Shown: positions 1-64,000 of the stretch, one piece after another | Position numbering within the stretch: the stretch's first letter is position 1 | How the letters are laid out: the number at the start of each line of letters is the position of its first letter | Assembly (NCBI GenBank): GCA_018056375.1 | Contig: JAGPFQ010000002.1 | Coordinates: 11,344-75,343 of the forward strand | Source: Candidatus Dojkabacteria bacterium | Lineage (GTDB): Bacteria; Patescibacteriota; Dojkabacteria; SC72 | Direction of reading: 5' to 3' | DNA length: 64,000 nucleotides | Notes under the pieces: generated by a model | Told to the model about the DNA's origin: nothing | Databases searched by the model: none | What the model saw: the letters and a program-made list of their open reading frames with translations, nothing else | Translations under genes and position numbers: made by a program

Positions 1-433
1 AGATTATAGCGATTATTATACTTACAAGCAAAAGTTTTGTTAAATGTTTTTCTCTGCTGTAATTTCTTGATGCAAAAATAAATGTGGGGACTGAGATAAC
101 AGTTGAGATAATAGGGTATAGGTAAATTATATCCTTTGGTGCGAGTATGTTGTTGGGGTTTATATAAAACTTGAAAATAGGAAGAGATGTTGGAAGAAAA
201 TTAATATTTGTAGAAATAATATATACCTGGTAGAGAGTTAAAATAAGAAAAGCCATTAAAGCAGCCCACACAAGAGGGTCTTTCAAAAACTTTACAACCT
301 CCAATTTGATAATAACATCATCAAAGTCTTTTTTGATTTTATAGAATCTATTTTTAAAAGGCTCTTCTATCTCTAAATCTAATTGTTTATATTGTTCCTC
401 TTCTGTTTTTCCTTTTTTAGAAACTTTTTTCAT
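1..433 (-). CDS. Partial hypothetical membrane protein. ATG at 433-431, and the reading frame stays open to the window edge (144 codons, C-terminus beyond position 1)
   Basis: Manual reverse-complement translation gives MKKVSKKGKTEEEQYKQLDLEIEE... followed by hydrophobic segments (LVWAALMAFLILTLYQVYIIS, LLLVSIIIAII). No stop codon occurs in 144 codons of an AT-rich genome. This ORF is absent from the ORF track because it runs off the window. Confidence 0.45.
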   Translation of the reverse strand, partial: MKKVSKKGKTEEEQYKQLDLEIEEPFKNRFYKIKKDFDDVIIKLEVVKFLKDPLVWAALMAFLILTLYQVYIISTNINFLPTSLPIFKFYINPNNILAPKDIIYLYPIISTVISVPTFIFASRNYSREKHLTKLLLVSIIIAII

Positions 434-456
434 AGCTGTATTATATCAAAAACACA

Positions 457-1224
457 TCATTTTGCTCTTTTTGAAAAAAGAAACAGATAATCTTCTATTG
501 TTAGATGTTGTGGTCGTAAGTTTAAAAGTTCTTTCGCTTTCTCTCCTATTTCGTATGGGAAATAGCTTTTTAAGTTGTTTTGTAGCTTCTTTCGTGGTTG
601 TTTATATGCTTGGAGAAGGAAGTTTTCAAAGTTTTCTACCTCTTCTTTTAATTGAAAGAAAGTTTTCTCCTGAGGTGTAAACATGATAAATGAGCTTACA
701 ACTTTTGGCTTTGGTTTAAATGACTCAGGTGATATATCAAAAAGTTTCTTACATGTAGCATATATTTCGGTTTTTAAGGAAAGAAAGGTTGTATCTGGTG
801 TGTTTGCTGTGTACTTTTCTGCAACTTCCTTCTGGATTATGAAATATGCTGACATATTGAAGAAGTTTGATTCTATTACTTTTGATATAATTCTCTTACT
901 TACATTGTATGGAAGAGAACCAAAGAAAAGAATTTTCTTTCCTTTAAACTTTTCTAATTGAGAGAAATCCCATTCTAAGAAATCTATATTGACAACTTCT
1001 TGTTCAGGGTAATGGTTTAAAAGTCCCTCTGCTAGGATATTATCTTTCTCTACTAAAAGTAGTTTTTTACCTCCTTGTTGCAAAAGTGAAGAGAAATATC
1101 CATGCCCAGGACCTATTTCAACTATTAGTTCCGGATTTTCTACTAAAACTGTATCAACAATTTTCTTCGCGAGATTCTCATTAACAAAGAAATTCTGTCC
1201 TAGAGATCTTTTAGGTTCTATCAT
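457..1224 (-). CDS. rsmA: 16S rRNA (adenine1518/1519-N6)-dimethyltransferase RsmA/KsgA
   Basis: The N-terminus has KRSLGQNFFVNENL and the VEIGPGHGYFS SAM-binding motif typical of KsgA. The gene overlaps the downstream methyltransferase by 4 nt. Confidence 0.85.
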   Translation of the reverse strand: MIEPKRSLGQNFFVNENLAKKIVDTVLVENPELIVEIGPGHGYFSSLLQQGGKKLLLVEKDNILAEGLLNHYPEQEVVNIDFLEWDFSQLEKFKGKKILFFGSLPYNVSKRIISKVIESNFFNMSAYFIIQKEVAEKYTANTPDTTFLSLKTEIYATCKKLFDISPESFKPKPKVVSSFIMFTPQEKTFFQLKEEVENFENFLLQAYKQPRKKLQNNLKSYFPYEIGEKAKELLNLRPQHLTIEDYLFLFSKRAK

Positions 1225-2171
1225 TGTACTCGAAAATCCCAGACATTATCTTTTTTCTCAAATGTGATATTACATTTTTTACTACAACTTGCACTATCTT
1301 GTTCGATTTCTAGATTCCCTTTACACTGAGGACAACAAAGTATATCTTCAATCTTTTCATATTTTTCTTTCCGTTTATCTTCTTTCTTAAGTATTGTGTC
1401 AAAAACAACACTAGGTGGAATATTTGTCCAAGAGAATATACTTCTTGCAATTTTTTCAAGAAAGAGTAGGGTATCATCATTGAAGAGTTTCTTTAAGAAT
1501 GGAGATCTAAGGAAAGAACAACCTCTCTTCTTCTTGATAGTAAAACCTTGTTCCATGAGAAGTTTTTTAACATGTTTGGGGTGGAAGTTGTAGAAAATAC
1601 CTTCTACATTATCTGATCCTTCAGCCATTGTGAGTGCTGGTTGTGCATATGGTTCTGTGGAGAAAAACTTAAAGTTTCCTTTTAACAGTGCTCGAACCAT
1701 AGCTTTGATATGTACTTTATTTGCAAATTCCTGTACATATTCAGCATCATTTGTAAGTATTCTTCTTAATTCTTTGTAGTAACTTTCTGGATGTTCTATA
1801 TGATGTAGTACTCTCACCATTAATGCCCCATCAAACACATTTTCCTTAAATGGCATTTTGTATGCATTTGCTGCAATTAATTCTGTGTTAGGATATTTAT
1901 TTTTAATTATTTCCCAATTATTTCGTAATGTTTTTGCTGAGTAATCAAGAATGACAGGGTGTTGGTATTTTGAGTAGTAGCTGTTGGTTAACCTTCCATA
2001 TGATCCACCAACATCTAAAAACCAATCCCCTCTTTTTTCTTCAAATATCTTGTCTAAAAGTGTTTTTTCAGCTAAATCTTCATATCTTCTCTTCTTCCAA
2101 TATTGAGAGTAGTCATAGCTAAATTGATCATAATCCGAGACATTGTATGTAAACTGCTTTGTATTACTCAT
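1221..2171 (-). CDS. Class I SAM-dependent methyltransferase with a C-terminal zinc-ribbon (CPQCKG...C..C) tail
   Basis: FLDVGGSYGRL is a glycine-rich SAM motif I. The C-terminal CCPQCKGNLE...CSKKC resembles a Trm112-like ribbon. The gene is translationally coupled to rsmA. Confidence 0.65.
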   Translation of the reverse strand: MSNTKQFTYNVSDYDQFSYDYSQYWKKRRYEDLAEKTLLDKIFEEKRGDWFLDVGGSYGRLTNSYYSKYQHPVILDYSAKTLRNNWEIIKNKYPNTELIAANAYKMPFKENVFDGALMVRVLHHIEHPESYYKELRRILTNDAEYVQEFANKVHIKAMVRALLKGNFKFFSTEPYAQPALTMAEGSDNVEGIFYNFHPKHVKKLLMEQGFTIKKKRGCSFLRSPFLKKLFNDDTLLFLEKIARSIFSWTNIPPSVVFDTILKKEDKRKEKYEKIEDILCCPQCKGNLEIEQDSASCSKKCNITFEKKDNVWDFRVQ

Positions 2172-3897
2172 TTTTGATTTTTTGTAAAACTTTAGTTACT
2201 TCTTGTAGCTTACTTAAAGCATGAGCCTTTTCATCTTCTTTTTCAAGTTCTTCACTTATACTAATTTGAGAAGCTAGGTTTTTTTGTATACCTTCATAGT
2301 AAGTTACCCTAATTCTTTTCATCGTTTGGTGAATATCTTCTGCTATGTCTTGTTGCTCTGTTGGTAGAGTTTTAGCATTGAAAATCATGTCTTCAAGTAA
2401 TGGAGCTACATTAGAATCAGTACTTAGTTCTTCAAAAAGTTTTGTTCTATTAATTTCTGGTAAGTTTTTCTTTATAGTTAAATATATTTTCTTAAGATGT
2501 TTATCTGTAATGTATTTTGAGTCGAGGATGAAGGAGTCTTCGATTTTTTCTACAAAGAGTAATAGTTGAATGTAACGAGTTGTTAAGTCTTCAGTTTTAG
2601 ACCTTTTTATCTTTTTTGTCTCTGTCTTTTTATCTTTATAATTAGGCCTACTGTCAATGATTTTTTCTTCATCTGGTTGTATTCCAGTAACTCTGTAGAG
2701 CTTTTTTAGGTAGAGGTTTTTGGTATTTCTATCTTTCACAGAGTCAAGAATCGGTTTGATTTCTTTTCTAATTGTATTAACATCACTTAATTTGTTCATA
2801 TCTTTCCCTTTTGTAATCTCCGCCAGTATGTAAGAGAATGCTTCTTTCTTTTCTTTTATGATTTTGTCGAATTTTTCTGGCTCTTTTTGTAGCAGGTCAT
2901 CAATATCTTTGTACGGTGCTGTACTTGCTGCATATGGATTCATACTTAGTTCTGAGGCTAAGATGAAACCTCGAATAAGTGCTTGTTGACCCGCCCTGTC
3001 AGAGTCAAAAAGAAAAAGTATATTCTTAGTGAGAGGTATGATGGATTCTAATTGTTTGGATGTGAGACTAGTTCCTAGTGGAGCTACTACATTTTTAACT
3101 CCATGTTGGTGGGCGGAGATTACATCGGTAGAACCTTCACTTATTATAGCAAGGTCTGATTTTCTCATTTCTTGTCTTGATTCGTATTGTGCAAAAAGGT
3201 TGTATGATTTATGAAATATGGATGTCTCTGGAGAATTCATATATTTAGGACCATATTCATTTGTACCACTCTGTCTTGCTGTAAAAGCTATAACATCTCC
3301 TTTTCTAGATCTAATTGGAAACATTATCCTGTCAAAGAATTTTTCTCTCAAAACACCATTTTTCTCTACAAATAGTCCTGTTTGTAGAAGTGTTCCTTTA
3401 CTGTATGCACCTGATTTTTTAACTTGTTCTAGAAGTTTTGGGTATTTGGGTGAGTATCCAATTGCAAAATTTTTAATTGATTCTCTGTTTATACCTCTGT
3501 TTAATACATATTCGAGAGCAGTTTTATCTCTTAGTAATGCATTGTAGTAATATTTTGTTGCTATGTAGTGAATATCTTTCAATTCTTTATACTTTTTGTT
3601 TCCTTGGGTCTTTTTTAACTGAACTCCTGCCACTTTTGCTAGCTTTTCTAAAGCTTCTACAAAATCAATATGTTCTATCTCTTGCAGAAAGTTAAATATG
3701 TCTCCAGATTTACCACAACCAAAACACTTGTATCTTTGAATGTCTGGACTGACAATGAAAGATGGGGTTTTTTCTTTGTGAAAAGGGCATAGACCTGAGA
3801 AGTTTTTCCCTGCTTGTTTTAAGTGAACATATTTTTGAACAACTTGGACAATATCTACCTTATCTTTAATTTCTTCTATCTGATTGTTAGGCTCCAT
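2164..3897 (-). CDS. dnaG: DNA primase DnaG
   Basis: A CHC2 zinc finger (CPFHKEKTPSF) is present. A TOPRIM region (EGSTDVIS ... FLFDSDRAGQQA) is also present. Confidence 0.9.
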   Translation of the reverse strand: MEPNNQIEEIKDKVDIVQVVQKYVHLKQAGKNFSGLCPFHKEKTPSFIVSPDIQRYKCFGCGKSGDIFNFLQEIEHIDFVEALEKLAKVAGVQLKKTQGNKKYKELKDIHYIATKYYYNALLRDKTALEYVLNRGINRESIKNFAIGYSPKYPKLLEQVKKSGAYSKGTLLQTGLFVEKNGVLREKFFDRIMFPIRSRKGDVIAFTARQSGTNEYGPKYMNSPETSIFHKSYNLFAQYESRQEMRKSDLAIISEGSTDVISAHQHGVKNVVAPLGTSLTSKQLESIIPLTKNILFLFDSDRAGQQALIRGFILASELSMNPYAASTAPYKDIDDLLQKEPEKFDKIIKEKKEAFSYILAEITKGKDMNKLSDVNTIRKEIKPILDSVKDRNTKNLYLKKLYRVTGIQPDEEKIIDSRPNYKDKKTETKKIKRSKTEDLTTRYIQLLLFVEKIEDSFILDSKYITDKHLKKIYLTIKKNLPEINRTKLFEELSTDSNVAPLLEDMIFNAKTLPTEQQDIAEDIHQTMKRIRVTYYEGIQKNLASQISISEELEKEDEKAHALSKLQEVTKVLQKIKNE

Positions 3898-3939
3898 TTG
3901 ATTGATTATATCATTTAGAGCAGTATTTTCCTCTTTTAA

Positions 3940-4869
3940 CTATTTACACTCTAATGAATTCTCTACAATCACACATTCCATATCTACAACACCTTTAGAT
4001 GAGGATGTAGGTAATTGGATTGCTTTCTCATTAAAATACAGTTTGGTATTACTAATTCTTCCAGATATGATATGCAACTTGTGTTGAATTTCAAACTCTT
4101 TTTTAGTCGGTTCTAATACTTGTGCAATTACATTTACATCGTCAATATCAAGCTTTATCCAAGTAGCTGTCTCAAAAATCTCTAAAACTACCTTATTAAT
4201 CTTCACTTCTTCGGGTTTCTCTTCTTCATTTTTTGGAATATATGTAATATTTAATGTCTCAACAGTTTCCAGAATATTGTTGTTATTCTTCTGTGCTTTT
4301 ATAGTAACAAGATTCCTTCCTTCTGTTAGTGTTATCTCTTTTTCAAAATTTCCTTCATCATCTACATCCGTACTGATATCATTAATCTGGATAATTGTTC
4401 CTTTTTCAGTCTTCCCTTTGATTGTAATCTTTTCGTTTTCTACTGTACTTTCCTTAGGTGGTTCAAATATTTCTAGCTTTGGAGGTGTTTGGAATTTGTA
4501 TATTTGAGATATTATGTATCCTGCAATGAGTAATGTGAAAAGTGATACTAGAATTATTACTACAGTCTTAGGTGTTATTACAAATTTCTTTCTAGTTACT
4601 TTTTGTGGTGTTTTTGGGGTCTCTTTTTCAGTGCTGACTGGATTGGTTCTTCTGTAGAGTGCAAGGATTTTTTTTACATCTAAACCAAGATATTTTGCAT
4701 ATATTTTGATAAAGCCTGTAAGGAAGACTTCTGATTGAAAGGGTGTGAATATGTTTTTTTCAATTGATTGGAGAAACCTCTTTTGTATTTTAGTATCAGC
4801 AGAGGCTTTATCTAAGCTAATTCTTAATCTTTCTCTTTTGTTTTTTAGTACTTCTCCAACTGTTATCAT
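3940..4869 (-). CDS. RodZ-like HTH-domain membrane protein (N-terminal XRE-type HTH, single TM, extracytoplasmic C-terminal domain)
   Basis: The N-terminus LKNKRERLRISLDKASADTKIQKRFLQSIEKN...GFIKIYAKYLGLD fits the RodZ pattern. A TM segment VVIILVSLFTLLIAGYIISQIY follows. Confidence 0.55.
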   Translation of the reverse strand: MITVGEVLKNKRERLRISLDKASADTKIQKRFLQSIEKNIFTPFQSEVFLTGFIKIYAKYLGLDVKKILALYRRTNPVSTEKETPKTPQKVTRKKFVITPKTVVIILVSLFTLLIAGYIISQIYKFQTPPKLEIFEPPKESTVENEKITIKGKTEKGTIIQINDISTDVDDEGNFEKEITLTEGRNLVTIKAQKNNNNILETVETLNITYIPKNEEEKPEEVKINKVVLEIFETATWIKLDIDDVNVIAQVLEPTKKEFEIQHKLHIISGRISNTKLYFNEKAIQLPTSSSKGVVDMECVIVENSLECK

Positions 4870-4999
4870 AGTCGTATTCTACTACTATTTGTTGTTATTA
4901 GAAAGGTTGAGGGTTTATGCAAGGCTTATAGTGTGGTATAATGTAGGTAGGGTGTGATTATGTTATTATTTAATAATTAATTTATTATTCATATATAAT

Positions 5000-5413
5000 A
5001 TGGCAGAAGTAATGAAGGAAACTCCAAAAACCGAAAAGAAGAAAAAGTTAACATTGGGAGGTTCTTATAATGCAGTGTGGAAGAAATATGCGGAATTCAA
5101 TGGTAGGTTAAGTAGAAAGGGGTATTGGTATTTTATAGTATATAATTTTTTAGTTGCTCTTGTTGTAAGGTTGGCTGATGGTATTATATTTGACTTTGAT
5201 CCAGATCGTTATGTTCTTAGTGCAATATACAGTCTTGCTGTGTTTATCCCTCATCTTTCAGCAGCTACCAGAAGGTTACATGATAAAAATAGGAGTGGTT
5301 GGTTGCAGTTACTCAACTTAATTCCTATTGTTGGATAGATTGTTGTTTTCATCTTCTTACTACAAAAAGGAGACCAAGAAGAAAATGATTATGGTCCAGT
5401 ACCAGAGGAGTAA
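5000..5413 (+). pseudogene. DUF805 family inner-membrane protein interrupted by an in-frame TAG at 5336-5338. The downstream in-frame segment IVVFIFLLQKGDQEENDYGPVPEE completes the family C-terminal motif
   Basis: The DUF805 signature is present (GRLSRKGYWYF ... ATRRLHDKNRSGWLQLLNLIPIVG). Immediately after the amber codon the frame continues with the third TM helix and the family-typical G..N.YGP.P tail until TAA at 5411-5413. An intrinsic terminator follows at about 5437. Confidence 0.6.
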
Positions 5414-5436
5414 GGTATAAAGACTTAGTGTTTGAG

Positions 5437-5463
5437 AAGGGCTCTTAAATGAGCCCTTTTTGT
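5437..5463 (+). terminator. Rho-independent terminator (agggctc-ttaaat-gagccct followed by a T-run)
   Basis: A 7-bp GC-containing stem precedes ttttgttt. It lies downstream of the extended DUF805 reading frame and overlaps the convergent ftsK stop. Confidence 0.5.
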
Positions 5464-7725
5464 TTAATATTCATCCTCAACATCACTCCCTAGGATTTCA
5501 GAAACATCTTCAACCAGAACTTTTCTAGGTTTAGAACCATCTTGAGGACCAATAGCACCTGCGTCATAGAGTTGGTCTATTAATCTAGCAGCTTTGTTAT
5601 ACCCTATCTTCATCTTCCTTTGTAGGAATGAAGCAGAAGCTTTTTGAGTAAGTACTACAACTTCTAATGCTTTCTCAAAATCAGGGTCTCTTTCATTCTC
5701 TGAACCTAATGCACCACCATCTGTACCTTTCTCAATTGCATCTGTTAGAGCAGTAGAGTACTCTGGTTCGTTATCTTTTACCTGTTCCTTGATTGCATTT
5801 ACAATGTTTTCTGTATCTCCAGTTGATGTGTAAGTCCCTTGTATTCTAATAGGTTTAGGAGTTGTTTGGTCTTTGTAAAGCATATCTCCACTACCTAGTA
5901 GTGTTTCTGCACCAGCTTCATCAAGTATGACTCTGGAGTCCATTAAGGTTGAAACAGCAAAAGCCATTCTTCCAGGAATGTTTGACTTAATTAGTCCTGT
6001 AATGACGTCAACCGTTGGTTTCTGTGTTGCTAGTATTAAGTGGATACCAACGGCTCTTCCCATCTGTGCTAATCTCTGTATCTTAGTTTCAACTTCCACT
6101 CCCGAGGTAAGCATAAGGTCTGCCATCTCGTCAATTACAACGACAATATATGGCATTGCTACATATCCCATTTTAGCATTGTATTCAGCTAGTTTTTTTG
6201 CATGTACCTGTTTTAGTTGTGTGTATCTCTTCATCATTTCTCCAATAACCCATTCTAAGGCATTGGTGACAAGAGCAGAATCTGTTATTACAGGTGTAAG
6301 TAAGTGTGGAATACCATTGTACATACCCATCTCTACACCCATTTTAGGGTCTACTAGAATGAATTTAACCTCATCTGGCGTTTTTGTCATCAAAAGTCCT
6401 GTTAGTAAGGAGTTAATAGCTACTGACTTACCAGTACCTGTTGCTCCTGCTACCAATAGGTGAGGTATCTTTCCTAAGTCCGTTATCATTGTTTTTCCGG
6501 TAATATCTTTCCCTAGTATTAAAGGTAGTTCATACTTGTCTACCTCTGGTCTAAGTTTCTTTATCATATCTCTTGTGTAAACAAAGTTTGGAGTAGGGTT
6601 TGGTACTTCAATACCTACATATGGTGTACCTGGTATTGGGGCTTCAATTCTAATAGATGCTGTTTGAGAAGCTAATGCTAGTGCTAAGTCGTTACTTAAA
6701 CTCTTTACTCTTGAGACTTTAGTTCCTGTACTTATACTCAAAGAGAATCTTAAAACAGTTGGGCCTACTGCAATTGATACGACTTTGGCTTGTATACCGA
6801 AGTTCATTAGAGTTCTTTGTATGATTAAAGCCTTCTCTTTGTAAAGTTTAGCATCTTGTTTATGAACCTCTTTTTCTTGCAATAAGCTTATATCAGGGAA
6901 AACCCAGTCTGTATATTTTGGTTGTTGTGGCTGTTCATCCTTACTATCTTTAACTACTTCCCCCTCAAGTTCAATATCTTCTTCATTCTTCTTCTCTCGA
7001 TGTAAAATTTCGTCGATTTTCTTCTCTATATCAACAGTTTCTTCCATTTCTGGTTCTTCTGGTACGTCACTTACAGCCTCTCCACTTATCTTGATATCAT
7101 CCTCTTTTTTACTAATTCTAAACCTCCCTAAGATTGATTGTAATACAGAAGGTTTCTCAGTCAGGTCTTCTTTTTGAGGTTCTGGTATTGATCCTTCAAT
7201 GAAATCTCTTATTTGTTCAATAGTAGTTCCTGTTATTAAGGAAAACGCTAGGATTAAGAAGATAATAACCACAAGGATCTCGATTAGGTTGCCAAGAACA
7301 CCGTTTAGGGATGTGTGTAGTAATTTGCCTAACTCTCCCCCAGCACCTCTTAAAGCGTCAGGGTTTGTGTATTGTTCTGGGTTTTGCCAGAACGACAGGA
7401 GAATAGATATGCAGAGAGAAAAGAAAAGTATTCCTATAGCTTGTTTTGCTGATACAAATTTTTTGTTTTTGAATAGTAAGAAAAATGATATGTATATTAA
7501 TAGTATGCCCCATGGTATTGCTCCATACCCTAAAAGTAAGGAGACTTTAGCGAAAAGAGTTGCTTGATCATGAATAAATGGAGATATTAACACAGCTATT
7601 CCACCTACAAAAAGTATCGTACCAAAGAGTATTTTAGTCTCACTGCTTTTAATTGTAAGTTTTTCTTTTTTCTTCTTTGTTGCCATGTATGTAAATATCA
7701 TAATGGATAGTAGGGGATATTTCAA
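5464..7725 (-). CDS. ftsK: DNA translocase FtsK/SpoIIIE
   Basis: N-terminal TM helices are followed by Walker A VAGATGTGKSV. A C-terminal winged-helix gamma domain is present (FLQRKMKIGYNKAARLIDQL). Confidence 0.9.
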   Translation of the reverse strand: MKYPLLSIMIFTYMATKKKKEKLTIKSSETKILFGTILFVGGIAVLISPFIHDQATLFAKVSLLLGYGAIPWGILLIYISFFLLFKNKKFVSAKQAIGILFFSLCISILLSFWQNPEQYTNPDALRGAGGELGKLLHTSLNGVLGNLIEILVVIIFLILAFSLITGTTIEQIRDFIEGSIPEPQKEDLTEKPSVLQSILGRFRISKKEDDIKISGEAVSDVPEEPEMEETVDIEKKIDEILHREKKNEEDIELEGEVVKDSKDEQPQQPKYTDWVFPDISLLQEKEVHKQDAKLYKEKALIIQRTLMNFGIQAKVVSIAVGPTVLRFSLSISTGTKVSRVKSLSNDLALALASQTASIRIEAPIPGTPYVGIEVPNPTPNFVYTRDMIKKLRPEVDKYELPLILGKDITGKTMITDLGKIPHLLVAGATGTGKSVAINSLLTGLLMTKTPDEVKFILVDPKMGVEMGMYNGIPHLLTPVITDSALVTNALEWVIGEMMKRYTQLKQVHAKKLAEYNAKMGYVAMPYIVVVIDEMADLMLTSGVEVETKIQRLAQMGRAVGIHLILATQKPTVDVITGLIKSNIPGRMAFAVSTLMDSRVILDEAGAETLLGSGDMLYKDQTTPKPIRIQGTYTSTGDTENIVNAIKEQVKDNEPEYSTALTDAIEKGTDGGALGSENERDPDFEKALEVVVLTQKASASFLQRKMKIGYNKAARLIDQLYDAGAIGPQDGSKPRKVLVEDVSEILGSDVEDEY

Positions 7726-7940
7726 AGGTTTGATTGTTATGGAATTGAAAAATGTTTTTTTGTGTCAAAAAATCCTAAAATATCCTACTAAATCGTTGAC
7801 TTTACATATCTTATATGATAAACTTCCCAAAGTCGCTTGATTCTTTGATCAAAAAAGTGGTAACACAAAAAGCTTTTTCTATATTTTGTGGGTATCGCTT
7901 ATCAAGTAATATGTTATAACATAACCAAACAATTTACCCT

Positions 7941-10900
7941 ATGTTAAAACCTAAAACTAATCACTCTGGTAGGTTAAATTTGGGTCTTGAGTACTCCGGA
8001 GAGTTTGAGTTCCCAAATTTAATAGAAGCCCAGATTAATTCCTTTGAGGCTTTTAAGAAAGATGGTTTCCAAGAGATCTTTAATGAGATTAGCCCCGTTA
8101 AAGATAATATGGAAAAGATGTGGACTCTGGAATTTAAAGATTTTAGATATGGAGATCCATATAGAGATATAGATGAGGCGATTAAGAAGGGCCTTTCCTA
8201 CGAAGTTCCTGTTTATGCAACAGTCCAGTTAATGAATAATAAAACTGGAGAGATAAAGGAGCAAGAGATTTTTATTGCAGATTTACCAATAATGACAGAC
8301 GATGGTGTCTTTGTTTTTAATGGTGTAAGAAGGGTTGTTACCCACCAAATTGTTAGGGCGGAGGGTGTTTTGTATGAAGAGGCAGATAGATTACCTATGA
8401 GGACTCTTTACAAAGCAAGGTTGATGCCTGGGCAGGGTCCATGGTATGAGATAGATACAAACAGACATAGTGTAATCTCTATGAGAATTCTTCCAAAGAG
8501 ACCTAAAGTTTTGATAACAGAGCTTTTAAGGGTGTTTGGTTGGGAAACAGATGAGGAAATCAAAAAGCTGTTTGCTGATGTTGATACACATGAAGAGTAT
8601 AAATATATTGAAGCTACACTTGCTAGAGACTTTACCAAGAGTAAAGAAGAAGCAGTGATCAGTATTTACAACAAATTAAGACCAGACGAGTCTGTCACAT
8701 TAGAAAGTGCTGAGAGATATGTTAAGAGTAACTTCTTTAATGTGAGGAAATTTAATCTTGGTAAGATTGGTAGATATCAGTTAAACAGGAAGCTTGGTAC
8801 TACATATGATGTTAATGACCCTGAGCAGGCAGTACTGTATCCAAATGATATTGTTTTGATTATCAAGAGACTGATTCAATTAAATAATGGAGAAGTAGAG
8901 CCAGATGATATCGATCATCTTTCTAACAGGAGAATTAGAAGTGTTGGAGAGATATTAGGAAGACAGTTGAACGGTGCAGTTAGAAGACTTGAAAAGAATA
9001 TTAAGGATAAGATGAGTCTCTACGGTCAAGATTCTAAAGTGACTCCTTCTATGTTGGTGAGTACAAAGCCAATCTCTGCATCTATTCAGTCCTTCTTCGG
9101 CTCAAATGCTTTGTCAACTTTTATGGATCAGGTAAATATTTTGGCAGAGTTGGAGAATAAGAGAAAAGTTACTGCAGGAGGACCTGGTGGTATTGCGAAA
9201 GAAAGGGCTACTTTCTCAATTAGAGAGGTTCATAACTCACACTATTCTAAGTTTGACCCAGTAACTAGTCCAGAGTCTGCAAGTATTGGTGTTGTTGTAC
9301 AGTTAGCTATGTTAGCAAGGATAAATGAGTATGGTTTCTTGGAGGCTCCTTATAGAGAGATTTCACATAAGGTGAAGAATAACAAGAAAGAGTTGTTGAA
9401 TAGAATTTTATCTGAAGATATTAAGAAAATTGCTAAGGCAGGTGATTTCATAGATGAGAAGTTGGCAGAGAAGATAGTAAAAGAGAAAAGTATAAAAGAA
9501 GTTTCAGTCAAACCTTTTGTTACAGATAATGTGAAGTATCTAGATGCTATGGATGAAGAGAATTTTAGAATTTCTTCTGCAACAATAGCAAAGGATGAGT
9601 ATGGAAATATTACAGATACACTTCTACCTATTAGATATAAAGGAGAATTCCTTCTTGAAGATGTGTCTGGTGTCAACTATATAGATGCTCTTGCTGGTCA
9701 GCAAGCAGGTCTTGGTATGGCTTTGATTCCATTTATCTCTCACAATGATGCAATGAGAGCATTGACAGGAGCCAACCAGCAAAGACAGGCAGTTCCTCTA
9801 ATTAAACAAGAAGCTCCTTTAATAGGAACAGGAATGGAAGAGGTTGTTGCAAGACAGTCTATTTGGGGTGTGTTTGCTAAGGAAGCAGGAGAAGTTCTTT
9901 CTGTTGATGCTAACAAAGTGACTGTTAAGTATGAAAAAGAGGGTGTTGAGGATTACAAGTTAACCTCTTTCTATAGAAGTAATGATAATACCTGTTTTGT
10001 ACAGAAACCAATTTTGAATGTAGGTGATAAGTTTAAGAAAGGTGATGCGATTGTTGATGGTCCAACTATGGTGAATGGAGAGATTTCTATTGGTACAAAC
10101 CTAAGAGCAGCATTAATGTTCTTTGAAGGTTACAACTATGAAGACTCTGTTATCATTTCAGATAGGATTGTAAAGGATGACCTTTTAACTTCTATTAACA
10201 TTAGAGAACACACAGTAGACATTAGAGATACAGAGCTTGGTCCAGAGATAATCACAGCTGATATTCCACATGTTAATGACAGAATTCTGCAGAAACTAGA
10301 TGCAGAAGGAATTGTAATGTCAGGTACTCAGGTTAAGTCGGGAGATATCCTTGTTGGAGTTGTTGCACCTAGAGGAGAAAAAGAGTTGACAGCAGAAGAA
10401 AGATTGTTAAGAGCAATCTTTGGAGAATCTGCAAGTGATGTTAGAGATAACTCACTAAGAGTTCCTCACGGAGAAGGTGGTATTGTAATTAGAAGTATCG
10501 TACTCTCTGCAGACAAAGGAGATAAATTAGCACCTGGAGTTTTGCATCAGGTCAAAGTTTGGGTCGCAGAAACAAAGAAGATAGGTTTTGGAGATAAGAT
10601 TGCAGGTAGACACGGAGATAAGAATACAATTGCAGCTGTTAGACCTGTTGAAGATATGCCTTTCACCGAAGATGGTGAACCAGTAGATATTGTCTTAACT
10701 CCAACATTCCTCAAAAGAATGAATATGGCACAAGCTACTGAAGTCCATTTTGCTAAATACGCACAAGATTTGGGGGTTAAGTTTGCATTCCCAATCTTCG
10801 AAGGTGAAAACATGGAGTGGTTAGAAGCAGAGATGAAGAAACATGGTTACAGTATGGATCAAAGAGTAGATCTTTACGATGGTAGAACTGGTAAGAAATT

Positions 10901-11306
10901 CCCAAACAAGGTTACCGTAGGTATGAAATATGTTCTCAAACTAAAGCATATTGCAGATGAGAAAGTTCATGCAAGATCTACAGGACCATACACTGCAGTA
11001 TCTCAACAGCCACTTGGTGGAAAAGCACAGATGGGTGGACAAAGATTTGGAGAAATGGAAGTCTGGGCATTAGAAGCACACAGTGCACCATATGCACTAC
11101 AAGAAATGCTTACAATTAAGTCAGATGATATCAAGGGAAGATCATCTGCGTATAAAGCTATTATCCATGGGGATAAAATAGAGAATGTAAATGTCCCTGA
11201 ATCATTCAAAGTCTTAGTCAAAGAACTAAATGCACTTTGTTTGAATATTGATTTAATTTCAAACCAAACAGAAGAAGAGGAGGTTGAAGAAAATGAGGAA
11301 AAGTAA
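7941..11306 (+). CDS. rpoB: DNA-directed RNA polymerase subunit beta
   Basis: RpoB is colinear over its full length, with conserved blocks such as GGQRFGEMEVWALEAH. Confidence 0.95.
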   Translation: MLKPKTNHSGRLNLGLEYSGEFEFPNLIEAQINSFEAFKKDGFQEIFNEISPVKDNMEKMWTLEFKDFRYGDPYRDIDEAIKKGLSYEVPVYATVQLMNNKTGEIKEQEIFIADLPIMTDDGVFVFNGVRRVVTHQIVRAEGVLYEEADRLPMRTLYKARLMPGQGPWYEIDTNRHSVISMRILPKRPKVLITELLRVFGWETDEEIKKLFADVDTHEEYKYIEATLARDFTKSKEEAVISIYNKLRPDESVTLESAERYVKSNFFNVRKFNLGKIGRYQLNRKLGTTYDVNDPEQAVLYPNDIVLIIKRLIQLNNGEVEPDDIDHLSNRRIRSVGEILGRQLNGAVRRLEKNIKDKMSLYGQDSKVTPSMLVSTKPISASIQSFFGSNALSTFMDQVNILAELENKRKVTAGGPGGIAKERATFSIREVHNSHYSKFDPVTSPESASIGVVVQLAMLARINEYGFLEAPYREISHKVKNNKKELLNRILSEDIKKIAKAGDFIDEKLAEKIVKEKSIKEVSVKPFVTDNVKYLDAMDEENFRISSATIAKDEYGNITDTLLPIRYKGEFLLEDVSGVNYIDALAGQQAGLGMALIPFISHNDAMRALTGANQQRQAVPLIKQEAPLIGTGMEEVVARQSIWGVFAKEAGEVLSVDANKVTVKYEKEGVEDYKLTSFYRSNDNTCFVQKPILNVGDKFKKGDAIVDGPTMVNGEISIGTNLRAALMFFEGYNYEDSVIISDRIVKDDLLTSINIREHTVDIRDTELGPEIITADIPHVNDRILQKLDAEGIVMSGTQVKSGDILVGVVAPRGEKELTAEERLLRAIFGESASDVRDNSLRVPHGEGGIVIRSIVLSADKGDKLAPGVLHQVKVWVAETKKIGFGDKIAGRHGDKNTIAAVRPVEDMPFTEDGEPVDIVLTPTFLKRMNMAQATEVHFAKYAQDLGVKFAFPIFEGENMEWLEAEMKKHGYSMDQRVDLYDGRTGKKFPNKVTVGMKYVLKLKHIADEKVHARSTGPYTAVSQQPLGGKAQMGGQRFGEMEVWALEAHSAPYALQEMLTIKSDDIKGRSSAYKAIIHGDKIENVNVPESFKVLVKELNALCLNIDLISNQTEEEEVEENEEK

Positions 11307-14300
11307 AAATAAATTTGGAGACTTTGATGTCTTAAAAATTACTCTAGCATCTCCTGACCAGATATTAAACTGGTCATATGGTGAAGTTACAAAGGCTGAA
11401 ACTATTAACTATAGAACATTTAGAGCTGAGCCAGAAGGTCTCTTCTGTGAGAAGATTTTTGGTCCAACAAAGAACTATGAATGTTACTGTGGAAAATACA
11501 AAAAGATTAGATACAAAGGAATAGTTTGTGATAAGTGTGGAGTAGAAGTAACAACTTCTGATGTTAGAAGAGAGAGGATGGGTCATATTGATTTGGCAAT
11601 TCCAGTTGCACATGTTTGGTATGCGTTTGGAATTCCTAATAAAATGTCTATCACTTTAAATATCCCACATAAGAGGATTCTTTCGGTTGTGTATTACACA
11701 AGATACATGGTCATTACTCTAGATGATGATAAGAGAAAAGAAACTCTTGAGAAGGTTTTAGCTTTAAAGGATACAGAATTAAAGGATTTGAAAGAAGATT
11801 TAGAGAGTGAATTAGTTTTGGTTGCAGATAGTTTTGAAGATGAAATTAAATCTTTGAAGAAATCAAAAGAAAAAGGTGCTGAACTTAAATTGAGTCAAAG
11901 TGAGCATAGAAGGAAACAGGCTTTAGCAAAAGTGAGAAGAGATTTTGCAGAGAGGGAAGAAGAACTTGAAGTATTTTACTCAAAACTTTATCAGTTAGTT
12001 GAAAAGATGCATGTTGGTACTGTTCTTTCTGAGGACGAATATTCTGATTTGGTTGATAGAGAGCTAGTATTCTTTGAAGCAATGATGGGTGCAGAAGCTA
12101 TTGAAAAGTTATTAGAGAATTTAGATCTTGAAGGAGAACTTAAAAAATTGAAAAAACTTTCTAGAAAAGAGAAGGGTGAAAAGAGAATGTCAACTATTAG
12201 AAGGATACAATATCTTGAAGGCTTCTTTAAGAATGGTATTAAACCAGAGTGGATGGTACTAAGAACACTACCAGTACTTCCACCAGAACTAAGACCAATT
12301 ATTCCTCTTTCAGGTGGTAAATTTGCAACTTCTGACCTTAACGACCTTTACAGAAGAATTATTAATAGGAACAATAGGTTAAACAGATTAATTGAAATTG
12401 GTGCTCCTGATGTTATTCTTAGAAATGAGAAGAGGATGTTACAGGAAGCTGTTGATGCTTTGATAGATAACTCTCATAGGCCTTCTAAACCAATGATGAA
12501 CAACAAGAGATTACCATATCAATCATTGACAGACGACCTTAGAGGAAAGAAAGGTATATTTAGAAAGAATCTTTTAGGAAAAAGAGTCGACTATTCAGGT
12601 AGGGCTGTCATTGATGGTGACCCAAGTCTTAAGTTTGATCAGTGTGGTATTCCAAAGTCAGTTGCACTGGAGATGTTTAAACCTTTTGTAATTTTTAAAC
12701 TTTTAGACAAAGAGTTAGCTCCTAATGTAAGGGTGGCAAGAGAGATGATAGAAGAAGAGGAAGAAGTTATTTGGGACTTATTAGAAGAAGTTATTAAGAA
12801 CAAACCAGTATTACTAAATAGGGCACCAACACTACATAAATACAGTGTACAAGCCTTCTATCCAAAGCTTGTGGAAGGTGAAGCTATTAGAATTCATCCA
12901 TTGGTATGTAAGGCTTTTAATGCAGACTTCGATGGAGACCAGATGGCTGTTCATGTACTTTTGACAGATGAAGCGATTGAGGAAGCTAAGAAAGAAATGA
13001 TGAGTTCTTTGAATATTGTAAACATTTCAAATGGTCAGGTATTAGCATCTCCAGCAAAAGATATGTTGATAGGTTTCTACTTAATGACAGATTTAGTAAA
13101 GAGTAAAAAACCTAAGATATTTGCAACTGAGAACTTAGCTAGAAAAGCATATGAAAGAGATGAAATCACTATTAGTGAAGAAATTATTGTAGGTATAGAT
13201 GGAAAAGCTGTTAACACCTCTGTTGGTAGAGTGATATTTAATAGTATTCTTCCAGAAGGAATAGAGTTTGTAAATGAAAAGATAGGTATTAAAGGTATAA
13301 GGAAGATAATTGATAAGGTGAAAAACACTCATGAATTATCAGATTTGGTGGAATTGTTAGATAATATGAAATCTCTTGGATTTAAGTATGCTACTGACTT
13401 AGCGTTCTCTTTTGCTATGGAAGATTGCAATGTAGATTTTGATACTAGGACTGAAATTAAGAAAATGGAAGAGAAGGATGAACAGTTACAAGAGAACTAC
13501 ATGCAAGGTTTGATGACCAAACGAGAGATGATTAATATCTCTACAAATATGTGGGATGATTTCTCCGAGGAATTAGCAGAGCAGGCATGGCAGGCATTAC
13601 CAGAAGATAACTCAATTTACCAAATGGTAGAGTCTGGTGGTAATGGAGGAAAAATTCAAGCAAGGCAGGTTTTAACAATTAAAGGTGTTGTTAGAGACTC
13701 TAGAGGTAATCTAGTTGCTATGCCAATTAAGAGTAACTATAGAGATGGTTTAAGTGCATTTGAGTATTTTGTAGCTGCAAATGGTGGTAGAAAAGGTATT
13801 GCAGATAGATCACTTAAGACATCTTCTTCTGGTTACTTAACAAGAAAACTTGTTGATGTAGCTCATGATGTGATTATAAGACAAGATGATTGTGGTTATG
13901 ATGGTCATGGACTTTCAATAGGGAGGAATGATAATAGAAGGATTGAATTTAAGGACAGAATCTTTGGAAGAGTCTTAGCTCAAGATGTCGTTTTGGACAA
14001 GGAAGTTATTGGTAAGAAGAATCAGATAATAGATCAAGAATTGTCTGAGAAGATTGATGAGTCAGGTATTGAGGAGGTCTTTGTAAGAAGTCCTCTTACA
14101 TGTAAATCACCTCTTGGTATGTGTAAGAAGTGTTATGGATATAGTCTTGAGAATAACAAGGAAATAGATATGGGTAGAGCAGTAGGTGTAATTGCAGCTC
14201 AGTCAATTGGAGAGCCAGGAACACAGATGACTATGCAAACATTCCATAGAGGAGGTGTTGCAAAGGTTGATATTACTCAAGGTCTACCAAGAATAGAAGA

Positions 14301-15174
14301 GTTGTTTGAGGCAAGAACACCAAAAGCTGAGGCAGAGATGGCCTCTATTGATGGAAAGGTACATATCGAACATGCCGAAGATGATTCTGCAACAATCTTT
14401 ATATCAGGAGAGAAGAAGATTTCAAGAAAATATGTTGTTTCTAAAGCAAAGAAGATATTGGTTGAAGATAAGCAGGAAGTTAAGTTAGGACAAGTAATGT
14501 ATATTGATTCTGATGAGACAGAGAAACAAGCACCTGTAGATGGAGTAGTTTCTCTTGAAGGAGGAATCTTAACTGTAACTGGAAGTAGCAAAGCAGAAGA
14601 AACAATATCTGTATTACCAGGTATTGGTATATTAGTGGAGGAGGGAGCTACTATTACTGCTGGTACACAACTAACAGAAGGTTCTCTTGATCCTAAGAAG
14701 CTTGCCGAAGTTACAGAAATGTCTAATGTACAGAAGTATATACTTGATGAGGTACAGAAGGTATTTAATGACCAAGGTGTTTCTATAGATGATATCCATA
14801 TAGAGATTATCTTAAGACAGATGGTAAGGCTGGGTAGAGTTGTAGATGCAGGAGATTCTGGCTATCTTGTTGGTTCCTATGTAAACAGATTCATAGCTGA
14901 TCTTAAGAACGAAATATTGGTTAAAGAAGGGAAGAACAAAGCTTTGATTCTTCCAAGACTATATGGTATAAAGACATCGTCTTTGAATACGGAAAGTTTC
15001 CTCTCTGCAATGTCATTCCAGGAGCAGGTAAGAGTTCTAACACACTCTGCAATATTAGGTAAAACAGATTACCTAAGAGGTATGAAAGAGAATGTCATTA
15101 TTGGTAAATTAATACCATCTGGAGAGGAAGCAGAGATTGAAAATGTATATGAGCTCGAAGAGCTTCAAGTTTAA
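11284..15174 (+). CDS. rpoC: DNA-directed RNA polymerase subunit beta' (overlaps the rpoB 3' end by 23 nt; an alternative ATG is at 11293)
   Basis: The NADFDGDQM catalytic motif is present. The zinc-binding N-terminus reads CEKIFGP...CYCGKYK. Confidence 0.95.
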   Translation: MKKMRKSKNKFGDFDVLKITLASPDQILNWSYGEVTKAETINYRTFRAEPEGLFCEKIFGPTKNYECYCGKYKKIRYKGIVCDKCGVEVTTSDVRRERMGHIDLAIPVAHVWYAFGIPNKMSITLNIPHKRILSVVYYTRYMVITLDDDKRKETLEKVLALKDTELKDLKEDLESELVLVADSFEDEIKSLKKSKEKGAELKLSQSEHRRKQALAKVRRDFAEREEELEVFYSKLYQLVEKMHVGTVLSEDEYSDLVDRELVFFEAMMGAEAIEKLLENLDLEGELKKLKKLSRKEKGEKRMSTIRRIQYLEGFFKNGIKPEWMVLRTLPVLPPELRPIIPLSGGKFATSDLNDLYRRIINRNNRLNRLIEIGAPDVILRNEKRMLQEAVDALIDNSHRPSKPMMNNKRLPYQSLTDDLRGKKGIFRKNLLGKRVDYSGRAVIDGDPSLKFDQCGIPKSVALEMFKPFVIFKLLDKELAPNVRVAREMIEEEEEVIWDLLEEVIKNKPVLLNRAPTLHKYSVQAFYPKLVEGEAIRIHPLVCKAFNADFDGDQMAVHVLLTDEAIEEAKKEMMSSLNIVNISNGQVLASPAKDMLIGFYLMTDLVKSKKPKIFATENLARKAYERDEITISEEIIVGIDGKAVNTSVGRVIFNSILPEGIEFVNEKIGIKGIRKIIDKVKNTHELSDLVELLDNMKSLGFKYATDLAFSFAMEDCNVDFDTRTEIKKMEEKDEQLQENYMQGLMTKREMINISTNMWDDFSEELAEQAWQALPEDNSIYQMVESGGNGGKIQARQVLTIKGVVRDSRGNLVAMPIKSNYRDGLSAFEYFVAANGGRKGIADRSLKTSSSGYLTRKLVDVAHDVIIRQDDCGYDGHGLSIGRNDNRRIEFKDRIFGRVLAQDVVLDKEVIGKKNQIIDQELSEKIDESGIEEVFVRSPLTCKSPLGMCKKCYGYSLENNKEIDMGRAVGVIAAQSIGEPGTQMTMQTFHRGGVAKVDITQGLPRIEELFEARTPKAEAEMASIDGKVHIEHAEDDSATIFISGEKKISRKYVVSKAKKILVEDKQEVKLGQVMYIDSDETEKQAPVDGVVSLEGGILTVTGSSKAEETISVLPGIGILVEEGATITAGTQLTEGSLDPKKLAEVTEMSNVQKYILDEVQKVFNDQGVSIDDIHIEIILRQMVRLGRVVDAGDSGYLVGSYVNRFIADLKNEILVKEGKNKALILPRLYGIKTSSLNTESFLSAMSFQEQVRVLTHSAILGKTDYLRGMKENVIIGKLIPSGEEAEIENVYELEELQV

Positions 15175-15199
15175 TTGATTTTGTTGTATAATACACACC

Positions 15200-15622
15200 A
15201 TGCCAACTATAAACCAGTTAGTAAGAAAACCTAGAAAATCTGCAAAGAAGAAGACCAAGCATATTCAACTTGCTAGGAACTTCAATCCTTTGAAGAACAG
15301 ATACAAAAATACATCCAATCCTTTTAAGAGAGGTGTGTGTCTTCAGGTAAGAACAATGACACCTAAGAAGCCTAACTCAGCGCTTCGAAAGGTTGCTAGG
15401 GTAAGGATGTCTAACGGAATGGAAGTAACTGCTTACATTCCAGGAGAAGGTCATAATCTTCAAGAGCACTCTGTTGTTTTACTTAAAGCGGGGAAGAAGA
15501 GAGACTTACCAGGTGTAAAATATATTGTAGTACGAGGTAAGTATGATGCTGCAGGTGTTAAAGGAAGGAAGAAAGCAAGATCTAAATATGGAGTTAAAAG
15601 AGAGGAGACAGAGTCAGAATAG
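15200..15622 (+). CDS. rpsL: 30S ribosomal protein S12
   Basis: [13 protein letters not shown] ... [11 protein letters not shown] is the canonical S12 sequence. Confidence 0.95.
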
Positions 15623-15643
15623 TTTTAATTATGTATTTTTAAT

Positions 15644-16114
15644 ATGAGAGGAAAAAGAGCTAAAAAAAGGGAGATAAAGTTAGATAGGAAATATTCCAAC
15701 CCTATCATTGCAAGATTTATCAGCAAAGTTATGCTAGATGGAAAGAAGAGTCTTTCAGAGGCTTTGGTGTATGCAGCTATTGAAAGTGGAGCAGAAGCAG
15801 TTAAAGAGAAGGATGTTGTAGCTTTTGTTGATAAAGCTATTGATAATGTAAGACCAGCACTTGAGATTAAAGCGAGAAGGGTAGGTGGTGCTAACTATCA
15901 AGTTCCAGTACCTGTTTCTCCAAAGAGACAGGAAGTATTAGCTGTAAGATGGATAGTAGATGCTGCTAGAAAGAAAAGTGGTAAGTCTTTTGATGAAATA
16001 TTGAAAGATTTACTAATAGATTCATATAAAGGAGAAGGTGATGCTGTTAAGAAGAAGGAAGAAGTTGAGAGAATGGCTGAAGCTAACAAGGCATTTGCAC
16101 ACTTTAGATGGTAA
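15644..16114 (+). CDS. rpsG: 30S ribosomal protein S7
   Basis: ARRVGGANYQVPVPV is the S7 signature. The gene follows rpsL as in the str operon. Confidence 0.95.
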   Translation: MRGKRAKKREIKLDRKYSNPIIARFISKVMLDGKKSLSEALVYAAIESGAEAVKEKDVVAFVDKAIDNVRPALEIKARRVGGANYQVPVPVSPKRQEVLAVRWIVDAARKKSGKSFDEILKDLLIDSYKGEGDAVKKKEEVERMAEANKAFAHFRW

Positions 16115-16143
16115 CATTTATATGTTAAATTTGGATTGGGATG

Positions 16144-16171
16144 GAGAGGTGTAAAAGCCTCTCTTTTTTTT
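16144..16171 (+). terminator. Rho-independent terminator after rpsG (ggagagg-tgtaaaag-cctctc followed by T8)
   Basis: A perfect 6-7 bp stem is followed by tttttttt. It sits where fusA would normally follow. Confidence 0.55.
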
Positions 16172-16176
16172 ACAGA

Positions 16177-16205
16177 TTGACAATCGACTGATATACGACT
16201 AACAT
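16177..16205 (+). promoter_or_regulatory. Candidate sigma70-type promoter for the Fic gene (TTGACA-N17-TAACAT). The -10 element ends 6 nt before the ATG, so the mRNA may be leaderless
   Basis: The hexamers were read directly from the sequence. Short direct repeats (cgact x3) lie in the spacer. Confidence 0.35.
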
Positions 16206-16211
16206 ACGACT

Positions 16212-17252
16212 ATGTTTAAACCAAAATATACTCTAACTAACTCCCTCTTAATCAACATTCGTAAAGTTGGAGAGTTAATAGGGGAGTTAAATAGTAAACA
16301 ATTAACAGAAACCGTATTTTTCAACTTGGAGAAAAAAGCCAGAATACTCTCTTCTTTTACATCTACTAAAATAGAGGGGAATCCATTATCACTCACTGAT
16401 GTCAAGATTATTCTTAAAACAAAACCTAAGAATATTAAAGATACAGAGAAAGAAGTAATTAACTACAATGATGTTGTAGTAATGTTAAACGACGAGATTA
16501 AGAATACAAAAGATTTAATCCTTTCAGATAAACTAATATGTAAGATACAAGGTATTGTTACAAAAGGCTTACTTTCTTCTTCATATAGAGGGAAATATAG
16601 AAAAGAACCAGTATTTGTGAATAATCCTTTGACAAGAGAAACAATATATTGGCCTCCTGATGCAAAAGATGTGAAAAAGTTAATGAAAGAGTTAATAGAT
16701 TTTGTAAATAAATCAGAAGGGAAGATAGATCCTTTGATTCTAGCAGGTATTTTTCACAAACAATCAGTTGTAATTCATCCATTTATGGATGGGAATGGAA
16801 GGACTACAAGGTTAGTTACTAAAACATTACTTGCTAAGTTAGGTATAAATACATTTCCTTTGTTTAGTTTTGAAAATTACTACAACAAAGATGTGTCTAA
16901 ATATTTTCAAAAGGTAGGGGTTATTGGTAACTATTACGATATAGCCAATGATTTGGACTTTACAGAGTGGTTAGAGTACTTTGTTGAAGGGATTTTAGAT
17001 GAATTGAATAGAGTTAAGAAAGATTTACCTAGATATAAAGAGAGATTAGAGCCTCATGAGAAGAAGATTGTAGAGTACTTGAGGGATAACGGTTCAATAT
17101 CTTCTTATGAGTACTATAAAATTAGTAAGAGGGCTAAATCTACAAGAATCAAAGATTTTAGAATGTTAAGAGATAGGGGTATTATCAAACCTGTAGGACA
17201 AGGAAAGGCAACATATTATGTATTAGATAATGACTATTGGTTTTTGGAGTAA
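16212..17252 (+). CDS. Fic/Fido-domain AMPylase-type protein, class II, with an N-terminal inhibitory-helix motif
   Basis: The canonical Fic motif is HPFMDGNGRTTR (HxFx(D/E)GNGRxxR). The N-terminal STKIEG matches (S/T)xxxE(G/N). The C-terminal region is consistent with a winged HTH. Confidence 0.85.
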   Translation: MFKPKYTLTNSLLINIRKVGELIGELNSKQLTETVFFNLEKKARILSSFTSTKIEGNPLSLTDVKIILKTKPKNIKDTEKEVINYNDVVVMLNDEIKNTKDLILSDKLICKIQGIVTKGLLSSSYRGKYRKEPVFVNNPLTRETIYWPPDAKDVKKLMKELIDFVNKSEGKIDPLILAGIFHKQSVVIHPFMDGNGRTTRLVTKTLLAKLGINTFPLFSFENYYNKDVSKYFQKVGVIGNYYDIANDLDFTEWLEYFVEGILDELNRVKKDLPRYKERLEPHEKKIVEYLRDNGSISSYEYYKISKRAKSTRIKDFRMLRDRGIIKPVGQGKATYYVLDNDYWFLE

Positions 17253-17253
17253 C

Positions 17254-17964
17254 CTATTCGATTCCCAGTATAGGTAATATCTCTTGGATATCTTTAATAA
17301 TATGATCAGGTTTGACTATCATATCTTCTGGAATGGGTTTGCTGTCTTTGTTCATCCATATCGTATCTATACCAAAGTTCTTTCCACCAACCATATCTGC
17401 ATTGAAACTATCACCTAGGAAAATAGCATCCTTTTTCTCGCATCCAGCTTTATATAACGCTAGTTCAAATATAGGGCTTTCTGGTTTTGTATCTACAACT
17501 TCTTCAGAGGTCACTAACAAATCAATGTAAGGAGAAAGTTTGGCTGTATCAATCTTTCTTAATTTATCTAGAGTAGTACCATTTGATATTATTACAATTC
17601 TCATTCCGCTATCTCTAACTTTTTGTAAAACCTCATATGTGTGTGGATATGCTTGAAGATAAGTATTAACTCTTGACCAGTATATATCATGGAGTTGTAA
17701 AACTAGATTTGCATCAAAAGAAATCTTCAATTTCTCAAGTAATCTCATGAAGAGTATAGCTCTTTGGCGGGAGAGGGTTTTATGTTTAAAGTTTTCTTTT
17801 AGTTCAGTCTTTACATCTAAAAAAGACTTTTTAAAAGACTCTAAACTAACCTCAGGGAGAGATTTTTGCAAATGTTCCCAAGCAGAGAGTATTGCTCCTT
17901 CATACAGACGTGAAGAATCAATAAGAGTGTTATCGAGGTCTGTGAAAAGATATTTATATTTCAT
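17254..17964 (-). CDS. HAD-IA family hydrolase (5'-nucleotidase-like), paralog A
   Basis: Motif I is FTDLDNTL (DxDxT). Motif II is VIISNGT. Motif IV is GDSFNADMVGG. Confidence 0.75.
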   Translation of the reverse strand: MKYKYLFTDLDNTLIDSSRLYEGAILSAWEHLQKSLPEVSLESFKKSFLDVKTELKENFKHKTLSRQRAILFMRLLEKLKISFDANLVLQLHDIYWSRVNTYLQAYPHTYEVLQKVRDSGMRIVIISNGTTLDKLRKIDTAKLSPYIDLLVTSEEVVDTKPESPIFELALYKAGCEKKDAIFLGDSFNADMVGGKNFGIDTIWMNKDSKPIPEDMIVKPDHIIKDIQEILPILGIE

Positions 17965-18014
17965 GTCAATACTGTTAAATTGTTATCCTGAGGCTTTAAA
18001 TATTATCTTTTACT

Positions 18015-18722
18015 TTAGATACCTAGTATAGGGAGTATCTCTTGAATGTCTTTAATAATGTAATCAGGTGTAACTGACATGTCTTTAGGAATAGGTTCCT
18101 CCTCTTTATTCATCCATATAGTATCTATACCAAATGATTCACCACCAAAGACATCTGCTTTGAAACTATTTCCAAGGAAGATAACATCTTTTTTCTCACA
18201 ACCTGATTTCTGTAATGCCAGTTCAAACACAGCACTCTTGGGTTTGGTATCTATAACTTCTTCAGAAGCTACTAGCAAATCAATGTAGGGAGAAAGTTTG
18301 ACTGCATCAATTTTCTCCAGTCTGTCTACAATAGTTCCATCAGATAGTGCAAGCACTCCGATTCCGTTGTCTCTAACTTTTTGTAGGACCTCGTAGGTAT
18401 GTGGAAATGGTTGGATGTAAGTATTAACTGTAAACCAATATATGTCATGAAGTTGTAAAACTAAACTTGCATCGAAGGAGATATTGAACCTCTCAAGTAA
18501 TCTCATAAATAATATAGCTCTTTGATGAGAAAGGGTTGTATATTTGTACTTTTCTTTTAATTCAGTTCTAACCTCTAAGAATGTGTTTTTAAATAAATCT
18601 AAATCAATCTCAGGATGAAACTTTCTAAAATGTTGCCAAGCAAGGAAGACTGCGCCCTCATAAAGACTTGAAGAATCGAAGAGAGTATCGTCAAGATCCG
18701 TGAAAAGATATTTATACTTCAT
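18015..18722 (-). CDS. HAD-IA family hydrolase, paralog B (tandem duplicate of 17254..17964)
   Basis: It has the same MKYKYLFTDLDDTL start and the same motif set. It is roughly 60 percent identical to paralog A by eye. Confidence 0.75.
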   Translation of the reverse strand: MKYKYLFTDLDDTLFDSSSLYEGAVFLAWQHFRKFHPEIDLDLFKNTFLEVRTELKEKYKYTTLSHQRAILFMRLLERFNISFDASLVLQLHDIYWFTVNTYIQPFPHTYEVLQKVRDNGIGVLALSDGTIVDRLEKIDAVKLSPYIDLLVASEEVIDTKPKSAVFELALQKSGCEKKDVIFLGNSFKADVFGGESFGIDTIWMNKEEEPIPKDMSVTPDYIIKDIQEILPILGI

Positions 18723-18780
18723 GTTTTATATGATTAAGTTATTATCATATAGTACAATATGTAGTTTTTTTTACAATCGT

Positions 18781-19713
18781 TTATTTAGTACTCTCTATCC
18801 TCTCCCAACCACTTTTAGGCATATCTTTCTTCAGAACTTTTCTTTCCCAAAATATCTTTATCCATGTAATAAGTCTTGCTGGAAATAGCATTAAAGACCA
18901 TATGAATTCTTTAAAGTTTCTAGCATATTTCAATACAAATCCAGCATATTCTAACTCAATCCAAAAACTTCTAGTTTGTTTATCCTTTTGGAAAACACCC
19001 ATCTGTTCAAGTTGAGTAAAACCTCCTACAGATCTAACTTTCTGTTTAAGGTAATCTTTAAAATTAGCTGGGTATTTAACATAACAGATGGCTTTAGGAG
19101 CATACCCAACTTCTAGTCCGTTATTTCTAATAGTATATGATATGTATGCATCATCAGAGAGTGTGTTAGAAGGTAATTTAAGATTTTTATTCCTAACTGC
19201 CATGATATATCCACTCATAGGATAGAATGTTTCATCGCTTACATAATAATCCTTTACTTTGTTTGCAGTATTAATTCTCTTGTCATGTGCTGAATCAGAG
19301 AGTAGATGTCCCCAATATCCAAACATATTATCTCTTTTATCTTTTGATACAGGTCTTCCACCAACACCACCAACTTTGCTATCTTCAAATGGCTTGAGTA
19401 ATTCTTTAACAGCATTCTTTTCAAAATGAGTATCGCCATCTGTTAGTATTAAGATATCCCCCTTAGCCTTTTTAAAAGCCATTTTTAAAGCATAAGGTTT
19501 ACCTTTTCTAGGGTCTTTAATTTGAATGAATTTCTTTCCCAGTCTATACTTTTTTGCTTCTCTTAAACCTGCATCTAAGGTTTCTTTATCAGGGGATACT
19601 TGTATTATTTCGAACTGTGTTGGTATACCTGAGTATTTCCTGTTACCTATTGCAGCAATACAGCGTCCAATAGTCTTGGGCTCTTTAAATGAAGTTATTA
19701 TTACAGAAACCAT
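18781..19713 (-). CDS. Family 2 glycosyltransferase with a C-terminal membrane segment
   Basis: The GT-A fold N-terminus reads VIITSFKEPKTIGRCIAAI. The DGD motif is in ILILTDGDTHF. The C-terminus is hydrophobic (WIELEYAGFVLKY...LMLFPARLITWIKIFW). Confidence 0.75.
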   Translation of the reverse strand: MVSVIITSFKEPKTIGRCIAAIGNRKYSGIPTQFEIIQVSPDKETLDAGLREAKKYRLGKKFIQIKDPRKGKPYALKMAFKKAKGDILILTDGDTHFEKNAVKELLKPFEDSKVGGVGGRPVSKDKRDNMFGYWGHLLSDSAHDKRINTANKVKDYYVSDETFYPMSGYIMAVRNKNLKLPSNTLSDDAYISYTIRNNGLEVGYAPKAICYVKYPANFKDYLKQKVRSVGGFTQLEQMGVFQKDKQTRSFWIELEYAGFVLKYARNFKEFIWSLMLFPARLITWIKIFWERKVLKKDMPKSGWERIESTK

Positions 19714-19734
19714 ATTGGCTTTTTATGTAATTAA

Positions 19735-20397
19735 TTATTCTTCTGCTTTCTCTTCAGTATCTTTCTCTTCAGTATCTTTCTCCGTACCTTCCTCACCTTC
19801 TGCTTCTTCAGTACCTTCTTCTGTTTCTTCGACAACGACTTCTTTCTGTAACTCTGTAATTGTTACAACAGTAGCATGTTTGAGTTCTTCATTAACCAAA
19901 GTGATAGTATCAGGGATATTTAAATCACTGATAGCTATTGATTGTCCTGGATGTTCTAACTTTGAGATATCAACCTCTATAAATGGAAGAAGGTCTTTAA
20001 CTTTACATCTTACCTCAATATCTTGGAGTACTTCGACTAAAACACCAAGATTGTTTTTGACTGCTGGTGCAATACCAACAATTTCAAATGGAATAGAGAA
20101 TACCATATCTTTACTCTCATCTATTTCAAAGAATGCAATATGTCTTAATTCATCATTGACAGGATTAATATCAATCTCTTTTACAATAGCTTTAAATGTT
20201 TTGCCTTCTAATTCTGCATCTAGAATGGTTGTAGAGGTAGCTTCTCTTGCTATTCTTTTTGCAGTGGTAGAGTCTAACATGATATTTTTGGATTCTGTTT
20301 TAGCATTGTATACAACAGCAGGGACGAATCCTTCGCTTAGCAAAACATTATTCTTTTTCCCATTTATATCTCTTTCGAGTAATTTGATTGTTTCCAT
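19735..20397 (-). CDS. rplY: 50S ribosomal protein L25 / general stress protein Ctc with an acidic C-terminal tail. The start is taken at METIKL; the ORF track extends 13 codons further upstream
   Basis: METIKLLERDINGKKNNVLLSEGFVPAVVYN matches the L25 N-terminus. The C-terminus is an E/T-rich low-complexity tail. Confidence 0.8.
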   Translation of the reverse strand: METIKLLERDINGKKNNVLLSEGFVPAVVYNAKTESKNIMLDSTTAKRIAREATSTTILDAELEGKTFKAIVKEIDINPVNDELRHIAFFEIDESKDMVFSIPFEIVGIAPAVKNNLGVLVEVLQDIEVRCKVKDLLPFIEVDISKLEHPGQSIAISDLNIPDTITLVNEELKHATVVTITELQKEVVVEETEEGTEEAEGEEGTEKDTEEKDTEEKAEE

Positions 20398-20498
20398 AAT
20401 GTGTAGGAGTATAGCAGATATATTGCTTTGTAGCAATACTTAAAAAGTCATCTAGAGAAGTAGAGTAGTATGATGTTTTATAGAATTCAGATTTTTAT

Positions 20499-21359
20499 TT
20501 AGAGTAGATCCATTATGTTTTTAGTTCTTTGTTTAAGATCTCTTTGTTTCTCTTCTAAAGCTCTCTGTTCTAATAGCTTGAATATAGCACCAAACTTTTT
20601 TATGCTTTCTTCGCTTAAGCCACCAAAAGATTGTTCTGCAAATGTACAGAAGAAAGTTCCAGAATCTGTGATTATGTCTCCTGTAGGGATGTTGGTATCA
20701 GGTTTCTCAAACCCTTTCCATTTTCCTGCCTTTGCATCATCAAATAACTGTGTCAAATCTTTTGATGTGCAATTTTCAACTGGTGTTTTTGGATCAGTTC
20801 TGTGGATAAAGAGCATACCGTTATCTGTAAATAGTAGGGCTGGGTAAGGGATTGATTCTGTTTTATATAAGAAGTGCTCTTTCTTGAAAGCTGCTATTGT
20901 ACCGTCTTCTAAAATTATCCGTTGGAAAACATTTGGGTATTTTTCTAATAGACCTTCTAAAATAGTTCGGTTATATTCTTGTTCTTGTGTTAATCCCGTG
21001 TCAAACTCTCTTTTAAGTGCTTGTTCAACTAGGATAGCTTTGTCCATACCTTCTTCTTTTAGTGCATATGCAACTTTTACTGCGTGTGCAGGATCTAGAA
21101 TTCGACCATCCTCATCATAAAAACTTGTAGGGTTTTGTATTTGATCAATTTCTGTTTGAACTGCTGTCTTTGGTTTTCCATGCTCAGGAGTGTCTAAATC
21201 TTCATGCTGTGTGAATAGTTTTGGTCCTGCACTTTCATTCTCTGGTGAGTAACTAATATCAATCCTGTCAGGAAGAGTATTAGCCCATTGTGGTGTTTCT
21301 GTATTATCTTGTCTTTCTTGTTTTGCTCCTCCTGTCTCTAAATCGTAATCTGATACCAT
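20499..21359 (-). CDS. Hypothetical protein (286 aa), with no recognisable domain and a polar, acidic N-terminal region
   Basis: It is a long clean ORF divergent from hrcA. It has no TM segment and no signal peptide. Confidence 0.45.
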   Translation of the reverse strand: MVSDYDLETGGAKQERQDNTETPQWANTLPDRIDISYSPENESAGPKLFTQHEDLDTPEHGKPKTAVQTEIDQIQNPTSFYDEDGRILDPAHAVKVAYALKEEGMDKAILVEQALKREFDTGLTQEQEYNRTILEGLLEKYPNVFQRIILEDGTIAAFKKEHFLYKTESIPYPALLFTDNGMLFIHRTDPKTPVENCTSKDLTQLFDDAKAGKWKGFEKPDTNIPTGDIITDSGTFFCTFAEQSFGGLSEESIKKFGAIFKLLEQRALEEKQRDLKQRTKNIMDLL

Positions 21360-21526
21360 AGCAGTAAAAATAAAAACTTAAATTTTTATAAATTATTAAG
21401 AAGACTAACCTTCTATATCTGGTCCTTCCATAATTATATGACCATTAATTTATATACTTAATTATATATAGAATAAAAACAATATTGCAAGTAATAATAT
21501 TTTTATAACATCAAACCAACTAGCAC

Positions 21527-21556
21527 TTGACATACTTCTCTGCTCACCGTATACTT
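21527..21556 (+). promoter_or_regulatory. Sigma70-type promoter for the hrcA-grpE-dnaK operon (TTGACA-N18-TATACT)
   Basis: Consensus -35 and near-consensus -10 hexamers lie 30 nt upstream of the hrcA ATG. Confidence 0.55.
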
Positions 21557-21583
21557 TGGCAGATAATCTAATACTCTGCTAAA
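21557..21583 (+). promoter_or_regulatory. CIRCE-like HrcA operator (TTGGCAgat-N9-ctcTGCTAA). The hexamer-to-hexamer spacing of 15 matches canonical CIRCE TTAGCACTC-N9-GAGTGCTAA
   Basis: The inverted repeat TTGGCAGA / TCTGCTAA sits between the -10 element and the hrcA start. This is the expected position for HrcA autoregulation. Confidence 0.5.
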
Positions 21584-21584
21584 T

Positions 21585-22310
21585 ATGGATATAACGGAAA
21601 GACAAAAAGAAATACTTAAAGCCATTATTAAAGAATTTATGGAAGAAGCAGAAGAAGTAGGTTCTCTATCGCTCGTTCAAAAATATGACTTAGGTGTAAG
21701 TCCAGCAACAATTAGAAGTGAGATGGTCAAGCTAATGGATTTAGGGCTCTTAGAGAAGAGTCACATCTCTTCTGGTAGGTTACCTACAGATCAGGCATTA
21801 AGATTTTACATATCTAATGTACTAAGTAAGAGTACTCTTAGTCCTTTAATTAGTATTGAGATTAGACAGGGTATACACAGAGACAGGTTTGATAAGGATG
21901 TTGTAGAGAAAGAAATTCTATCAATATTAGCAAAGGAAACAGAGAGTCTAGTTTTCTTAGTTACAGATAAAGAGATTAGGTTTTACGGTATTAGTAATTT
22001 ACTTAAATATCCAGAGTTCAATGATTTAGAGAAGTTGAGGGTAGTATTTGACATTTTAGAAGATGAGAACTTTTTAAGAAATCTTGTTTGTCAGTACAAC
22101 AATTCGGGAACAACTCTACTCATTGGTGAGGAGACTGGTATCGAAAACATGACTAATTGTGCAATTGCTTTCATTAAGGTACCTTTCTGGGGGAGTAATT
22201 GTACATATGTTGGTGTTTGGGGAACAAAGAGAATGGATTACTCAGTAGTAATTCCAGTGCTATCAGAAGTAAGAGATGCTCTTGAGCAAGCTACTTCTGG
22301 TTGGAGATAA
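21585..22310 (+). CDS. hrcA: Heat-inducible transcription repressor HrcA (short form)
   Basis: The N-terminal wHTH reads ERQKEILKAII...VGSLSL...GVSPATIRSEMVKLMDLGLLEKSHISSGRLPT. The gene heads a grpE-dnaK operon. Confidence 0.8.
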   Translation: MDITERQKEILKAIIKEFMEEAEEVGSLSLVQKYDLGVSPATIRSEMVKLMDLGLLEKSHISSGRLPTDQALRFYISNVLSKSTLSPLISIEIRQGIHRDRFDKDVVEKEILSILAKETESLVFLVTDKEIRFYGISNLLKYPEFNDLEKLRVVFDILEDENFLRNLVCQYNNSGTTLLIGEETGIENMTNCAIAFIKVPFWGSNCTYVGVWGTKRMDYSVVIPVLSEVRDALEQATSGWR

Positions 22311-22873
22311 ATTCACAAGTTTTAACGATGGGAGATTTAAAAAAGAAAAAACAGAATATTGGTGTGCAACAAAATGATGAAAAGTATGAAGAGATGAAGA
22401 AACAGATAGAGGAGTTGGCTTTGTCAATTGATAAAGTAGAAGATGAGAAATTGGTGATACAGAATCAATTAGTAAAAGCTTTGGCTGACTACCAGAATTT
22501 ACAGGCAGATATGGAGAAAAGACAGAAGGTTAAGTTCTTTCAAATGAAGAAGAGTCTTTGTGAAGAATTTATGTCTGTATTAGATGCTATGAAACTATCT
22601 CTTGAAAGTGAGAAGACATTGAAATTAGATTCAAAAGAGAAGGCTTGGTTTGAAGGAGTTGAAAATATATTTGCAGAATTTGAAAAAGTTTTGGGTGGTA
22701 TAGGTTTGGAAATATATCTTCCTAAAAAGGGAGATATGTTTGACTCAACTATACATGATGCATTGGCTACGGTTGAAGGTGGTAAGGCAGGAGAAATTAT
22801 GGAAGTAATCCAACCAGGTTATAGATTAGATGGGACAGTAATTCGAGATGCTAAAGTTTTAGTGTCAAAATAA
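22301..22873 (+). CDS. grpE: Nucleotide exchange factor GrpE
   Basis: The C-terminus GYRLDGTVIRDAKVLVSK is GrpE-like and a coiled-coil N-terminus precedes it. The gene overlaps the hrcA stop. Confidence 0.8.
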   Translation: MEINSQVLTMGDLKKKKQNIGVQQNDEKYEEMKKQIEELALSIDKVEDEKLVIQNQLVKALADYQNLQADMEKRQKVKFFQMKKSLCEEFMSVLDAMKLSLESEKTLKLDSKEKAWFEGVENIFAEFEKVLGGIGLEIYLPKKGDMFDSTIHDALATVEGGKAGEIMEVIQPGYRLDGTVIRDAKVLVSK

Positions 22874-22905
22874 TTAATTAGATTTAAATTTTTAATAATA
22901 AATAT

Positions 22906-24816
22906 ATGTCAAAAATAATAGGAATAGACTTAGGTACAACTAACTCTGTGATGTCTTTCATAGAGGGTGGAAAACCAAACATTATTGCTAATACACAAGG
23001 AAGTAGGCTTACTCCTTCTGTTGTAGCAGAGGATGATAAAGGAGAGATTTTAGTTGGTACTCCAGCTAAAAATCAAGCAGTTGTAAATCCTGAGGGTACA
23101 ATTTACTCTGTGAAGAGGTTGATTGGTAGAGACTGGAACGATCCTGAGGTTAAAAGGGATAAAGATCTTCTACCTTTTGATATGAGGAAGTCTTCAAGTG
23201 GTGGTGTTGAAGTTAAGATGGGAGATAAGTGGTATACACCACAAGAGATTTCAGCAAAGCTACTTGCAAAGATGAAAAAGGATGCAGAAGAGTATCTAGG
23301 ACAAGATATTACAGATGCAGTCATTACAGTCCCCGCATATTTTGATGACTCGCAGAGACAGGCAACTAAGGATGCTGGTAAGATTGCAGGTTTGAATGTA
23401 CAAAGAATTGTGAATGAGCCAACAGCAGCTGCTCTTGCATATGGTTTAGATGATAAGAAGGATCAGAAAGTTGCTGTATTTGACTTGGGTGGTGGTACTT
23501 TTGATATCTCAATTTTAGAGATGGGTGATGGTGTCTTTGAAGTGTTAGCTACAAATGGTGATACCCATCTTGGTGGTGATGACTTTGATCAGAAGATAAT
23601 TGATTACCTAGCAGATGAGTTTGAGAAGAAAGAGGGAATGGATCTTAGAGAAGATAGAACTGCACTTCAAAGATTGAGAGAAGCTGCAGAAAAGGCTAAG
23701 GTAGAGCTTTCAACTTCAGAAGAGACAGAGATTAATGTCCCTTACATTACAGCTACAGATAAAGGACCAAAGCACTTGAAAGAAAAGTTAACAAGGGCAG
23801 AATTTGAGAAATTAACATCTGATTTAATAGAACAAACAGTTAAACCTTGTGAGAAGGCAATGAAAGATGCTGGTTTGGATAAAAAGGAGATTGATGAAGT
23901 ATTGTTAGTTGGTGGAATGACTAGAATGCCAGCTGTTGTTAAAAAGGTTAAAGAGATATTTGGAAAAGAACCAAATAAAGGAGTTAACCCAGATGAGGTT
24001 GTTGCAGAAGGTGCTGCAATTCAAGGTGGTGTCTTAGGTGGTGATGTTAAAGATATTACTCTTTTGGATGTAACACCATTATCATTAGGTCTTGAGACTT
24101 TGGGTGGAGTGTTTACAAAGTTGATTGATAGGAATACTACAATTCCTGTTGAGAAGAAGCAGGTGTTTTCAACGGCTGCAGATAATCAGCCAGGTGTAGA
24201 GATACATGTATTACAAGGGGAAAGAGAGATGGCTTCTGATAACAAGACATTAGGTAGATTCTTACTAGACGGTATTCTTCCAGCACCAAGAGGAGTTCCT
24301 CAAATTGAAGTTACATTCTCAATTGATGCTAATGGTATTTTGAATGTTACAGCAATAGATCTTGGAACTAAGAAGGAACAGAAGATTACGATTACAGCAT
24401 CCACAGGTCTTAAAGATGAGGAGATTGAAAAGATGGTAGAGGAAGCTGAGAAGCATGCAGAGGAAGACAAGAAGAAAAAGATGAGAGCAGAGAAGAGAAA
24501 TGATGCAGATACTTTAGCTTTTAGTGCAGAGAAACTAATTGATGAGAACAAGGATAAAGTATCAGAAGAAGAGCAGAAGAGTATAAAGGAGAAAGCAGAA
24601 GCTCTTAAAGAGATGATTAAGAAAGATGATTTTGATGTTGATAAGGTAGAGGAGAAGACAGAGGAACTTTCTAAAGAGATGCAGGAGATTGGTAAGAAGA
24701 TATATGAGGCGGCTGCAAAGGAATCTGCTGGGAAAGAGGAAGATGAAAAGAAAGAAGACTCTAAAGAAGAGAAGAAAGATAAGGATGATGTAAAGGAGGG
24801 AGAGGTAGTAGAATAA
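22906..24816 (+). CDS. dnaK: Chaperone DnaK (Hsp70)
   Basis: [20 protein letters not shown] and an acidic C-terminal tail are present. Confidence 0.97.
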
Positions 24817-24840
24817 TCTTTCGACTTCTTTGATTTATCT

Positions 24841-24875
24841 AGAAAGGAGGGTGTTTTATCCCTCTTTTCTATTTT
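24841..24875. terminator. Candidate bidirectional terminator between dnaK and the convergent comF-like gene (aggaggg-tgtttta-tccctct plus T-rich flank)
   Basis: The stem is imperfect with one G:U pair and has T-runs on both sides. Confidence 0.35.
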
Positions 24876-25573
24876 ATATAGTACGGTCTTCCTCTAAACA
24901 AACAAATAGCTCTAACTTTAACATCTTTATTGATCTCCCTAATACACTTACAAATATCTTCTAATGTCTTTCCTGTGGTAATAACATCATCTACTATTAT
25001 AATCTCACTAAGAGTACCTAAAAGTTTCGTATCTTGTACTTCAAAATTAGTACTATGTAATATTCTTTCCTCTTTATCTAACAAAGATTGATGTGTACTA
25101 TCACTATCAACTCTCTTCAAAAGAGTGTTGTTGTACTCAATCCCTGTATATTCAGAAACAGCTTTTGCAAGAACATCTGCTTGATTAAACCCTCTATCTC
25201 TCAATCTCGTAAGTGATATAGGGGTAGGGACAACAAGACTTTTCTCTTCTTCCTGAATTCCTCTTACTCCACTTAACCCCTCTTTAACAAACTCTTCAAA
25301 AGTACTCTCTAAATCATATACCAGACCATACTTATACTTCTTTAATATCTTTGAAGTAATCTCCTCATATTTCCAAAGAACTACTACTGAATCTAAACTG
25401 TTTTCTCTTTTACATAAATCATGTGTTTGATAATTAGTAGATAGTTTCCTACAGATGTAACACTCTGGTAGGTTTCTCTTAAATAACTTTTTACACTTAG
25501 AACATAGGTACTCACCATGTTTAGAACATATAGTGCAAGTTTTAGGAAAGAATATATCTAAAATATTTACCAT
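24869..25573 (-). CDS. ComF family protein / phosphoribosyltransferase-like (double zinc ribbon plus PRTase fold)
   Basis: The N-terminal ribbon is [15 protein letters not shown]...CYICRK. The C-terminal PRPP-binding-like motif is [13 protein letters not shown]. Confidence 0.7.
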
Positions 25574-25681
25574 GGTAAATTATCTCAAGTAGTTATTAAA
25601 CTTGGATTAACTCAATTATTAATTGCTAAAAATGGACTAATGCCTTATCATATTACCCATATAATTAATAAGTGTTGCACA

Positions 25682-27466
25682 ATGTCGAATAATTCAAAGC
25701 AGAAGAACAGTGTTTACATGATGATGGCATTGCTTCTAATCACTAAAGTATTAGGTTTTTTAAAGCTAAGAATTATTGCCCAGCTCTTTGGAGCTACTCA
25801 TGAATTAGATATCTTTTGGGCAGCATTCACAATACCAGATACTCTCTTTATGATAATTGTTGCAGGTTCTCTCAATGCTGCTATCATTCCTCTATTAGCA
25901 TCAGTATTACATAAGGAAGGAGAGAAGAAGCTGAATGAGTTTTTTACCAACCTAATGATTGTCATCAGTTCAATTATTGTTTTCATAGCAGTTCTTCTCT
26001 TTATCTTTGCACCTCAACTAACAAGTTTCCTGATTAGATCAGATGTATCACAGAGTATTCTTAATTTCTCAAGTAGGATAACACAGGAAGACTTTAAGTT
26101 ATTTGTAGATTTGACTAGAATTATGATGATATCTCCTGTGTTACTAGGCATTAGTACAATAGTTACAGGATACCTTCAAACTAGAAGGGAGTTCTTCATT
26201 ACATCTCTTGCTCCTCTAATGTACAACCTAGCAATGGTGGTAGGACCAATTATTTTTGTAGTTGGTTTTAAAATGGGTGTGAAGGGAGTTGCAATCTGTG
26301 CAGTGCTAGGTTCGTTCCTTCATTTTGCAGTACAAATCCCTACACTTAGAAAATATTTCAAAGAAAAGGTTAAACTAACTAAGAAAAGCATTGTAAGTGC
26401 TATAAAGGATTCTGCAATCTGGAAAGGCTTGAAACTTGCCGTTCCAAAGATGATTTCAACCATAGGGGAACAGATCAATATTGTTGTTAATACATTGATA
26501 AGTTTTTCCTTAGCAGCAGGAGCTCTTAGTTCTTACAAGTTTGCACTTAGTCTCTATCTCTTTCCTGTTAATATAGTAGGAGGCGCTTTTGCACAGTCTG
26601 TCTTACCAGAACTGTCTTCTAAAGCAGATAAACAGAAGGAATTTAAAGATGTTTTTAACAAAACAATCCAATTAGCTCTCTTTTTAGTACTTCCAATAGT
26701 TAGTATCTTACTTGTTCTTAGATTGCCAATTGTTAGATTAACTTTTGGTGTTGGAGAGTTTGACTGGAGAGCAACAGTTCTAACATCTTGGTGTTTGGTG
26801 TTTCTTTCTCTTGCGATATTGAGCCAAACACTTTCGCAGATAATTTTGAGAGCTTTTTATGCACTTAAGGAAACATGGAAACCACTTCTAGCAGTGGGTG
26901 TTGGAATAGTGGTGAATATTATTTTTGCATTCCTACTAACAAACTTCTTTAGTCATTACTACGACTGGAGACCGATACTCCAGCAGGTATTAGAACAGAT
27001 TGCAACTGCGAATGGTAGTGGGGTAGTAGAGGTAATAAAATCGTTTTTTGCAGATATATTTACATGGTGTACTACTCGGGGAACTTCAGATATGGCAGTT
27101 GGAGGATTATCTATGAGTTTGAGTTTAGCTTCTTTTGTAGAATTAATCTTGCTTTTCTGTTTACTAAACAAAGAGGTAAAAATCATTACCTACAAGGATA
27201 CAGTGAAGCCTATGCTTAAGAAGGTTTTGAATGGTATCTTAATGGCTGTTGGTATGTATCTAGTATTCAAGCTTTTTGATTTCAAATTAGATACTACAAG
27301 AACAATTTCAATCATTATTCTTACAATAGTGACTTCTCTCTACGGTCTTCTTTCTTACTGGCTTGGTTCTAAAGTCTTTGAAATTAAAGAGGTTGGTCGT
27401 TTTGAAGAAAAAGTAAAAAGTGTTTGGGAAAAATTGAAGGAGAAAGTTAAAGTATGGGTAAAGTAA
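25682..27466 (+). CDS. murJ: Lipid II flippase MurJ (MviN). The start is taken at MSNNSK; the ORF track starts 14 codons upstream
   Basis: LITKVLGFLKLRIIAQLFGATHELDIFWAAF is the MurJ N-terminal signature. There are about 14 TM segments. Confidence 0.85.
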   Translation: MSNNSKQKNSVYMMMALLLITKVLGFLKLRIIAQLFGATHELDIFWAAFTIPDTLFMIIVAGSLNAAIIPLLASVLHKEGEKKLNEFFTNLMIVISSIIVFIAVLLFIFAPQLTSFLIRSDVSQSILNFSSRITQEDFKLFVDLTRIMMISPVLLGISTIVTGYLQTRREFFITSLAPLMYNLAMVVGPIIFVVGFKMGVKGVAICAVLGSFLHFAVQIPTLRKYFKEKVKLTKKSIVSAIKDSAIWKGLKLAVPKMISTIGEQINIVVNTLISFSLAAGALSSYKFALSLYLFPVNIVGGAFAQSVLPELSSKADKQKEFKDVFNKTIQLALFLVLPIVSILLVLRLPIVRLTFGVGEFDWRATVLTSWCLVFLSLAILSQTLSQIILRAFYALKETWKPLLAVGVGIVVNIIFAFLLTNFFSHYYDWRPILQQVLEQIATANGSGVVEVIKSFFADIFTWCTTRGTSDMAVGGLSMSLSLASFVELILLFCLLNKEVKIITYKDTVKPMLKKVLNGILMAVGMYLVFKLFDFKLDTTRTISIIILTIVTSLYGLLSYWLGSKVFEIKEVGRFEEKVKSVWEKLKEKVKVWVK

Positions 27467-28050
27467 TTAAGTATATATTGTTATCACTTTTAGGTTTGTT
27501 TCTACTTTTTCTTGGTTATATAGCCTTCAACTATATTTCTTGGCAAAAAGAATTTACCAATAATAGGAGGGAAGGGATTGTTTGTACAAAAGACGAGGAG
27601 AAGGTAGAGATAGATTTTAAAGAGAGAATTGAGAATTTCATACTTTCGGATAGTTATGCGGAATTTTTAACTTTTTCTAAAAGAGAAGCTTTGTATTTGA
27701 TAGAAGAGTCTATACCAAAGACTGAAGAGTTGAAGATTGAGGAGATGTGTTTGGAGACGGACAGTGGGAAATGGAAGATATATATACAGAGTAGATTTAA
27801 ATCTTTTAAACTTCCTTGGATAGCTATTGATGTTGTGAAAGATAAAAGAGAGACAGCAGAGTTATATACACCGAGTATGTATATTGGTAATTTAAAAGTA
27901 CCAGAGAAATTCTCAAAAGGTTTGTTACAGAAGATAAGTAAGGGACTTAGTGATGCTTTAATAGTAGTTACAGAGAACAATTTTTTAGGGAAGGAGATTA
28001 AGAATATAGATATTCTTAAGGATTCTGTTGTGTTTAAGGGTGGGTTGTAG
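27454..28050 (+). CDS. Hypothetical membrane-anchored protein (N-terminal TM), translationally coupled to murJ by a 13-nt overlap
   Basis: The N-terminal hydrophobic segment is YILLSLLGLFLLFLGYIAF. No recognisable domain is present. Confidence 0.45.
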   Translation: MGKVIKYILLSLLGLFLLFLGYIAFNYISWQKEFTNNRREGIVCTKDEEKVEIDFKERIENFILSDSYAEFLTFSKREALYLIEESIPKTEELKIEEMCLETDSGKWKIYIQSRFKSFKLPWIAIDVVKDKRETAELYTPSMYIGNLKVPEKFSKGLLQKISKGLSDALIVVTENNFLGKEIKNIDILKDSVVFKGGL

Positions 28051-28151
28051 TGTTTTTAAATGTAATATCTTTTTGTTGTTTCGCGTGTGGCTCCATAGTA
28101 TAATCAAGGTGTTGAGTGATAGCTCTTTAATTAAAAAAGAGAGGAGGGGAA

Positions 28152-28511
28152 ATGAATAAAAATTTTCTCTTGTTAACCAAAGAGAACTTTGAGGTAGCAC
28201 TACCTTCAGAGTTTTCATCGTCCCTTAAGACTGAGATTATGGCAAAATATCAGCTTGTTTTTAATACTTGGCTCCCGCCAGAAGATCTTGTAGACAAGAT
28301 AATGTCGAGATTTCTTGTTTTAAATATCTCTGGGCGGCAATATTTTGTAAGACTTCTGGAGTGTCTCATTGACACTTTGGAGTTCGAAAATAATGATAAA
28401 GAAAAAACTCCCGAACCGGTAAGAAGGTTTCGGAGGTTGTTAACTTACAGAAAAGAAATTTTCTGTAAGTCTGATCCAAAGCTATCACTTAGCAAACATA
28501 GACACCGTTAA
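28152..28511 (+). CDS. Hypothetical protein (119 aa) with a strong SD (gagaggagggga) and an upstream tagtataat -10-like box
   Basis: This is one of the few genes in the window with a canonical Shine-Dalgarno sequence. No domain was recognised. Confidence 0.45.
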   Translation: MNKNFLLLTKENFEVALPSEFSSSLKTEIMAKYQLVFNTWLPPEDLVDKIMSRFLVLNISGRQYFVRLLECLIDTLEFENNDKEKTPEPVRRFRRLLTYRKEIFCKSDPKLSLSKHRHR

Positions 28512-28636
28512 AGGTAAGATGGTATCTGTTTGTTTATACAAACGTTAGTCAAACCCAGGTGTCTTTTTGCTTTATAACACCTATATATACTCAAACCATG
28601 TGCTTTACATCTTAATATGTTACAATTAATTCCAAG

Positions 28637-30118
28637 ATGGAACTTGGTTTTGACAATGACAAATATATAAAGATACAGAGTCAAAATATTCTCAAAAGAA
28701 CTAAACTTTTCGATAAACTCTATCTTGAGATAGGGGGAAAGTTATTTGATGATACTCATGCTTCAAGAGTGTTACCTGGATTTCAAGCAGATGTAAAAGT
28801 GAAAATGTTCCAGAAATTAAAGAAAGATATCGAGGTTATATTTTGTATAAGTGCTAATGATATAGAAAGGAATAAGGTTAGGGCAGAGTATGGAATAACA
28901 TATGATACAGAAGTAATTAGGTTGATAGGAAACTTACAAAAGATGGGGTTTTCCATTAATTCTGTTGTAATAACTTTGTATAAAAATCAACCAACAGTTG
29001 ATACTTTTATTGCTAAGCTTAAACGATATAAGATTAAGACATATATTCACAGGTATACAAAAGGATATCCTACAGATATTGATACAATTGTTAGTGAGGA
29101 GGGGTATGGAGCAAATCCGTATATTGAAACTAAGAAAAAGATAATACTGGTTACTGCTCCGGGACCAGCTTCTGGTAAATTAGCAACTTGTCTCTCTCAG
29201 CTCTATCATGAACATCAAAGAGGGGTGAATGCAGGATATGCAAAGTTTGAAACTATGCCGGTATGGAATCTCCCCTTGAAACATCCTTTAAATATGGCTT
29301 ATGAAGCAGCCACTGCAGATCTAGGAGATGTTAGTATGTTAGACTATTTCCACTTAGAGGAATATGGTGAAAAGGCAGTTAGTTATAATAGGGACTTAGA
29401 GGTTTTTCCTGTTCTTAAGACAATATTAAACAGGATTGTAGGAAAAGATGTATACAAATCTCCAACCGATATGGGTGTGAATATGATAGGGGAGTGTATC
29501 AAGGATGATAAGGTTGTGCAGGAGGCATCGAAGAAGGAAATTGTTAGGAGGTATTACAATGAGATGTGTAACTACAAATTAGGTATAGCTGAGTATGAAG
29601 TTCCTGAAAGGGTAAAGAAATTGATGAATGAGTTAAAGATAGATGAGTACTATCTTGATGTTGTTAGACCTGCTTTAAAGAAGGCCAGGCGAATAGATAA
29701 ACACGTTATTTCTCTTAAATTACCAAGTGGGAAGATAATTACAGGAAGAGAAACAGATCTGTTGAGTCCGGCTAGTAGCTTAATTTTAAATGCTATTAAA
29801 GAATTGTCTAATATTCCTGATAATATAAATCTGTTATCACCTACTGTACTTAAACCTATGTTAGAACTTATTCCTAGGACAGAGGAGAGAGATGAAACAT
29901 TAGGTTTGGAAGAAGTTCTAATAGCATTAAGTATCTCTTCTGTGACTAATCCTTCTGTGGAGGAGGCTTTAAGTAGTATGAAAAAATTAGCAGGAAGTGA
30001 TGCACATGCTACATATATAGTAAGTAATGGTGATCTTAAAATGTTGAAAAGATTGAAGATCAATCTTACTTGTCAACCAGTGTTCTATTCTAACAAAATT
30101 TATACACTGTCAAAGTGA
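28637..30118 (+). CDS. UPF0371/DUF1846 family protein
   Basis: The N-terminus reads KLYLEIGGKLFDDTHASRVLPGF. Conserved blocks TAPGPASGKLATCLSQLYHE and YAKFETMPVWNLPLKHPLNMAYEAATADLGDV are characteristic of this family. The assignment was recalled from memory rather than searched. Confidence 0.65.
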   Translation: MELGFDNDKYIKIQSQNILKRTKLFDKLYLEIGGKLFDDTHASRVLPGFQADVKVKMFQKLKKDIEVIFCISANDIERNKVRAEYGITYDTEVIRLIGNLQKMGFSINSVVITLYKNQPTVDTFIAKLKRYKIKTYIHRYTKGYPTDIDTIVSEEGYGANPYIETKKKIILVTAPGPASGKLATCLSQLYHEHQRGVNAGYAKFETMPVWNLPLKHPLNMAYEAATADLGDVSMLDYFHLEEYGEKAVSYNRDLEVFPVLKTILNRIVGKDVYKSPTDMGVNMIGECIKDDKVVQEASKKEIVRRYYNEMCNYKLGIAEYEVPERVKKLMNELKIDEYYLDVVRPALKKARRIDKHVISLKLPSGKIITGRETDLLSPASSLILNAIKELSNIPDNINLLSPTVLKPMLELIPRTEERDETLGLEEVLIALSISSVTNPSVEEALSSMKKLAGSDAHATYIVSNGDLKMLKRLKINLTCQPVFYSNKIYTLSK

Positions 30119-30217
30119 GGTAAAAATATTCTTTCCCATCTCTGGTCTAAAAAGGCAGTATTACTAGGTGAAAAGTGCTAAAATGATGATATCTATAAAT
30201 TAAGTTGTAGCACTATC

Positions 30218-30775
30218 ATGAAAAAGATTATTTATGTTACGGGTAATGAATTTAAGGTGTTAACTGCCTCGAAAATATTAAACCCCCTGGGGTATCAGGT
30301 GGAAGCTAAAAAGATAGACTGCCCAGAGATTCAAGCAGACACGATTGAGGAGGTTGCTGAGTATTCTTCTAAATATGCAAGTGATTTTTTGCAGGAGTCT
30401 ACATTAAAAAATGATTCTGGACTGATAATCCCCACTCTCAAAGGCTTCCCTGGGGTTTATTCAAAATATGTAGAAAGTACAGTAGGAGAAGAAGGAATAT
30501 TGAAACTTATGTTGGGTGTTGAAGATAGAGAAGCTTATCTCCTTGAAGTTTTGGCATATACGGAGAAAGGAAAAGACCCTGTTACTTTCTTGTCTAAGAC
30601 AGAAGGGAGCATATCCACTGAATTATCAGGAGATTTTGGTTGGGGGTATGATAAGATTTTTATTCCAAAAGGAGAGAAGCAAACATTGGCAAACTTTGAA
30701 GATGATGTTAGATGGAAGTTCTGGAATGAGAATGCATATAAAGACTTGGTAGGGTACTTATCGGGCAGTGTTTGA
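30218..30775 (+). CDS. Non-canonical purine NTP pyrophosphatase (Ham1/RdgB ITPase family)
   Basis: VTGNEFKV and TLKGFPGVYSKY resemble the Ham1 motifs TGNxxK and GxPGxYS. Confidence 0.7.
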   Translation: MKKIIYVTGNEFKVLTASKILNPLGYQVEAKKIDCPEIQADTIEEVAEYSSKYASDFLQESTLKNDSGLIIPTLKGFPGVYSKYVESTVGEEGILKLMLGVEDREAYLLEVLAYTEKGKDPVTFLSKTEGSISTELSGDFGWGYDKIFIPKGEKQTLANFEDDVRWKFWNENAYKDLVGYLSGSV

Positions 30776-31124
30776 TTCTGGCTAGTAATGTTGTTTTTAA
30801 TCTTGCATAAAAGCTTGCACATTTGAAATTGGTATGATATACTCCTTAGCACGAGTTTGGGAGATGTGTTAAAAATGTATATGGAGAAACAGGAATCCTC
30901 TTAGAGAACTTCTCTAACGAATCCCCTGAGAAGAAATTGTTTAGTGTAATGCTATGAAGTGTTGTTAGCACCTTAAAAGTTGAAGAGTGACAGGAAGTCT
31001 AAATAAAATTTGACTTTCTGTGTGATGAGTCACACAATTCATTTAGTCAGATGTTTTTTGATCAATCCGGCAGTGATACTGGTCGGTCACACTTAGGTGT
31101 GTTAAGTTAAGTATCTTTTCAATG

Positions 31125-32668
<1,544 letters not shown>

Positions 32669-32752
32669 TCTAAGGAGTAACCAGATCTTCCTGTCACTTT
32701 TTAGCTTTTAAGGCTAAGTTCTTTAATTAAATAGATACTATGTACCGAAGAG

Positions 32753-32829
32753 GGGCGCATAGCTCAGCTGGCTAGAGCGCAGTCCTGATAAGACTGAGGT
32801 CCCAAGTTCGATTCTTGGTGCGCCCACCA
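32753..32829 (+). tRNA. tRNA-Ile (anticodon GAT), 3' CCA encoded
   Basis: gggcgca...ctGATaa...tgcgcccaCCA has a 7-bp acceptor stem and a T-arm aagttcgattctt. Confidence 0.9.
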
Positions 32830-32840
32830 GAATGGATGCT

Positions 32841-32914
32841 GGGCCTGTAGTTCAGTTGGCTAGAACGCTTCATTTGCAATGAAGAGGTCAGGAGTTCGAC
32901 TCTCCTCAGGTCCA
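32841..32914 (+). tRNA. tRNA-Ala (anticodon TGC) with the G3:U70 identity pair, CCA not encoded
   Basis: gggcctg...tTGCaa...caggtcca is the sequence. The G3:T70 wobble pair sits in the acceptor stem. Confidence 0.9.
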
Positions 32915-33662
32915 TATATTATCAGAAAAAGAAGAGAGATCTTTAATTTCTGGGTCAGGATATCTGTATATATTTTTACTGTTGAGGTAGGTCGTAATGT
33001 TTTACAGTGAAGATTACAGAATCCGTAGTTGCACATTTAAAACTGAATAGAAAGTAATTTCAATTAAGCAAATTAAGGGCGTATGGTGAATGCCTTGGCA
33101 CAAAAGATCGATGAAGGACGTAGTAGATTGCGATAAGCTTCGGGTAGCTGTCAAACGAGCTTTGATCCGAAGATCTCCGAATGGAGTAATCCAACTGGGA
33201 TTATGCCCAGTTATCATGCAGTGAATTCATAGCTGTATAGAAGAGCACGCAGGGAAGTGAAACCTCTCAGTACCTGCAGGAAAAGAGAACAAGAGTTTAT
33301 TCCCCTAGTAGTGGCGAGCGAAAAGGGAAGAGCCTAAACCTATACTGTGTAAGAGGAATACGAAGCCTGATTCGCGTTGCGATGATGGCGGACTTGAACT
33401 CGCAGGTTGCTACTCGTGCAGTATGGGTGTTGTAAGAGTTAATGGAAGTGGTAGCAAACACTTCGAGGAGTTACAAAATTCCATTTTAGTAGAATATATC
33501 TGGAAAGATATGCCATAGAGAGTGATAGCCTCGTATACGAAAATGTGGAATCTCCTTTTTAATTTCTTAAGTACCACGGAACACGTGAGATTTTGTGGGA
33601 ATCAGCCGATACCACTCGGCAAGGCTAAATATCTTTTGTGACCGATAGTGAATTAGTATAGA

Positions 33663-33706
<44 letters not shown>

Positions 33707-35211
33707 ACTGAAACCATATGCTTACAAACAGTCGTAGCTGGTATATCCAGTGGCGGCGTGCCTATTGAAGAATGACCCAGTGAGTTCGTTGTGTGTGGCA
33801 AGGTTAACCATGTTTATTGGGGAGCCGAAGCGAAAGCGAGTCCGAATAGGGCACCTTGAGTCACATGCACGAGACCCGAAACCAGGTGATCCAGCCATGA
33901 GCAGAGTGAAGTTCTGAGAAATCAGGATGGAGGCTCGAACTCGTTAATGTTACAAAATTATGAGATGACTTGTGGCTAGCGGTAACATGCCAAACGAACC
34001 TGGTAATAGCTGGTTCTCCCCGAAATAGCTTTAGGGCTAGCGTTGTGATTTAAGATGTGGGGGTAGAGCACTGATTGAATTTGGGACCCGAAAGGGTACC
34101 CACTTCAGTCAAACTCCGAATACCATATTGAACATCACAGCAGTTAGAGCTAGGGATCTAAGTTCCTATGCTCGAGAGGGAAACAGCCCAGATCGTCAGA
34201 TAAGGACCCTAAATTTTACCTTAGTGGGAAAGGAAGTGAAATTTCTCAGACAGTTAGGAGGTTGGCTTAGAGGCAGCCATCCTTTAAAAAATGCGTAAAA
34301 GCTTACTAATCAAGAGATTTTGCACTTAAAATTAACGGGGCTGAAGGTAAATTCCGAAGCTGCGAATTTATACATACTTCGGTATGTATGGGTGGTAGGG
34401 GAGCGTTCTATACATGACCGACTTAGCAGTCGGTAATTAGCTGCGAAGGTGGCCCGTAAGGAGTTGCTGGAGCGTATAGAAGTGAGAATGCTGGGATGAG
34501 TAACGTAAAGCAGGTGAAAACCCTGCTCGCTGAATGTCTAAGGTTTCCATGGCTATGTCAGTCAACCATGGGTTAGTCGGTCCTAAGGAGAGGCTGAAAA
34601 GCGTATCCGATGGATAACAGGTTAATATTCCTGTACTACTGATATTTGAAATGGAGTATGAGGATTGAAGATGCAGGCCCCTTATTGGTTTGGGGTGTAA
34701 GCAACAAGAGAGCTCTTCTAGGAAAATCCGGAAGAGTGTTTCCACCTCGGTGGATGAACGCGAGTTGTGATACAAAGGTGACCTTCGGGAAGCCGATTTG
34801 TAGTACTTAATTCTCCAGGAAAAACTTCTATCTTTAACTACTTCGGTAGTTAATAAAGTATTAGTAACCGTACTGCAATCCGACACCGGTAGACTGGTGT
34901 AAAAGCACCAAGGCGTACGAGTTATGCGTTGTTAAGGAATTCGGCAAATTGACCCCGTAAGTTCGCAAGAAGGGGGACTCTACATCATAAGTTTTTTATT
35001 TGTGGTGATTAGAGTGGCACAGAATAGGGAAGAACGACTAGTTACCAAAACTACAGGCGCTTGCAAACTCGTAAGAGGATGTATAAGTGCTGACACCTGC
35101 CCAATGCCAGAAGGTTAAGATAATTTGTTAGCTCTCTGCTGGGTGCACTTCGGTGCCCTAGTGGTTGCGAAGCAAAGAGTCGAAGCCCTGGTCAATGGCG
35201 GCTGTAACTAT

Positions 35212-35982
35212 TAGACCTGGTGGGGTAGCAATACCCTGCCAGGAATTGTAGTTGTAAAATTTGGCTATATGCTGGAACGTCTGAGTATTTCTTGCTACTC
35301 ATTAGATGATATTCAAATTGTAAGAAATTTGTAATCTCTAGTAGTTAAAATGTAAGAATGCAGATAATCAGCAGGAAAGATTTGTAATGTCAGATCCTAT
35401 TTTTACAGAACAATTGAAATGGTTTCTCTCTGGATTTATCGATGGAGAGGGAAGCTTTTGTCTTAATATTAAGAGTAGAAAGGACTCTAGGTATGGTTTG
35501 AGAATAGAGCCAGCTTTTTATGTTTATCAACATGAAAAAAGTGTCCATATACTTGAATTGTTAAGAAAGATGTTTGGATGTGGAAGTATCCATAGAAAAA
35601 CATCACCGTATAGCGTTTTTACGTATCAGATTTCTGGTATAAAACCTTGCTATACCAAAGTTATTCCTTTCTTTGAGAAGTATCCGTTAATCGTAAAGTC
35701 TCAGACTTTTGAAATTTTCAAAAGAGCTGTTGATTTTATGTATAAAAAGCGACATCTAACTAAGGAAGGTTTTCTTTACTTAGTGGATTTAGCATATGAG
35801 ATAAACCAACAAGGGAAAGGTAAAAAATGGGATAAAGAGACAATAATTACAAAAATCCTCAGAGACTATACGCCAAACTCCTGATAGGGAGATGAGATAG
35901 TCCGACCTGTATGGCGACATACAGATGTATATAGAAATATATACACGAATCTAACAAACGTTGTTAGAGGGTAACACAAGTG
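35212..35982 (+). mobile_element. Group I intron at the 23S position equivalent to E. coli L1917. It carries a LAGLIDADG homing endonuclease ORF
   Basis: The upstream exon ends in U (gtaactaT). The intron ends in G (caagtG). A P7-like element gagatagtccgacc at about 35893 resembles the group I S element AAGATATAGTCC. The ORF lies upstream of P7. Confidence 0.6.
35387..35884 (+). CDS. LAGLIDADG-family homing endonuclease (single-motif type) encoded within the 23S group I intron
   Basis: LSGFIDGEGSF is a LAGLIDADG motif. The ORF is embedded in an rRNA intron. Confidence 0.85.
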   Translation: MSDPIFTEQLKWFLSGFIDGEGSFCLNIKSRKDSRYGLRIEPAFYVYQHEKSVHILELLRKMFGCGSIHRKTSPYSVFTYQISGIKPCYTKVIPFFEKYPLIVKSQTFEIFKRAVDFMYKKRHLTKEGFLYLVDLAYEINQQGKGKKWDKETIITKILRDYTPNS

Positions 35983-35988
35983 AACGGT

Positions 35989-36304
35989 GGTAGATATATA
36001 TCTACTGAGATATTTGCTAATCTCGGTTTGCTATCTAAAGATATAGGGCCGTTTTAAAATCTAGCTATATGCTGGAACATCCTAAACGATACAAGTACCA
36101 AAGAGTAACAATCTTGTATTTATGGACAATCAGCAGGAAAGATCCAAGAAATTGGAAATCCTCAGAGGCTACATGCTAGACACAATATAATATTGTGAAG
36201 ATATAGTCCGACCTCTACAGTGATGTAGAGAGATACACGAAGGTGTATCCGCCTAAAAATAGGTCTTCTAGTTTAATGAACACTAGATGGAAGTAACAGA
36301 AATG
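35989..36304 (+). mobile_element. Second, ORF-less group I intron at the position equivalent to L1923. A 6-nt exon (aacggt, 35983-35988) separates it from the first intron
   Basis: The S-element gaagatatagtccgacc lies at about 36203. The intron ends in G (gaaatG). It shares the elements gctatatgctggaac and aatcagcaggaaagat with intron 1. Confidence 0.5.
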
Positions 36305-36873
36305 CCTAAGGTAGCGTAATACCTTGTCACTTAATTAGTGACTTGCATGAAAGGTGTAACGATTTTTCCTCTGTCTCGACAACGTGCTCGGTGAAATTGA
36401 AATGGCTGTGAAGATGCGGCCTACCTATACCAGGACAAAAAGACCCCGTGGAGCTTTACTTCAGCTTTGCATTGAGATAAGGTCTCGGATGTATAGAATA
36501 TGTGGGAGACTATGAAGCAGTTTCGTCAGGAATTGCGGAGTCGACAGTGTAATACCACTCTTTTGATATTTTATTTCTAACAGTATCCATTATCTGGATT
36601 CTAGACAGTGCATGGTGGGAAGTTTGACTGGGGCGGTTGCTTGCTAAAGAGTACCGCAAGCGCACTAAGGTCTCCTCAACCCGGATGGAAATCGGGTGAA
36701 GAGTGCATAAGCATAAGGAGGCTTTACTGTGAGAGGGACACCTCGATCAGTTACGAAAGTAGGTTTAAGTGACCCTTTGGTTGCGCGTGGAAGCGCCATT
36801 GTTTAACGGAGATAAGCTACCCCGGGGATAACAGGCTAGTCTTGCCCGATAGTTCATATTGACGGCAAGGTTC

Positions 36874-36905
<32 letters not shown>

Positions 36906-36938
36906 ATTGGATAAGATCCCAAGGGTTGGACTGTTCGT

Positions 36939-36969
<31 letters not shown>

Positions 36970-37404
36970 CCGGCGTAAGCCAGGTCGGTCTCTATCCGGT
37001 ATAGGCGTTGTATATTTGAGAGAATCGTCCCCTAGTACGAAAGGATCGGGGAGTGGTAACCTCTGGTCTACCAGCTGTTCTACCAAGAGCATGGCTGGGT
37101 AGCTAAGTTATTATCGGATAAGCACTGAAAGCATATAAGTGCGAAGCCAATCTCAAGATTAAATATACTTGTGTAGCTTGACTACATGGGAGGTCTGTGG
37201 AAGACTACCACATTGATAGGCTCTAAGTGTGAGTATAGTGATATACTTAGCTGAGGAGTACTAATTGACCAAAAGCTTCTTTGATTATCCATTACTTTCT
37301 GTTCGGTTTTGAGTGTACAATGTACACCAATCGCTCTTTAGAATTAAGTCCTGAACTTTTCGTAAGAAGAGGTCAGGCAAGAGGTATTTAAATATAGATT
37401 CCTT

Positions 37405-37523
37405 TTGCCTGGCGATTGTAGTGGAGTGGAACTACCTGACTCCATCCCGAACTCAGAAGTAAAACACTCTAACGCCGAAAATACTTAAACCGCGAGGTTT
37501 TGGAAAGATAGGTTATTGCCAGG
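37405..37523 (+). rRNA. rrf: 5S ribosomal RNA
   Basis: ttgcctggcg...cctgactccatcccgaactcagaag...ttgccaggac matches the 5S consensus architecture. Confidence 0.8.
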
Positions 37524-37537
37524 ACTTTTTGAATATG

Positions 37538-37563
37538 CAAACCCACTAGAAATAGTGGGTTTT
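37538..37563. terminator. Rho-independent terminator closing the rRNA operon (aaacccacta-gaaa-tagtgggttt plus ttttg). It is also positioned to terminate the convergent helicase gene
   Basis: A perfect 10-bp stem is followed by a T-run. Confidence 0.6.
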
Positions 37564-37566
37564 TGT

Positions 37567-39537
37567 TTAAAGAAAAAACCATTCAGGTTTGACAGCTGTA
37601 GCTAATGTGATGAGTGGTAATTCACCTCCTTTCTTTGTTGGGACTGTAATTAGTTCATTTGCGACTAACAGGTCTCCTAAAACTCTGGACTCTCTTCCAA
37701 GTAGGGCATTTTCTTGTGTAGCAATATTACGATACCAACCACGTCCAAGAGTGAAGAAAATTTTGTCAGGAAATCCTCTAGAGATTGCCTTACACAATAT
37801 CTCTGTTTCTGCTTTTGTTTTGTTTGGTCTATATCCCAATCTCTTTATCTGTGAAATGAGCTGTGAATAATTTTGTCTTATCTCTCTTAATGCATTGTAT
37901 GATACATAATTTTCTCTACACCATCTGTAGTTAAAATTATTCTTCTCGGCTGCTTCATACACACTTAATAGGTTTAATAAGTCTGATGAGTTTGATTGTC
38001 CTAAGCTTTTGTGAGCAGCATCTGCTATTTCTACTTCATCCTTTGGTTTGTACAAGAGAGGTCTGCTTGTTCTGATTGCCGCAATAATAGCCATTTCTGT
38101 ACTACACCCCATTTCACAACCAGCTAGAATCATTGTCCCTTCTCTTGGGTCACAAGAAAGTTCTGCTAATTGTTGTCCAAACTCCGAAAGTCTTCTTTCA
38201 TCATTATGATCTAGAGCACCTAGTAAGCGTAATTGATTCTTAGCAGCTTTCCAATTCCCTTTCTCTGGGGAATCGATGAGTCGTATAGGATCTTCTTCTC
38301 TTGAATAACCCATTGCCTTAATCTGTAAGACAACCTCTCTTAAGGATGTTCTGAGAATCTCAGGTTTAGTTGAATTGGGACGGTTATCATAATCATCTTT
38401 TGTAATTAGGTAATAACATTCTCCCGGCTGTGTTCTTCCTGCACGCCCTTTTCTTTGACGTAAAGAATCTTTAGCTGTATGTGTTGTCGCTAATTTCGTT
38501 GTGTCAGCATTGGGGTCATACTCGATAGATTTTGCTAAACCAGAGTCAATAACATATTTAACACCATCTATTGTCAGTCCTCTTTCTGCCACATTTGTTG
38601 ATACAATAATCTTTCTGCTGTTGGGTGATTTCTGAAAAACCTTTTGTCGTTCTTCAGACTGTAACTGGCTGTGTAAGGGGAGTATTGTTGCCCCTAAAAT
38701 CCCCTGTTTTTGCATCTCCTCAATAGTTTGCCTAATTTCATTCTTACCTGGCATGAAAATCAGTATGTCTCCCTCAGGTGTATTTTGATGAATAGAAGAA
38801 GCTACTTTTGCAGCTTCCCTTGGCATTTGGCTTTGTGGTATGCGCACATCGGAGAAATGTTCTTGCACAGGATAGGGACGTCCTTTTGCTTCTATAATTG
38901 GTGCACCACCAAAGTGTTCTGAAAACTTTTGTGCATTAAGAGTTGCAGACATTAAAAGGAATTTGACTTTAGAATCTTGCTCTTGGGCTTTTTCCACAAG
39001 TGCCAATCCGATATCTGAAAGTAGATATCTTTCATCAAATTCGTCAAATATGACAACAGATGTGTCTTGAAGTTTAGGGTCAGATCTAATAATGTTTTTA
39101 AATACACCACTTGTCATAAAGACAATTTCCGAGTCTAGGGAAGATTTCTTTTCTGGACCTGTGATATATCCGACAGTTGTTCCTACCTCTGTTCCCATTT
39201 CTTGGGCTACTCTTTTTGCTGTTTCGACCGTTACTGCCACACGGTTCTCTACTACATAAATCTTCTTATTGTCTTGGGTAAAACCTGCTTGCCATAAGGC
39301 TTGTGGTACTTGTGTGGTTTTACCACTTCCTGTTTCAGAAACCAAAATTAGTTTATTATCATTCTTTAGAGTTTCCACAATTTCTGGCATTCTCTCCCAT
39401 ATTGGAAGAGAATGGTTTCCAATAGGTTCTGTGTCTTGTGGTAAAATTTCTATATCATTTTGTGACACATCTTCTGACACACTTGGCATATCAGGGGATG
39501 ATGTTGTAATTTCGTTTGTTGGTATGTCTTCTGGCAT
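37567..39537 (-). CDS. DEAH-box ATP-dependent RNA helicase, HrpA/HrpB-like (short form)
   Basis: Motif I is LVSETGSGKTTQVPQ. Motif II is IFDEFDER (DEFD variant of DEAH). Motif III is SATL. Motif VI is TNVAERGLTIDGVKYVIDSG. The C-terminal region is HA2-like. Confidence 0.8.
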   Translation of the reverse strand: MPEDIPTNEITTSSPDMPSVSEDVSQNDIEILPQDTEPIGNHSLPIWERMPEIVETLKNDNKLILVSETGSGKTTQVPQALWQAGFTQDNKKIYVVENRVAVTVETAKRVAQEMGTEVGTTVGYITGPEKKSSLDSEIVFMTSGVFKNIIRSDPKLQDTSVVIFDEFDERYLLSDIGLALVEKAQEQDSKVKFLLMSATLNAQKFSEHFGGAPIIEAKGRPYPVQEHFSDVRIPQSQMPREAAKVASSIHQNTPEGDILIFMPGKNEIRQTIEEMQKQGILGATILPLHSQLQSEERQKVFQKSPNSRKIIVSTNVAERGLTIDGVKYVIDSGLAKSIEYDPNADTTKLATTHTAKDSLRQRKGRAGRTQPGECYYLITKDDYDNRPNSTKPEILRTSLREVVLQIKAMGYSREEDPIRLIDSPEKGNWKAAKNQLRLLGALDHNDERRLSEFGQQLAELSCDPREGTMILAGCEMGCSTEMAIIAAIRTSRPLLYKPKDEVEIADAAHKSLGQSNSSDLLNLLSVYEAAEKNNFNYRWCRENYVSYNALREIRQNYSQLISQIKRLGYRPNKTKAETEILCKAISRGFPDKIFFTLGRGWYRNIATQENALLGRESRVLGDLLVANELITVPTKKGGELPLITLATAVKPEWFFL

Positions 39538-39847
39538 TTTTTATATTAGCAGTTTTATATATAATTACATTGTACTTTATCTTTTTTACTTTTTCTACCT
39601 TTAGGGTAGATACACCATTGCATATTGTCCTATAGTATGATATAATATAAGTAGATATCTAATATCTTAGTATGTTAGATATTACTGCTCATTAACAACA
39701 AAGGATTATATATCTCCATATATATCTGTTTTACATTTCAATATGCTGTATTTTGTTCTAAATATTGTATTTAGAATAGTATTCAGCATATGCTGGGATT
39801 AAAACAAATAAATAATAATTCCCTAGTAGGGGAGAAGGAGATTAAAA

Positions 39848-40333
39848 ATGGCTGACACCAATAACTTAAATGACTTCCTTAATTATAAGGAAGTGAAAAG
39901 CGCAAATGGATTGCAGGAGATGCTGGCAATCCACTCTGACCTCTGGGAGCTCAGAGATCAATTTCGTTCTGCTCAAGGAGTAGAACGAGTAAAATGTGCT
40001 GTGAAAATAGCACATAAGCTGCACCAAGGAGAGTACACCTATAAAGTGTACAAAGATGTATTTCCCTACACGAGTGTAGGACTCAATACTTATTACTCAA
40101 TTTGTCAATTCAGCTCTTTGGAGCTAATTGTTACTGCAATTGAAGAAGGTATTCAGTACTTGGTAATTTATGCCAAGAGAGAAAGCTTCTTTGAAGAAGC
40201 TGAGTACGAGGAGTATATAAAACTATCCCGTGTATATTGGGATACTGCAAGTCCGTATTATGTCGAATCCTCTTCTTGCATAACTCCTCTTTCAGAGGAA
40301 GAAATGGAGGAATTGCTCCTCTCTATCGAATAA
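39848..40333 (+). CDS. Hypothetical protein (161 aa)
   Basis: It is a clean ORF followed by a strong terminator. No domain was recognised. Confidence 0.4.
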   Translation: MADTNNLNDFLNYKEVKSANGLQEMLAIHSDLWELRDQFRSAQGVERVKCAVKIAHKLHQGEYTYKVYKDVFPYTSVGLNTYYSICQFSSLELIVTAIEEGIQYLVIYAKRESFFEEAEYEEYIKLSRVYWDTASPYYVESSSCITPLSEEEMEELLLSIE

Positions 40334-40350
40334 TAATCCTTTAGTTGTAA

Positions 40351-40398
40351 AGGGACCCCTGTATTGATATACAGTATAAAGGGTCCCTCTTTCTTTTT
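40351..40398 (+). terminator. Rho-independent terminator with a nested hairpin (agggaccc ... gggtccct, inner ctgtat/atacag) followed by ctttcttttt
   Basis: An 8-bp GC-rich stem, a T-rich tail and the inner palindrome were read directly from the sequence. Confidence 0.55.
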
Positions 40399-40467
40399 AA
40401 AAGAGAATCTTTTGACTTTCTTAATACAAAAATATACACTAAAAGTAGTAAATTAAGAAATAATTGT

Positions 40468-41781
40468 ATGGATGATGATTCTATAACATATCCAAATCTT
40501 ACTGATAATTCCACAATAGATGATTCTGTTCAATCATCACAAGAGGAAATGTCTACAAAGGTTGAGAAAAAGGAAATAGGGAATAGTCTCAAAGTTATTA
40601 TTGCAGGTCCACCTCATTCGGGTAAATCAATAGCAGAGAACTATTTAAGAGGTCTTTTACCAGTAGAAGACACCATGAGGATAGCCGCACAACCTGATGG
40701 TGAAGGAGATTGGACACAAAAGCTTTATGAACAAAATCCTGAATTAGCAAGAGAGCTTCGAGCGAAAGGTTCTTTTACAAGAGAGAATGTTGATAAATGG
40801 AAATCTCAAATTCGAAATACAGACAGTAGATTTGCATTAATAGATGTTGGAGGGGTTGTAAGCCCTGAAAATGAAGAAATATGTAATGAAGCGAATGCAA
40901 TGATAATAGTTTCCTCTGATGAAACTAAAAATGCTGAATGGGTAGATTTAGCAAATAGGACAGGTTTAAATATTCTTGCTGTATTACACTCAACCTTGGA
41001 ACCAAGACAAGAGTGGTTTGTTAAAACACCAAATAAAGAGTGGGAAAATGAGGGGCTAGTTGTAGGTTTGGATAGGGGGAAGTTTAAAGAATCACAAACA
41101 TTACGAAGTCTTGCATCATATATGTTGGAAAAGGTTCCTGAGAGAGTGGAACAAGAGAGTATGGAATATGAGAGGATAGGTGTTGAAGATATTGCGGAAA
41201 TGATAGGGAAGAAGGAAGAAGAAATTATTCTACCAGGTAGAGAACCTATTAAAGGTTTGAACTGGAAACCAGAAGAATTAAAGGAAGTATATATCAGATT
41301 ACAAGGTTTGTCAGAAAAAGGAGGAAGTTTCTTGGTAGATGGGAGAGCACCACAGTGGTTAGTAGTAAATATTGTACATGCTATGCATCCCAACAGGGTT
41401 GCTTTAGCGGATAGTAAGGTTGAAGGTGGGGCTGTTGGAATTTCAGGCTTGAATACCCCAGATGGCGAAGGTAGTGGTCCTCTACCGTTTCAGAAAACAG
41501 AAGGTTTTCATGGTGGTACATTGGTTCAGTATGCCAAAGGTGAGTTTATAATTGTTGATAACCAAAGGATGAATGAAGTGATTCCTCCTGCTGTAGCTGA
41601 AGGGAAACCTGTCTTCTTGAGTGGTAAAACTGCAAACTGGGCTGTGGCCGAGATAGCAATGTCCTATGCTCATATTGTTCCAGCAGTTTATCTATATCAA
41701 CCAGGAGTAGGTTTTGTTTGTGCAATTACACATAGTACAGAGCATGAATTAGGATCTGTTATAAAAGAGAATCCTGTGTAA
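40468..41781 (+). CDS. P-loop NTPase of unknown family (Walker A GPPHSGKS, Walker B-like FALIDVGG) fused to an unrecognised C-terminal domain of about 250 aa. The compositionally G-richer gene has a possible Clp1/polynucleotide-kinase-like P-loop
   Basis: KVIIAGPPHSGKSIAENYL resembles the GPxxxGKS-type P-loops of Clp1/Grc3 and nucleotide kinases. The remainder (…VDGRAPQWLVVNIVHAMHPNR…FQKTEGFHGGTLVQYAKGEF…) matches nothing I can name. Confidence 0.45.
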   Translation: MDDDSITYPNLTDNSTIDDSVQSSQEEMSTKVEKKEIGNSLKVIIAGPPHSGKSIAENYLRGLLPVEDTMRIAAQPDGEGDWTQKLYEQNPELARELRAKGSFTRENVDKWKSQIRNTDSRFALIDVGGVVSPENEEICNEANAMIIVSSDETKNAEWVDLANRTGLNILAVLHSTLEPRQEWFVKTPNKEWENEGLVVGLDRGKFKESQTLRSLASYMLEKVPERVEQESMEYERIGVEDIAEMIGKKEEEIILPGREPIKGLNWKPEELKEVYIRLQGLSEKGGSFLVDGRAPQWLVVNIVHAMHPNRVALADSKVEGGAVGISGLNTPDGEGSGPLPFQKTEGFHGGTLVQYAKGEFIIVDNQRMNEVIPPAVAEGKPVFLSGKTANWAVAEIAMSYAHIVPAVYLYQPGVGFVCAITHSTEHELGSVIKENPV

Positions 41782-41975
41782 ACCTACCAAGGTCTGGCTT
41801 AGGTCAGACCTGCTACTAGTGATTGGCTTTTGCCTTTCTATTGCGGTTTCCTAGCCCTCGGCATGTTGCAAAAGCAGCGAATTGGATTATGGTAAAAACT
41901 GTGTTTGTGGGGTCGAACATATGGGTTTGATCGCTAGGATGAGGAAAAAACATGAGGAACAAGGTTAGACCTAGG

Positions 41976-42713
41976 TCAGACCTTATGCATAAGCTCTAGC
42001 GTTTCCTCTGGGTTTTTGACAATGTTAATATGTATATCCTTAAGAGATAGGAGTGGGTAATCATTGCCGTATACTTCAAACTCATCTCCTGTGAAGACCA
42101 CATCCTTTAGAGGGACATCTAACATCTTTGCTAGTCTGACCGTATTATCTGCCTTGTTACCTCCCTTGGCTATAACATCAACGGAGGCTCTTCCTGCTAC
42201 AAATGTTTCAAACCTTCCCTGTAACATCTCATCAAGTCCTTTCTTTATCGCTAACCTTTTAGTCCCCTTAGGGTTCCACACCTCTTTTTCTTCATCTGAA
42301 ACATCATCTCCTAAGCAATCTATTACAATATACCCTTCTTTTTCCTTAACCTCTCCTCTTCCTGTTCCCTCAAGAGCTCTTAGAGCTTCGCAAACGATCT
42401 GCTTGTCTCCCTGTGTCATTACTTCTGCTTCATAGACCAAATTGAGCCTTTCAGCACTCCAATTGTAAATCTTGTTTCCATATGAAGGACAGATGAAGAG
42501 GTTCTTGAGATTGTCTCTGTTTAAGATAGAAATTTTATCAACGAAAAGTCTCTTTAGTGGCTCAAAGGTCCTCCCACTCATTACTGCGACATAATTCTTT
42601 TCAAGGAGTCTTGTGATTTCATAGAGGACTTCGTCTGATGGAACAGATACAGGTTTGGCTAGGGTGTTGTCGTAGTCAAAGATTAATAATTTTTTCATAA
42701 TCAAGTATATCAA
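41976..42713 (-). CDS. HAD-IIB (Cof-type) phosphatase
   Basis: Motif I is FDYDNTL and motif IV is GDEFEVYGNDYPL. A cap domain is inserted between motifs I and II. Confidence 0.7.
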   Translation of the reverse strand: MIYLIMKKLLIFDYDNTLAKPVSVPSDEVLYEITRLLEKNYVAVMSGRTFEPLKRLFVDKISILNRDNLKNLFICPSYGNKIYNWSAERLNLVYEAEVMTQGDKQIVCEALRALEGTGRGEVKEKEGYIVIDCLGDDVSDEEKEVWNPKGTKRLAIKKGLDEMLQGRFETFVAGRASVDVIAKGGNKADNTVRLAKMLDVPLKDVVFTGDEFEVYGNDYPLLSLKDIHINIVKNPEETLELMHKV

Positions 42714-43067
42714 AGAAAGAAGTGTAATGGGTAAAACCTAGAGAAAAAGTTCTAGGGTTTAAGATTGGGGTGTGGTAGTAGAGTGAATAATTTGTTTGAT
42801 GTTTTTCAGGTGTTACAAAACATTCCTTTGTCTGGTTGTGTAAAAGGTGGGTTGTTTTCTAAAATGTAACATTAGGTGTTTAGGTTGTTGAAAATGAGTG
42901 TTCTGTGATGTGGGAATATTTTTGGATGTCCATCAAGTGACAGGGATTGGAGTGAGTAGGGTGTTTGCAGAGTACTTTAGTTCTGGTGTAAAATATTTGA
43001 ACAAAAATAGGGGTGGGTGGGAGTGTGGTATAATAAAAATACATAAATTTACATTTTTCTCTTAAAA

Positions 43068-44078
43068 ATGGAAATTGAAAGCTATGGGTCGGTATGCGTT
43101 GAGGGTGGGGATCAGCTAGGAAAGGGTGATGCGACTTCTAGGATTGTTAGTGAGCTTGAAGCAGATGGTGTGAATCTTACCTTCTCATCTTTTCCAATAT
43201 ATGCTACTCCAATAGGTTCTGTCATTCGTTCTCTCCTGAAGAATGGTATCTCGGATGCGGACTTAAATGGAGTAGATAGCTTAGAAACGAGAATGGCGCT
43301 TTTTGCATTGAACAGGTTAGAGTTTTTGGATGTATATATGAGTGATAGGAAGTATAGGGATACAATGTTGATTTGTGATAGGAGTCCGTTTAGTAATGCA
43401 GTAACGATAGGGTATGGGCTTTCTTTACAGGGGGATTGGGATGGGCAACAAGTAAGGAAATATGTTGATAGGGCAATGGATTTTGACTCTCTGATGATAT
43501 CGAAGTTGGGGTTAGGTAGGTGTGTTGTTCAATTGATATCAGAAGAGGATGAATGGAGGGATATTAGAACAGTAGAGACAGATCAGTATGAGAAGAGGGA
43601 TGTGCAGGAGAATTGTGCCAAGGTGTACGAAGTGTACAAAGATATTGTAGGTCCTGGGTGGCATCAGGTTGTTACTAAGAGTGATGATGGGTGGAGAAGT
43701 AGAGATGATATTTGGTTGGATGTTGAGGAAATTCTTCATCTGTCGTATGGAGATATAGGGGATATCAGGCAAGGGTTAAGGTATGATATTGGTTTTAAGG
43801 AGATTGTTGAGAATATGTATCCTAAAGCTACATATGACAAGAAAGTGTGTCATATGTATGATAGTGCAATTAAAGAGAATATTAAAGATATTATGTATAC
43901 AAGTGGCTTGGAGTTAGGGCAACAGGTGGCAGATAGTTGTATGAATATTAGGTTTTCCAATGAAGGGGTGAGGAAAGAGTTTGAAAGGATATTGGTTGAA
44001 ACTCCAGGTACTATGAAAGTATTTGAACATTTTCTAGGTAGGGGATTCGTAAACAAATTAAAGAGAGCTTTGATTTAA
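43068..44078 (+). CDS. dNMP/deoxynucleoside-kinase-like protein with a degenerate P-loop (EGGDQLGKGD) and a C-terminal extension of about 130 aa
   Basis: VCVEGGDQLGKGDATS compares with the thymidylate kinase P-loop EGxDGxGKxT. LICDRSPFSNAV compares with the TMK/dNK DR(Y/S) motif. An extended -10 (tgGtataat) lies upstream at about 43025. The stop overlaps the next gene's start (taATGa). Confidence 0.45.
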   Translation: MEIESYGSVCVEGGDQLGKGDATSRIVSELEADGVNLTFSSFPIYATPIGSVIRSLLKNGISDADLNGVDSLETRMALFALNRLEFLDVYMSDRKYRDTMLICDRSPFSNAVTIGYGLSLQGDWDGQQVRKYVDRAMDFDSLMISKLGLGRCVVQLISEEDEWRDIRTVETDQYEKRDVQENCAKVYEVYKDIVGPGWHQVVTKSDDGWRSRDDIWLDVEEILHLSYGDIGDIRQGLRYDIGFKEIVENMYPKATYDKKVCHMYDSAIKENIKDIMYTSGLELGQQVADSCMNIRFSNEGVRKEFERILVETPGTMKVFEHFLGRGFVNKLKRALI

Positions 44079-44701
44079 TGAAAAAGAAAGAATTAGCAGT
44101 TCAATTACTATCTGAAGTTGAAAAACTCTTCCCAGAGGCGACTACAGAGCTTGTAAATTGGAGAGATGATTTTCAATTTTTAGTTGCAGTTATTCTCTCG
44201 GCACAGACAACAGACATTCAGGTGAACAAGATTACCCCAGAACTTTTTAGAAAATATCCAGATGCTAAAAAATTGGCAAGTGCAAAAATAGAGGATTTGG
44301 AATATACCCTAGGGGGTATCAACTATTTTAGAACTAAATCTAAAAATATTAAAAAGATGGCTAAAATTCTGGTAGAGCAATATGAAGGTCAGCCTCCTAA
44401 ATCGCTCAAGAAGCTCATTGAACTACCGGGTGTAGGTTACAAGACTGCAAATGTTTTTCTTAATGAAAGGTATAGGGCTAATGAGGGTATTGCTGTTGAT
44501 ACACATGTTTTGAGAGTTGCTAGAGCATATGGTCTGACTAAGAATACAGATCCCACTAAGGTAGCCCACGATTTGGAGAAACTCTATCCTAAGAAAGATT
44601 GGTACAAGGTTAATTCAGCATTTGTTCTGTATGGTAGATATATCCTAAAAGCTAGGAAGCCAGATATGGATAGGGTTGTGTTAAAAGAGTATCTAGTTTG
44701 A
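44078..44701 (+). CDS. HhH-GPD DNA glycosylase (endonuclease III-like) lacking the C-terminal 4Fe-4S cysteine cluster
   Basis: FLVAVILSAQTTD and the HhH motif LPGVGYKTANV are present. The C-terminus has no C-X6-C-X2-C-X5-C, as in MagIII-type enzymes. Confidence 0.75.
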   Translation: MKKKELAVQLLSEVEKLFPEATTELVNWRDDFQFLVAVILSAQTTDIQVNKITPELFRKYPDAKKLASAKIEDLEYTLGGINYFRTKSKNIKKMAKILVEQYEGQPPKSLKKLIELPGVGYKTANVFLNERYRANEGIAVDTHVLRVARAYGLTKNTDPTKVAHDLEKLYPKKDWYKVNSAFVLYGRYILKARKPDMDRVVLKEYLV

Positions 44702-44785
44702 GATAGATTTAATCTTCAGTTCATTTTTGGTGGGTATAATAATTATAATTTCTATTTGACATAGATGTCGCATATATGAGACAAT

Positions 44786-45088
44786 GTGAATATTATGAAA
44801 AAAGAGAAAATCATGACTTTCGAAGAATTCGAAAAGAGGAATTTTACAGAAGAAGAATTAAAGATAATACATAAGAGGGCTCAGAAGAGGATTGCATTAA
44901 GGAAGTTAAGAGAGGCTAGGGAGAGTATGGGAATATCTCAGTACGAACTTTCTGTTAAGTCTGGTATTCCAAGGAGTGCAATTAGTGAGATTGAGAGTGG
45001 TAGGAGGAATGTGTCTGTTGCGAAGTTGAATAAGTTGGCAGATGCATTGAATACGGATTTGAAGATTGATTTTGTAAAGAGGAAATAA
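44786..45088 (+). CDS. XRE-family HTH transcriptional regulator with the HTH in the C-terminal half (HigA-like topology)
   Basis: The HTH_3 region is MGISQYELSVKSGIPRSAISEIESGRRNVSVAKLNKLADAL. The gene ends 6 nt from the stop of the convergent giant surface-protein gene. Confidence 0.7.
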   Translation: MNIMKKEKIMTFEEFEKRNFTEEELKIIHKRAQKRIALRKLREARESMGISQYELSVKSGIPRSAISEIESGRRNVSVAKLNKLADALNTDLKIDFVKRK

Positions 45089-45094
45089 CGAAGA

Positions 45095-48000
45095 TTATTT
45101 CTTTTCTACCTGTTTTCTCTTGTATATGTTATATCCTAAGAGTATTGTTAATAGGACAATTAGGGCAATCAACCAGTAAACGTATGTTGGTATTATTACT
45201 TTTTCTACTTTGACATTTATCTCCATCTCTTCTGCTCCATCGCTGATTAGATTAATTTTCTTTTCAGCCCTATACCCATTATATGAAATAACCATTGTAT
45301 GTAAACCTGTTTCTAGATTTTCAAAATATACTTCTCCATTTTCATCAGTAATTCCTGTTCTAACATCCGAGTGTATTTCAACAGTAACACCTACAAGAGG
45401 TTCTCCAGACTCATTGTATACCTTTATTTTTAGACTCTTAGATTGAGTAGGAGGAGTAGGTTCTTTAGTTATATCAACAGTTTCTTCTTCAGCTTTAGTG
45501 TCTTCTTCCTGTTCAGTTTCGATAATGGGATTGATGTATTTAGTAAAAGGATTCTTTGGTTTTACAATAGGTTTTGGGTCTAGAGGAGTAGGGATAATTG
45601 GTTTTGGAGGTTCTTCTTCCTCTTCCTCAGGTTGTTCTGGTTCTTCTTCCTCTTCTACAATATATGTCACAGAGTTATCAGTAGAGGTAGATGCTACGTT
45701 TGTATTTCCAGCTAAATCAGTTAATACATCAGCAGGAATAGTTGCCGTTACTGTTTCACCATTTGTTAGGTTCTCAATCTCAACTTCATACTCTGTTTCA
45801 CTAATTTTTGTTATACTTTTGACTTGAGCAGTAGTACTTCCTGAGATTAGTATGTCTTCATTAGTAAAAGTATCTTCTTTGATTGGTTTTGAGAAGATAA
45901 CCGTGTATTTAATGGAGTTAATATCTGTTGGGTCTGTTTGAGTAGAGGATTGATTAATAGTTACAGAGGGTGGAGTATTATCATATGTAATAGAGTTGTC
46001 AATACTGGTTGATGCAATATTTTTGTTTCCAGCAAGGTCTTCCACAGTATCAACAGGTAGGATGAGTGAAACTGTTTCTCCTGATACCATACCATTTACA
46101 TATGCTGTGTATGTTGTGTTATTGACATTTGTTAATAGTAATACTTTAGCTGTACTACTACCCAATATTTCTAAATCATCTCTTGTAAATGTATCTTCAT
46201 TTATTGGTTCAGAGAAGATTATTGTAAATTTAATTATATCTTCATTTGTAGGATCAGCTTGATCATCAGCTTGGTTTACTGTAACTGTTGGAGAAGTAGC
46301 ATCATATGTTACTGAATTGTCAGTAGAAGTTGAGGCAGTATTGGTGTTTCCAGCAGAATCTTCAACTCTGTTAGCCGGTAGGAAGAGTGATACAGTTTCC
46401 CCAGATACCATACCCGTTACAACTGCAGTATATGTAGTGCTATTTACTGTTTGTAATTGTGATATTGTCGCTGTACTACTACCTGATATGAGTAGGTCTT
46501 CTTTTACAAAAGTATCTCCATTTATTGGTTTGGAGAAGACAACTGTATATTTAATGGAGTTTATATTGGTAGGGTCTACTTGGTCATCAGCTTGATTTAC
46601 TGTAACAGTTGGTTTCTCTTTATCGAATGTAACAGTACTGGATTCTATCTCAGCAGTATTCCAGTTACCAAGAACATCTTGGTATGTATGAGCAGGGGAG
46701 AATACTGTTATACTTGCCTTTTGGTTCACTATGCCTGACACAGAGAGAGCATATTTCTTATTATTTATACTTGTTACTTCTGTAACCTTTGCTGTAGTAA
46801 CAACACCGTCTTCCTTAATCTTAAAACTATTTGCATCTAAGGTATCATCTTTCAGAGGTTCAGAGAAAGTTACATGGAAGATAATAGGTTGTTGATTAGT
46901 TGGATTTGGTTGTCCAGTAGCTGGTACAATTGAAGTAATGTATGGAGGTGTAATATCAATTATTAGTTGACCCGTGATTTCACTACTGTTTTGAGCAGTA
47001 TCCGTAGCAGTTATTGTTAAATTGTATGTTTTTGTTGTTAGGTTTGTAATGTCTCCAGCAGATACAGTCCAAGTACCATTTTGATTGTTTGTTGCATTGA
47101 TTATCTGTCCAGTTTCTACAATCACTACTTGTACAGTAGCATTTTTATCATTAACAGTACCTGTAAGTTCAGGGGAGGGGTTATTTGTACTTAAATCTTC
47201 ATATCCTACTACTGGAGCGATGGTGTCTTTCAATAGCTCTTTGGTGTCTTCTCCTTTGTTTCCAACATCGTCCGTCTGTGATGCATAGACAACGACAGTA
47301 CCATCGGGTTGTGCTGATAGGTCTAGTTCTGTGCTCCAAGTGTCATCACTTTGACATTCTGCTACATATGGTTGTTCTGCTATAACTGTAATGATATTGT
47401 TGTCTCCAAAAGTACATGTACCCCCTAGGGTGTAGTGGGTTCTGTTTGCTCTGTTAATTGGTGCTGTGCTGGTTATGGAAATTGCTGGTGGGATTCTGTC
47501 TATGATATATCCTTCTTTGGTTTCAGTAATACTGTTTCCTGCTTGGTCCTTGGCTGTTATAGCAAGGTTCCCTGATTCTATGATTGTTATTGTACAATTA
47601 ATAATATTTTTATCTCCAGTATCAGCAGTACATTCCAAATTCTCAGCCATTCCTGTTGAACTTGCAGCTATCTCAATATCTGCAGGATATATTTCAACAG
47701 CATCTGTTACAGTAATTGTAGTATCTGTAATATTATCCTTTTTCTTCTTGGTAGGAGCATTGATAGTAATAACAGGGTCAACAGTATCAATCGTATACAT
47801 GTGTGAGTTGTATCCAGTTGCTCCATTATTAGTATCCTCTGCTTGTATTATAATTGTTCCACTTTTATTAATATTTCTAATATTACAAGTTACGTATGTA
47901 GTATATGGAGCATTATGTTCTCCATCTGCATCTGCACAATTTTCAAGAGTAACACCCTCGGATGCTGTTCCAGAGATTGCAATGTTATCAATTTCGTGTC

Positions 48001-51000
48001 CTGCGATAGGGGCAGTAATTGTTACAGTTGAATTGTTAATGGGTTGGTTACTAAGGATAGTAGGGGCATTGAATACGACTTCTGGAGGGAAAATGGTTTG
48101 CTTTTCAGTAGTATTGCCCACTAAGTCGTAGGCGATAACTGTAATTGTGTGTTGATCTTCTCCTGCGTAAAGTTCAAGAGTTCTTTGTATAACACCAGGT
48201 TTTGTATACTCTATTTCATCAACTTTGTTTAATCCATCACTTCCAACATATTTAATCTCATACTTTAACATTCCTACAGCATCAGTAGCTTCAAATTCAA
48301 TAATTGGTTTATCTATACCATGTGTTAAAGTATCAATACTTGATGTAATAAAGGTTGGGGGAACTTGGTCAACAACATATCCATCTTTGAAGGCAGTAGA
48401 GCTTAACCCAGCATTATCAGTAGCCTTCAAAACTAATCTACCAGAAGTTTTTATACGAATAGTACAATTCATTTCTATATGATTCTCTGGATCGGGTGGA
48501 TCAGCTTCATATGGGAAGGGTGGAGTACATACAATATTATCCGCAGTAGCTATACTGGACTCATCTACTTCTACAGAAGCGATAGAGAAACGATCGCTTA
48601 CTTTAAATGTAGTATCAGTGATAGGGGCATTGGACATAGTAGTTCCTTGATTAATAGTAATTTCTGGAGGTAAATCATCAACATCAAGTACAGTGATAAC
48701 GAAGATTTCTTCGGTATATAAATTAGTTGAGTCGGTGGCTCTTACTCTAATTGTATATTTATTTTTATCATCAGGGTCAGCTGTTCCTGTTGGATTTTCA
48801 TAGTCTGGAGGTTCTAGGAAAGCTAAAGCACCAGTAGTAGGATTAAGAGCAAACTTAGAGTTATCTCCACTTCCTTCACCAGATACAAGAGAGTAGATTA
48901 CTGCACCCTCAGCTTCAGATGTAATAGTGCCTACTTCTGTTTTGTTTTCTTCGATTTCATCAGGAGATAGGCTGAGGTTCTGAGGAGGACATTTCTTACC
49001 AGCATCATTTATAGTCCATTTGCTCGGATCTCCCATTAAAGCTGTTCTTGCATCTTCTGCATAGCAGTAGTTTACTCCTACTGCATCAAAGGTTCGACTT
49101 GGTTTTACAGTTTGTACACTCCATGCATTTAGCAAACTATCATAATTATCTATTTGCATGTTAGAAGCATTTAAGAATTGATTAAAGTATTCAACCTTAC
49201 TAATATTCCAACTAGATATATCTTGATTAAATTGGGCAGCACGATCAAACATACGCGTCATATTTGTAACATTTGCTGTATTCCAACTATCACCAAACGG
49301 TTGATTAAACTGATAAGCATAATTAAACATAGCTGCCATACTTTTAACCTGAGTAGTATTCCAGTTTAAGGGCTTACTCTCATCACCAGGTTCTGCACCA
49401 TTATTAAAAACATTGGCATTTTGAAACATGAATGCCATATTTTCAACCTTTGCTGTATTCCAATCACCAATATATTGATTAAAACTTCTAGCTTGTCTAA
49501 ACATATCTGACATGTTCCTGACATTTGCTGTAGTCCATTTAGGGCCAAACGGTTGATTAAAGTCTCTTGCCACAAACATGGCATACATAGTATCAACCTT
49601 TGATGTATCCCAATTTAATGGATTACTACTACCACCTGCAACATCACCGTTATTAAAAACAGTAGCCCCATTAAACATATGCATCATACTGGTAACTTTT
49701 TTAGTATCCCAGTTATTAAGATTTTGGTTAAAGGAACTAGCACTCATGAACATGCCGAACGTACTAGTTATATTGCTAGTATTCCAAGAACCAATATTTT
49801 GGTTAAATGCTTTAGCGTTTAGAAACATGTATGTTACATACTGGAGACTTTTAGTGTCCCAATTCATGGTGTTGCTACTTTCACCTGGTGCTTCACCGTT
49901 ATTGAAAACGGTTGCACCTTGAAACATGTTAGACATATTAGTAACCACACCAGTATCCCAACCACCAATATATTGATTAAATGCACTAGCATCTCGAAAC
50001 ATAAGAGACATGCTTTCAACCTTTGTTGTAACCCAATTCATAGTATTTTGACTTTCACCTGGTGCATCACCATTATTAAAGGCTGTGGCTTGTCTAAACA
50101 TGTTAGACATATTAGTAACCGCACCAGTATTCCAACTACCGATGTTTTGATTGAAAACTGAGGCCTGATTAAACATTGAGCCCATATTAATAACCTCACT
50201 GGTATTCCACCCACCAATATCCTGATTGAATACAGTAGCTCCGGCAAACATACCGTACATATCTCTTACAAGTCCAGTCTGCCAACCACTAATATCTTGA
50301 TTAAAGGAATAAGCTTTGTTAAACATTTGCTTGAAGTTAAAGGCTTTACTCGTATTCCATTCTAAAGGCTTAGTGCTTTCACCTGGTGCCTCTCCATTAT
50401 TAAAATTGGTAGCTTCGAAGAACATAAGGGACATATTACCAACTTCGCCAGTTTTCCATTTACCGATGTATTGATTAAAATTTGTAGCACCACCAAACAT
50501 TGAGTTCATTGCAGTCACTGCACTTGTATCCCAATTACCTATGGGGGCATTAAAGTTACTGGCTCCACTAAATGTAGCAGCCATATTTTTAACACCACTA
50601 GTATTCCAACTATCCATAGAGTCATTACCAGTAAAGTTTGTAGCTCCTTGAAAAGCAGAAGACATATCTGTAACTTGTGATAAATCAGGGATATCAGTAG
50701 CAGTTAGTTGCATATTAACCATGTCCTTAAAGGCAGACATGAAGCTTGACCATGGGATAGTACCCCATTGTTTAATCTCTAATAGTTTAGCTTTTTCATC
50801 GGTAGCTAAATCAGGGGAATAGAAACGGAGTGGGGCAGTAGATCTAACGCAAACATCGTATGTACCTGGTGTCGGATAATTATGTGTAGCTAAGCTAGTG
50901 TAAAACAGTTCATAATCATCATCACAATTCCAAGATACTTCATAAGTATCGGTAGCTACTTTCAAAAATCTTAAAGTGACTTTATTTGGTTCAGTTGCTC

Positions 51001-51169
51001 CAGTTACATCAGTTTGCCATGTGGTTACAAATAGGTCAGGGGAGTAAGCATGGGTTTTAAAGTTTCTGTTTTTAACTAAAAAGATTGTAAAACCAATAAC
51101 TAATAGAAGGGTAGTTAGGATGAAGAATATTCTCTTTACATGTGGATATTGGACAGAATTTTTAATCAT
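45095..51169 (-). CDS. Giant cell-surface protein 1 (2024 aa). An N-terminal signal anchor is followed by about 19 DUF285-type repeats, a cadherin-like domain, Ig-like (Big) domains including 3 tandem copies, a Pro/Glu-rich linker, a CarboxypepD_reg-like beta-sandwich and a C-terminal TM anchor with a KR tail
   Basis: The ~27-aa unit F..A..FNQ(D/N)IG.WNTS.V..M..MF recurs throughout the N-terminal half. The cadherin-like signature is VITVLDVDDLPP. The C-terminus reads KPIVKPKNPF...IKVYNESGEPLVGVTVEIHSDVRTGITDENGEVYF...WLIALIVLLTILLGYNIYKRKQVEKK. Confidence 0.85.
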   Translation of the reverse strand: MIKNSVQYPHVKRIFFILTTLLLVIGFTIFLVKNRNFKTHAYSPDLFVTTWQTDVTGATEPNKVTLRFLKVATDTYEVSWNCDDDYELFYTSLATHNYPTPGTYDVCVRSTAPLRFYSPDLATDEKAKLLEIKQWGTIPWSSFMSAFKDMVNMQLTATDIPDLSQVTDMSSAFQGATNFTGNDSMDSWNTSGVKNMAATFSGASNFNAPIGNWDTSAVTAMNSMFGGATNFNQYIGKWKTGEVGNMSLMFFEATNFNNGEAPGESTKPLEWNTSKAFNFKQMFNKAYSFNQDISGWQTGLVRDMYGMFAGATVFNQDIGGWNTSEVINMGSMFNQASVFNQNIGSWNTGAVTNMSNMFRQATAFNNGDAPGESQNTMNWVTTKVESMSLMFRDASAFNQYIGGWDTGVVTNMSNMFQGATVFNNGEAPGESSNTMNWDTKSLQYVTYMFLNAKAFNQNIGSWNTSNITSTFGMFMSASSFNQNLNNWDTKKVTSMMHMFNGATVFNNGDVAGGSSNPLNWDTSKVDTMYAMFVARDFNQPFGPKWTTANVRNMSDMFRQARSFNQYIGDWNTAKVENMAFMFQNANVFNNGAEPGDESKPLNWNTTQVKSMAAMFNYAYQFNQPFGDSWNTANVTNMTRMFDRAAQFNQDISSWNISKVEYFNQFLNASNMQIDNYDSLLNAWSVQTVKPSRTFDAVGVNYCYAEDARTALMGDPSKWTINDAGKKCPPQNLSLSPDEIEENKTEVGTITSEAEGAVIYSLVSGEGSGDNSKFALNPTTGALAFLEPPDYENPTGTADPDDKNKYTIRVRATDSTNLYTEEIFVITVLDVDDLPPEITINQGTTMSNAPITDTTFKVSDRFSIASVEVDESSIATADNIVCTPPFPYEADPPDPENHIEMNCTIRIKTSGRLVLKATDNAGLSSTAFKDGYVVDQVPPTFITSSIDTLTHGIDKPIIEFEATDAVGMLKYEIKYVGSDGLNKVDEIEYTKPGVIQRTLELYAGEDQHTITVIAYDLVGNTTEKQTIFPPEVVFNAPTILSNQPINNSTVTITAPIAGHEIDNIAISGTASEGVTLENCADADGEHNAPYTTYVTCNIRNINKSGTIIIQAEDTNNGATGYNSHMYTIDTVDPVITINAPTKKKKDNITDTTITVTDAVEIYPADIEIAASSTGMAENLECTADTGDKNIINCTITIIESGNLAITAKDQAGNSITETKEGYIIDRIPPAISITSTAPINRANRTHYTLGGTCTFGDNNIITVIAEQPYVAECQSDDTWSTELDLSAQPDGTVVVYASQTDDVGNKGEDTKELLKDTIAPVVGYEDLSTNNPSPELTGTVNDKNATVQVVIVETGQIINATNNQNGTWTVSAGDITNLTTKTYNLTITATDTAQNSSEITGQLIIDITPPYITSIVPATGQPNPTNQQPIIFHVTFSEPLKDDTLDANSFKIKEDGVVTTAKVTEVTSINNKKYALSVSGIVNQKASITVFSPAHTYQDVLGNWNTAEIESSTVTFDKEKPTVTVNQADDQVDPTNINSIKYTVVFSKPINGDTFVKEDLLISGSSTATISQLQTVNSTTYTAVVTGMVSGETVSLFLPANRVEDSAGNTNTASTSTDNSVTYDATSPTVTVNQADDQADPTNEDIIKFTIIFSEPINEDTFTRDDLEILGSSTAKVLLLTNVNNTTYTAYVNGMVSGETVSLILPVDTVEDLAGNKNIASTSIDNSITYDNTPPSVTINQSSTQTDPTDINSIKYTVIFSKPIKEDTFTNEDILISGSTTAQVKSITKISETEYEVEIENLTNGETVTATIPADVLTDLAGNTNVASTSTDNSVTYIVEEEEEPEQPEEEEEEPPKPIIPTPLDPKPIVKPKNPFTKYINPIIETEQEEDTKAEEETVDITKEPTPPTQSKSLKIKVYNESGEPLVGVTVEIHSDVRTGITDENGEVYFENLETGLHTMVISYNGYRAEKKINLISDGAEEMEINVKVEKVIIPTYVYWLIALIVLLTILLGYNIYKRKQVEKK
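45650..46610. repeat. Three tandem repeats of about 320 bp inside giant gene 1 (approximate ends). Each encodes a ~106-aa Ig-like unit of the form PTVTVNQADDQ.DPTN...FSxPIxxDTF...GMVSGETVSL.LP...VED.AGN.N.ASTS.DNS.TYD
   Basis: The repeated protein units were read from the translation. Shadow ORFs 45996..46262 and 46317..46595 on the opposite strand mirror the ~321-bp periodicity. Confidence 0.6.
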
Positions 51170-51202
51170 AACCTCAATTTTGTAGCATACTCACTTTATC
51201 TA

Positions 51203-54200
51203 TCAGTTTTTATCTTCTTTGTTCTTCTTGTATATGATGTATCCAAAGAGTATTACTAATAGCACAATCAATACTATCCACCAGTAGTTTGTTCTTCTTA
51301 CTTCTTTTAACTCTACATTAACCTCAATCTCTTCTTCTACATTATTAGTTAAATCAATCTCTCTTTCATCTGTATGTCCTTTGTATGAAATGATCATTGT
51401 ATGTTGACCAATATCTACATTCTTAAAGTATGCTTCTCCATTCTTGTCTGTAATCTCTCTTCTAACCTTAGAATGTATTTCAACAGTAGCACCTTTGATA
51501 GGTTTCTTGTCTTTGTCATATACCTTTACTCTTAGATTCTTGTATAGAGAGGGGTAAGTAATCTTCTCTGTTGTCTTAGAGGTTTCCTCTTCAATTTTTT
51601 CTTCTGTTGTAGTCTCTTCTTCCTCCTTAATTATTGGATTAAGGAATTTATTATATGGATTTCTTGGTTTTACAATGGGTTTTGAAATAATTGGTTTGGG
51701 TGGCTCTGGTATTTCTGGTTTTTTCTCTTCTACGAAATACTTAACACTATTATCAGTAGATGTACTGGCCTTGTTACGGTTACTAGCTAGGTCTTCAACC
51801 ATATTAGCTGGTAAGGTAAGTGTTACTGTCTCTCCAGATACCATACCGGTTACAAGTGCTGTATATGTTGTATCATTAACCTTTGTTATTTTAGATACAA
51901 TAGCTGTACTACTTCCTGATATATCTAAAGTTGTTTTACAGAAAGTTTCTTCTTTAATTGGTTCTGAAAATACAACTGTAAATCTGATCTCATCTATATC
52001 AGTAGGGTCAGATTGTCCATCAGCCTGATTTACAGTAACTGTTGGAGCAGTAATATCATATGTAACTGAATTATCTGTACTGGTAGATGCAATATTCTCG
52101 TTTCCTGCTGGGTCTGTACATACCCCTGCGGGTATATCTACTGTGATGGTGTCTCCATCTGTTAAGTTACTTACTTCAAATTCATATTCGGTATCACTGC
52201 CATCAATCTTTGTAAGATTACCTTTTTGGTATGTTGTACTTCCAGTTACAACGATATCATCTGTTGTAAAGGTTGTATCAACAATTGGTTCTGAGAAGGC
52301 GATGATAAATTTGACTGGATTTAGATTGGTTGGATCTGTTTGTCCAATTGCTGAGTTAATGGTAACTGTTGGTGCTATGGTATCTTTCTGTAATGTTGCA
52401 TTTGCTGTTCCTATGTTTCCTACAGCATCTATCTGTTTAGCTTCTACTGCAATATCTCCATCAGGATAGGCAGAGAGGTCTGTGGTTAGTTCCCACACTT
52501 CTCCTTTCATACACATAGTCAAATGTGGTTGTGTTCCTATTGTAACAATTACATCTCCATCACTGGTTGAACATTCTCCTGATAGTGTGTAGCTCGATTG
52601 GTTATTTAAATTAACCTTTACAGGGTCATCATCTATTGTTACTGGTGGAGGTGTCTTATCTACCAGAAAACCATTTTCTTCCTTTTCAAAAGAGTTTCCT
52701 GCCTTATCAGTAGCTTCGATAACTAACTTACCAGAACCTGTGATTGTTAGAGAACAATGTACTATTGATTTGTCATTTTCATCTGTCTCGCAAGTGAAAT
52801 CCTTGTATCCTGCTGTTGTAGAATCTGTCTTTACTTTGACACCACTTGCAAAAAGGTCAACATTATCAGTAACTGTAATTTCGACATTAGTAATATCGTT
52901 GTTACTTTGCTTGATAGGTGGAGAGATGATTATGTCTGGAGCTTCTGTATCATGGAAATATTTTTGCACATTTGTTCCTGTTTGTGTCCATGATTCACCA
53001 TCTGTTTCTATAGCAGTTACTGTAAGCATACCGGTATTTTGAATACCTGTTATTCCACAGGTGAAAGTACCGGCATATGGTAAACTATCACATCCAGTAA
53101 GTGAGGCTCCAACCGCAGCAGGACCTGAAAGATCTATACTTGTAATTAGGTAAGCTGGGTCGGATGTAGTAATTGTTACAGTTGTATCATTGATGGGCGA
53201 TCCGTTACTAATTATATGAGGAGCATTTATTTCCACTACCGGTGGAAATGCAATTCTTCTAGATGTGGAGTTACTAGTTTCTAATGTCTCGCCAGCATTG
53301 TCATATGCCGTAATCTCTATTGTATGAGTTGGTTGACTAGAATCTAAGCTGAGGTCATATGATATGATGTCTGAACTGTATAGATCTTCTGGAATATCAA
53401 TGGTTGTTAAATTCCCCGGTACACCGTAAGTAATTTGATATTTCTGTATTCCCGTAGGGTCTTCTGCTTTAAACTTAACAGTTGGATTATGTATACTACC
53501 TGATGGAGGTATAACAACATTAGCTACTGTAAAGTTTGGACCTTTTGTATCTATGACATATCCGGGTTCTGCAGCTGTAGTAGTGTAACCAGCCTCATCA
53601 GTAGCATAGAGTACTAGAGTACCAGAAGTGGTAATAGTAACAGAACATCTAATAGTTAAGTGATTAGTAGGGTCAGGTTCGTCACATCTGTATGGAAAAT
53701 CAGGAGATGATGTATTTCTTATTCCCTGACATTGAATACTGCCAGATTCAATAGAGGCAACACTTGATGCATGTAATCCTACAGATTCAATTGAAAACCT
53801 ATCACTTACTTCAAATACAGTATCCGTTATATTCCCTTTCTTTGTTTTGGTTCCTGGGATAATTCTAATAACTGGTCCTACATCATCAATATCTTTAACT
53901 TTAATTATGAAAACTTCTTCTGAGTATAGTCCGATATCATCTGTTGCTCTTACTCTAATAGTGTAGAGATTTTTGTCAAGAGGATCATATGAGTCTTGTG
54001 GATCTTCAAAGTCTGGTTCTTCTAGAAATGATAGATGTCCACTATTCAAATCAAGTACAAACTTTGAGTTATCCATATCTCCTTCACCAGGGACAAGAGT
54101 GTAGGTGATGGGGGAATTTTCATCATCAATTGCTGAGATATTTCCTACATCCTTGGTGTGTTCATTAACTTCATCTTCGCCGTCGCCCAACCGTATTGTA

Positions 54201-55540
54201 TGTGGTGGACAGTTTTTACCAGCATCATCAATATCCCATCCAAAATCATTGGCTAATCTGTCTCTGTAAGGTTTGGCAGTACAGTAATGAAGTCCTTGTG
54301 CACCAAGTAGTACATTTGATTGAACAGATTGTGCACTCCATTTTCTTAGTAATTTCTCATAGTTGTCCATTGAGAAAGAGGTATTCTCTAAAAGATTTCT
54401 AAAAGTCTTTACATTACTGATATTCCAATCAGATATGTCCTGATTGAATTGAGTAGCACTCCAGAACATACTGTTCATATCCTTTACACTTACAGTATTA
54501 AAGTGACTTACATCTTGGTTAAATGCATATGCCATCTGGAACATAGCTAACATGGTGGTTACTTTTGATGTGTCCCAGTCGGTTAATGGCTGGTTAAAAC
54601 GATGAGCTCTGTCAAACATTCTTTCCATATTAGTAGCACTCAAAGTTCTCCAACTACCAATTGGTTGATTGAAAGAAGCATTAGATCTAAACATACCGTA
54701 AAAGTCTTCGACATTTTGTACATTCCAATTGAGAGGTGTACCACTAGCTCCAGCAGGGTCTCCGTTGTTAAATCTTGAAGCAAAGAACATATCTCTAACA
54801 GTAGTAACATTGCCTAGGTTCCAATTAGTAAGGTTTTGGTTAAAAGCAGAAGTTTGGAAGAACATCTCAGACATATCGGTTACATTATCTGTTTTCCAGT
54901 TTCCAATTGGACTATTAAATTTAGGTGAACTCTTAAACATACCTTTCATGTTTTGTACATTGATAGTGTTCCATCCATTCATATATTCATTTCCTGTGAA
55001 GTTTGTATTGTTTGCAAAAGCAAAAGACATGTCAGTTACTCTTGATAGGTCAGGTAGGTCAGTGGCTGTTAGTTTTAAGTTAGGCATACCTTGGAAGGCA
55101 TTTTTGAAACTTGACCATTTGATATTTCCCCATTGCTTAATCTCTAGAAGCTTAGCTCTCTCATCGCCAGTGAGGCTAGGTGCATAGAAGGCTATGGGAG
55201 CAAAACTTTTGATACAAATGTTATACGTACCAGGAGTTGTATAGTCATGAGTAATCTTACCATCTACATCTACTAGTTGATCCATATTACCATCACAATT
55301 CCAGTCAACTAGATAGTAACCTGTTGAACCTGTTATTTGAAAGTTTAAGGATACTGTTGAATCAGTTGCCTCTTTTATATTGGTTTGCCATTTGGTTACA
55401 AACAGTTCAGGAGCATAGGCTTGAGTTGTAAATACACCATTTTTAATTAGTAGGGTAGTAAAGAGAGTAACTAGGAGGAAGGTTCCTAGAAGGAAGAGGA
55501 TTCTCTTTGTAGTCTGATGTAGGACAGTTTTTGTATTCAT
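51203..55540 (-). CDS. Giant cell-surface protein 2 (1445 aa), a paralog of protein 1 with the same architecture, fewer DUF285 repeats and 2 tandem Ig-like units
   Basis: The N-terminus MNTKTVLHQTTKRILFLLGTFLLVTLF is a signal anchor. DUF285 repeats and cadherin-like VKDIDDVGP are present. The C-terminal module is about 80 percent identical in protein to that of gene 3, and the 3'-end DNA is nearly identical. Confidence 0.85.
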   Translation of the reverse strand: MNTKTVLHQTTKRILFLLGTFLLVTLFTTLLIKNGVFTTQAYAPELFVTKWQTNIKEATDSTVSLNFQITGSTGYYLVDWNCDGNMDQLVDVDGKITHDYTTPGTYNICIKSFAPIAFYAPSLTGDERAKLLEIKQWGNIKWSSFKNAFQGMPNLKLTATDLPDLSRVTDMSFAFANNTNFTGNEYMNGWNTINVQNMKGMFKSSPKFNSPIGNWKTDNVTDMSEMFFQTSAFNQNLTNWNLGNVTTVRDMFFASRFNNGDPAGASGTPLNWNVQNVEDFYGMFRSNASFNQPIGSWRTLSATNMERMFDRAHRFNQPLTDWDTSKVTTMLAMFQMAYAFNQDVSHFNTVSVKDMNSMFWSATQFNQDISDWNISNVKTFRNLLENTSFSMDNYEKLLRKWSAQSVQSNVLLGAQGLHYCTAKPYRDRLANDFGWDIDDAGKNCPPHTIRLGDGEDEVNEHTKDVGNISAIDDENSPITYTLVPGEGDMDNSKFVLDLNSGHLSFLEEPDFEDPQDSYDPLDKNLYTIRVRATDDIGLYSEEVFIIKVKDIDDVGPVIRIIPGTKTKKGNITDTVFEVSDRFSIESVGLHASSVASIESGSIQCQGIRNTSSPDFPYRCDEPDPTNHLTIRCSVTITTSGTLVLYATDEAGYTTTAAEPGYVIDTKGPNFTVANVVIPPSGSIHNPTVKFKAEDPTGIQKYQITYGVPGNLTTIDIPEDLYSSDIISYDLSLDSSQPTHTIEITAYDNAGETLETSNSTSRRIAFPPVVEINAPHIISNGSPINDTTVTITTSDPAYLITSIDLSGPAAVGASLTGCDSLPYAGTFTCGITGIQNTGMLTVTAIETDGESWTQTGTNVQKYFHDTEAPDIIISPPIKQSNNDITNVEITVTDNVDLFASGVKVKTDSTTAGYKDFTCETDENDKSIVHCSLTITGSGKLVIEATDKAGNSFEKEENGFLVDKTPPPVTIDDDPVKVNLNNQSSYTLSGECSTSDGDVIVTIGTQPHLTMCMKGEVWELTTDLSAYPDGDIAVEAKQIDAVGNIGTANATLQKDTIAPTVTINSAIGQTDPTNLNPVKFIIAFSEPIVDTTFTTDDIVVTGSTTYQKGNLTKIDGSDTEYEFEVSNLTDGDTITVDIPAGVCTDPAGNENIASTSTDNSVTYDITAPTVTVNQADGQSDPTDIDEIRFTVVFSEPIKEETFCKTTLDISGSSTAIVSKITKVNDTTYTALVTGMVSGETVTLTLPANMVEDLASNRNKASTSTDNSVKYFVEEKKPEIPEPPKPIISKPIVKPRNPYNKFLNPIIKEEEETTTEEKIEEETSKTTEKITYPSLYKNLRVKVYDKDKKPIKGATVEIHSKVRREITDKNGEAYFKNVDIGQHTMIISYKGHTDEREIDLTNNVEEEIEVNVELKEVRRTNYWWIVLIVLLVILFGYIIYKKNKEDKN

Positions 55541-55575
55541 TTTTAGAAATTAATATATGTTAATTTTAATTATCT

Positions 55576-58491
55576 TTATTTATCTTCTTTCTTTTTGAAT
55601 ATGGCATACCCAATGAGTATTACTAGTATGACAACTATTCCAATTAACCAATAGTTTGGTTTACTTTCTTTTTCTAACTGTACATTAATCTCTATCTCTT
55701 CTCCTTCTTCACTGTCATTAGTTAAATCAATTGTTCTTTCATCCTTCTGTCCTTTGTAGGAGATTATCATGGTGTGTTTACCAACCTCTACATTCTCAAA
55801 GTATGCTTCTCCATTTGCATCTGTAATCTCTGTTCTAATCTTAGAATGTATTTCAACTTTTGCTCCTTTGATAGGTTTCTTGTCTTTGTCATATACCTTT
55901 ACCCTTAGGTCTTTGTAAAGAGTAGGGGTGGTTGATTTATCAATTATTTCAGATGTTTCACTCTTATCTTCTTCTTTCTCTTCTGTAGCATCTGTGGTTT
56001 CTGTCTGTTCCACGACAGGGTTAAGGTATTGAGCTATTAGATTTTTTGGTTTTGTAACAGGCTTTGGATCTGATGGTGTGGGAATGACTGGTTGTGTAGG
56101 TGGAGTAAGAGGTTTTTCTGGTGGAGTGTCTGGTGGTGTTACAGGAGGTGTTGTCTCATCTACATCTAATACATAGATATCAATTGTTTGTGTACTACTT
56201 AAAGATTCAAATCTTGGATTATCAGTTGCTGTAACCTCTACCACATATTTATTTGGAACATCTCCAGCCTGTGTTGGGTTCTCATAGTCTGGGGCAGAAA
56301 CAAAGTATAGTTTGCCCGTTGCTGGTTCAATGGTAAATTTACTTGCATCAGCACCACCTGTTATTGAGTAGGTATGTGTTTGTTTTGGTAATTGAGTATC
56401 TGTAGCAACTATCTGTCCTACATATGCCTCATTCTCATCTACAACAAATTCAGAATGTGTGGTGAATAGTGGAGCGGTGTTGTTTTCTTTACCAATCTCA
56501 AACATAACTTTGGTATCGAAAACTTCTCCAATACTTGTTGTGTAAACATCACTAAAATCAAAATACATTTTGTTGTACTGTGGTGCAGTAGAGGTGAAGT
56601 ATCTTGAATTGCTATTCCATCCCTCCAACACTGTCACATCAGAGAAGAACCCTGTGTCTTTTCCATAGACTACAGCTCTTCCTCCCATCTGATCTCCAAC
56701 ATAGTTTGTTTGAGAATGTGTACCTGCAACATTTTCTTTTACATAGAGAGGAGCTACCATTGAAGTGTCTGTAATCTGCCCTATAGAGTCGGTTCTGTTA
56801 ATTGGTACCATGAATAAATATGAATCTACTAAGTTTTCTACGGTTAACCAAGTTGTTTTCTGTGTTAAGTAGTTGTCTCTGTCAAAATGGAAAGTCCAAT
56901 GTTTTTCTGAAGTAGCAACATTTTCTCCTACATTTGAAAGTCCTTCAGGAGCGAATAGGTTGGAGTCTTGATAGATATCTAATTGTTTTGTTTTTCTAAA
57001 TCCAAACTCTGTGTAGTCAATTTCATGTCCATCTAGTTCGATAGAGAAATCTGTTAATAGTTCATCCCCGTGTGCAGCAGAACCCATAAAGTCTGAAGCA
57101 CCAGATATCCTTATGGCTGTCTCCCAGTTTCCTGATGTTACAATAGTTCTTTTTGTAGCAAAGTTTTCATCAGTTAGATATGTGCGTCCAAGTAACCATG
57201 AGTCTGCATTTGTAGAATCATTTACAATTCTGAAGAAATTGTAAGCTATATACTCAGTTCCATATGGTTTGTAGATTGTAATATCCTTGTCTTGAATGTT
57301 AAGCAACATATAGGAGCTATCTATTTGATTCTTGTATACCTTTGAGGTTGTACAGTTTACACAGTCCAGATCGTTGTTAATATCTGTGCTATATAAAGTA
57401 CCATTTGCCCAGGTATGAATGTTTACATTCTTTACAGAGGCATTAACGAAGGATGCTCCATATGTATTACCAATATTCCTTATGGAAATAGTTTCTATTA
57501 AAGCTGTACTTCCTTGTAGTACATCGTTGATATATAGCTCTACATTTGTTCCATTGATTAAAACCTTATACCTATTATATACAGCCTGATTAACAGGTGT
57601 TGAGGGGGTAAAGCTCATCCATGTTGAACTACTACCACGAATTGCAAATGTAGAAGAATTGTTCCAACCCATTGTCTGATTGCCACCTCCAGTTACTCCG
57701 AACAGACCAAGAGTTCCTTGATATGCAGAATCCATATCATTCCATTTTGCTTCAAACTCTATGTAGTCTCCATCATCTTGTAAGATATATGTTTTATCTA
57801 AAGTTGCATATGCATTGACCCCATTAAATTCAGTTGCTGTTTCTCCACTATCTACACCTAATTCTACTTGTACAATTCTATTTGTAGTTGCTGTATTACC
57901 TCCAGAATCTGTTGCAGTATATGTAATGTGATATCTTCCTGTTCTGTTTGTATCAACTGTTCCTGTTGCTGTGGCAGATAAATTATCATCTACATCATCA
58001 ACAACTGTTGCACCAGGGTCTACAAACTGTTCTCCTAATGGGATATTCATAAATGGATCTCCATTTAGTGTAATAACAGGGGGTTCATCAACAAAGGTTG
58101 TTGTACAGTTATGACAAGTTAGGTCATTGAAAATATTGGAGCTACTTAGAGTACCTAAAGCATCTGTGTGTATAGTGAAGTCTTTAACAGATGCATTTAC
58201 AAACCTAGTACTATATGCATTTGCTATATGTGATACATGAATAGGTTGAGCAAATGCTTTTGTTCCTCTTGTTACATCATCTATGAAGAGTTCAACACTT
58301 GCACCTGAGTTTGTAATTAACACCTTATACTTATGTAGCTCGGCTTGGTTTACACCATTTACAGTGTAGAAAAGCCAGTTACTACCATTATCACGCACAC
58401 CAAAGCTTGTGGCACTATGCCAACCTACAGTGTTTGGGAGAGTTCCACCAACTCCAAAGAGACCTAATGTTCCATTGTATGCAGAGCCCAT
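55576..58491 (-). CDS. Giant cell-surface protein 3 (at least 971 aa). It has two tandem lectin-like (LamG/ConA-like) modules, a large beta-rich domain, a cadherin-like domain and the shared C-terminal linker/CarboxypepD_reg/TM module. The annotated ATG is internal: the in-frame upstream region (to 58701) encodes the missing first module, and the signal-peptide start (ATG at 58709-58707) is out of frame by one base at an A6 tract
   Basis: Upstream in-frame codons read KITPILLAVIAIFTFYSVFETTTTSSIKKEALAGYTITEFNGVNAYAELGDTHILKDEGDYLEFTAKWNDM. These align with the second copy SGETATEFNGVNAYATLDKTYILQDDGDYIEFEAKWNDMDSAYQGTLGLFGV. ATG CTT AAA AAA TAA reads MLKK then stop, and one extra A in the tract would give MLKKITPILLAVIAIF.... 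Confidence 0.8.
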   Translation of the reverse strand: MGSAYNGTLGLFGVGGTLPNTVGWHSATSFGVRDNGSNWLFYTVNGVNQAELHKYKVLITNSGASVELFIDDVTRGTKAFAQPIHVSHIANAYSTRFVNASVKDFTIHTDALGTLSSSNIFNDLTCHNCTTTFVDEPPVITLNGDPFMNIPLGEQFVDPGATVVDDVDDNLSATATGTVDTNRTGRYHITYTATDSGGNTATTNRIVQVELGVDSGETATEFNGVNAYATLDKTYILQDDGDYIEFEAKWNDMDSAYQGTLGLFGVTGGGNQTMGWNNSSTFAIRGSSSTWMSFTPSTPVNQAVYNRYKVLINGTNVELYINDVLQGSTALIETISIRNIGNTYGASFVNASVKNVNIHTWANGTLYSTDINNDLDCVNCTTSKVYKNQIDSSYMLLNIQDKDITIYKPYGTEYIAYNFFRIVNDSTNADSWLLGRTYLTDENFATKRTIVTSGNWETAIRISGASDFMGSAAHGDELLTDFSIELDGHEIDYTEFGFRKTKQLDIYQDSNLFAPEGLSNVGENVATSEKHWTFHFDRDNYLTQKTTWLTVENLVDSYLFMVPINRTDSIGQITDTSMVAPLYVKENVAGTHSQTNYVGDQMGGRAVVYGKDTGFFSDVTVLEGWNSNSRYFTSTAPQYNKMYFDFSDVYTTSIGEVFDTKVMFEIGKENNTAPLFTTHSEFVVDENEAYVGQIVATDTQLPKQTHTYSITGGADASKFTIEPATGKLYFVSAPDYENPTQAGDVPNKYVVEVTATDNPRFESLSSTQTIDIYVLDVDETTPPVTPPDTPPEKPLTPPTQPVIPTPSDPKPVTKPKNLIAQYLNPVVEQTETTDATEEKEEDKSETSEIIDKSTTPTLYKDLRVKVYDKDKKPIKGAKVEIHSKIRTEITDANGEAYFENVEVGKHTMIISYKGQKDERTIDLTNDSEEGEEIEINVQLEKESKPNYWLIGIVVILVILIGYAIFKKKEDK

Positions 58492-58697
58492 ATCATTCCA
58501 TTTAGCTGTAAATTCTAAATAATCACCCTCGTCCTTTAGGATGTGTGTATCTCCTAATTCTGCATATGCATTTACACCATTAAATTCTGTTATGGTGTAT
58601 CCTGCTAGAGCCTCCTTTTTAATTGAGGAGGTGGTTGTTGTTTCAAAAACAGAATAGAAAGTAAATATTGCTATTACAGCAAGTAAAATAGGTGTTA

Positions 58698-58703
58698 TTT
58701 TTT
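58698..58703 (-). repeat. A6 homopolymer (T6 on the plus strand) at the junction between the signal-peptide start codon and the body of giant gene 3. It is a candidate slipped-strand phase-variation site or a homopolymer sequencing error
   Basis: Counted directly on the reverse complement: gttATGcttaaaaaataacacctatt. A6 leaves the ATG out of frame. A7 would fuse MLKK to ITPILLAVIAIFTFYSVF.... Confidence 0.6.
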
Positions 58704-58908
58704 AAGCATAACAGAGCAGTTAAAATTTATCTCTTATACATATTATATTGTAATGAAAATAGTATATTAGTCAAGCTTTTTATGATTGCTAGTTTGAATC
58801 CTTTCCTGTTATTCGGCCTAATTTAAGGAGTTGATTCCTCATTTTAGGCATAATTTATGTAGTTAGAGAAGGTTTGAATCTTTCAGGATTCTGTTCTATT
58901 ATAAACAA

Positions 58909-59856
58909 ATGTTAAAAGTAGAAACAAATAAAAATGTTATATTTCTTACACTCTTAATCAATTTTCTTTACCCTAAGGAAAAAGAACAATTTTATTTATA
59001 TACCAAGATTAAAGAGAAATTTGCCCAACTTATACCACAATCTTTCATAACTAATTTTAAGCATACATATGGCAAAGACAACCAACTATCAATTCTCTAT
59101 AAATACATTTGTTTATCAATATATTTAGACAGTAATTTTGATTTTGACTTCAAAGATGGTGAAGTCTATTCAGATAAATTTTCTAAAGATGTATCTTTTT
59201 TTAAAACACACCTAAAGAAATTGTATAGGAGTATAGATTTTGATTCTTTTTACAGCACAAATATAGAAAAGGAGTATAAGGAGTTATGTAAAAATATAGA
59301 AGAAATTTTTAACAGGAAACCAAATATATTAGATATTCTTTCTAATTATTGGGAATTAAACTATACTCCAGAATTTGTTTTCATTCCAAACTTTGTGGCT
59401 TTAGGAGATTGTTTTGGCTTGAACAGAGGAAGAAAGTTTTTTTCTGTAACATCTCCTAAGGTAAATAAGGTGACTGGTAAATCTGAGTACTATCCTGTTC
59501 ATGTATATTCTAATACTATCCATGAATTATCACATTCGTTTTTTGATGAAAAGATACATGTAAAATATTCTAAAAAGGAATTGATGGACAAGGTGGAGAA
59601 GTTGGGGTTGAATGAGGAGGTTTTGAGAGTGTATGGTTCGGCATATTTTGAAGAATGTTTTGTTCGAGCTGTTACTATGCGATTGAATGAAATTGTAAAT
59701 ATATATGATTTAGATGATAAAGGATTGAAAGAGAAAGTAAAGAACTATCTTTTGAGTAATGATAATTTAGGGTATCCATTGGTTAGGTTTTACTATGAAA
59801 AACTGATGAATAGGGAAGGTGAATCTTTGCAAGCGATTTTTGAATCTGTCTTGTAG
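58909..59856 (+). CDS. Hypothetical protein with an HExxH motif (TIHELSHSF), a putative zinc-dependent metallopeptidase-like protein
   Basis: A single HExxH motif sits in the C-terminal third and the N-terminus is hydrophobic. No family could be assigned. Confidence 0.4.
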   Translation: MLKVETNKNVIFLTLLINFLYPKEKEQFYLYTKIKEKFAQLIPQSFITNFKHTYGKDNQLSILYKYICLSIYLDSNFDFDFKDGEVYSDKFSKDVSFFKTHLKKLYRSIDFDSFYSTNIEKEYKELCKNIEEIFNRKPNILDILSNYWELNYTPEFVFIPNFVALGDCFGLNRGRKFFSVTSPKVNKVTGKSEYYPVHVYSNTIHELSHSFFDEKIHVKYSKKELMDKVEKLGLNEEVLRVYGSAYFEECFVRAVTMRLNEIVNIYDLDDKGLKEKVKNYLLSNDNLGYPLVRFYYEKLMNREGESLQAIFESVL

Positions 59857-59935
59857 TTAATGAGTAAATAACAATTAACTGATAGTAATTGTAAAGTATT
59901 AAGCAATATGCTTTCTTTAATACAGTAAAGCAAAA

Positions 59936-59965
59936 TTGACATACATACTCCTCATTTGATATACT
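59936..59965 (+). promoter_or_regulatory. Sigma70-type promoter for rpsA (TTGACA-N18-TATACT), with a short direct repeat atactcctca x2
   Basis: The hexamers were read directly. Its position argues that rpsA starts at the downstream ATG (60040) rather than at 59956. Confidence 0.5.
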
Positions 59966-60039
59966 CCTCACTGTTAGCAAATAATATTAGTTGTATGTCT
60001 ATCCAGCTAACAGGAAGGCATCACCAAAGGATAACCCCT

Positions 60040-61323
60040 ATGGCAGACACAAAAAAGGTTGCAAAAAAAGCAACAGAAAAAATAGATAAAAAAGATCTGT
60101 ATTCACAGATTGATAAGTTCCTCTCAGATGAAAGTAATCAAGTTAAAACCTTTAACAGAGGTGATATTGTTGAAGGAGATGTAGTTGATGTAAGAGAGGG
60201 AATGGTAATCGTTGATATCGGTTATAAATCCGAAGGTATTGTTGCAGGAAGAGAATTAAAGAGTGAGACATTAGATTGGAGAACTCTAAAACCAGGTGAC
60301 AAAGTATTGGTATATGTAGTTAAACCAGAAGATGAGGAAGGTCAGTTAATCCTCTCTATTAGAAGAACACAGCAAGCAAGTACATGGTTGACTCTTGATA
60401 AAGCTAAGAAGGAGAATGATATTGTAGAAACAGTTGTTGTTGAAGCAAATAATGGTGGTTTAATTGTTGAGATTGGTAAAGGTATTAGAGGTTTCATCCC
60501 AACATCACAACTTGATGCATCTAGAGTATATTTAGATGGTGTTAGACAAGTAGGAAAAGATATCTCATCCAAGGTACAGAAGAGATTAAACTCGTTGGTT
60601 GGAGACAAGATCCAGACAAGAATTATTGAATTAGACAGAGAAAAGAACAGAATTATCCTCTCTGAGAAGATGGTTACACAGTCAAGAGATTTGGAGCAGA
60701 GAGAGAAGACTTTGAGTAAAGTTAAGGAAGGTGATGTGTTGGAGGGAACAGTCAGTGGAATTACACCATTTGGTGTCTTTGTTAATGCAGAAGGACTTGA
60801 AGGATTGGTTCACCTCTCAGAACTTTCATGGGATAAGGTGGAGGATATTGGAAGTTTGTACAGTGTTGGTAGCAAGGTTAAGGTCATGGTAATTGGTGTC
60901 TCTGATGGTGGTAAGAGAGTAGCTTACAGTATTAAGAGATTACTTAAAGACCCATGGGCAGAAGCAATTGCTAAATACAAGATTGGGGATATTGTTCAAG
61001 GTAAGGTTCAGAAAGTTGTACCATATGGTGCATTTGTAAGAATAACTGGTGGTCTAAATGGTCTAATCCATATCTCTGAATTGTCAGATAAATTGGTTAA
61101 AGATCCTGCTGATATTGTTAAAGTTGGTCAAGAAGTTGATGTTAAGATTCTTTCCATTTCTTCCACAGAGAGACACTTAGGCTTAAGTCTTAAAGGAGCA
61201 AAGCAAGGTGTTGTTAAGGAAGAGAAAGAAGTCGTTGTTGAGGAGAAACCAGAGGTCACCCAAGAGGAATTAGCAGATGCAGTTGAGACAGCATTAGAAG
61301 AAGAGCTTGGGGAAAAGAAGTAA
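60040..61323 (+). CDS. rpsA: 30S ribosomal protein S1 (four S1 domains). The start is taken at MADTKK; the ORF track begins 28 codons upstream inside the promoter
   Basis: S1/OB motifs are repeated (GDIVEGDVVDV, GDVLEGTVSGITPFGVFV, GDIVQGKVQKVVPYGAFV). Confidence 0.85.
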   Translation: MADTKKVAKKATEKIDKKDLYSQIDKFLSDESNQVKTFNRGDIVEGDVVDVREGMVIVDIGYKSEGIVAGRELKSETLDWRTLKPGDKVLVYVVKPEDEEGQLILSIRRTQQASTWLTLDKAKKENDIVETVVVEANNGGLIVEIGKGIRGFIPTSQLDASRVYLDGVRQVGKDISSKVQKRLNSLVGDKIQTRIIELDREKNRIILSEKMVTQSRDLEQREKTLSKVKEGDVLEGTVSGITPFGVFVNAEGLEGLVHLSELSWDKVEDIGSLYSVGSKVKVMVIGVSDGGKRVAYSIKRLLKDPWAEAIAKYKIGDIVQGKVQKVVPYGAFVRITGGLNGLIHISELSDKLVKDPADIVKVGQEVDVKILSISSTERHLGLSLKGAKQGVVKEEKEVVVEEKPEVTQEELADAVETALEEELGEKK

Positions 61324-61349
61324 ACCTTCTCTTTATGGTATAATTAAGA

Positions 61350-63845
61350 ATGCTTAATAGAAAAGGAAAAAAAGAGAAGAACAAATTTCTTTCGAGGTTG
61401 AGTAAAAATCTTGTCACCTCGTTAAGGTTAGCATCTTTGATTGCGCTACAAGAGAAGAGGAAGAAAGTTTCACCAAAATTTCTGTTTGTTGGCTTGTTGC
61501 TAAACAGGGCTTCATTAGCCAGTAAAGTGGTAAGTGAAACTAGGATAAGTGAGTCTGATTTGTTAGAGAGTGTAGTGGGTAAAAAAAATATTAGTGTGGA
61601 TATGGATAAAAATGTCCCTATTGTAGTGAACCTTTCTGAGGGCTTAAAAGAGGTGTTAAACAGGGCTTTTTACATAGCTTTGAAATCAGGACATGTGTAT
61701 GTAGGAACTGAGCATGCTATGCTAGCTCTCCTTGAAGGTAACTTTAGAGAATTTGAAGGTGTTAAGGAATTGGGTTTAACATTGGAAACATTCCGTAATG
61801 TATTAAGTCAGGTTGCGATATATCCAATTGGTATGTTTTCTAAACCATCGGATCCATTTTTTAGTGAAGAAGGTCAAGGATTGATGGAGTTTTTAGGTGT
61901 TGATTTGGTTGAATTAGCAAGGGAGAAGAAGCTAGATCCGGTAATTGGGAGAGATAAAGAGTTAAAACAACTTGCAAATATTTTGGGAAGAAGGAAGAAG
62001 AATAATCCAATTATAGTAGGAGAGGCTGGTGTGGGAAAAACAGTATTAGTAGAAGGTTTAGCACAGATGATAGCAGATGGACATGTTGGTCCATCTTTAA
62101 AGGGTACTAAGATAGTATCTATAAACATTTCTGACATTATGGCTGGTAGCAAGATGAGGGGTGATGTTGAAGAGAAGGTTATGGCTATAATAGATGAAGT
62201 AGTTAAATCAGAAGATACTATTCTTTTTATCGATGAGATCCATCAAATTGTTGCTCCAGGTATGCCAGGTAGCTCCGCAGATATCGCTTCGGTATTAAAA
62301 CCTGCTTTAACAACAGGTAATTTTAGATGTATTGGTGCTACTACAGTACAAGATTACAATGCATATTTTGAAACCGATAGTGCTCTAAGTAGAAGGTTTC
62401 AACCACTATTTTTAGATGAATTAAGTGTTGATGCTACTGTAGAAGTTCTTAAAAGGATTAGACCATTACTCCAAAAATATCATAATGTGAAGATTGCTGA
62501 TGAGGCATTAAATGTAGCTGCAAATCTTACTGATAGGTATGTAGTTGATAGGTATTTACCAGACAAGGCAATTGATGTATTAGATGAGGCTGCTGCTTCT
62601 AGAAAGTTAGGTTTAGAAGATGTTTTCAAGGATATTGATATATTGAAGGAAGAACTACAAGATATTAATTCTCAAAAAGATAAGAGTATAGAAGAGTGGA
62701 ATATGGAAGATGCTCTTCAAAAAGATAAAGCAAGTAAGGAGCTACAAAACATAATCTCCCTAAAGGAAAAGGAGTATCTCTCTTTTATGAAAGATAAAAC
62801 AAATGAGATTACTGGGGAGGATATCCGACAAGTTATTTCAAAATGGACAGGAATACCACTTAATACTCTTGGCAGTAAAGAGAAAAATGCTCTACTTTTG
62901 TTAGATAAAGAGCTTAAGAAGAAGGTAATAGGGCAGGATGAAGCTTGTGAGAATGTTGCAAATGCTGTTAAGAGAGCAAGGACAGGCATTATTGATACTG
63001 ATAGACCTTGGGCATCGTTCCTCTTTTTGGGTCCCACTGGTGTTGGTAAGACAGAATTAGCAAAAGTTTTAGCAGGTGAATTGTTTGGAGATCGAGATAG
63101 GTTGATACAGATAGATATGAGTGAAATGATGGAAATGCATAGTGTGTCTAAATTGATTGGTTCTCCTCCAGGATATGTTGGTTTTCAACAAGGTGGCCGT
63201 TTAACAGAAGAGGTTAAGAGGTATCCACATTCAGTAATTCTTTTTGATGAGATAGAGAAAGCACATCCGGAGGTTTTAAATGTTCTCTTGCAAATATTGG
63301 AATATGGACATTTGACAGATGGAAAAGGAAAGAGAGTCAACTTTAAGAATAGTGTAATAATACTAACCTCTAATATTGGTGCTGAAGAGATAGCTAAAAG
63401 TAAGGTGCTTGGTTTTAATCAAAAACACACATCAGAAGAGAAGAGCGACAGGGAGATTGATGATGCATATAGTAGTATGAAGGATCAGTTGATGGAAGCA
63501 TTGCAGGATACTCTAAGACCTGAATTATTAAACAGACTTGATGATATTGTAATATTTAGAGCATTGACTAGAAAAGATGCTAGAAAGATTGTGATGTTGT
63601 TAGTTGAAGAGTTAAACAGTAGGCTTGTAGAGGAGAAGATAGTTGTAAAGCTGGATAGTAAAGCTCTGACATATATAGTAAAGAATGCATTTAGCGAAAG
63701 GTATGGAGCAAGACCTCTTAGAAGATTTATTCAAGAAAAAATAGAGAACTTACTTGCTAATCATATTCTTACTGAAGGTGAAAACAAGGAGAAAGAGATA
63801 CTAACTGTCACTAGAGAAGGAGATGAGTTAGTTATCAAGAAATAA
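61350..63845 (+). CDS. clpC: ATP-dependent Clp protease ATP-binding subunit ClpC-like (two AAA+ modules, Clp_N repeats, short middle domain)
   Basis: Walker A1 is GEAGVGKT and Walker A2 is GPTGVGKTELAK. The sensor and ClpB_D2-small C-terminus are present. At 831 aa with a short M-domain it fits ClpC rather than ClpB. Confidence 0.88.
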   Translation: MLNRKGKKEKNKFLSRLSKNLVTSLRLASLIALQEKRKKVSPKFLFVGLLLNRASLASKVVSETRISESDLLESVVGKKNISVDMDKNVPIVVNLSEGLKEVLNRAFYIALKSGHVYVGTEHAMLALLEGNFREFEGVKELGLTLETFRNVLSQVAIYPIGMFSKPSDPFFSEEGQGLMEFLGVDLVELAREKKLDPVIGRDKELKQLANILGRRKKNNPIIVGEAGVGKTVLVEGLAQMIADGHVGPSLKGTKIVSINISDIMAGSKMRGDVEEKVMAIIDEVVKSEDTILFIDEIHQIVAPGMPGSSADIASVLKPALTTGNFRCIGATTVQDYNAYFETDSALSRRFQPLFLDELSVDATVEVLKRIRPLLQKYHNVKIADEALNVAANLTDRYVVDRYLPDKAIDVLDEAAASRKLGLEDVFKDIDILKEELQDINSQKDKSIEEWNMEDALQKDKASKELQNIISLKEKEYLSFMKDKTNEITGEDIRQVISKWTGIPLNTLGSKEKNALLLLDKELKKKVIGQDEACENVANAVKRARTGIIDTDRPWASFLFLGPTGVGKTELAKVLAGELFGDRDRLIQIDMSEMMEMHSVSKLIGSPPGYVGFQQGGRLTEEVKRYPHSVILFDEIEKAHPEVLNVLLQILEYGHLTDGKGKRVNFKNSVIILTSNIGAEEIAKSKVLGFNQKHTSEEKSDREIDDAYSSMKDQLMEALQDTLRPELLNRLDDIVIFRALTRKDARKIVMLLVEELNSRLVEEKIVVKLDSKALTYIVKNAFSERYGARPLRRFIQEKIENLLANHILTEGENKEKEILTVTREGDELVIKK

Positions 63846-63892
63846 TTATTAACTCCTCTTTTTCAAGGTTCACTTTGTGATATACTCTCCTT

Positions 63893-64000
63893 ATGAAATA
63901 TATATGTTCTTCTTGCAGTGCTGAGTTTCTCAAATGGTCTGGAAAGTGCTCTTCCTGTGGGGAATGGGGCACATTGGAAGAGACTCAGGAGATTGAAACT
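63893..64000 (+). CDS. radA: DNA repair protein RadA/Sms, N-terminal fragment (zinc ribbon). The gene continues beyond the window
   Basis: Manual translation gives MKYICSSCSAEFLKWSGKCSSCGEWGTLEETQEIET. This is the C..C...(K/R)W.G.C..C..W(G/N)T pattern of the RadA N-terminus. Confidence 0.7.
   Translation, partial: MKYICSSCSAEFLKWSGKCSSCGEWGTLEETQEIET

Follow-up and report, generated by a model that had tools for sequence, protein, structure and literature searches.

The 23S rRNA gene examined here raises the question of how two insertions lying only six nucleotides apart come to share helix 69, and to which of the two sites the homing endonuclease gene that they carry belongs by descent. The window (the whole stretch of DNA that was analysed, 64,000 nucleotides in length) comes from the genome of an uncultured Candidatus Dojkabacteria bacterium (WS6, CPR/Patescibacteria) and contains an rRNA operon in the order 16S / tRNA-Ile / tRNA-Ala / 23S / 5S, as assigned by tRNA prediction and RF02541. 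The host 23S gene spans 33062..37284 (RF02541, 2262 bits; all features described below lie on the + strand) and was aligned to E. coli rrlH. An earlier note on this DNA had placed inserts of about 771 and 316 nt at the known intron sites L1917 and L1923, and the alignment agrees on both counts, with exact lengths and with exon ends at U1917 and at position 1923. The 5′ exon, ...GGCGGCTGTAACTAT, has its last base at 35211, equivalent to E. coli U1917, and its final six nucleotides, AACUAU (35206..35211; E. coli 1912-1917), would supply the 5′ strand of P1 for the first insert, termed intron X, with U1917 as the splice-site U. Intron X (35212..35982, 771 nt) starts TAGACC and finishes ...CAAGTG. 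It is followed by a micro-exon of six nucleotides, AACGGU (35983..35988; E. coli 1918-1923), on the 3′ side of helix 69, and then by intron Y (35989..36304, 316 nt), which starts GGTAGA and finishes ...GAAATG. The 3′ exon opens at 36305, the equivalent of C1924, with CCUAAGGUAGCG (36305..36316), and CCTAAGGTAGCG begins at this same base. Both inserts lie directly after an exon U and have G as their last base (G35982 and G36304), as had been described; this is the terminal omega G of group I introns, although some relatives end in A. Deleting both inserts in silico gives GTAACTATAACGGTCCTAAGGTAGCG, which is identical to E. coli 1910-1935 just as the note had proposed, and the predicted spliced junction reads ...GUAACUAU-AACGGU-CCUAAGG....

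Several lines of evidence point to a group I ribozyme in each insert. Intron Y matches the Rfam group I model RF00028 over 36002-36230 with 78.8 bits (E=4e-20), where the curated threshold is 50 bits. The copy of X in the window gives only a partial match (35679-35924, 30.6 bits, E=1.3e-5) because a 475-nt ORF splits its core, and a natural ORF-less allele of X from another sample (L099, 9115-9360) scores 69.1 bits (E=2.7e-17). In the Rfam alignment, helices P3-P9 are present in both Y and ORF-less X. Both introns also have an internal guide sequence, at a fixed distance of 10 nt from P3, which pairs 6/6 with its own exon and forms a U-G pair at the splice site: GUAGUU in X (35248..35253) with AACUAU, and GCCGUU in Y (36048..36053) with AACGGU. 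All 7 of the L1917 introns compared have the guide of X, placed 10 or 15 nt before a GCYAUAUGC motif, and exon and guide of L1923 introns covary in other lineages, where four variants were found (AAUCGU:GCGAUU, AACUGU:GCAGUU, AACCGU:GCGGUU and GACGGU:GCCGUC). In X, the P3 strands UUUGGC (35260..35265) and GCCAAA (35872..35877) pair 6/6 across the ORF and differ from those of Y (UCUAGC/GCUAGA) in a compensatory manner; of 58 introns compared, 56 form P3 in one constant register with 6/6 pairs, and two to four types of base pair occur at five of its six positions. Minimum-free-energy folding of Y recovered peripheral hairpins (z = -4.2) without the pseudoknotted core, and it was left out of the core evidence for that reason. 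Covariance-model scores, guides, P3 covariation and comparison between genomes thus uphold the earlier proposal of two tandem group I introns, side by side in helix 69, with a six-nucleotide exon between them. Classification as a twintron was rejected, since neither intron interrupts the other: six exon bases separate them, and the core of each is complete. Nor are the inserts likely to be non-intron intervening sequences or fragmentation sites, both having a predicted group I core and guide.

The arrangement has a simple consequence for splicing. Since the guide GCCGUU of Y pairs with AACGGU, the micro-exon and the substrate strand of P1 in Y are one and the same, and an exon of six nucleotides should suffice where it matches the P1 substrate of the next intron exactly. 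Each intron, having a guide for its own 5′ exon, would be able to define its 5′ splice site alone. The same six bases adjoin the 3′ splice site of X and form P1 of Y, so that the two introns would be expected to splice sequentially. A P10 pairing was sought in X, where the GGAAUU 5′ of the guide pairs poorly with AACGGU (compare ACCGUU in L046 and ACCGU in L071). Removal of both introns would restore a normal helix 69, and would probably be independent of the encoded protein, because strains exist in which both introns are ORF-less. The inserts sit in the loop and the stem of helix 69, a conserved functional element that would be disrupted by a break or by the retention of over 1 kb of RNA. 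It is therefore quite unlikely that they are left unspliced, whether kept in the rRNA as expansion segments or cut out without ligation to give a fragmented 23S; both cores exceed the Rfam threshold (Y in the window, X by its ORF-less allele), both introns end in G, the guides are kept and covary with the exons, and P3 covaries as well. What can be said for such a fate is that a Simkania 23S group I intron has apparently been reported as unspliced, and that one survey finds many insertions, of various types, in the rRNA genes of CPR bacteria (PMC11270868).

In a metagenome-assembled genome such a junction might be a product of assembly. Introns of different rRNA operons or strains could in principle have been joined as a chimera or collapsed repeat, particularly as both ORF-bearing and ORF-less alleles of X occur in nature. 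However, the X / AACGGT / Y junction recurs unchanged in 10 Logan assemblies made independently from different runs (99.7-100% identity), in a pair of GTDB MAGs of Dojkabacteria (L011 and L012, 99% identity) and in five JGI contigs (L096-L099 and L101), contigs of 23-156 kb among them, and unrelated MAGs have the same architecture, which makes an artefact vanishingly improbable. L096 has the two inserts with an ORF-bearing X, and a further contig (L100) contains X with its ORF and ends before Y.

Comparison with relatives shows that the two introns differ in their distribution. In sister Dojkabacteria (L013-L019 and L092-L095) there is a single L1923 intron of 745-794 nt, whose ends and core match Y and whose ORF matches that of X. 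Intron X was seen in one Dojkabacteria sub-lineage only, against at least seven others with an ORF-bearing L1923 intron. The core of Y is 79-85% identical to these ORF-bearing L1923 introns (85% and 79% against L013). Beyond Dojkabacteria, the same L1917 and L1923 pair with a six-nucleotide exon occurs in four other bacterial MAGs (L046, L054, L056 and L071), and introns at 1917, 1923 and 1931 are tabulated for the chloroplast rrl of Tydemania expeditiones, implying the same micro-exon (PMC4487195). The pair has arisen repeatedly, and the view in the earlier note that the arrangement is an unusual one does not hold. A literature search for L1923 introns together with L1917, or for micro-exons between rRNA group I introns, returned no paper on a bacterial pair, the chloroplast table being the sole precedent.

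The endonuclease gene tells a different story from the intron that hosts it, a point absent from the earlier note and more informative than those it made. As had been recognised, the first insert encodes a LAGLIDADG protein and the second is ORF-less, there being no ORF of at least 50 aa in Y. The gene (35387..35884) starts in P6 of X, passes P7 and the 3′ strand of P3, and ends in P8. Its 165-aa product is a single-motif LAGLIDADG homing endonuclease by its match to PF00961 (LAGLIDADG_1; E=3e-20, 73.5 bits against a cutoff of 23.1), with the motif LSGFIDGEGSF, in which G16, G20 and E21 are invariant in a 40-sequence alignment. The best PDB matches are LAGLIDADG enzymes, and each half of the I-OnuI-family monomers matches the protein with E about 1e-37. 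Values of dN/dS of 0.10 (against L013) and 0.08 (against L096) indicate that the gene is under purifying selection. In a tree of 102 endonucleases the clades are site-specific, and the protein is sister to that of L013 (100%), within the Dojkabacteria L1923 clade (93-97%), which in turn falls within an L1923 clade of 62 sequences. The amino acid identity to the orthologous L1923 endonuclease of the sister species is 86%. Membership of the L1917 endonucleases was rejected, since these form a separate clade (100%) whose representatives in L071, L077 and L082 are only 28-31% identical to the protein. By phylogeny, then, the endonuclease gene within L1917 intron X belongs to the L1923 lineage, and the intron that now hosts an endonuclease may be a poor guide to the site that it targets.

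The intron encoding I-CeuI, at site 1923 of the Chlamydomonas chloroplast LSU gene, shares its site with Y and with the clade of the window endonuclease, and I-CeuI is a single-motif LAGLIDADG enzyme like the window protein. It was rejected as a close relative, as the match (PDB 2ex5) is weak, with only 55 bits and E=9e-14.

In principle the gene might have moved the other way, being native to L1917 introns and taken from X by the L1923 introns of Dojkabacteria. The cassette is clearly common to X and to its L1923 counterparts in the sister species, and from similarity alone the transfer could have run either way. Against the reverse course stand the position of the protein, which branches several nodes inside a group of 62 L1923 endonucleases drawn from many phyla, the different, well-supported clade formed by the L1917 endonucleases and the restriction of X to a single sub-lineage. 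We regard this reverse transfer as very unlikely.

If the gene is of L1923 descent, it is necessary to ask whether X itself is too. The cores of introns at all of these sites are too similar overall to decide the matter, and X was therefore placed by discrete signatures. Its best core matches, at 68-79% identity, are mixed and include L1923 introns of other phyla, and a crude P5-motif signature gave no discrimination between intron sites. The J8/7 signature GAUGA is more telling, being present in X and in 9/9 L1917 introns as against 4/46 L1923 introns. Together with the guide sequence and the 5′ UAGACC, which is also found in L077, it makes up the L1917-lineage marks that X has outside the cassette. 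These features suggest that X is a member of the L1917 lineage, an assignment that depends on a small set of signatures and on the guide, a sequence under functional constraint, overall core identity being not clearly closest to L1917.

The earlier note had instead read the internal elements shared by X and Y as a sign of duplication or common origin. The strings do exist, the longest exact match between the two introns being 16 nt (AATCAGCAGGAAAGAT), but they correspond to the P3/P4, P4′/P6, P6′/P7 and J8/7 core motifs, which are found in nearly every L1911, L1917, L1923 and L1931 intron examined, across many phyla. A match of 16 nt is also close to the median of 15 nt among 618 control pairs drawn from different genomes and different sites, so this part of the proposal has to be abandoned. 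Under a whole-intron duplication, the L1923 intron would have been copied together with its ORF to L1917, six nucleotides upstream, perhaps through reverse splicing into AACUAU; the ORF would then have disappeared from the copy at L1923, and the one at L1917 would have diverged. X and Y are indeed of one structural family with core motifs in common, both 5′ exons have the form AAC-NN-U, and the ORF of X is an ortholog of the L1923 ORF. A duplicate would nevertheless be expected to diverge evenly, whereas the identity of X to L013 is markedly uneven: in a sliding comparison it is 42-70% upstream, 75-97% across a central cassette (about 86% for the ORF) and 62-78% downstream, set against the 79-85% seen for the core of Y. 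The P2, P5 and P9 regions of X are moreover unrelated to those of Y and of the sister introns, and the L1917-specific GAUGA and UAGACC would be unexpected in such a copy. We consider a duplication unlikely.

The unevenness is better explained by exchange of a cassette between two independent introns. The stretch of X with high identity to L013, consisting of the P6 stem and the endonuclease gene, covers 35367..35868 (approximate breakpoints) and is bounded by two core motifs, AATCAGCAGGAAAG and AATCCTCAGAGACTA; it is probably of L1923-lineage origin. Its counterpart is found in the ORF-less alleles of X (L097, L098, L099 and L101), which are 94-97% identical to the window and have a 12-nt stretch in place of 35382-35852. 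In these alleles the P6 block is identical to that of Y over 40 nt, that is, to the P4′-P6-P6′ block with its short P6 hairpin at 36128..36167 (AATCAGCAGGAAAGATCCAAGAAATTGGAAATCCTCAGAG); the longest common substring in the control pairs was 32 nt. Given that the ORF of X is an L1923-lineage gene and that the P6 of ORF-less X is the same as that of Y over 40 nt, these comparisons indicate that the P6 cassette has been exchanged between the neighbours, with gene conversion as the most likely route. The short P6 stem of Y (AUCCAA/UUGGAA) differs from those of the sister L1923 introns and looks more like the stem of L083, an L1917 intron. A swap would account for this, though other routes, in either direction and by one or more conversion events, are possible.

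The scheme that best accommodates these observations would start from the state seen in the sister species, with a LAGLIDADG gene in the P6 loop of the L1923 intron. Y would be this vertically inherited L1923 intron of Dojkabacteria, and X, from the L1917 intron lineage, would have been gained in the sub-lineage of the window. The P6 cassette, which holds the endonuclease gene in some alleles and a short hairpin in others, could then be swapped by recombination or gene conversion through the near-identical ribozyme-core motifs that flank P6, AATCAGCAGGAAAG and AATCCTCAGAGRCTA. The outcome would be an endonuclease in X and a short hairpin in Y, with related strains having the hairpin in both. 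For this explanation as a whole, namely independent X and Y, cassette exchange, and an L1923-lineage endonuclease now residing in X, we estimate a probability of roughly 0.78.

The proximity of the two introns may also have significance for their mobility. Should the endonuclease still cut the intron-less L1917-L1923 region (GGCGGCTGTAACTATAACGGTCCTAAGGTAGCGTAATACC), as its clade suggests, repair of the break would copy both introns, since they are only 6 bp apart. X and Y might then behave as one composite mobile unit, in which a L1923-lineage endonuclease cuts the intron-less helix 69 site, both introns are copied, and the P6 cassette is shuffled by ectopic gene conversion at the core motifs. 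This is a tentative proposal, to which we would give slightly less than even odds. If true, it would amount to a population-level snapshot, in bacteria, of endonuclease genes hopping between adjacent rDNA sites, a step so far only inferred from incongruent trees in eukaryotes. The alleles form a natural series for following the movement and loss of an endonuclease: an L1923 intron with ORF on its own, X with ORF beside ORF-less Y, and both introns ORF-less with identical P6.

Many of these features have precedents, and the locus is another case of known biology, that of mobile LAGLIDADG group I introns at established 23S hot-spots, frequent in CPR bacteria. Bacterial L1917 LAGLIDADG introns with an ORF that starts in P6 are already known from the 23S genes of Synechococcus sp. 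C9 and Thermotoga subterranea (PMC1995217). These share the site of X and are close to it in intron length (743-774 nt compared with 771) and protein length (168-181 aa compared with 165); their ORF likewise runs from P6 into the ribozyme core, and a classical P2 is lacking as in X (PMC1995217). The endonuclease of the window differs from L1917 systems in lying outside the L1917 clade, a comparison made with the L071, L077 and L082 proteins. In Tydemania, an organellar case, all three introns have their own LAGLIDADG gene, and cassette exchange is not mentioned in the table (PMC4487195). Coxiella burnetii offers another very short exon between two group I introns in this part of a bacterial 23S gene: it lies between Cbu.L1917 and Cbu.L1951, and skipping of the exon is on record there (Raghavan 2007 and Hicks 2011, as cited in PMC10136302 and PMC11270868). 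As summarised in these citing papers, the Coxiella exon is longer, at 34 nt as opposed to six, the second site is L1951, and the introns are of subgroups IB2 and IA3 (PMC10136302, PMC11270868). The CPR survey found that LAGLIDADG_1 genes near 1917 are frequent and that many genes have several insertions; the sites named in its accessible text are 1917, 1931, 1952, 2593, 2604 and 2657, without 1923, and no tandem pair is described there (PMC11270868).

Relocation of endonuclease genes to introns at neighbouring rDNA sites has likewise been described (PMC1299323). In the switching analysed by Haugen et al., gene and ribozyme have different histories, as in X, and conversion both creates and removes ORFs, as it appears to do here. 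Those cases are eukaryotic, nuclear or mitochondrial, and were inferred between distant taxa or at the same site, whereas in the window a single bacterial gene holds donor and recipient at a distance of six nucleotides, and alleles representing intermediate states can be seen in metagenomes. An independent precedent for such exchange comes from L064, whose neighbouring L1911 and L1931 introns have a 70-nt exact block in common; this suggests that exchange is general wherever related introns adjoin.

The exact intron boundaries should also aid annotation of 23S genes in this lineage, and they explain the oversized gene. As the earlier note supposed, the 23S proper is shorter than the 4.2 kb span, in that X and Y contribute 1087 nt of the 4223 nt measured against a 2925-position model. 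Smaller expansions account for the remaining excess: one of about 130 nt at E. coli 268-304, and two elsewhere of about 30 nt apiece.

The rRNA operon comprises a bacterial 16S rRNA gene (31118-32669), genes for tRNA-Ile and tRNA-Ala, between 16S and 23S, a 23S rRNA gene (33062-37284) and a 5S rRNA gene (37408-37524). Alignment of the 23S gene to E. coli rrlH, coupled with direct reading of the bases, places the end of the 5′ exon (...GGCGGCTGTAACTAT) at 35211, equivalent to E. coli U1917. There follow intron X, the upstream insert at site L1917 (35212-35982; 771 nt, starting TAGACC and ending CAAGTG), a micro-exon, AACGGT (35983-35988; E. coli 1918-1923), and intron Y, the downstream insert at L1923 (35989-36304; 316 nt, starting GGTAGA and ending GAAATG), before the 3′ exon begins at 36305 (CCTAAGGTAGCG; E. 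coli C1924). In silico removal of X and Y gives GTAACTATAACGGTCCTAAGGTAGCG, the same as the E. coli helix 69 region. Within X, an ORF of 165 aa (35387-35884) encodes a LAGLIDADG_1 domain (E=3e-20); no ORF is present in Y. The two inserts, their clean excision and the single ORF are all as the earlier note described them, and the arrangement recurs in ten independent Logan assemblies (99.7-100% identity), two GTDB MAGs annotated Candidatus Dojkabacteria (L011, L012) and a JGI contig (L096), which confirms the observation. Against this recurrence, an assembly artefact is exceedingly improbable. Smaller expansions elsewhere in the gene account for the other ~230 nt of surplus 23S length. In domain I, ~130 nt of surplus relative to E. 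coli 268-304 (33334-33499; LSU rRNA being the only Rfam family reported there) folds into hairpins (z = -1.7) and may represent either an expansion segment or an intervening sequence of small size; two more insertions of ~30 nt fall at 35118-35180 (E. coli 1854-1886), which folds as the hairpin agctctctgctgggtgcacttcggtgccctagtggttgcgaag, and at 34637-35062 (within 1405-1798).

As far as can be judged from sequence, X and Y have all of the features of the group I family. In a covariance-model check against Rfam RF00028 (threshold 50 bits), Y scores 78.8 bits (E=4e-20); X in the window matches partially (30.6 bits, E=1.3e-5) because the ORF splits its core, and a natural ORF-less X allele from a metagenome scan (L099, 9115-9360) scores 69.1 bits. 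Each intron is preceded by an exon U and ends in G, and a 6-nt guide located 10 nt before its P3/J3-4 motif (GCYAUAUGC) is complementary to the 5′ exon of that intron: GUAGUU in X (35248-35253), pairing with AACUAU, and GCCGUU in Y (36048-36053), pairing with AACGGU. The guide follows the exon sequence among ~55 related introns, with GUAGUU in 7/7 L1917 introns, GCCUUA, pairing with UAAGGU, in two of three L1931 introns, and compensatory exon/guide pairs in L1923 introns with variant exons (AAUCGU/GCGAUU, AACUGU/GCAGUU, AACCGU/GCGGUU and GACGGU/GCCGUC). P3 of X is a long-range helix across the ORF (35260-35265 with 35872-35877); P3 is paired at 6/6 positions in 56 of 58 introns, with 2-4 pair types at 5/6 positions, and X (UUUGGC/GCCAAA) and Y (UCUAGC/GCUAGA) differ in a compensatory manner. 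Cores, guide pairing and P3 covariation thus support the earlier reading of both inserts as group I introns, and it is decidedly unlikely that they are retained in the rRNA or cut out without ligation. A terminal A in place of the canonical G is found in the L1923 introns of five other loci (L023, L024, L029, L031 and L053) and in an L1917 intron (L046, 831-1568), recalling a Coxiella intron that reportedly lacks the omega G.

The elements common to X and Y had been taken to suggest duplication or a common origin, but as a sign of duplication they do not hold up. The strings GCTATATGCTGGAAC and AATCAGCAGGAAAGAT and the AGTCCGACC element are the P3/P4, P4′/P6 and J8/7-P7 core motifs, which are common to almost all L1911, L1917, L1923 and L1931 introns across phyla. 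X and Y match exactly over at most 16 nt, against a median of 15 (95th percentile 23, maximum 32 nt) for 618 control pairs in which the two introns differ in both genome and site. The shared strings carry no signal of recent duplication, and duplication of a whole intron is unlikely.

Comparison with relatives indicates instead that the endonuclease gene sits in the 'wrong' intron, that is, an L1923-lineage gene lies within an L1917 intron. In other Dojkabacteria (L013-L019, and L092-L095 from protein look-ups) L1917 is uninterrupted, and the single intron sits at L1923; it is 745-794 nt long, has a LAGLIDADG ORF in P6 and has exactly the ends of Y (start GGTAGA, end GTAACAG(G)AATG). The intron of the sister species (L013) is 85% and 79% identical to the 5′ and 3′ core of Y, respectively. 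Its ORF matches that of X at ~86% identity at the protein level and 75-97% in nucleotide windows, with 42-70% in the 5′ flank of X and 62-78% in the 3′ flank, and identity switches at two conserved motifs, AATCAGCAGGAAAG and AATCCTCAGAGACTA. In a neighbour-joining tree built from 102 endonucleases the clades are site-specific (L1911+L1917, L1923, L1951 and L2604), and the window endonuclease is sister to that of L013 (100%), inside the L1923 clade of Dojkabacteria (93-97%). The genuine L1917 endonucleases (L046, L071, L077, L082) group apart in a clade of their own (100%), with 28-31% identity to the window protein. Outside the P6 cassette, X bears the marks of the L1917 lineage: its guide, a 5′ UAGACC as in L077, and GAUGA at J8/7, a variant that 9/9 L1917 introns have vs 4/46 L1923 introns (in Y and every Dojkabacteria L1923 intron J8/7 reads GAAGA). 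The sister-species intron thus equates to the ribozyme of Y plus the ORF of X. Transfer of the gene in the reverse direction would have to be squared with the same tree placement, and is very unlikely. In the tree, the endonuclease of an L1931 intron from an Omnitrophota MAG (JAUYOH010000030; L027, 3188-3890) is nested in the L1923 clade, and may represent another neighbouring-site switch.

Metagenomes hold further alleles of the pair. A scan for the exon+X junction returned six JGI contigs, 94-97% identical to the window, of which L096 and L100 have X with the ORF, and L097, L098, L099 and L101 have an ORF-less X adjoining Y. In the ORF-less alleles P6 of X equals P6 of Y over 40 nt (AATCAGCAGGAAAGATCCAAGAAATTGGAAATCCTCAGAG), a block that takes in the variable hairpin and exceeds every control match. 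The ORF-bearing L096 and the alleles without an ORF have a short 5′ hairpin variant in common, so that even very close relatives differ in whether the ORF is present. The short P6 stem of Y (AUCCAA/UUGGAA) is unlike those of sister L1923 introns (e.g., CUUGC/GCAAG) and resembles that of an L1917 intron (L083); on this basis the hairpin may originally have been X's, the two cassettes having swapped places. Neighbouring L1911 and L1931 introns of an unrelated Acidimicrobiia MAG (BPGJ01000015; L064, 2124-3460), with ~125 nt of near-identity in P3-P6, have a 70-nt exact block in common, far above the control maximum, which points to concerted evolution of adjacent introns in another phylum too.

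None of the components is new: L1917 and L1923 group I introns, LAGLIDADG genes in P6, tandem introns around exons of very small size, and rRNA introns, which are frequent in CPR bacteria. Moves of endonuclease genes to introns at neighbouring sites have been inferred in eukaryotic nuclear rDNA (PMC1299323), and gene conversion has been shown to add and remove such genes in the yeast omega intron (PMC4059233). The window locus is a further case, useful in that one gene houses both the donor and the recipient intron, and that metagenomes reveal intermediate alleles.

The pairing itself is less unusual than the earlier note claimed. Among 80 loci from a scan for endonuclease relatives (one genome per species), an AACGGT exon flanked by L1917 and L1923 introns is seen in two Gammaproteobacteria MAGs (L054, L056; upstream intron ORF-less, downstream with ORF) and, with an ORF in both introns, in an uncultured bacterium (L071) and a Bipolaricaulota MAG (L046). 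Other combinations are common, including L1917+L1931 with a 14-nt exon (L082, L083), L1917+L1931+L1951 (L077) and L1911+L1931 (L064). LAGLIDADG-bearing introns at 1917, 1923 and 1931 appear in a tabulation for the Tydemania expeditiones chloroplast rrl (PMC4487195), bacterial L1917 LAGLIDADG introns whose ORF extends from P6 into the core have been on record since 2007 (PMC1995217), and a CPR rRNA gene survey places 1917 among the frequent LAGLIDADG_1 positions (PMC11270868).

The micro-exon AACGGU coincides exactly with the P1 5′ strand of Y, and P1 of X draws on the upstream exon only. Each intron would set its own 5′ splice site, neither needing the other, so that a six-base exon would be sufficient. 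Since the same six bases adjoin the 3′ splice site of X, the two reactions would have to use them in turn. In some relatives the upstream L1917 intron has a P10 guide, ACCGUU or ACCGU, directly 5′ of GUAGUU and complementary to the micro-exon (L046, 831-850; L071, 4038-4053), giving a continuous guide for the ligated exons AACUAU-AACGGU; there the micro-exon would be claimed by both the upstream P10 and the downstream P1. X of the window has a weak P10 candidate, without the strong P10 of these two. Exon skipping, observed with the 34-nt Coxiella exon and with engineered tandem introns (PMC10136302), is a foreseeable side reaction that would remove half of helix 69. Strains with both introns ORF-less exist, which argues that the endonuclease is not required as a maturase. 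An HrpA/HrpB-like DEAH-box helicase gene (37567-39537, minus strand) lies immediately downstream of the rRNA operon, a closeness that may be coincidental; an RNA helicase has reportedly been put forward as an aid to group I splicing in Coxiella (Hicks 2011).

The endonuclease gene is intact, its motif LSGFIDGEG retains the conserved acidic residue, and dN/dS values of 0.10 against L013 (dS 0.82) and 0.08 against L096 point to purifying selection. Among solved structures, I-OnuI-family monomers match best, through each of their two halves (E ~1e-37). I-CeuI, which has the 1923 site in common with Y and the L1923 clade of the window enzyme, is only distantly similar in sequence (E=9e-14). From its clade, the predicted target of the window enzyme is the intron-less 1917-1930 region; a cut there, repaired from the window allele, would copy both introns, since only 6 bp separate them. 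The core motif CAGCAGGAAAG (35371-35389) lies shortly upstream of the endonuclease ATG, its AGGA ending 11 nt before the start codon, and could double as a ribosome-binding site. Elsewhere in the window, the C-terminus of a 437-aa ORF (40468-41781, plus strand) matches the CRISPR-associated ring nuclease Crn3/Csx3 at 43.5 bits, below the curated cutoff of 55.4, and the minus strand at 45095-58491 has three very large ORFs in succession (2024, 1445 and 971 aa).

Follow-up and report, generated by a model that had tools for sequence, protein, structure and literature searches.

Gene organization of the region

The window is the whole 64-kb stretch of DNA that was analysed. Within it, the region described here follows directly on the rRNA operon and belongs to the syntenic chromosomal core of a Candidatus Dojkabacteria bacterium (Patescibacteria/CPR) with a tiny genome. 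This name is the one carried by the closest homologues in the homologue search. All ORFs proposed in an earlier note on this DNA were present at their coordinates, and the features discussed below are collected in Table 1. For this genome, 64 kb was read; the other loci contributed 8-21 kb each.

Table 1. Features of the region, with positions counted from the first nucleotide of the window.
Feature	Position	Strand	Evidence or remark
DEAH/RHA (HrpA/HrpB-like) SF2 helicase, 656 aa, motif II DEFDE	37567..39537	-	TIGRFAM, Pfam
ORF161, 161 aa	39848..40333	+	between helicase and Csx3-fusion gene
P-loop NTPase with two tandem Csx3 domains, 437 aa	40468..41781	+	'AAA-Csx3' C3a67 family
N-terminal GTPase-like (SIMIBI-type) P-loop domain, aa 38-232	40579..41163	+	motifs, Foldseek
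Csx3-like domain 1, aa 283-355	41314..41532	+	Pfam Cas_csx3 on isolated segment
Csx3-like domain 2, aa 363-433	41554..41766	+	phmmer alignment to AfCsx3 6yud, Foldseek
Convergent spacer, Csx3-fusion gene/HAD gene	41788..41983	.	repeat search
HAD-IIB (Cof/S6PP-like) phosphatase, 240-245 aa, motif I DYDNT	41976..42713	-	TIGR01484, Pfam
Shared control region of HAD gene and kinase-nth operon, ~350 bp	42714..43067	.	alignment of 18 orthologous spacers
Thymidylate-kinase-fold domain, aa 1-235 of 336-aa protein	43068..43772	+	Pfam, AF2, Foldseek
Helical C-terminal domain, aa 236-336	43773..44075	+	family-specific; invariant Y251, N271, K273
Endonuclease III (Nth), HhH-GPD, 207 aa	44078..44701	+	TIGR01083
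XRE/HTH_3 regulator, 91-100 aa	44786..45088	+	Pfam HTH_3, E 1.1e-16

The genes fall into three units. Unit A consists of the DEAH/RHA helicase, a species-specific small ORF, and the 437-aa Csx3-fusion protein. Unit B is the HAD-IIB phosphatase, and unit C comprises a long thymidylate-kinase-family protein and endonuclease III. We regard as established which domains and families the proteins belong to, which residues are conserved, and how the genes are linked. That these are three separate neighbouring units and not one imported gene island is part of the explanation developed below, which we hold as a whole with moderate confidence.

Three independent assemblies of the species share this gene order. 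The sister Dojkabacteria genome L006 has the order DUF1846, 16S, 23S, 5S, HAD, kinase, nth, with only 41 bp between the 5S and HAD genes and neither the helicase nor the Csx3 gene at this locus. The closest relative, L001, carries the helicase and Csx3 genes, then other genes, and then the kinase gene and nth; the HAD gene is absent from this locus. Among the loci compared, the XRE regulator was found only in same-species assemblies, with other genes at its position in L001 and L006, and it counts as a neighbour without being a conserved member of unit A or of the kinase-nth unit.

The helicase, located just upstream of the stretch described in the earlier note, is transcribed divergently from the Csx3-fusion gene. 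It scored 353 bits against TIGR01967 (HrpA) and 349 bits against TIGR01970 (HrpB), both under the equivalog cut-offs, and contains the Pfam domains DEAD, Helicase_C, and HA2. It is the conserved partner of the Csx3-fusion gene in Patescibacteria, with a homologous helicase at a distance of up to 10 kb in 9 of 28 loci, in addition to the window. ORF161 matched no family in Pfam, NCBIfam, PADLOC, or PHROGs. Only the same-species assemblies (L169, L170, and L172) yielded a counterpart; the ORF is missing from L001 and may not be a real gene.

The 437-aa protein is a P-loop NTPase with tandem Csx3 domains

The 437-aa protein had been described as unrecognisable, with a kinase- or Clp1-like P-loop followed by ~250 residues of no nameable family. 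This description did not hold, as Pfam, NCBIfam, and PADLOC each returned a Csx3 or C3a67 match. The PADLOC C3a67 'AAA-Csx3' profile covered residues 43-432 (E 4.5e-34), Pfam Cas_csx3 matched with E 1.5e-12, and the protein carries two tandem Csx3/Crn3 domains. The AF2 model had a pLDDT of 88. The search yielded 86 homologues, with relatives in 309 species genomes and just two matches among 2.9 million viral contigs.

The Walker A motif GPPHSGKS (residues 47-54) and the motif LIDVGG (residues 124-129) noted earlier are both present. Together with PDGEGxW, R98/K100, and D126-x-G-G, GPPHSGKS is essentially invariant in Patescibacteria, Clostridia, and Chloroflexota; the Csx3 catalytic residues differ by clade. 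No Pfam family was found for the N-terminal domain, and a PDB sequence search with it returned nothing beyond weak GTPase/FtsY matches. Foldseek matched it to SRP54/FtsY, MinD/Soj/FleN, HypB, and Get3, and it corresponds to the ATPase domain of the cyanobacterial Csx3-AAA model (PADLOC PDLC01045, E 8e-39). The protein combines a SIMIBI-like NTPase with the tandem Csx3 domains. Assignment to the Clp1-type or polynucleotide kinases was considered and rejected, as no such family or fold match was obtained.

The two Csx3 domains were compared with Archaeoglobus fulgidus Csx3 (AfCsx3), whose residue roles were taken from PMC7371418. Isolated domain 1 matched Pfam Cas_csx3 with E 1.8e-4 (21.7 bits, cut-off 21). 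It retains AfCsx3 G45, R46, W50, H57, H60, and D69 as G292, R293, W297, H304, H307, and D315, has K317 at the position of R71, and does not contain H80. Domain 2 has M398, A401, Q411, and G413 at the positions of H57, H60, D69, and R71, and retains H80 as H422. Its fold is intact (TM 0.83, rmsd 1.6 A, and 27% identity to 6yud in Foldseek) and its catalytic residues are lost, the catalytic site being Q-P-G across the whole family. P0003, the closest relative, and most other Patescibacteria no longer have the His-x-x-His and Asp motif of domain 1; therefore, catalysis may not be the function that the family conserves.

No cas genes or CRISPR arrays detected at Patescibacteria Csx3-fusion loci

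No cas gene was detected in any of the 28 Patescibacteria loci of at least 8 kb (0/28) when proteins were clustered with Chloroflexota cas proteins by BLAST and recurrent neighbours were scanned with Pfam, an approach that very divergent cas genes might escape. The window also contained none when all ORFs of at least 120 aa that do not overlap a longer annotated gene were scanned. The Clostridia/Bacillota loci of at least 8 kb were likewise not cas-linked (0/15). Of the Chloroflexota loci, 19 of 21 were cas-linked, with an adjoining CARF-LuxR regulator. CRISPR arrays were found in four loci of other phyla (three Chloroflexota, one Bacillota) and in neither the Patescibacteria loci nor the window.

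The neighbours in the 28 Patescibacteria loci were the DEAH helicase (9 loci), HD_4 (9), MYG1 (7), and TrmB (11), and the helicase, HD, and MYG1 links recur across at least six CPR lineages. At one locus (L026), an unknown domain, c112, is joined to the Csx3-fusion protein; in L027 and L031, this domain is encoded by a separate gene between the Csx3-fusion gene and the helicase. On our preferred explanation, the family is uncoupled from CRISPR in Patescibacteria and linked instead to an RNA helicase, an HD hydrolase, and the MYG1 exonuclease.

Beyond the 64 kb, cas genes or another oligoadenylate synthase could sit elsewhere in the Dojkabacteria genome.

A thymidylate-kinase-family gene is translationally coupled to an endonuclease III gene

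The 336-aa protein was confirmed by Pfam and Foldseek as thymidylate-kinase-like, with the sequence GKGD in its P-loop (EGGDQLGKGD) and a C-terminal tail. It scored 34.1 bits against Pfam Thymidylate_kin (cut-off 27) and 27-32 bits against the NCBIfam dTMP-kinase equivalogs (cut-offs 83-193). The AF2 model had a pLDDT of 91 and a pTM of 0.91; the top 50 PDB matches in Foldseek were all thymidylate kinases, and the named top viral matches were mainly dTMP kinases. The protein had been called degenerate on account of its P-loop, a label that does not fit, because all 72 family members examined have GK[G/A/N]D and the residue after Lys is variable in the nearest thymidylate kinases (GKxT), where Thr lies one position further. 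Several related long Tmk lineages have an acidic residue two positions after Lys (GKNE, GKGE). The conserved residues are K19, F78, R83, D104-R105, W163, R167, D172, E175, and Q180. The P-loop K19, D104-R105, and lid R167 are thus retained, invariant or nearly so, the residues contacting dTMP and ATP show conservation as well, and the family also carries the motifs DRxx[FY]S[NH], NRLE, and DxxExxxVQ.

The C-terminal tail had no Pfam match at E <= 10 and no Foldseek match, where alignments were only about as long as the kinase domain, and it is confined to the Nth-linked kinase family. This full-length family is small (~36 clusters at 50% identity, E <= 1e-30). No other tmk was found in the window or in any compared locus. 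Sister long Tmk-like proteins are encoded in other contexts, each at one locus: directly downstream of uvrC, near uvrC and uvrB, or with no repair gene nearby.

The glycosylase encoded downstream scored 213.6 bits against TIGR01083 (equivalog cut-off 211.7) and contains the catalytic Lys (GVGYKTA) and Asp (VDTH). It has no cysteine at all and can therefore hold no [4Fe-4S] cluster, in agreement with the earlier reading. The 67 full-length partner Nth proteins have 0-2 cysteines each, and both catalytic motifs are present in 66 of them.

The TAA stop codon of the kinase gene and the ATG of nth overlap by 1 nt (TAATG; ttgatttaATGaaa). In all 75 loci, nth lies directly 3' of the kinase gene, with kinase identities of 30-96%. 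Among 77 junctions, 68 overlap, 8 are separated by 0-3 nt, and 1 is an in-frame fusion. These data support the translational coupling proposed earlier, and the kinase-like and glycosylase genes form a conserved, translationally coupled unit.

The HAD phosphatase and its flanking spacers

The assignment of the convergent gene as a HAD-IIB phosphatase was upheld (TIGR01484, 52.9 bits, cut-off 41.8; Pfam S6PP and Hydrolase_3). The gene is convergent with the Csx3-fusion gene and divergent from the kinase-nth operon. A divergent HAD gene ~345 bp upstream of the kinase gene was found in 17 of the 52 loci with room for it; it is a recurrent neighbour of the kinase-nth pair, with partial linkage. At each end of the convergent spacer lies a copy of a 24-nt palindromic hairpin (41788-41811 and 41960-41983), and the two look like terminators. 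The control region on the other side contains the half sites TGTTAC (42811-42816) and GTAACA (42866-42871), conserved among the orthologous spacers, and an extended -10-like element, TGTGGTATAAT, at 43024-43034. It had no Rfam match at E <= 1.

Base composition and the reading as a single module

The region had been described as a G-richer island. GC content was slightly raised in the island genes (0.36-0.40; window mean 0.352, sd 0.028). GC3 was also raised in ORF161 (0.389), HAD, the kinase gene, and XRE (0.37-0.41 vs 0.278, sd 0.048); the Csx3 gene (0.237) and nth (0.298) showed no such increase. The kinase gene alone stands out, with the highest G content in the window (0.297). The G excess itself is window-wide, every plus-strand gene block having a GC skew of 0.2-0.5, and the G-rich run quoted previously (41425-41448) lies within a glycine-rich stretch of the Csx3 coding sequence. 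The composition, together with synteny of the region between Dojkabacteria genomes, makes no good case for the horizontal acquisition suggested earlier.

The earlier note had further proposed that the P-loop protein, the HAD phosphatase, the kinase-like protein, and the glycosylase form one horizontally acquired module for nucleic-acid or nucleotide processing, serving salvage, end healing in the style of polynucleotide kinase-phosphatase (PNKP), or DNA modification and restriction avoidance. Several observations would suit such a module: the genes are neighbours, four of the small genes show a modest rise in GC3, the HAD, kinase, and nth genes occur together in 17 of 52 loci, and sister genomes differ in whether they carry the helicase-Csx3 block. 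The gene-order survey nevertheless largely refutes it, and we consider it very improbable. The Csx3-fusion gene is missing from L006, and the Csx3-fusion and kinase-nth genes occur independently (L006 vs L002-L004 and 28 other Patescibacteria loci). Synteny of the flanks extends across Dojkabacteria, the 437-aa protein is no Clp1 or polynucleotide kinase, and the kinase and HAD genes match no PADLOC model. Scans with Pfam, NCBIfam, PADLOC, and PHROGs revealed no ligase, PNKP, or DNA-modification enzyme.

Proposed mechanism and alternatives

We infer the ligands, activities, and physical complexes of the three units as follows. The Csx3 pseudo-dimer of unit A would bind an oligoadenylate-type ligand, either cyclic A4 (cA4) or an RNA 3' end. 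Because domain 1 lacks His80, which is left only in domain 2, there would be at most one cleavage centre per bound ligand, and this centre would itself be incomplete, although domain 1 keeps most AfCsx3 catalytic residues. Ligand-driven head-to-tail stacking, as shown for Archaeoglobus Csx3, could bring the P-loop domains together and switch on an NTPase that we assume to depend on dimerisation. The active NTPase might then gate or time the helicase and nuclease partners on RNA. The kinase of unit C would be active on dTMP (pyrimidine dNMPs) and may be the Tmk of the lineage itself. It would be produced in a fixed ratio to the base-excision glycosylase, to which its tail probably binds.

The 437-aa protein could instead be an ordinary type III CRISPR/cyclic-oligoadenylate accessory that acts in trans, sensing or degrading cA4 whose producer, Cas10 or another cyclase, is encoded at another site in the genome; the helicase would then be an incidental neighbour. 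Its full-length C3a67 membership, the cas linkage in Chloroflexota, and the H57, H60, and D69 equivalents in domain 1 are consistent with this, and PMC12409355 discusses ring nucleases that work in trans. We nevertheless judge it unlikely, given the absence of cas linkage in the window and in the Patescibacteria and Clostridia/Bacillota loci and of arrays in the Patescibacteria loci. The recurrent helicase, HD, and MYG1 links and the c112 fusion point to a different set of partners, and domain 2 and most Patescibacteria domains 1 lack the Asp and Arg that contact cA4.

For unit C, a plain housekeeping thymidylate kinase, with nth merely co-operonic and the tail serving another purpose, is possible but doubtful. 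Such a role would agree with the conservation of all Tmk substrate and catalytic positions, the single-copy gene in the syntenic core without a second tmk at any compared locus, and the varied contexts of the sister proteins. It accounts poorly for an adjacency that persists down to 30% kinase identity, for coding overlap in nearly all loci and one fusion, and for a tail limited to the family whose partner Nth is always of the cysteine-poor type (0-2 Cys). A catalytically inactive kinase that binds nucleotide or DNA and serves the cluster-less Nth as its regulatory subunit is less probable still. No member has Ser/Thr at either position after the P-loop Lys, and the equivalog cut-offs are missed; however, the invariant or nearly invariant K19, R83, D104-R105, lid R167, and Q180 form the pattern of a working active site, the acidic residue two after Lys recurs in related long Tmk lineages, and adenylate kinases function with GKGT. 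The kinase-active reading of unit C, with unit A as an RNA-linked ligand switch and unit B as a separate neighbour, is the explanation that we favour.

Two of the arrangements appear to be unreported: the CRISPR-free Csx3 NTPase beside an RNA helicase and the kinase-endonuclease III pair. A literature search found no account of either the kinase-glycosylase coupling or a CRISPR-free Csx3 context.

Comparison with known systems

The vicinity shares a P-loop protein and a HAD-family phosphatase with PNKP/Clp1 systems. It differs from them in that there is no Clp1 or polynucleotide kinase family or fold match and no ligase, and the phosphatase is of type IIB, sugar-phosphatase-like, and neither fused nor consistently linked to the P-loop protein.

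The fold of AfCsx3 (AF_1864; PDB 6YUD, 3WZG) is common to both C-terminal domains of the 437-aa protein, which Pfam Cas_csx3 matches. AfCsx3 is a homodimer, whereas the 437-aa protein contains two fused, non-equivalent copies and an N-terminal NTPase; domain 2 is without H57, H60, D69, and R71, domain 1 is without H80, and there is no type III CRISPR context. The protein matches the C3a67 'AAA-Csx3' HMM (Caur_2269 type) over its full length and has the same P-loop domain as cyanobacterial 'Csx3-AAA' (Slr7080 type), both of which are type III accessory proteins (Shah et al. 2018, PMC6546367). The literature gives no function for their ATPase. Published members are cas-linked, whereas Patescibacteria members have the DEAH helicase, HD_4, MYG1, and TrmB as neighbours. 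Despite the AAA label, the N-terminal domain is GTPase/SIMIBI-like and not AAA+. SIMIBI NTPases (SRP54/FtsY, MinD/Soj, HypB, Get3) are its best non-Csx3 structural matches and share a Walker A followed by an hhhD-x-G-G Walker B, although the sequence matches (FtsY and other GTPases) are weak and not significant. The N/TKxD specificity motif was not seen, and the Csx3-fusion family has its own invariant PDGEGxW motif.

The kinase domain has the same fold as human, yeast, and Plasmodium thymidylate kinase (TMPK; PF02223), exceeds the Pfam threshold, and shares the P-loop Lys, the base-stacking aromatic residue, the NR Arg, the DR motif, the lid Arg, and the Gln. It differs in having GK[G/A]D for GK[S/T]T, Y45 for human R45, and Q16 for R16, in its extra 100-aa helical C-terminal domain, in missing the NCBIfam equivalog cut-offs, and in being always coupled to nth. 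The glycosylase passes the TIGR01083 equivalog cut-off and shares the HhH Lys and catalytic Asp with E. coli Nth, but all four cluster cysteines are replaced, with the length of the C-terminal segment kept (ARKPDMDRVVLKEYL). Cluster-free EndoIII homologues are known, for example yeast Ntg1. A further difference is that a gene of the thymidylate kinase family overlaps the start of the present Nth gene or is fused to it.

Gene content of the block

Every ORF that the earlier note had listed between the rRNA operon and the XRE regulator was found as described and at the same coordinates. The gene order was identical in three independent assemblies of the species, and the nearest homologues carry the name Candidatus Dojkabacteria. 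Homologues of ORF161 occurred only within its own species among the loci examined. The rest of the window consists of housekeeping genes (ksgA, dnaG, ftsK, rpoBC, rpsL, rpsG, hrcA-grpE-dnaK, murJ, and the genes for DUF1846, Ham1, S1, and ClpB).

Features of the window and of the 437-aa P-loop protein. Positions are nucleotides of the window unless marked aa
Feature	Position	Strand	Evidence or remark
Fic-domain protein	16212-17252	+	PADLOC SoFic
rRNA operon, complete	31118-37524		upstream of block
23S rRNA gene	33062-37284		
LAGLIDADG homing-endonuclease ORF	35387-35884		inside 23S rRNA gene
Group I intron	36002-36230		
DEAH/RHA helicase	37567-39537	-	upstream of ORF161
ORF161	39848-40333	+	
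437-aa P-loop protein (Csx3 fusion)	40468-41781	+	Pfam, NCBIfam, PADLOC
N-terminal P-loop domain, then short linker	aa 38-232		GPPHSGKS, PDGEGxW, R98/K100, D126-x-G-G
Csx3 domain 1	aa 283-355		Pfam match alone, E 1.8e-4
Csx3 domain 2	aa 363-433		
Palindromic hairpin, first copy	41788-41811		
Palindromic hairpin, second copy	41960-41983		
HAD-IIB phosphatase	41976-42713	-	TIGR01484; convergent with Csx3-fusion gene
HAD/kinase spacer	42714-43067		
Half site TGTTAC	42811-42816		
Half site GTAACA	42866-42871		
TGTGGTATAAT element	43024-43034		
336-aa thymidylate-kinase-like protein	43068-44078	+	Pfam Thymidylate_kin
207-aa HhH-GPD glycosylase (nth)	44078-44701	+	TIGR01083
XRE regulator	44786-45088	+	
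Three giant predicted surface proteins	45095-58491	-	

Three features outside the block were also recorded. The 23S rRNA gene exceeds the length of the model by ~1.3 kb and carries a group I intron and a homing-endonuclease ORF; the 23S gene of the sister Dojkabacteria genome L006 has two group I introns. The Fic-domain protein, whose gene is flanked by rpsG and by a tandem pair of HAD_2 hydrolase genes, matched a PADLOC defence model (E 2.4e-44). Three consecutive giant genes, encoding predicted surface proteins of 2024, 1445, and 971 aa with DUF285, Big, cadherin, and CarboxypepD_reg domains, occupy 13 kb of the ~750-kb genome; in sister genomes, homologous giant genes come after nth.

The 437-aa protein is a predicted Csx3-fusion NTPase

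The 437-aa protein had been considered unrecognizable, yet it matched Cas_csx3 in Pfam (E 1.5e-12), Crn3/Csx3 in NCBIfam, and the PADLOC model PDLC01059 (C3a67 'AAA-Csx3'; E 4.5e-34), the last with aa 43-432 aligned to profile positions 7-377 of 382. It therefore has the full-length C3a67 architecture of an N-terminal P-loop followed by a C-terminal Csx3. The P-loop half also matched the ATPase half of the cyanobacterial PADLOC model 'Csx3-AAA' (E 8e-39). Both C3a67 AAA-Csx3 and Csx3-AAA were defined by Shah et al. as type III CRISPR accessories (PMC6546367), and the function of the Csx3-linked ATPase was still described as unknown in 2025 (PMC12409355).

The domain architecture was derived from an alignment of 45 homologues and an AF2 model (pLDDT 88). 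Pfam matched both Csx3 domains, and the Csx3 fold of the C-terminus was confirmed by Foldseek against Archaeoglobus fulgidus Csx3 (AfCsx3, 6yud; TM 0.83, rmsd 1.6 Å). The motifs of the P-loop domain were essentially invariant in Patescibacteria, Clostridia, and Chloroflexota. Foldseek matches of this domain were SIMIBI-type NTPases (SRP54/FtsY, MinD/Soj/FleN, HypB, and Get3), with no AAA+ or Clp1 protein among them, and the matches of its profile to PDB sequences were weak (GTPases and FtsY), none of them significant. The earlier reading of the Walker A motif as kinase- or Clp1-like is thus not supported. End-healing of the Clp1/PNKP type was likewise rejected, as no Clp1_P or PNK family or fold was matched in Pfam, NCBIfam, PDB, or Foldseek.

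In the AfCsx3 dimer, G45, R46, D69, and R71 lie on one face and H57, H60, and H80 on the other (PMC7371418). Domain 1 of the window protein retains G292, R293, W297, H304, H307, and D315; R71 is replaced by K317, and H80 is missing. In domain 2, H57, H60, D69, and R71 are replaced by M, A, Q, and G, respectively, and H422 (equivalent to H80) is kept. The full set of H57, H60, H80, D69, and R71 is therefore present in neither single domain and, because the residue sets differ between the domains, the fused pseudo-dimer is intrinsically asymmetric. In the cas-linked Chloroflexota proteins, G45, R46, W50, D69, and R71 were present in domain 1 of 23/23 sequences, and the two histidines were not kept. 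D69 and R71 were lost in most other Patescibacteria proteins. The site of D69-P70-R71 in domain 2 reads Q-P-G in most members (Q in 62 and P in 73 of 79 sequences); the third position is G except in Chloroflexota, where it is mainly Q. Judged from these alignments, the conserved core of the family is the predicted NTPase and not a nuclease site.

The Csx3-fusion gene lies outside CRISPR loci in the Patescibacteria regions examined

Relatives of the Csx3-fusion protein were found in 309 species-level genomes. Neighbouring genes were clustered over 80 loci, and the recurrent clusters were annotated. Cas10, RAMP, or CARF(NE0113)-LuxR genes were present in 19 of the 21 Chloroflexota loci that measured 8 kb or more. 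CRISPR arrays were located near four loci from outside Patescibacteria (three Chloroflexota and one Bacillota). None of the 28 Patescibacteria loci showed cas linkage or a CRISPR array, and neither a cas gene nor an array was found in the 64-kb window. Recurrent neighbours in these 28 loci were a TrmB regulator (11 loci), a DEAH/RHA helicase (nine, plus the window), an HD_4 hydrolase (nine), and a MYG1 exonuclease (seven). The lineages covered were Dojkabacteria, Moraniibacteriota, Peribacteria, Peregrinibacteria, Saccharibacteria, and unclassified members.

At loci L002-L004, the neighbouring genes encode RNase J and an enzyme of the CCA-adding or poly(A) polymerase type. In Peribacteria (L026, 2795-5686), a 963-aa protein comprises NTPase-Csx3-Csx3 fused to a domain of ~500 aa, c112, which has no Pfam family. 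In two Saccharibacteria loci (L027 and L031), c112 is a separate gene encoding ~680 aa, located downstream of the Csx3-fusion gene, between it and the gene of a 1120-aa DEAH helicase.

Some additional features recurred at individual loci. Motif II of the Csx3-linked helicases is often DEFDE and not DE(A/V)HE (window, L001, L026, L044, and L049). Three Patescibacteria loci (L043, L052, and L082) encode a VWA-domain protein and an AAA ATPase of the MoxR type, both a few genes downstream of the fusion. A large serine recombinase gene lies near the Csx3-fusion gene in L047 and L049, directly upstream in the latter.

Comparison with two relatives delimited the block. The order in L006 is DUF1846, 16S, 23S, 5S, 41 bp, HAD, kinase, and nth, with no helicase or Csx3 gene. 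In the close relative L001, the helicase and Csx3 genes are present, and other genes stand where HAD would be. Because L006 is without the block and L001 without HAD, helicase-(ORF161)-Csx3 forms one unit that is separable from the downstream genes. A literature search found no paper on Csx3 in Patescibacteria, and the arrangement of a CRISPR-free Csx3-NTPase in a helicase neighbourhood did not turn up.

The long thymidylate-kinase-like protein carries a fixed P-loop change

The 336-aa protein matched Thymidylate_kin (PF02223) with 34.1 bits, above the cut-off of 27, and missed the NCBIfam equivalog cut-offs (TIGR00041, 27.3 vs 83.25 bits; NF005923, 32.3 vs 193 bits). Its AF2 model (pLDDT 91, pTM 0.91) had only thymidylate kinases among its best 50 PDB structural matches, and the named viral structural matches were mainly dTMP kinases. 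These alignments were roughly as long as the kinase domain (aa 1-235), and the helical C-terminal 100 aa had no Pfam or structural match. The thymidylate-kinase fold with a long tail, as noted earlier, is therefore confirmed. At full length the family is small: a search of 1.84 billion representatives yielded ~36 clusters at 50% identity (E <= 1e-30). No second tmk was found in the window or in the loci examined, where tblastn with short Tmks returned the long kinase only.

G18, K19, R83, D104, R105, W163, D172, E175, Q180, Y251, N271, and K273 were invariant in the family alignment; E12, D15, Q16, D21, and R167 were at least 90% conserved, and F/Y78 was conserved. By alignment to human TMPK, these include what we take to be equivalents of its P-loop Lys, TMP-phosphate Arg, DR(Y) motif, base-contacting Gln, and lid Arg. 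The fold is thus accompanied by the P-loop Lys (K19), the DR motif (D104, R105), the lid Arg (R167), and the TMP-binding Arg, aromatic residue, and Gln. The GKGD P-loop, from which the protein had been called degenerate, is a family character: GK[G/A/N]D was present in 72/72 distinct members, none with Ser or Thr after the Lys. The nearest Tmk relatives, both shorter and longer, vary in the residue that follows the Lys (G, A, N, K, R, H, and others); the second residue after the Lys is Thr or Ser, or Glu in some long lineages. Adenylate kinases use GKGT. Given this uniformity and the variability of the residue after the Lys in relatives, the change is a Thr-to-Asp replacement fixed under selection and does not reflect decay.

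The kinase gene is coupled to an endonuclease III gene without cluster cysteines

In the window, the stop codon of the kinase gene and the start codon of nth overlap by 1 nt (TAATG), in agreement with the translational coupling proposed earlier. Among 80 metagenomic loci with 30-96% kinase identity, nth directly followed the kinase gene wherever the sequence extended at least 130 bp downstream (75/75); the same was observed in L001, L005, and L006. In 68 of 77 junctions the stop and start codons overlapped, mostly by 4 or 8 nt; eight were 0-3 nt apart, and one was an in-frame fusion of kinase and Nth (L146, protein P0204, 562 aa).

The glycosylase passed the Nth equivalog cut-off (TIGR01083, 213.6 vs 211.7 bits). 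The motifs GVGYKTA and VDTH, with the catalytic Lys and Asp, are present in the window Nth and were kept in 66/67 partner Nth proteins. The window Nth has no cysteine and lacks the C-terminal [4Fe-4S] motif Cys-X6-Cys-X2-Cys-X5-Cys. All 67 partners have 0-2 cysteines and therefore cannot bind a [4Fe-4S] cluster, which substantiates the description of this glycosylase as free of iron-sulfur. The literature search found no paper on cluster-less Nth in CPR bacteria or on a Tmk-Nth link, and an obligate coupling of long Tmk with cluster-less Nth did not turn up.

Three sister long Tmk-like proteins without the tail were not encoded next to nth. Two of them (351-371 aa, P-loops GKNS and GKNT) are encoded near nucleotide-excision repair genes (L173, 2365-5116; L175, 177-8517): the gene of one comes immediately downstream of uvrC, and that of the other sits between uvrC and uvrB, 1.5-2.3 kb away. 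The third has no repair neighbour. Long Tmk-like kinases may thus be linked more widely to DNA-repair genes in these bacteria, which we regard as a lead only.

The HAD phosphatase and the intergenic spacers

The convergent HAD phosphatase scored 52.9 bits against TIGR01484 (cut-off 41.8) and contains FDYDNT (aa 12-17; DxD motif I) and, near the C-terminus, GDEFEVYGND (GDxxxxxxND). As had been noted, it is, by profile and motifs, a predicted intact type IIB enzyme. A divergent HAD homologue was present ~345 bp upstream of the kinase gene in 17/52 loci with room for it, and the length of this spacer was nearly constant across loci (~345 bp). Conserved within it are inverted half sites 55 bp apart and the TGTGGTATAAT element. 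The spacer is very C-poor in this species (C 0.07, G 0.28) and is probably an operator and promoter, to judge from these elements. An Rfam scan of 39400-45200 gave no match at E <= 1, which argues that the kinase leader contains no riboswitch.

The convergent Csx3/HAD spacer is bracketed by a 24-nt palindromic hairpin, present in two copies that are 83% identical. The possibility that this spacer is a 5S rRNA relic marking an insertion was rejected, as its similarity to the 5S gene ends only was short and non-significant.

Composition and origin of the block

The earlier note had read the block as one horizontally acquired nucleotide or nucleic-acid processing module. Its observations were largely correct, but neither the single module nor the acquisition was borne out. 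The GC content of the island genes (0.36-0.40) deviates from the mean of the window (0.352, sd 0.028) by no more than about 1.5 sd. GC3 is raised in ORF161, HAD, kinase, and XRE (0.37-0.41 vs 0.278, sd 0.048), and not in the Csx3-fusion gene (0.237) or nth (0.298). The reported shift toward G is an excess on the + strand that runs through the whole window, in all gene blocks of that strand (skew 0.2-0.5); the run cited as an example sits within a glycine-rich part of the Csx3-fusion CDS, and the kinase gene is the sole G outlier (G = 0.297). Since the G excess is window-wide and no integrase, tRNA, or flanking direct repeat was found at the block borders, the case for horizontal acquisition is weak. 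The flanks are syntenic, and the single indel with respect to L006 is the helicase-ORF161-Csx3 block. For this block, a mobile element was rejected on the same absence of repeats, integrase, and tRNA. A phage origin was rejected as well, with only two relatives of the Csx3-fusion protein among 2.9 million viral contigs and no PHROGs match. One of these relatives, on a 167-kb IMG/VR contig (L167; 34% identity, full length), is encoded 2.3 kb from a thymidylate kinase gene (5189-5704 and 8001-9248). Gene order supports the proposed linkage only in part: it is conserved for the kinase-nth pair, recurs for HAD in 17/52 loci, and does not extend to the Csx3-fusion gene.

Proposed functions and significance

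We therefore consider the helicase-ORF161-Csx3 unit and the kinase-nth unit separately. In the most likely mechanism for the former, the ligand of the Csx3 pseudo-dimer would be of the oligoadenylate type, namely cA4 or the 3′ end of an RNA. Stacking head to tail, known from the filaments that AfCsx3 forms (PMC7371418), would juxtapose the GTPase-like domains and activate hydrolysis, and this NTPase switch may time or gate the linked DEAH helicase and nucleases. In Patescibacteria, the unit would run without CRISPR. A dimerization-dependent NTPase with a DEAH RNA helicase, an HD hydrolase, and a MYG1 exonuclease as partners could constitute a housekeeping or stress-related pathway of RNA surveillance or signalling that either arose from type III CRISPR signalling or gave rise to it.

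The kinase-nth unit would most likely provide an active pyrimidine dNMP (dTMP) kinase, made co-translationally with cluster-free endonuclease III and probably bound to it via the tail. The supply of salvaged thymidylate would then be tied to the repair of oxidized pyrimidines. If the two proteins formed an obligate complex, excision of damaged pyrimidines might be coupled to thymidylate phosphorylation in organisms living on salvaged nucleotides. These furthest-reaching readings, a CRISPR-independent Csx3 pathway of the above kind in Patescibacteria and an obligate complex of long Tmk and cluster-less Nth, we consider rather unlikely.

In comparative genomics, the kinase-glycosylase pair gives a clean signal (100% adjacency, overlapping frames, and one fusion), and it connects base-excision repair with nucleotide salvage in bacteria without de novo nucleotide synthesis. 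A natural endonuclease III without the iron-sulfur cluster also bears on the long debate over the purpose of this cluster. For the Csx3-fusion protein, its retention without CRISPR in a large branch of Patescibacteria, next to RNA helicase and nuclease genes, raises the testable idea that Csx3-type ligand sensing may serve outside CRISPR immunity, and provides a simple system for learning the role of the NTPase. Csx3-ATPase fusions have been known since 2018, and the ATPase domain here is the invariant GTPase-like core of that family. All pieces belong to known kinds of protein, but neither of the two arrangements turned up in the literature search.

Follow-up and report, generated by a model that had tools for sequence, protein, structure and literature searches.

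Modular, probably surface-exposed proteins encoded by three adjacent genes with a shared C-terminal module in a Candidatus Dojkabacteria bacterium

Three adjacent, co-oriented minus-strand genes (g1, g2 and g3), separated by gaps of 33 and 35 bp, form a 13.6 kb array in a 64,000-nucleotide stretch of Candidatus Dojkabacteria DNA (the window). The account favoured here, which is reasonably likely when taken as a whole, is that they constitute a family, probably an operon, of modular proteins predicted to be exported to the cell surface and to bind there; that the family diversifies by changes in repeat number and by inter-paralog recombination, through which heads come to sit on other stalks and anchors; and that g3 lies behind a hypermutable A6/A7 tract in the lineage of the window, with an expression mode that would follow from this position. 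In kind the locus is ordinary, comprising modular adhesin-like proteins that are well documented here. The bacterium, a member of the CPR, is tiny and uncultured. The open reading frames of 2024 aa (45095–51169), 1445 aa (51203–55540) and 971 aa (55576–58491), all on the minus strand, agree with the three consecutive giant genes described in an earlier sequence-only reading. The genes and the promoter candidate are as follows:

45095..51169, minus strand: g1, 2024 aa; signal or anchor segment, PKD-like N-domain, about 20 PARCEL/DUF285 repeats, cadherin-like domain, long Ig-like stalk, linker, CarboxypepD_reg, transmembrane (TM) helix and K/R tail
51203..55540, minus strand: g2, 1445 aa; plan as in g1, with about 10 PARCEL repeats and a shorter stalk
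55576..58709, minus strand: g3, which would have 1044 aa with an A7 run; the actual sequence gives MLKK-stop and then 1040 codons left open in the −1 phase
58747..58774, minus strand: candidate sigma-70-like promoter (TTGACT-16-TACAAT) ahead of g3, with conservation in L007, L008 and L038

Inspection of the short g3–g2 and g2–g1 gaps (33–35 bp) revealed no signal comparable to the promoter candidate before g3, so a single g3-g2-g1 transcript is likely and the genes probably form an operon. Synteny of the array extends to at least five related lineages, among which gene number and repeat number differ, and its conserved order is ClpB-S1-(variable)-g3-g2-g1-(variable TA)-HhH-GPD-Tmk (L007, L008, L009, L010/11, L001-6 and L038). 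All three genes are under purifying selection, with dN/dS values relative to L007 of 0.17 (g1), 0.26 (g2) and 0.19 (g3).

The three proteins have in common a C-terminal module of about 175 aa, in which a Pro/Glu/Thr linker leads into a CarboxypepD_reg beta-sandwich, a single TM helix and finally a Lys-rich tail, and which is found in exactly three copies in the window (tblastn):

45098..45664, minus strand: g1 module; Pro/Glu linker with KPIVKPKNPF.KYINPIIE motif, CarboxypepD_reg at aa 1913–1984, TM at aa ~1990–2016, KRKQVEKK tail
51206..51736, minus strand: g2 module; linker, CarboxypepD_reg at aa 1336–1411, TM at aa 1416–1440, KKNKEDKN tail
55579..56166, minus strand: g3 module; linker, CarboxypepD_reg, TM, KKKEDK tail

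The shared ending noticed in the earlier reading is far beyond chance on alignment: the modules are pairwise 48–60% identical over 176–188 aa (BLASTP, E 4e-49 to 3e-59), with 47 invariant columns that include the TM segment. The CarboxypepD_reg assignment is likewise borne out, with 37–45 bits in the three genes against a Pfam gathering cut-off of 32.3. By hydropathy, each protein has a single hydrophobic stretch per end, and a K/R tail is found at every C-terminus. Pfam, hydropathy and alignment together uphold the proposed plan of an N-terminal signal, a large ectodomain and a conserved beta-sandwich, TM helix and basic tail, the topology being a prediction. Among cluster representatives, the module was matched by 1711 at E ≤ 1e-3 and by 457 at E ≤ 1e-10, and the beta-sandwich, TM helix and basic tail formed the extreme C-terminus in 117 of the best 150; the module marks a much wider family of anchored proteins. 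The usual order in those other proteins is fn3-(LysM)-CarboxypepD_reg-TM, and the mutually unrelated heads above the anchor include FG-GAP, beta-helix, a SASA esterase and a weak GH130-like match. On these sequence comparisons, the anchor cassette is a general device common to hundreds of other large surface proteins.

The heads and stalks of g1 and g2 contain the following features:

51065..51145, minus strand: g1 N-terminal hydrophobic signal segment, aa 9–35, from hydropathy
49175..50752, minus strand: g1 PARCEL/DUF285 block, aa ~140–665, with a 25-aa period and 33-aa variants
48656..48955, minus strand: g1 cadherin-like domain, aa 739–838; 39.6% identical to the g3 cadherin domain (BLASTP, E 2e-11)
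45665..48652, minus strand: g1 Ig-like stalk; Big_13, Big_12, Big_3_3-like
54371..55123, minus strand: g2 PARCEL/DUF285 block, aa ~140–390; PF03382 209 bits

The signal segment of g1 is followed by a conserved ...THA|YSPDLFVT sequence, kept in orthologs, which is a possible signal peptidase I site. The g1 repeats match PF03382 with 451 bits in 6 stretches and TIGR02167 with 98 bits in 8 stretches, and form DNA repeat family D1. Both blocks are above the DUF285 gathering score, as had been proposed, but their period is 25 aa with 33-aa variants instead of about 27 aa. In NCBIfam the DUF285 repeat is named the PARCEL repeat. A beta-helix, also proposed, did not find support in the low-confidence structure model of the repeats (pLDDT 60.3), which had no fold match in the PDB. 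The claim of a cadherin-like domain in all three proteins holds above the Pfam cut-off for g3 (45.6 bits), but elsewhere depends on homology to the g3 domain: in g1 the Pfam Cadherin score is 24.6 bits, under the cut-off of 28.8, and in g2 there is a BLASTP match (E 3e-7) and no Pfam match. Big_13 and Big_12 are above the gathering score in g1, whose stalk also holds three to four tandem units of about 107 aa at 45827–46682. No catalytic domain was detected in g1, g2 or g3 with Pfam and NCBIfam.

The head of g3 is of a different composition:

57319..58614, minus strand: g3 head; two paralogous all-beta modules of ~180 aa, 53% identical, candidate ConA/LamG-like lectin folds
57865–58074, minus strand: DUF5011/Bact_surface_Ig-like domain between the two head modules; PF16403 71 bits, above gathering score
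56464..57306, minus strand: beta-rich domain of ~280 aa; model pLDDT below 50
56167..56448, minus strand: cadherin domain; PF00028 45.6 bits, Protocadherin-8 match in the PDB

The two lectin-like modules of the earlier reading are thus present as paralogous all-beta units, but their LamG character is weakly supported: Laminin_G_3 reaches 20.1 bits (cut-off 27.6) and does so in the second copy only, and the Foldseek matches, all to tandem LamG/galectin pairs, were obtained with a model of pLDDT 40.6. The beta-rich domain had no Pfam match at E ≤ 1 and no PDB match, and the search gave one distant homolog beyond close relatives, P0157 (524 aa, without the anchor module). Ortholog lengths range from 2024 to 2432 aa for g1 and from 1436 to 1585 aa for g2. 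In P0233, a natural chimera, aa 73–883 of g3 are fused to aa 964–1445 of g2, placing a g3 head on a g2 stalk and anchor. Head content varies between genes and genomes, and with this chimera the notion of a conserved anchor with swappable heads is supported.

Each protein would be exported via its N-terminal Sec-type signal and retained by the single C-terminal TM helix, with the Lys/Arg tail in the cytoplasm. The prealbumin-like CarboxypepD_reg beta-sandwich would rest on the membrane, while the Pro/Glu/Thr-rich linker and the Ig-like/cadherin-like stalk would push the N-terminal head outward through the wall. Binding would fall to a solenoid of PARCEL/DUF285 repeats in the case of g1 and g2, and to two lectin-like jelly rolls and the beta domain in g3; the likely task of the heads is attaching to or recognising another cell or its glycans. 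PARCEL/DUF285 repeats go with membrane-targeted surface proteins (PMC2996958), and in Saccharibacteria, extracellular lectin-like and fn3 proteins are needed for epibiotic growth (PMC10633639). Judged from domain content and CPR biology, the role would be host attachment.

The start of g3 contains two features:

58698..58703, minus strand: A6 homopolymer, g3 codons 3–5
58636..58698, minus strand: hydrophobic core of the g3 signal peptide (ITPILLAVIAIFTFYSVF), read in the −1 frame with respect to ATG 58709

The end coordinate given earlier for the array, 58709, is that of the g3 ATG, from which MLKK-stop is read; the A6 run is followed by the long ORF in the −1 frame. Having A6 here in place of A7 puts the signal peptide out of frame, so that the signal anchor ascribed to each protein exists as a hydrophobic stretch at every N-terminus, but in g3 is not in frame with the start. 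In the orthologs of L007, L008, L038-40 and L059 the tract is A7 and the signal peptide, MLKKITPILL..., is intact. Besides the window, 13 further independent assemblies from different projects have A6, a tally that is biased because these loci were retrieved through proteins starting at an internal ATG. Homopolymer tracts in the 5′ coding region are typical of contingency (phase-variable) loci, and −1 slippage is known on A-rich heptamers such as A AAA AAG in dnaX. With contingency-type switching, full-length g3 would need the tract to return to A7; alternatively, if tRNA-Lys slipped by −1 on A AAA AAA, ahead of the TAA stop, exactly the A7 product would result. The presence of A6 in every sampled assembly of the window clade speaks against rapid ON/OFF switching, and no stimulatory RNA structure was found after the tract (z = −1.72). 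The N-terminal signal of these proteins may be an uncleaved anchor, and in g3 the nearest AXA motif is far from the hydrophobic core.

A doubtful alternative is that g3 is just a pseudogene in this lineage, its signal peptide having been removed by the A7-to-A6 deletion, and that the array is eroding, with only g1 and g2 functional. The MLKK-stop product, the NCBI annotation of a 971-aa protein without a signal and the uniform A6 of the window clade are consistent with it, as are inactivating lesions in relatives (g2 is frameshifted in L001-6 and L067, g3 has a nonsense codon in L008, and a g2-like gene is split in L011), so that plain decay may account for some copies. However, the 1040-codon frame is open in all 14 A6 assemblies, and g3 pN/pS is 0.09–0.25 in all pairs, those inside the all-A6 clade included, a low range that could come partly from recombination with intact alleles. 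The ratio is 0.11 (23 synonymous, 8 non-synonymous) even in the 103 codons from the frameshift to the first in-frame ATG, which an internal start would leave untranslated. Among four close g3 lineages (window, L041, L007 and L008), the A-tract is the only frame-breaking indel, all others being multiples of 3, and L008 (A7) nests among A6 sequences on the tree, so the tract has changed at least twice.

It is unlikely that the proteins are envelope components other than host adhesins, forming an S-layer-like coat or aggregation/biofilm fibrils, or capturing polysaccharide or particulate substrates. The enzyme-like heads borne by the same anchor cassette in other organisms, the generic binding and spacer character of Ig, cadherin, lectin and repeat domains, and a lineage without a known host would fit such a role; against it are the lack of a catalytic domain in the three proteins, the diversity of heads between strains on a conserved stalk and anchor, which is typical of recognition proteins, and the Saccharibacteria precedent (PMC10633639). 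Cleavage of the C-terminal motif, TM and basic cluster by a dedicated sortase-, exosortase- or rhombosortase-like enzyme, in place of permanent anchoring, is very unlikely. The three-part layout is similar to known sorting signals, conservation within the family is unusually high in the TM region ((P/T)NY(VY)W...L..GY.IYKK), and LSP(L/Q).Y recurs just ahead of the TM in many distant members. Yet NCBIfam C-terminal sorting-domain models gave no match at E ≤ 1, LPXTG is absent from g1–g3, neither the window nor the neighbourhood of the array in relatives yielded a candidate processing enzyme, and Pro and aromatic residues at a TM boundary are ordinary interface features. Scarcely credible, and largely refuted by synteny, is the earlier idea of a dedicated apparatus in which a flanking HTH regulator and a metalloprotease-like HExxH protein act with the giant proteins. 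Both genes adjoin the array in the window, and the HExxH ORF is 98% identical in L007. The HTH gene, however, is an orphan HigA-like antitoxin that converges on the 3′ end of g1 and is not upstream of the array; its Gp49/HigB-HTH pair is intact in L001-6, reduced to the HTH in the window and absent in L007. The HExxH ORF has no signal sequence, family or PDB match, and the array lacks it as a neighbour in L008, L011 and L038, with other genes in its place in L038.

As modular surface proteins, g1–g3 resemble several known systems. With Gram-positive MSCRAMM-type/LPXTG adhesins they share the logic of an N-terminal signal, distal head, repetitive Ig-like stalk, Pro-rich wall-spanning segment and C-terminal hydrophobic segment with a basic tail. 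Unlike these, they have no LPXTG or other recognised sorting motif, carry a folded CarboxypepD_reg directly ahead of the TM helix, and are presumably retained by that helix itself. The PARCEL/DUF285 proteins of Mollicutes, Listeria and diverse microbes (Roske et al., 2010, PMC2996958) have the same 25-residue repeat, with high family-HMM scores here, copy numbers that vary between orthologs, an association with membrane-targeting sequences and a reduced, host-dependent type of organism. In contrast, the repeats here head proteins of 1.4–2.4 thousand aa with cadherin-like and Ig-like stalks, no mobile-element association was seen, and the anchor is a C-terminal TM helix, whereas mycoplasma members are lipoproteins (the NCBIfam Mbov_0838 lipoprotein model reached 302 bits against a cut-off of 500). 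The g3 tract is similar to those of contingency loci in lying among the first five codons of a gene for a surface protein, in a length that differs by one base between close strains and has changed more than once, and in a gene body maintained by selection; it differs in being short (6–7 nt) and in having the OFF length throughout the sampled members of one clade. Giant1-5 of Apilactobacillus kunkeei (PMC12863079) differ in domain families, anchor, phylum and size (3–8 thousand aa, against 1.0–2.4 here). They are nevertheless alike in being consecutive, co-oriented giant surface-protein genes that occupy a notable share of a small genome (here 13.6 kb, related contigs of 0.72–0.76 Mb possibly being near-complete genomes), in placing an N-terminal repeat or solenoid head on a long stalk, and in diversifying by intragenic and inter-paralog recombination.

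The locus consists of three giant putative surface-protein genes, g1, g2 and g3, whose co-oriented ORFs fill the minus strand between 45095 and 58709, where the sequence-only reading had placed them. The array and its flanks are laid out as follows.

44786–45088, plus strand: HTH_3 gene converging on g1, an orphan HigA-like antitoxin
45095–51169, minus strand: g1, 2024 aa
51203–55540, minus strand: g2, 1445 aa
55576–58491, minus strand: g3, 971 aa from the first in-frame ATG, with the frame open back to 58698
58774–58747, upstream of g3: promoter candidate TTGACT-16-TACAAT, conserved in relatives
58909–59856, plus strand: 315-aa HELSH ORF, 98% identical in the related locus L007

Given the promoter candidate upstream of g3 and the lack of a convincing promoter in the intergenic gaps of 33 and 35 bp, a single g3-g2-g1 transcript seems likely. 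Ahead of this promoter, the divergent intergenic region contains an imperfect direct repeat of 32 nt (1.9 copies, 58803–58864), and the sequence around the repeat is kept in L007.

In relatives, the array is found at the same chromosomal site, between ClpB-S1 and HhH-GPD-Tmk, with the following composition.

Array genes at related loci
L007: 1036, 1436 and 2071 aa
L038: 1034, 1585 and 2324 aa
L001-6: g1 ortholog of 2432 aa
L010/L011: split g2-like gene and two g1-like genes of 2120 and 1946 aa
L009: 1064-aa protein with a different head and 1524-aa g2-like protein

The related contigs of 0.72–0.76 Mb may be near-complete genomes, in which case the 13.6-kb array would account for ~2% of the genome. 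Relative to L007, dN/dS is 0.17 for g1, 0.26 for g2 and 0.19 for g3, with locally higher values within the g2 stalk and lower ones for most of the repeat and Ig units. The NCBI entry for g3 of the window is MBP8979530.1; exact look-ups found no entry for g2 or for that g3 protein. Elsewhere in the window, the 23S rRNA gene is 4.2 kb long (33062–37284), with a group I intron at 36002–36230 and a LAGLIDADG endonuclease ORF at 35387–35884, an rRNA operon structure that fits a CPR genome. A 437-aa protein with a Cas_csx3 domain is encoded at 40468–41781, near a DEAD/DEAH helicase (37567–39537) that has a weak Cas3-like C-terminal match.

The genes at either side of the array vary among relatives. 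The Gp49/HigB toxin partner of the HTH gene is present in L001-6 and deleted in the window, while the whole pair is missing in L007. At the other end, the HELSH ORF lacks a signal and matches nothing in Pfam, NCBIfam or the PDB; in L038 its place is taken by an AbiEii TA module together with an AAA ATPase and a polysaccharide deacetylase, and it is absent beside the array in L008 and L011. With such differing cargo, both array edges look like variable insertion spots. The proposal of a dedicated system with a flanking regulator and a metalloprotease-like gene is not sustained, since the former is an orphan antitoxin and the latter is replaced in L038 and absent in L008 and L011.

All three proteins share their C-terminal end. 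The last 176–188 residues of g1, g2 and g3 are 48–60% identical (BLASTP, E 4e-49 to 3e-59), exactly three copies of this module are present in the 64-kb window (tblastn), and an alignment of g1-g3 with three metagenomic fragments contains 47 invariant columns. The module begins with a Pro/Glu/Thr-rich linker bearing a conserved KP(I/V)(V/T)KP(K/R)NP..(K/Q)(Y/F)(I/L)NP(I/V)(I/V)E motif, followed by a CarboxypepD_reg domain (PF13620; 44.7, 37.4 and 41.7 bits vs. a gathering cut-off of 32.3) that stops ~30–40 residues short of each C-terminus, and then by a single hydrophobic helix and a Lys-rich tail. The common anchoring module read from the sequence is thus confirmed by BLASTP, tblastn and PF13620 scores above cut-off. 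The DNA of the three copies is only 67–78% identical, which indicates old paralogs and not recent duplicates, and by the same figure recent homogenisation of the paralogs was ruled out. The KPIVKPKNPF.KYINPIIE motif is located within otherwise low-complexity linkers in all three genes (45522–45576, 51630–51684 and 56012–56066), at the position where distant relatives of the anchor cassette have a LysM domain; speculatively, this position hints at contact with the wall. Kyte-Doolittle hydropathy gives one hydrophobic stretch at either end of the proteins, and the last 6–9 residues are K/R-rich. They are predicted to be type I (N-out, C-in) membrane-anchored surface proteins, the signal of g3 being out of frame. 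LPXTG is absent from g1, g2 and g3, NCBIfam sorting-domain models gave no match at E≤1, and there is no sortase-like gene among the neighbour genes scanned in the window and its relatives.

In an anchor-alignment scan of one genome per species, Candidatus Dojkabacteria MAGs alone contained the full module. From 1.84 billion cluster representatives, a module profile retrieved 1711 matches at E≤1e-3, 457 of them at E≤1e-10, and the expectation that the module defines a wider family is supported by these 457. Among the best 150 matches, with sizes up to 2021 aa, the beta-sandwich, TM helix and basic tail lie at the extreme C-terminus in 117. Nine proteins were scanned for their heads, which are unrelated and include FG-GAP, right-handed beta-helix and SASA esterase domains, a weak GH130-like match and a sub-threshold disaggregatase-repeat match; their usual ending is fn3-(LysM)-CarboxypepD_reg-TM. 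Hundreds of large proteins from uncultured organisms have this ending, with a basic tail, under unrelated heads, and many of the homologs P0022–P0153 carry an LSP(L/Q).Y motif directly ahead of the helix. A broad anchor alignment profile gave only 2 matches in a word-indexed database. No description of the cassette was found in the literature on DUF285, PF13620, CPR adhesins or Dojkabacteria. The module could serve as a sequence probe for surface-exposed proteins in hundreds of uncultured lineages.

The N-terminal heads differ between the genes. In g1 and g2, a hydrophobic signal segment is followed by a conserved (T)(H/Q)A↓Y(S/A)P(D/E)LFVT sequence, a plausible signal peptidase I site, and by a weak PKD-like domain. 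The repeats were correctly recognised as DUF285 (PF03382: 451 bits in g1 and 209 in g2 vs. a cut-off of 25; TIGR02167: 98 and 33 bits vs. 30), although their period is 25 aa and not ~27 aa, with 33-aa variants that contain an NNG.APG.S insert. There are ~20 PARCEL repeats in g1 and ~10 in g2, while g3 has no PARCEL/DUF285 repeats. PARCEL coding DNA is characteristically dyad-symmetric, its antisense strand encoding a similar repeat; here there are antisense ORFs over the repeat block, which match no Pfam family, and with no family matched, antisense ORFs across the array genes were treated as incidental. A PDB sequence search with the DUF285 block returned no match, and the AlphaFold2 model of the N-terminal/PARCEL region of g2 (pLDDT 60.3) has no PDB match at E<0.8; the repeats may fold as the beta-helix that had been suggested or in an LRR-like manner. 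An Mbov_0838-type surface lipoprotein was ruled out, as NF045896 scores 302 and 146 bits, below its cut-off of 500, and no lipobox is seen by eye, there being no Cys after the hydrophobic core in the N-termini of g1 and g2. An RTX-type Ca2+-stabilised adhesin (NF033510) was likewise rejected (41.4 and 22.7 bits vs. a cut-off of 50). The repeats are followed by a cadherin-like domain and an Ig-like stalk (Big_13, Big_12 and Big_3_3-like), with tandem ~107-aa units in g1 at 45827–46682.

The head of g3 comprises two paralogous all-beta modules of ~180 aa, 53% identical, at either side of a DUF5011/Bact_surface_Ig-like domain (71 bits). Laminin_G_3 matches the second copy at 20.1 bits, below its cut-off of 27.6, and the first copy not at all. 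An AlphaFold2 model of this head, built on a 5-sequence alignment, is of low confidence (pLDDT 40.6) and unusable for the 280-aa middle domain. The Foldseek matches to this low-confidence model are all tandem LamG, galectin, ConA-like or BoNT-Hc pairs (E 1e-5 to 1e-3), which, together with the sub-threshold Laminin_G_3 match, lends soft support to LamG/ConA-like lectin folds. The ~280-aa domain after the second module has no Pfam match and no PDB match. A cadherin domain had been assigned to all three proteins; it holds for g3, where it follows the ~280-aa domain, by PF00028 (45.6 bits vs. 28.8, plus a PDB protocadherin match), but not by Pfam for g1 (24.6 bits, below cut-off) or g2 (no match), though their domains are related to that of g3 by BLASTP.

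A natural chimera, P0233 (1285 aa, three assemblies, L069–71), joins residues 73–883 of g3 (98% identity) to residues 964–1445 of g2 (94%). In the window, this corresponds to 56053–58482 (g3, in repaired numbering) fused to 51206–52651 (g2), and the chimera has lost the g3 anchor and the g2 head. In P0233, recombination or deletion between paralogs has placed the g3 head on the g2 stalk and anchor. It directly supports a conserved anchor with exchangeable heads, the organisation that had been put forward. Other inactivating lesions are also present in array genes of relatives, and some of these lesions may be assembly errors. Frameshifts in g2 outside homopolymers occur in L001 (~530–545) and L067 (~5670), g3 of L008 has a TGG-to-TGA nonsense codon (~7690) and L011 has a split g2-like gene (8938–9137).

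The start of g3 contains an A-tract (58698–58703) of varying length. From ATG 58709 the sequence reads ATG CTT AAA AAA TAA, encoding MLKK-stop, and the long frame runs on from ATA 58698. One extra A in L007, L008 and L038-40/L059 (A7) gives MLKKITPILLAVIAIFTFYS..., a normal signal peptide, and the A7 product ahead of the internal start reads ITPILL...EALAGYTITEFNGVNAYAELGDTHILK. The six-A allele (A6) is present in the window, in L041 and in twelve further contigs, among them L062-72, from other runs and projects, 14 assemblies in all, a tally biased by the fact that the contigs were reached through proteins starting at the internal ATG. Two metagenome pattern scans for the tract context returned 0 and then 1 true locus, a yield too small to correct this bias in the A6 and A7 counts. 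An assembly error as the source of A6 was rejected, the same allele being present in 14 assemblies from different projects, as was an alternative genetic code, since the stop is TAA and a single additional A is all that sets the intact orthologs apart. Neighbour-joining places L008 (A7) within the A6 sequences, which implies at least two changes of the tract; every other indel among four close g3 lineages (window, L041, L007 and L008) is a multiple of three. At least 850 codons are open in 14/14 A6 alleles. In all pairs, also within the all-A6 clade of the window, pN/pS is 0.09–0.25, and over the 103 codons from the frameshift to the first in-frame ATG it is 0.11 (23 synonymous and 8 non-synonymous). 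The open frame and low pN/pS are unlike a long-dead pseudogene.

Three readings of this site are considered. By its sequence, g3 would qualify as a contingency locus, in that the tract is coding, varies in length between close relatives and toggles the frame; the A6 alleles could then reflect contingency-type switching in which the OFF length predominates. Alternatively, A6 itself may yield the full-length protein if tRNA-Lys slips to -1 on A AAA AAA before TAA, or through transcriptional slippage. Either slip would give exactly the A7 protein, and tRNA-Lys is able to re-pair at -1 on CTT AAA AAA TAA, where the 0-frame stop follows directly; against this, the RNA downstream of the tract forms no significant stimulatory structure (z = -1.72). 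The recurrence of tract changes and the low pN/pS could also be reconciled with a mutational hot spot at which losses are recent and recurrent, the signal of selection then stemming from intact ancestors or from import by recombination.

With respect to function, the proteins would be exported by Sec through the N-terminal signal, with the C-terminal helix acting as stop-transfer and the K/R tail remaining inside. The beta-sandwich would serve as a pedestal close to the membrane, the wall would be spanned by the acidic Pro-rich linker together with the Ig/cadherin stalk, and the N-terminal heads would be exposed for binding. A putative role in attachment to a host cell, or in its recognition, would be in keeping with the reduced, host-dependent biology of CPR bacteria and with the Tn-seq result in Saccharibacteria, whose epibiotic growth requires extracellular lectin-like and fn3 proteins (PMC10633639). 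A more far-reaching proposal, which as a whole is rather unlikely, is that g3 is a functional host-recognition protein whose output is set by the hypermutable A6/A7 tract at codons 3–5, as a reversible contingency switch or by constitutive tRNA-Lys -1 slippage, and that fn3-(LysM)-CarboxypepD_reg-TM is a lineage-wide anchoring or sorting device that marks the exposed proteome. To our knowledge, no recoding or phase-variation control of a CPR surface protein has been described before, and if true, A6/A7 control of g3 would be the first.

The prevailing view is that CPR bacteria live attached to other microbes, and we know of no contact molecules described outside Saccharibacteria. The locus offers three candidate contact proteins, conserved within a Dojkabacteria clade and encoded at the same genomic site, whose heads vary while the anchor stays constant; in architecture, modularity and wider anchor family the sequence-only reading stands overall. 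From the A6/A7 site it may be possible to learn how a surface protein is tuned or switched in such an organism. Even if none of these ideas holds, the array illustrates cleanly how modular adhesins evolve, with a head swap caught in the act.

In kind, the array belongs to a familiar class, that of modular adhesin-like proteins, and two features merit further attention, the A6/A7 site, which is still under selection, and the anchor cassette, which is widespread and as yet unnamed. The repeat heads of g1 and g2 belong to the PARCEL/DUF285 family (Roske et al., 2010; PMC2996958), but differ from the mycoplasma lipoprotein type, scoring below the NF045896 cut-off. The overall logic is that of Gram-positive modular adhesins, except that a TM helix takes the place of the LPXTG signal, and the genomic layout is similar to that of the giant-protein genes arrayed in Apilactobacillus kunkeei (PMC12863079). 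The g3 A-tract resembles those of contingency loci, yet it is short and apparently fixed within one clade.

Follow-up and report, generated by a model that had tools for sequence, protein, structure and literature searches.

A gene for a giant surface protein (gene 3) in Candidatus Dojkabacteria (Patescibacteria/CPR, the Candidate Phyla Radiation) has its start codon separated from its body by a one-base shift at a run of six adenines, and the locus raises the question of whether this shift is an ON/OFF switch, an assembly error or a heritable loss of the protein. The stretch of DNA analysed, called the window throughout, is 64 kb (64,000 nucleotides) long with 36 % GC and is chromosomal, carrying a bacterial rRNA operon and the genes for DnaK, FtsK, DnaG, MurJ and ClpB; the truncated gene 3 call within it is NCBI protein MBP8979530.1, and two genome matches to the locus are Dojkabacteria MAGs. 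The features of the locus, all on the minus strand, are:

58747..58774 (-): sigma-70-like promoter TTGACT-16 nt-TACAAT, 10/12 matches, ~38 nt upstream of ATG 58709
58695..58709 (-): stranded true start and mini-ORF ATG CTT AAA AAA TAA (MLKK*), 4 codons, read from the sequence
58702..58704 (-): TAA that in the A6 allele bounds the gene 3 frame upstream, read from the sequence
58698..58703 (-): A6 homopolymer (T6 on the plus strand), derived from A7 by loss of one base
58645..58698 (-): hydrophobic core ITPILLAVIAIFTFYSVF, putative signal peptide or signal anchor, maximum Kyte-Doolittle(15) 2.58
58492..58701 (-): 70 orphaned N-terminal codons (remainder of the signal/anchor, linker, first 34 residues of module 1), recognized by dN/dS and by alignment to module 2 and to the homologue P0001
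55576..58491 (-): annotated truncated gene 3 ORF, 971 aa (MBP8979530.1), rest of module 1 to the C-terminal TM helix
51203..55540 (-): gene 2, 1445 aa, DUF285 surface protein, 35 nt downstream of gene 3, probably co-transcribed
45095..51169 (-): gene 1, 2024 aa, DUF285 surface protein, 33 nt downstream of gene 2, probably in the same transcription unit

The 5' end of gene 3 and its product

The minus-strand ATG at 58709-58707, preceded by ctgctctgtt, opens a frame that reads ATG CTT AAA AAA TAA, closes at the TAA at 58697-58695 and is followed by cac cta; the A-tract begins at nucleotide 7 of the gene 3 coding sequence. The frame of the gene itself runs on from the TAA at 58704-58702 as AAA ATA ACA CCT (translated KITPILLAVIAIFTFYSVFETTTT...) and, carried further, as AAA ATA ACA CCT ATT TTA (KITPILLAVIAIFTFYSVFETTTTSSIKKEALAGYTITEFNG...), and past that TAA it meets no stop until 55576, the called ATG (58491) lying within this open stretch. 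The open reading frame listing begins gene 3 at 58491, so that no earlier ATG, GTG or TTG lies in frame, and none is found in the 70 codons between the TAA and this position. The mini-ORF, the TAA and the start-less upstream frame are all where the original prediction had placed them. In the A6 allele the sole canonical start frame ends after four codons, and the gene body has no ATG, GTG or TTG ahead of codon 74, from where on the export signal is absent. The true start of gene 3 is the ATG at 58709, put out of frame at the A-tract.

The 70 codons upstream of the called methionine are coding sequence, and purifying selection acts on this upstream part of the gene (dN/dS about 0.1 over 73 codons). 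They align with module 2 of the same protein (55 % identity, E = 2e-63), the alignment of modules 1 and 2 beginning 40 residues ahead of the called Met (58491), and their dN/dS against four orthologues is 0.08-0.13, compared with 0.15-0.25 for the remainder of the gene; both results agree with the earlier claim that this ATG is internal and that the codons before it are coding. The same codons also align to P0001, an intact homologue from another organism, which begins MKKRYLSYKKTVSVILAVVGFFVLCFLL... and further on reads ...ALTEFNGVDAYAELGD...; the first homologue search used the 286-aa N-terminus and matched mostly DUF5011 Ig domains, with P0001 as the sole true homologue. One of the peptides encoded upstream of Met74 is EALAGYTITEFNGVNAYAELGDTHILK. 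Addition of one A restores a Lys-rich and hydrophobic N-terminus, and the signal-type start that the original prediction had rejoined in this way is exactly the sequence that related genomes with A7 carry. The restored N-terminus has a Kyte-Doolittle(15) value of 2.58, close to those of genes 1 and 2 (2.65 and 2.49) and similar to those of the orthologues, while the product from ATG 58491 has a maximum of 0.94 and no hydrophobic N-terminal segment.

These observations bear on the reading in which the functional protein is the annotated 971-aa product from ATG 58491, or one initiated at an AUA or AUU just past the tract. Gene callers pick ATG 58491 in every assembly, and since genes here generally have no Shine-Dalgarno sequence, its lack is no argument against such a start. 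However, ATG 58491 sits 34 residues into module 1, one copy of a ~165-residue repeat that module 2 and all orthologues have in full, the hydrophobic N-terminus is missing (0.94 vs 2.5-2.6) and the upstream codons show purifying selection. A product that carries Ig-like and cadherin domains and is anchored at its C-terminus but has no N-terminal hydrophobic segment would therefore not be exportable, and we regard an internal start as very improbable.

Gene 3 is 3.1 kb in size. Its predicted product begins with a signal or anchor and then runs through module 1, a DUF5011 Ig-like domain, module 2, a central region, cadherin and CarboxypepD_reg domains and a C-terminal TM helix, the modules forming a repeat of ~165 residues. 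The label 'lectin-like' attached to the modules has its whole basis in sub-threshold Laminin_G_3 matches, at E = 6.9e-4 on the gene 3 modules (below the curated cut-off) and, across module copies, in 2 of 7 with a best E of 1.7e-4. A PDB sequence search with the module gave no match, and the AlphaFold model of module 1 (pLDDT 33) was unusable. Both promoter hexamers are kept in all orthologues, including the L015 group at 77 % identity, and the synteny of the window with L013 and L022 starts exactly at the -35 box. TTGACT-16-TACAAT at 58774-58747 is the sole intergenic promoter match, and the 35- and 33-nt gaps between genes 3, 2 and 1 contain no promoter-like or terminator-like sites; the order gene 3-gene 2 recurs in L015. 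Given the short gaps, the lack of an internal promoter or terminator and the single conserved promoter, genes 3-2-1 are likely to form a three-gene operon.

State of the tract among related genomes

The A6 loci come from different samples assembled in Logan, ENA, JGI and NCBI, and the tract was read throughout from consensus contigs. Ten group A loci were found by exact match to a divergently transcribed 315-aa neighbour, and L023, L027, L014, L022 and L025 by further look-ups. The tract and the state of gene 3 in each group are:

Group A (window, L001-L010, L023, L027): A6, gene 3 out of frame
Group A' (L012/L021): A7, intact, 1036 aa
Group B (L014, L022, L025): A6, gene 3 out of frame
Group B (L013): A7, TGG-to-TGA nonsense at codon 96
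Group C (L015-L020): A7, intact, 1034 aa

The ten loci anchored on the 315-aa gene share 95.4-99.4 % identity with the window across 9 kb and all carry A6, which in total is found in 16 assemblies from at least 8 projects. Comparison of the orthologous site, a check proposed with the original prediction, gives A7 in L012/L021, L013 and L015-L020. L012, 93.5 % identical to the window across the locus, reads ATG CTT AAA AAA ATA ACA and has an ORF of 1036 codons (HHX99652.1), and the six contigs L015-L020, from six samples and at 77 % protein identity, read ATG TTC AAA AAA ATA GCA. When one A is added to the A6 alleles, every one becomes an open ORF of 1038-1044 codons. The comparison indicates that A7 is the ancestral state and that A6 was derived from it by the loss of one A.

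The main alternative offered with the original prediction was a homopolymer error of sequencing or assembly, the genome really having A7 and an intact gene. The change is indeed of a single base within a homopolymer, and one of the related assemblies, L023, has many split genes and is plainly prone to error. Against this, A6 is reproduced in 16 assemblies across samples, projects and assemblers, and the same pipelines yield A7 for the relatives. Control tracts in the same genomes never vary (ClpB A7 at 61367-61373, ClpB A8 at 61581-61588 and S1 A7 at 60063-60069), and, apart from the tract indel, no uncompensated difference between the window and L012 or L013 breaks the frame over ~8.6 kb. The independent A6 assemblies and the constant control tracts refute the alternative, to which we attach hardly any credence.

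Recurrence, age and spread of the A6 allele

The A6 alleles of groups A and B differ at ~10 % of sites in the first 220 nt, plus a 3-nt indel, and the nearest differences between them that flank the tract are at positions -18 and +57 from the ATG; L013 has B-type sequence and yet carries A7. A single origin of A6 would need a recombination patch of less than ~75 nt, so two slippage events are the more parsimonious account, with A6 arising at least twice on two haplotype backgrounds, and the A-tract would be a slipped-strand hotspot. In a third lineage gene 3 is inactivated by a nonsense codon unrelated to the tract, as the TGG-to-TGA change at codon 96 is present both in L013 and in an independent JGI assembly, L024. 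We considered whether TGA might be a sense codon in L013 (code 4 or 25) and rejected this, as TGA ends 7 of the 35 ORFs of the window as well as the L015 orthologue.

Among the group A strains the tract lies in a block that is set apart from its surroundings:

56700..59900 (no strand): zero-diversity haplotype block, ~3.2 kb, comprising the 315-aa orphan gene, the promoter and the 5' 2 kb of gene 3

Within this block there are 1-2 variable columns among 11 group A strains, and ~5 % of columns vary on both flanks. L001 and L008 match the window at 100 % in the block and at 94.5-96.4 % in the adjoining S1 and ClpB genes, where they are as distant from the window as is the A7 genome L012; since the flanks of these A6 strains are as diverged from the window as L012, A6 and A7 are in effect a polymorphism within one species complex. 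The exact-protein anchor selects the block haplotype, although it cannot alone produce zero synonymous diversity over 3.2 kb beside 5 % divergence. The pattern suggests that the A6 block was recently moved by recombination into diverged backgrounds. The group A loci are thus to be counted as independent assemblies but as one evolutionary event, through shared ancestry of the block, and the idea that the ten identical loci reflect evolutionary conservation of A6 was rejected on the ground that the anchor picks one haplotype.

The three group B A6 alleles are identical over their first 600 nt, and their remaining differences are clustered mosaics, with, for example, 27 in one 200-nt bin and zero in many bins. 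Both A6 alleles therefore look young. No secondary lesion was found in the A6 alleles and dN/dS is 0.14-0.19, the alleles being too young to show decay. A dN/dS of 0.14 was entertained as a sign of continuing selection on the OFF alleles and rejected, the differences being clustered recombination blocks; because the alleles are young and their differences were imported by recombination, neither the low dN/dS nor the lack of decay is informative on selection after the frameshift. The spread of the A6 block could reflect selection for the null allele, selection acting on the linked 315-aa gene, or drift.

Interpretation of the A6 allele and known systems

We favour, at a probability of roughly 0.6, the reading that the A6 form of gene 3 is a genuine, heritable null allele of the recurrent inlA type, slowly reversible and stably inherited, and that the locus is no rapidly flipping contingency locus. 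The tract calls are made at the level of the consensus, with which a minority A7 subpopulation within samples is compatible. On this null-allele reading one base would have been lost (A7 to A6) from the poly(A) that encodes Lys-Lys-Ile at codons 3-5, the tract acting as a slipped-strand hotspot hit at least twice, on different haplotypes. RNA would still be made from the conserved promoter at 58774-58747, ribosomes starting at ATG 58709 would stop after four codons, as dictated by the sequence, and the body of 1040 codons would be left with neither a canonical start nor an export signal, the protein being presumably unmade or unexported. The untranslated 3.1-kb leader may by polarity also lower the expression of genes 2 and 1 to some degree. 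Homologous recombination would then have carried the young allele into diverged strains. Reversion could in principle take place, though rarely (in Listeria the rate is around 1e-7 per generation), while in practice the null allele would be stably inherited and might be selectively favoured. Slippage of the ribosome or of RNA polymerase along the A-run may rescue a little of the protein.

The original prediction took the tract for the ON/OFF switch of classical phase variation, with frequent flipping between A6 and A7 giving mixtures of ON and OFF cells and bet-hedging, for example in the evasion of phage or host defence. It was right about the internal ATG, the frameshift at the tract, its repair by one A and the slippage-prone site, and the switch itself is the part that the data do not bear out. 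The tract does lie within the 5' coding region of a surface-protein gene, where a change of +/-1 toggles the frame; A6 and A7 both occur among close relatives through at least two independent changes, and the OFF alleles carry no second lesion. Tracts of 7 nt are known to switch (PMC2831843, PMC10334774), and some CPR lineages are without MutS/MutL (PMC8406219), which would raise slippage. Among the large ORFs of the 64-kb window no mismatch-repair genes were found, a result with no bearing on the genome as a whole. The state of the tract nevertheless follows the haplotype, at the level of the consensus, with A6 in 13/13 of group A and in 3/3 of the group B loci that have G at -18, and A7 in all of groups A' and C; only A6 and A7 occur, with no A5 or A8, and the youth of the alleles explains the missing second lesion. 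Eight ON proteins constructed from the A6 alleles were sought in a collection of 15 billion proteins and none was present, which with this limited sampling is a weak negative as to ON revertants nested among OFF alleles, and the 90 % protein cluster of the window consists entirely of internal-ATG calls of 965, 969, 971 or 1285 aa or of fragments. A scan of metagenome contigs with protein patterns and with a DNA pattern tolerant of tract length gave no matches. The same gene is also inactivated by a non-reversible nonsense change in L013 and L024. Tracts of A7 and A8 are moreover ordinary in housekeeping genes here: there are 10 coding A/T runs of at least 7 in the 64-kb window, including ClpB A7 at +17 and A8 at +231 and S1 A7 at +107, and a distant homologue in a GC-richer organism reads GTG AAG AAG with the tract absent. 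Because such runs are common in this genome, also near the 5' ends of essential genes, the tract would simply follow from the coding of lysine by AAA where the genome is AT-rich, and would not be a specialized contingency repeat. With rates for A6/A7 elsewhere of 1e-7 to 1e-8, far under those of classical contingency loci, we consider rapid switching unlikely.

Less likely again is that the A6 allele is still expressed by recoding, through a -1 slip of tRNA-Lys, RNA-polymerase slippage or reinitiation at the overlapping AUA, to give a little full-length protein. A -1 shift from AAA 58700-58698 to AAA 58701-58699 would re-pair perfectly, with AUA as the next codon to continue the gene, and slippage is favoured by a stop codon in the A-site. 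Programmed -1 frameshifting on A-runs is known from IS1 (A6C) and dnaX (A AAA AAG), and the A6 runs of IS1 give roughly 1 % frameshifting. Poly(A) transcriptional slippage rescues frameshifted genes of Buchnera, in the discussion of them given in PMC2831843. A6 followed by a stop is in this sense a plausible slippery site, but gene 3 has no conserved arrangement of this kind, its orthologues being in frame with A7, and no stimulatory element: the fold of 58745-58600 has an MFE z of -1.35, with a weak A-U hairpin only and no stable stem 5-9 nt from the tract, and an upstream SD-like stimulator is absent. A6 is also short for transcriptional slippage.

The contingency loci of Neisseria, Haemophilus, Campylobacter and Helicobacter typically consist of G/C runs of at least 8 or of multi-copy tetranucleotides. 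Such tracts are enriched in genes for surface structures, vary in length within one culture and switch at rates of 1e-2 to 1e-5. Gene 3 resembles them in that a surface structure would be turned ON or OFF via slipped-strand mispairing in a coding repeat, but none of their tract type, enrichment, heterogeneity or high rate was found for it in the consensus contigs. The closer likeness is to inlA of Listeria monocytogenes, in which a 5' A7 has become A6 with a premature stop after 8 aa and at least 2 origins (Orsi, Bowen & Wiedmann 2010, PMC2831843), at rates of 5.5e-7 for A6 to A7 and ~3.9e-8 for A7 to A6 (PMC2831843). In both genes A7 lies a few nucleotides past the start codon at the Lys-rich start of a signal peptide, in a large surface protein of a single-membrane bacterium, and the loss of one A leaves a tiny peptide (8 aa in inlA, 4 aa in gene 3); A6 arose at least twice, is inherited by lineage and is found beside A7 in closely related sequences. 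The organism here differs in being an uncultivated CPR bacterium, the data on switching rate and phenotype being those of inlA, and InlA has LRR and LPXTG elements, unlike the DUF5011 Ig-like, cadherin and CarboxypepD_reg domains and C-terminal TM helix of the gene 3 product. The OFF allele of gene 3 also lies on a block that appears to have recombined into diverged strains.

Other short tracts behave in comparable ways. In the part of PMC2831843 that treats them, Mycoplasma fermentans p78 (5' A7 to A6) and Bacillus subtilis swrA (poly(A) at nucleotides 20-27) are likewise turned on and off by one base in a 5' poly(A), with reversibility and phenotype shown in culture, whereas gene 3 is known from sequence alone. 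The 7C tract of Mycobacterium tuberculosis glpK is also of 7 nt, with homoplastic frameshift indels and a slow switch of ~3e-8 (PMC10334774), the rate per generation given for this 7-nt mycobacterial tract. Its case is built on 31,428 genomes with dozens to hundreds of events and with reversions (PMC10334774), compared with at least 2 events, ~25 assemblies and no reversion for gene 3. Short-tract rates elsewhere are 100-1000x the point-mutation rate but come nowhere near those of classical contingency loci. As a mechanism, slippage in a 5' A7 run is already well known, and what gene 3 adds is recurrent inactivation and a null allele spread by recombination.

A more speculative reading, which we hold as a tentative possibility rated somewhat above rapid switching, is that the OFF allele is adaptive, with repeated selection for loss of the surface protein (A7 to A6 twice, nonsense once), a sweep of the 3.2-kb A6 block by recombination and a poly(A) through which ON could be regained. 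CPR bacteria are thought to rely on surface proteins for attachment to their hosts, and to our knowledge almost nothing is known of how they vary these proteins; the gene 3 product, from an episymbiotic CPR bacterium, is a candidate for attachment to the host or for a phage receptor. If the adaptive reading is true, this would be the first documented contingency-like surface-antigen switch together with a gene-specific sweep in the Candidate Phyla Radiation, the sweep having passed through diverged Dojkabacteria strains in many bioreactor or environmental samples. A full-text search of literature covering both phase variation and the Candidate Phyla Radiation returned five papers and among them no report of a homopolymer switch in CPR bacteria, the nearest CPR report being that of a hypervariable repeat in a surface protein of Gracilibacteria. 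Within one species complex this giant surface protein has alleles that are intact, frameshifted or interrupted by a nonsense codon, the frameshifted one apparently spreading by recombination, and gain and loss of gene 3 can serve as a tractable population-genetic marker in public metagenomes. As for annotation, MBP8979530.1 (971 aa) and its relatives of 965 and 969 aa are artefacts of gene calling on the frameshifted allele, the real start being at 58709.

Inactivating alleles of gene 3

The giant surface-protein gene 3 is out of frame at A6, a poly(A) tract on the reverse strand (58703-58698) that is one A short of A7. In addition, codon 96 of this gene is changed from TGG to TGA in two homologous loci from other assemblies, L013 (locus positions ~4286-4288) and L024 (~124-126). 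The change is reproduced in two independent assemblies and is a second, independent inactivation of gene 3. The tract of another homologous locus, L023 (GCA_040776405.1), is A6 too, yet L023 is unfit for frameshift inference: many genes are split in this assembly, including ClpB, the 315-aa orphan gene (into 153 and 151 aa) and gene 3 itself (into 556 and 408 aa), and it looks indel-error-prone.

The region around the A6 tract

The orphan gene lies upstream of gene 3.

58909-59856: 315-aa orphan gene, no Pfam family

The -35 box in the promoter of gene 3 is the exact point at which synteny breaks (window 58777-59930; L013 3853-3933; L022 338-1312). The orphan gene is absent from L013, and in L022 its place is occupied by an IS30-like transposase (HTH_38 + rve).

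Across at least 11 strains, diversity is essentially zero over a 3.2-kb block (~56700-59900), and in the same strains the adjoining S1/ClpB diverge by up to 5.5%. This block, which contains both the A6 allele and the orphan gene, looks like the product of recent recombinational spread or of a gene-specific sweep.

Rearrangement of the giant genes

Some strains (L003 and L009) carry an in-frame chimera of gene 3 and gene 2, the giant DUF285 surface-protein gene located 35 nt downstream, with a length of 1285 aa counted from an internal ATG (proteins P0243, P0249 and P0251). The C-terminal parts of the two genes are paralogous, and the chimera arises from a ~3.4-kb deletion between them; in both loci the junction joins window position 56109 to 52651. 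The strains with the chimera have A6 as well. The 5' part of gene 2 (54100-55540) is hypervariable among strains, with 99.4% identity to L022 and only ~81-83% identity, in partial alignments, to L001, L004 and L008. The cluster of giant genes looks like a mosaic built from haplotypes that recombine.

Other features of the window

40468-41781: 437-aa ORF, C-terminal Cas_csx3 domain (E = 1.5e-12)
33062-37284: 23S rRNA gene, 4223 nt

The 23S rRNA gene exceeds the bacterial model (2925 nt) by ~1.3 kb. Within it lies a group I intron (Rfam RF00028, 78.8 bits, match at 36002-36230) with a LAGLIDADG homing-endonuclease ORF (35387-35884; PF00961, E = 3e-20).

In the start regions of ~35 ORFs in the window, a Shine-Dalgarno sequence is missing from almost all genes, and in several a TATAAT-like box lies no more than ~10 nt from the ATG, e.g. 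ClpB at 61350. This suggests that the mRNAs are leaderless or have very short leaders.
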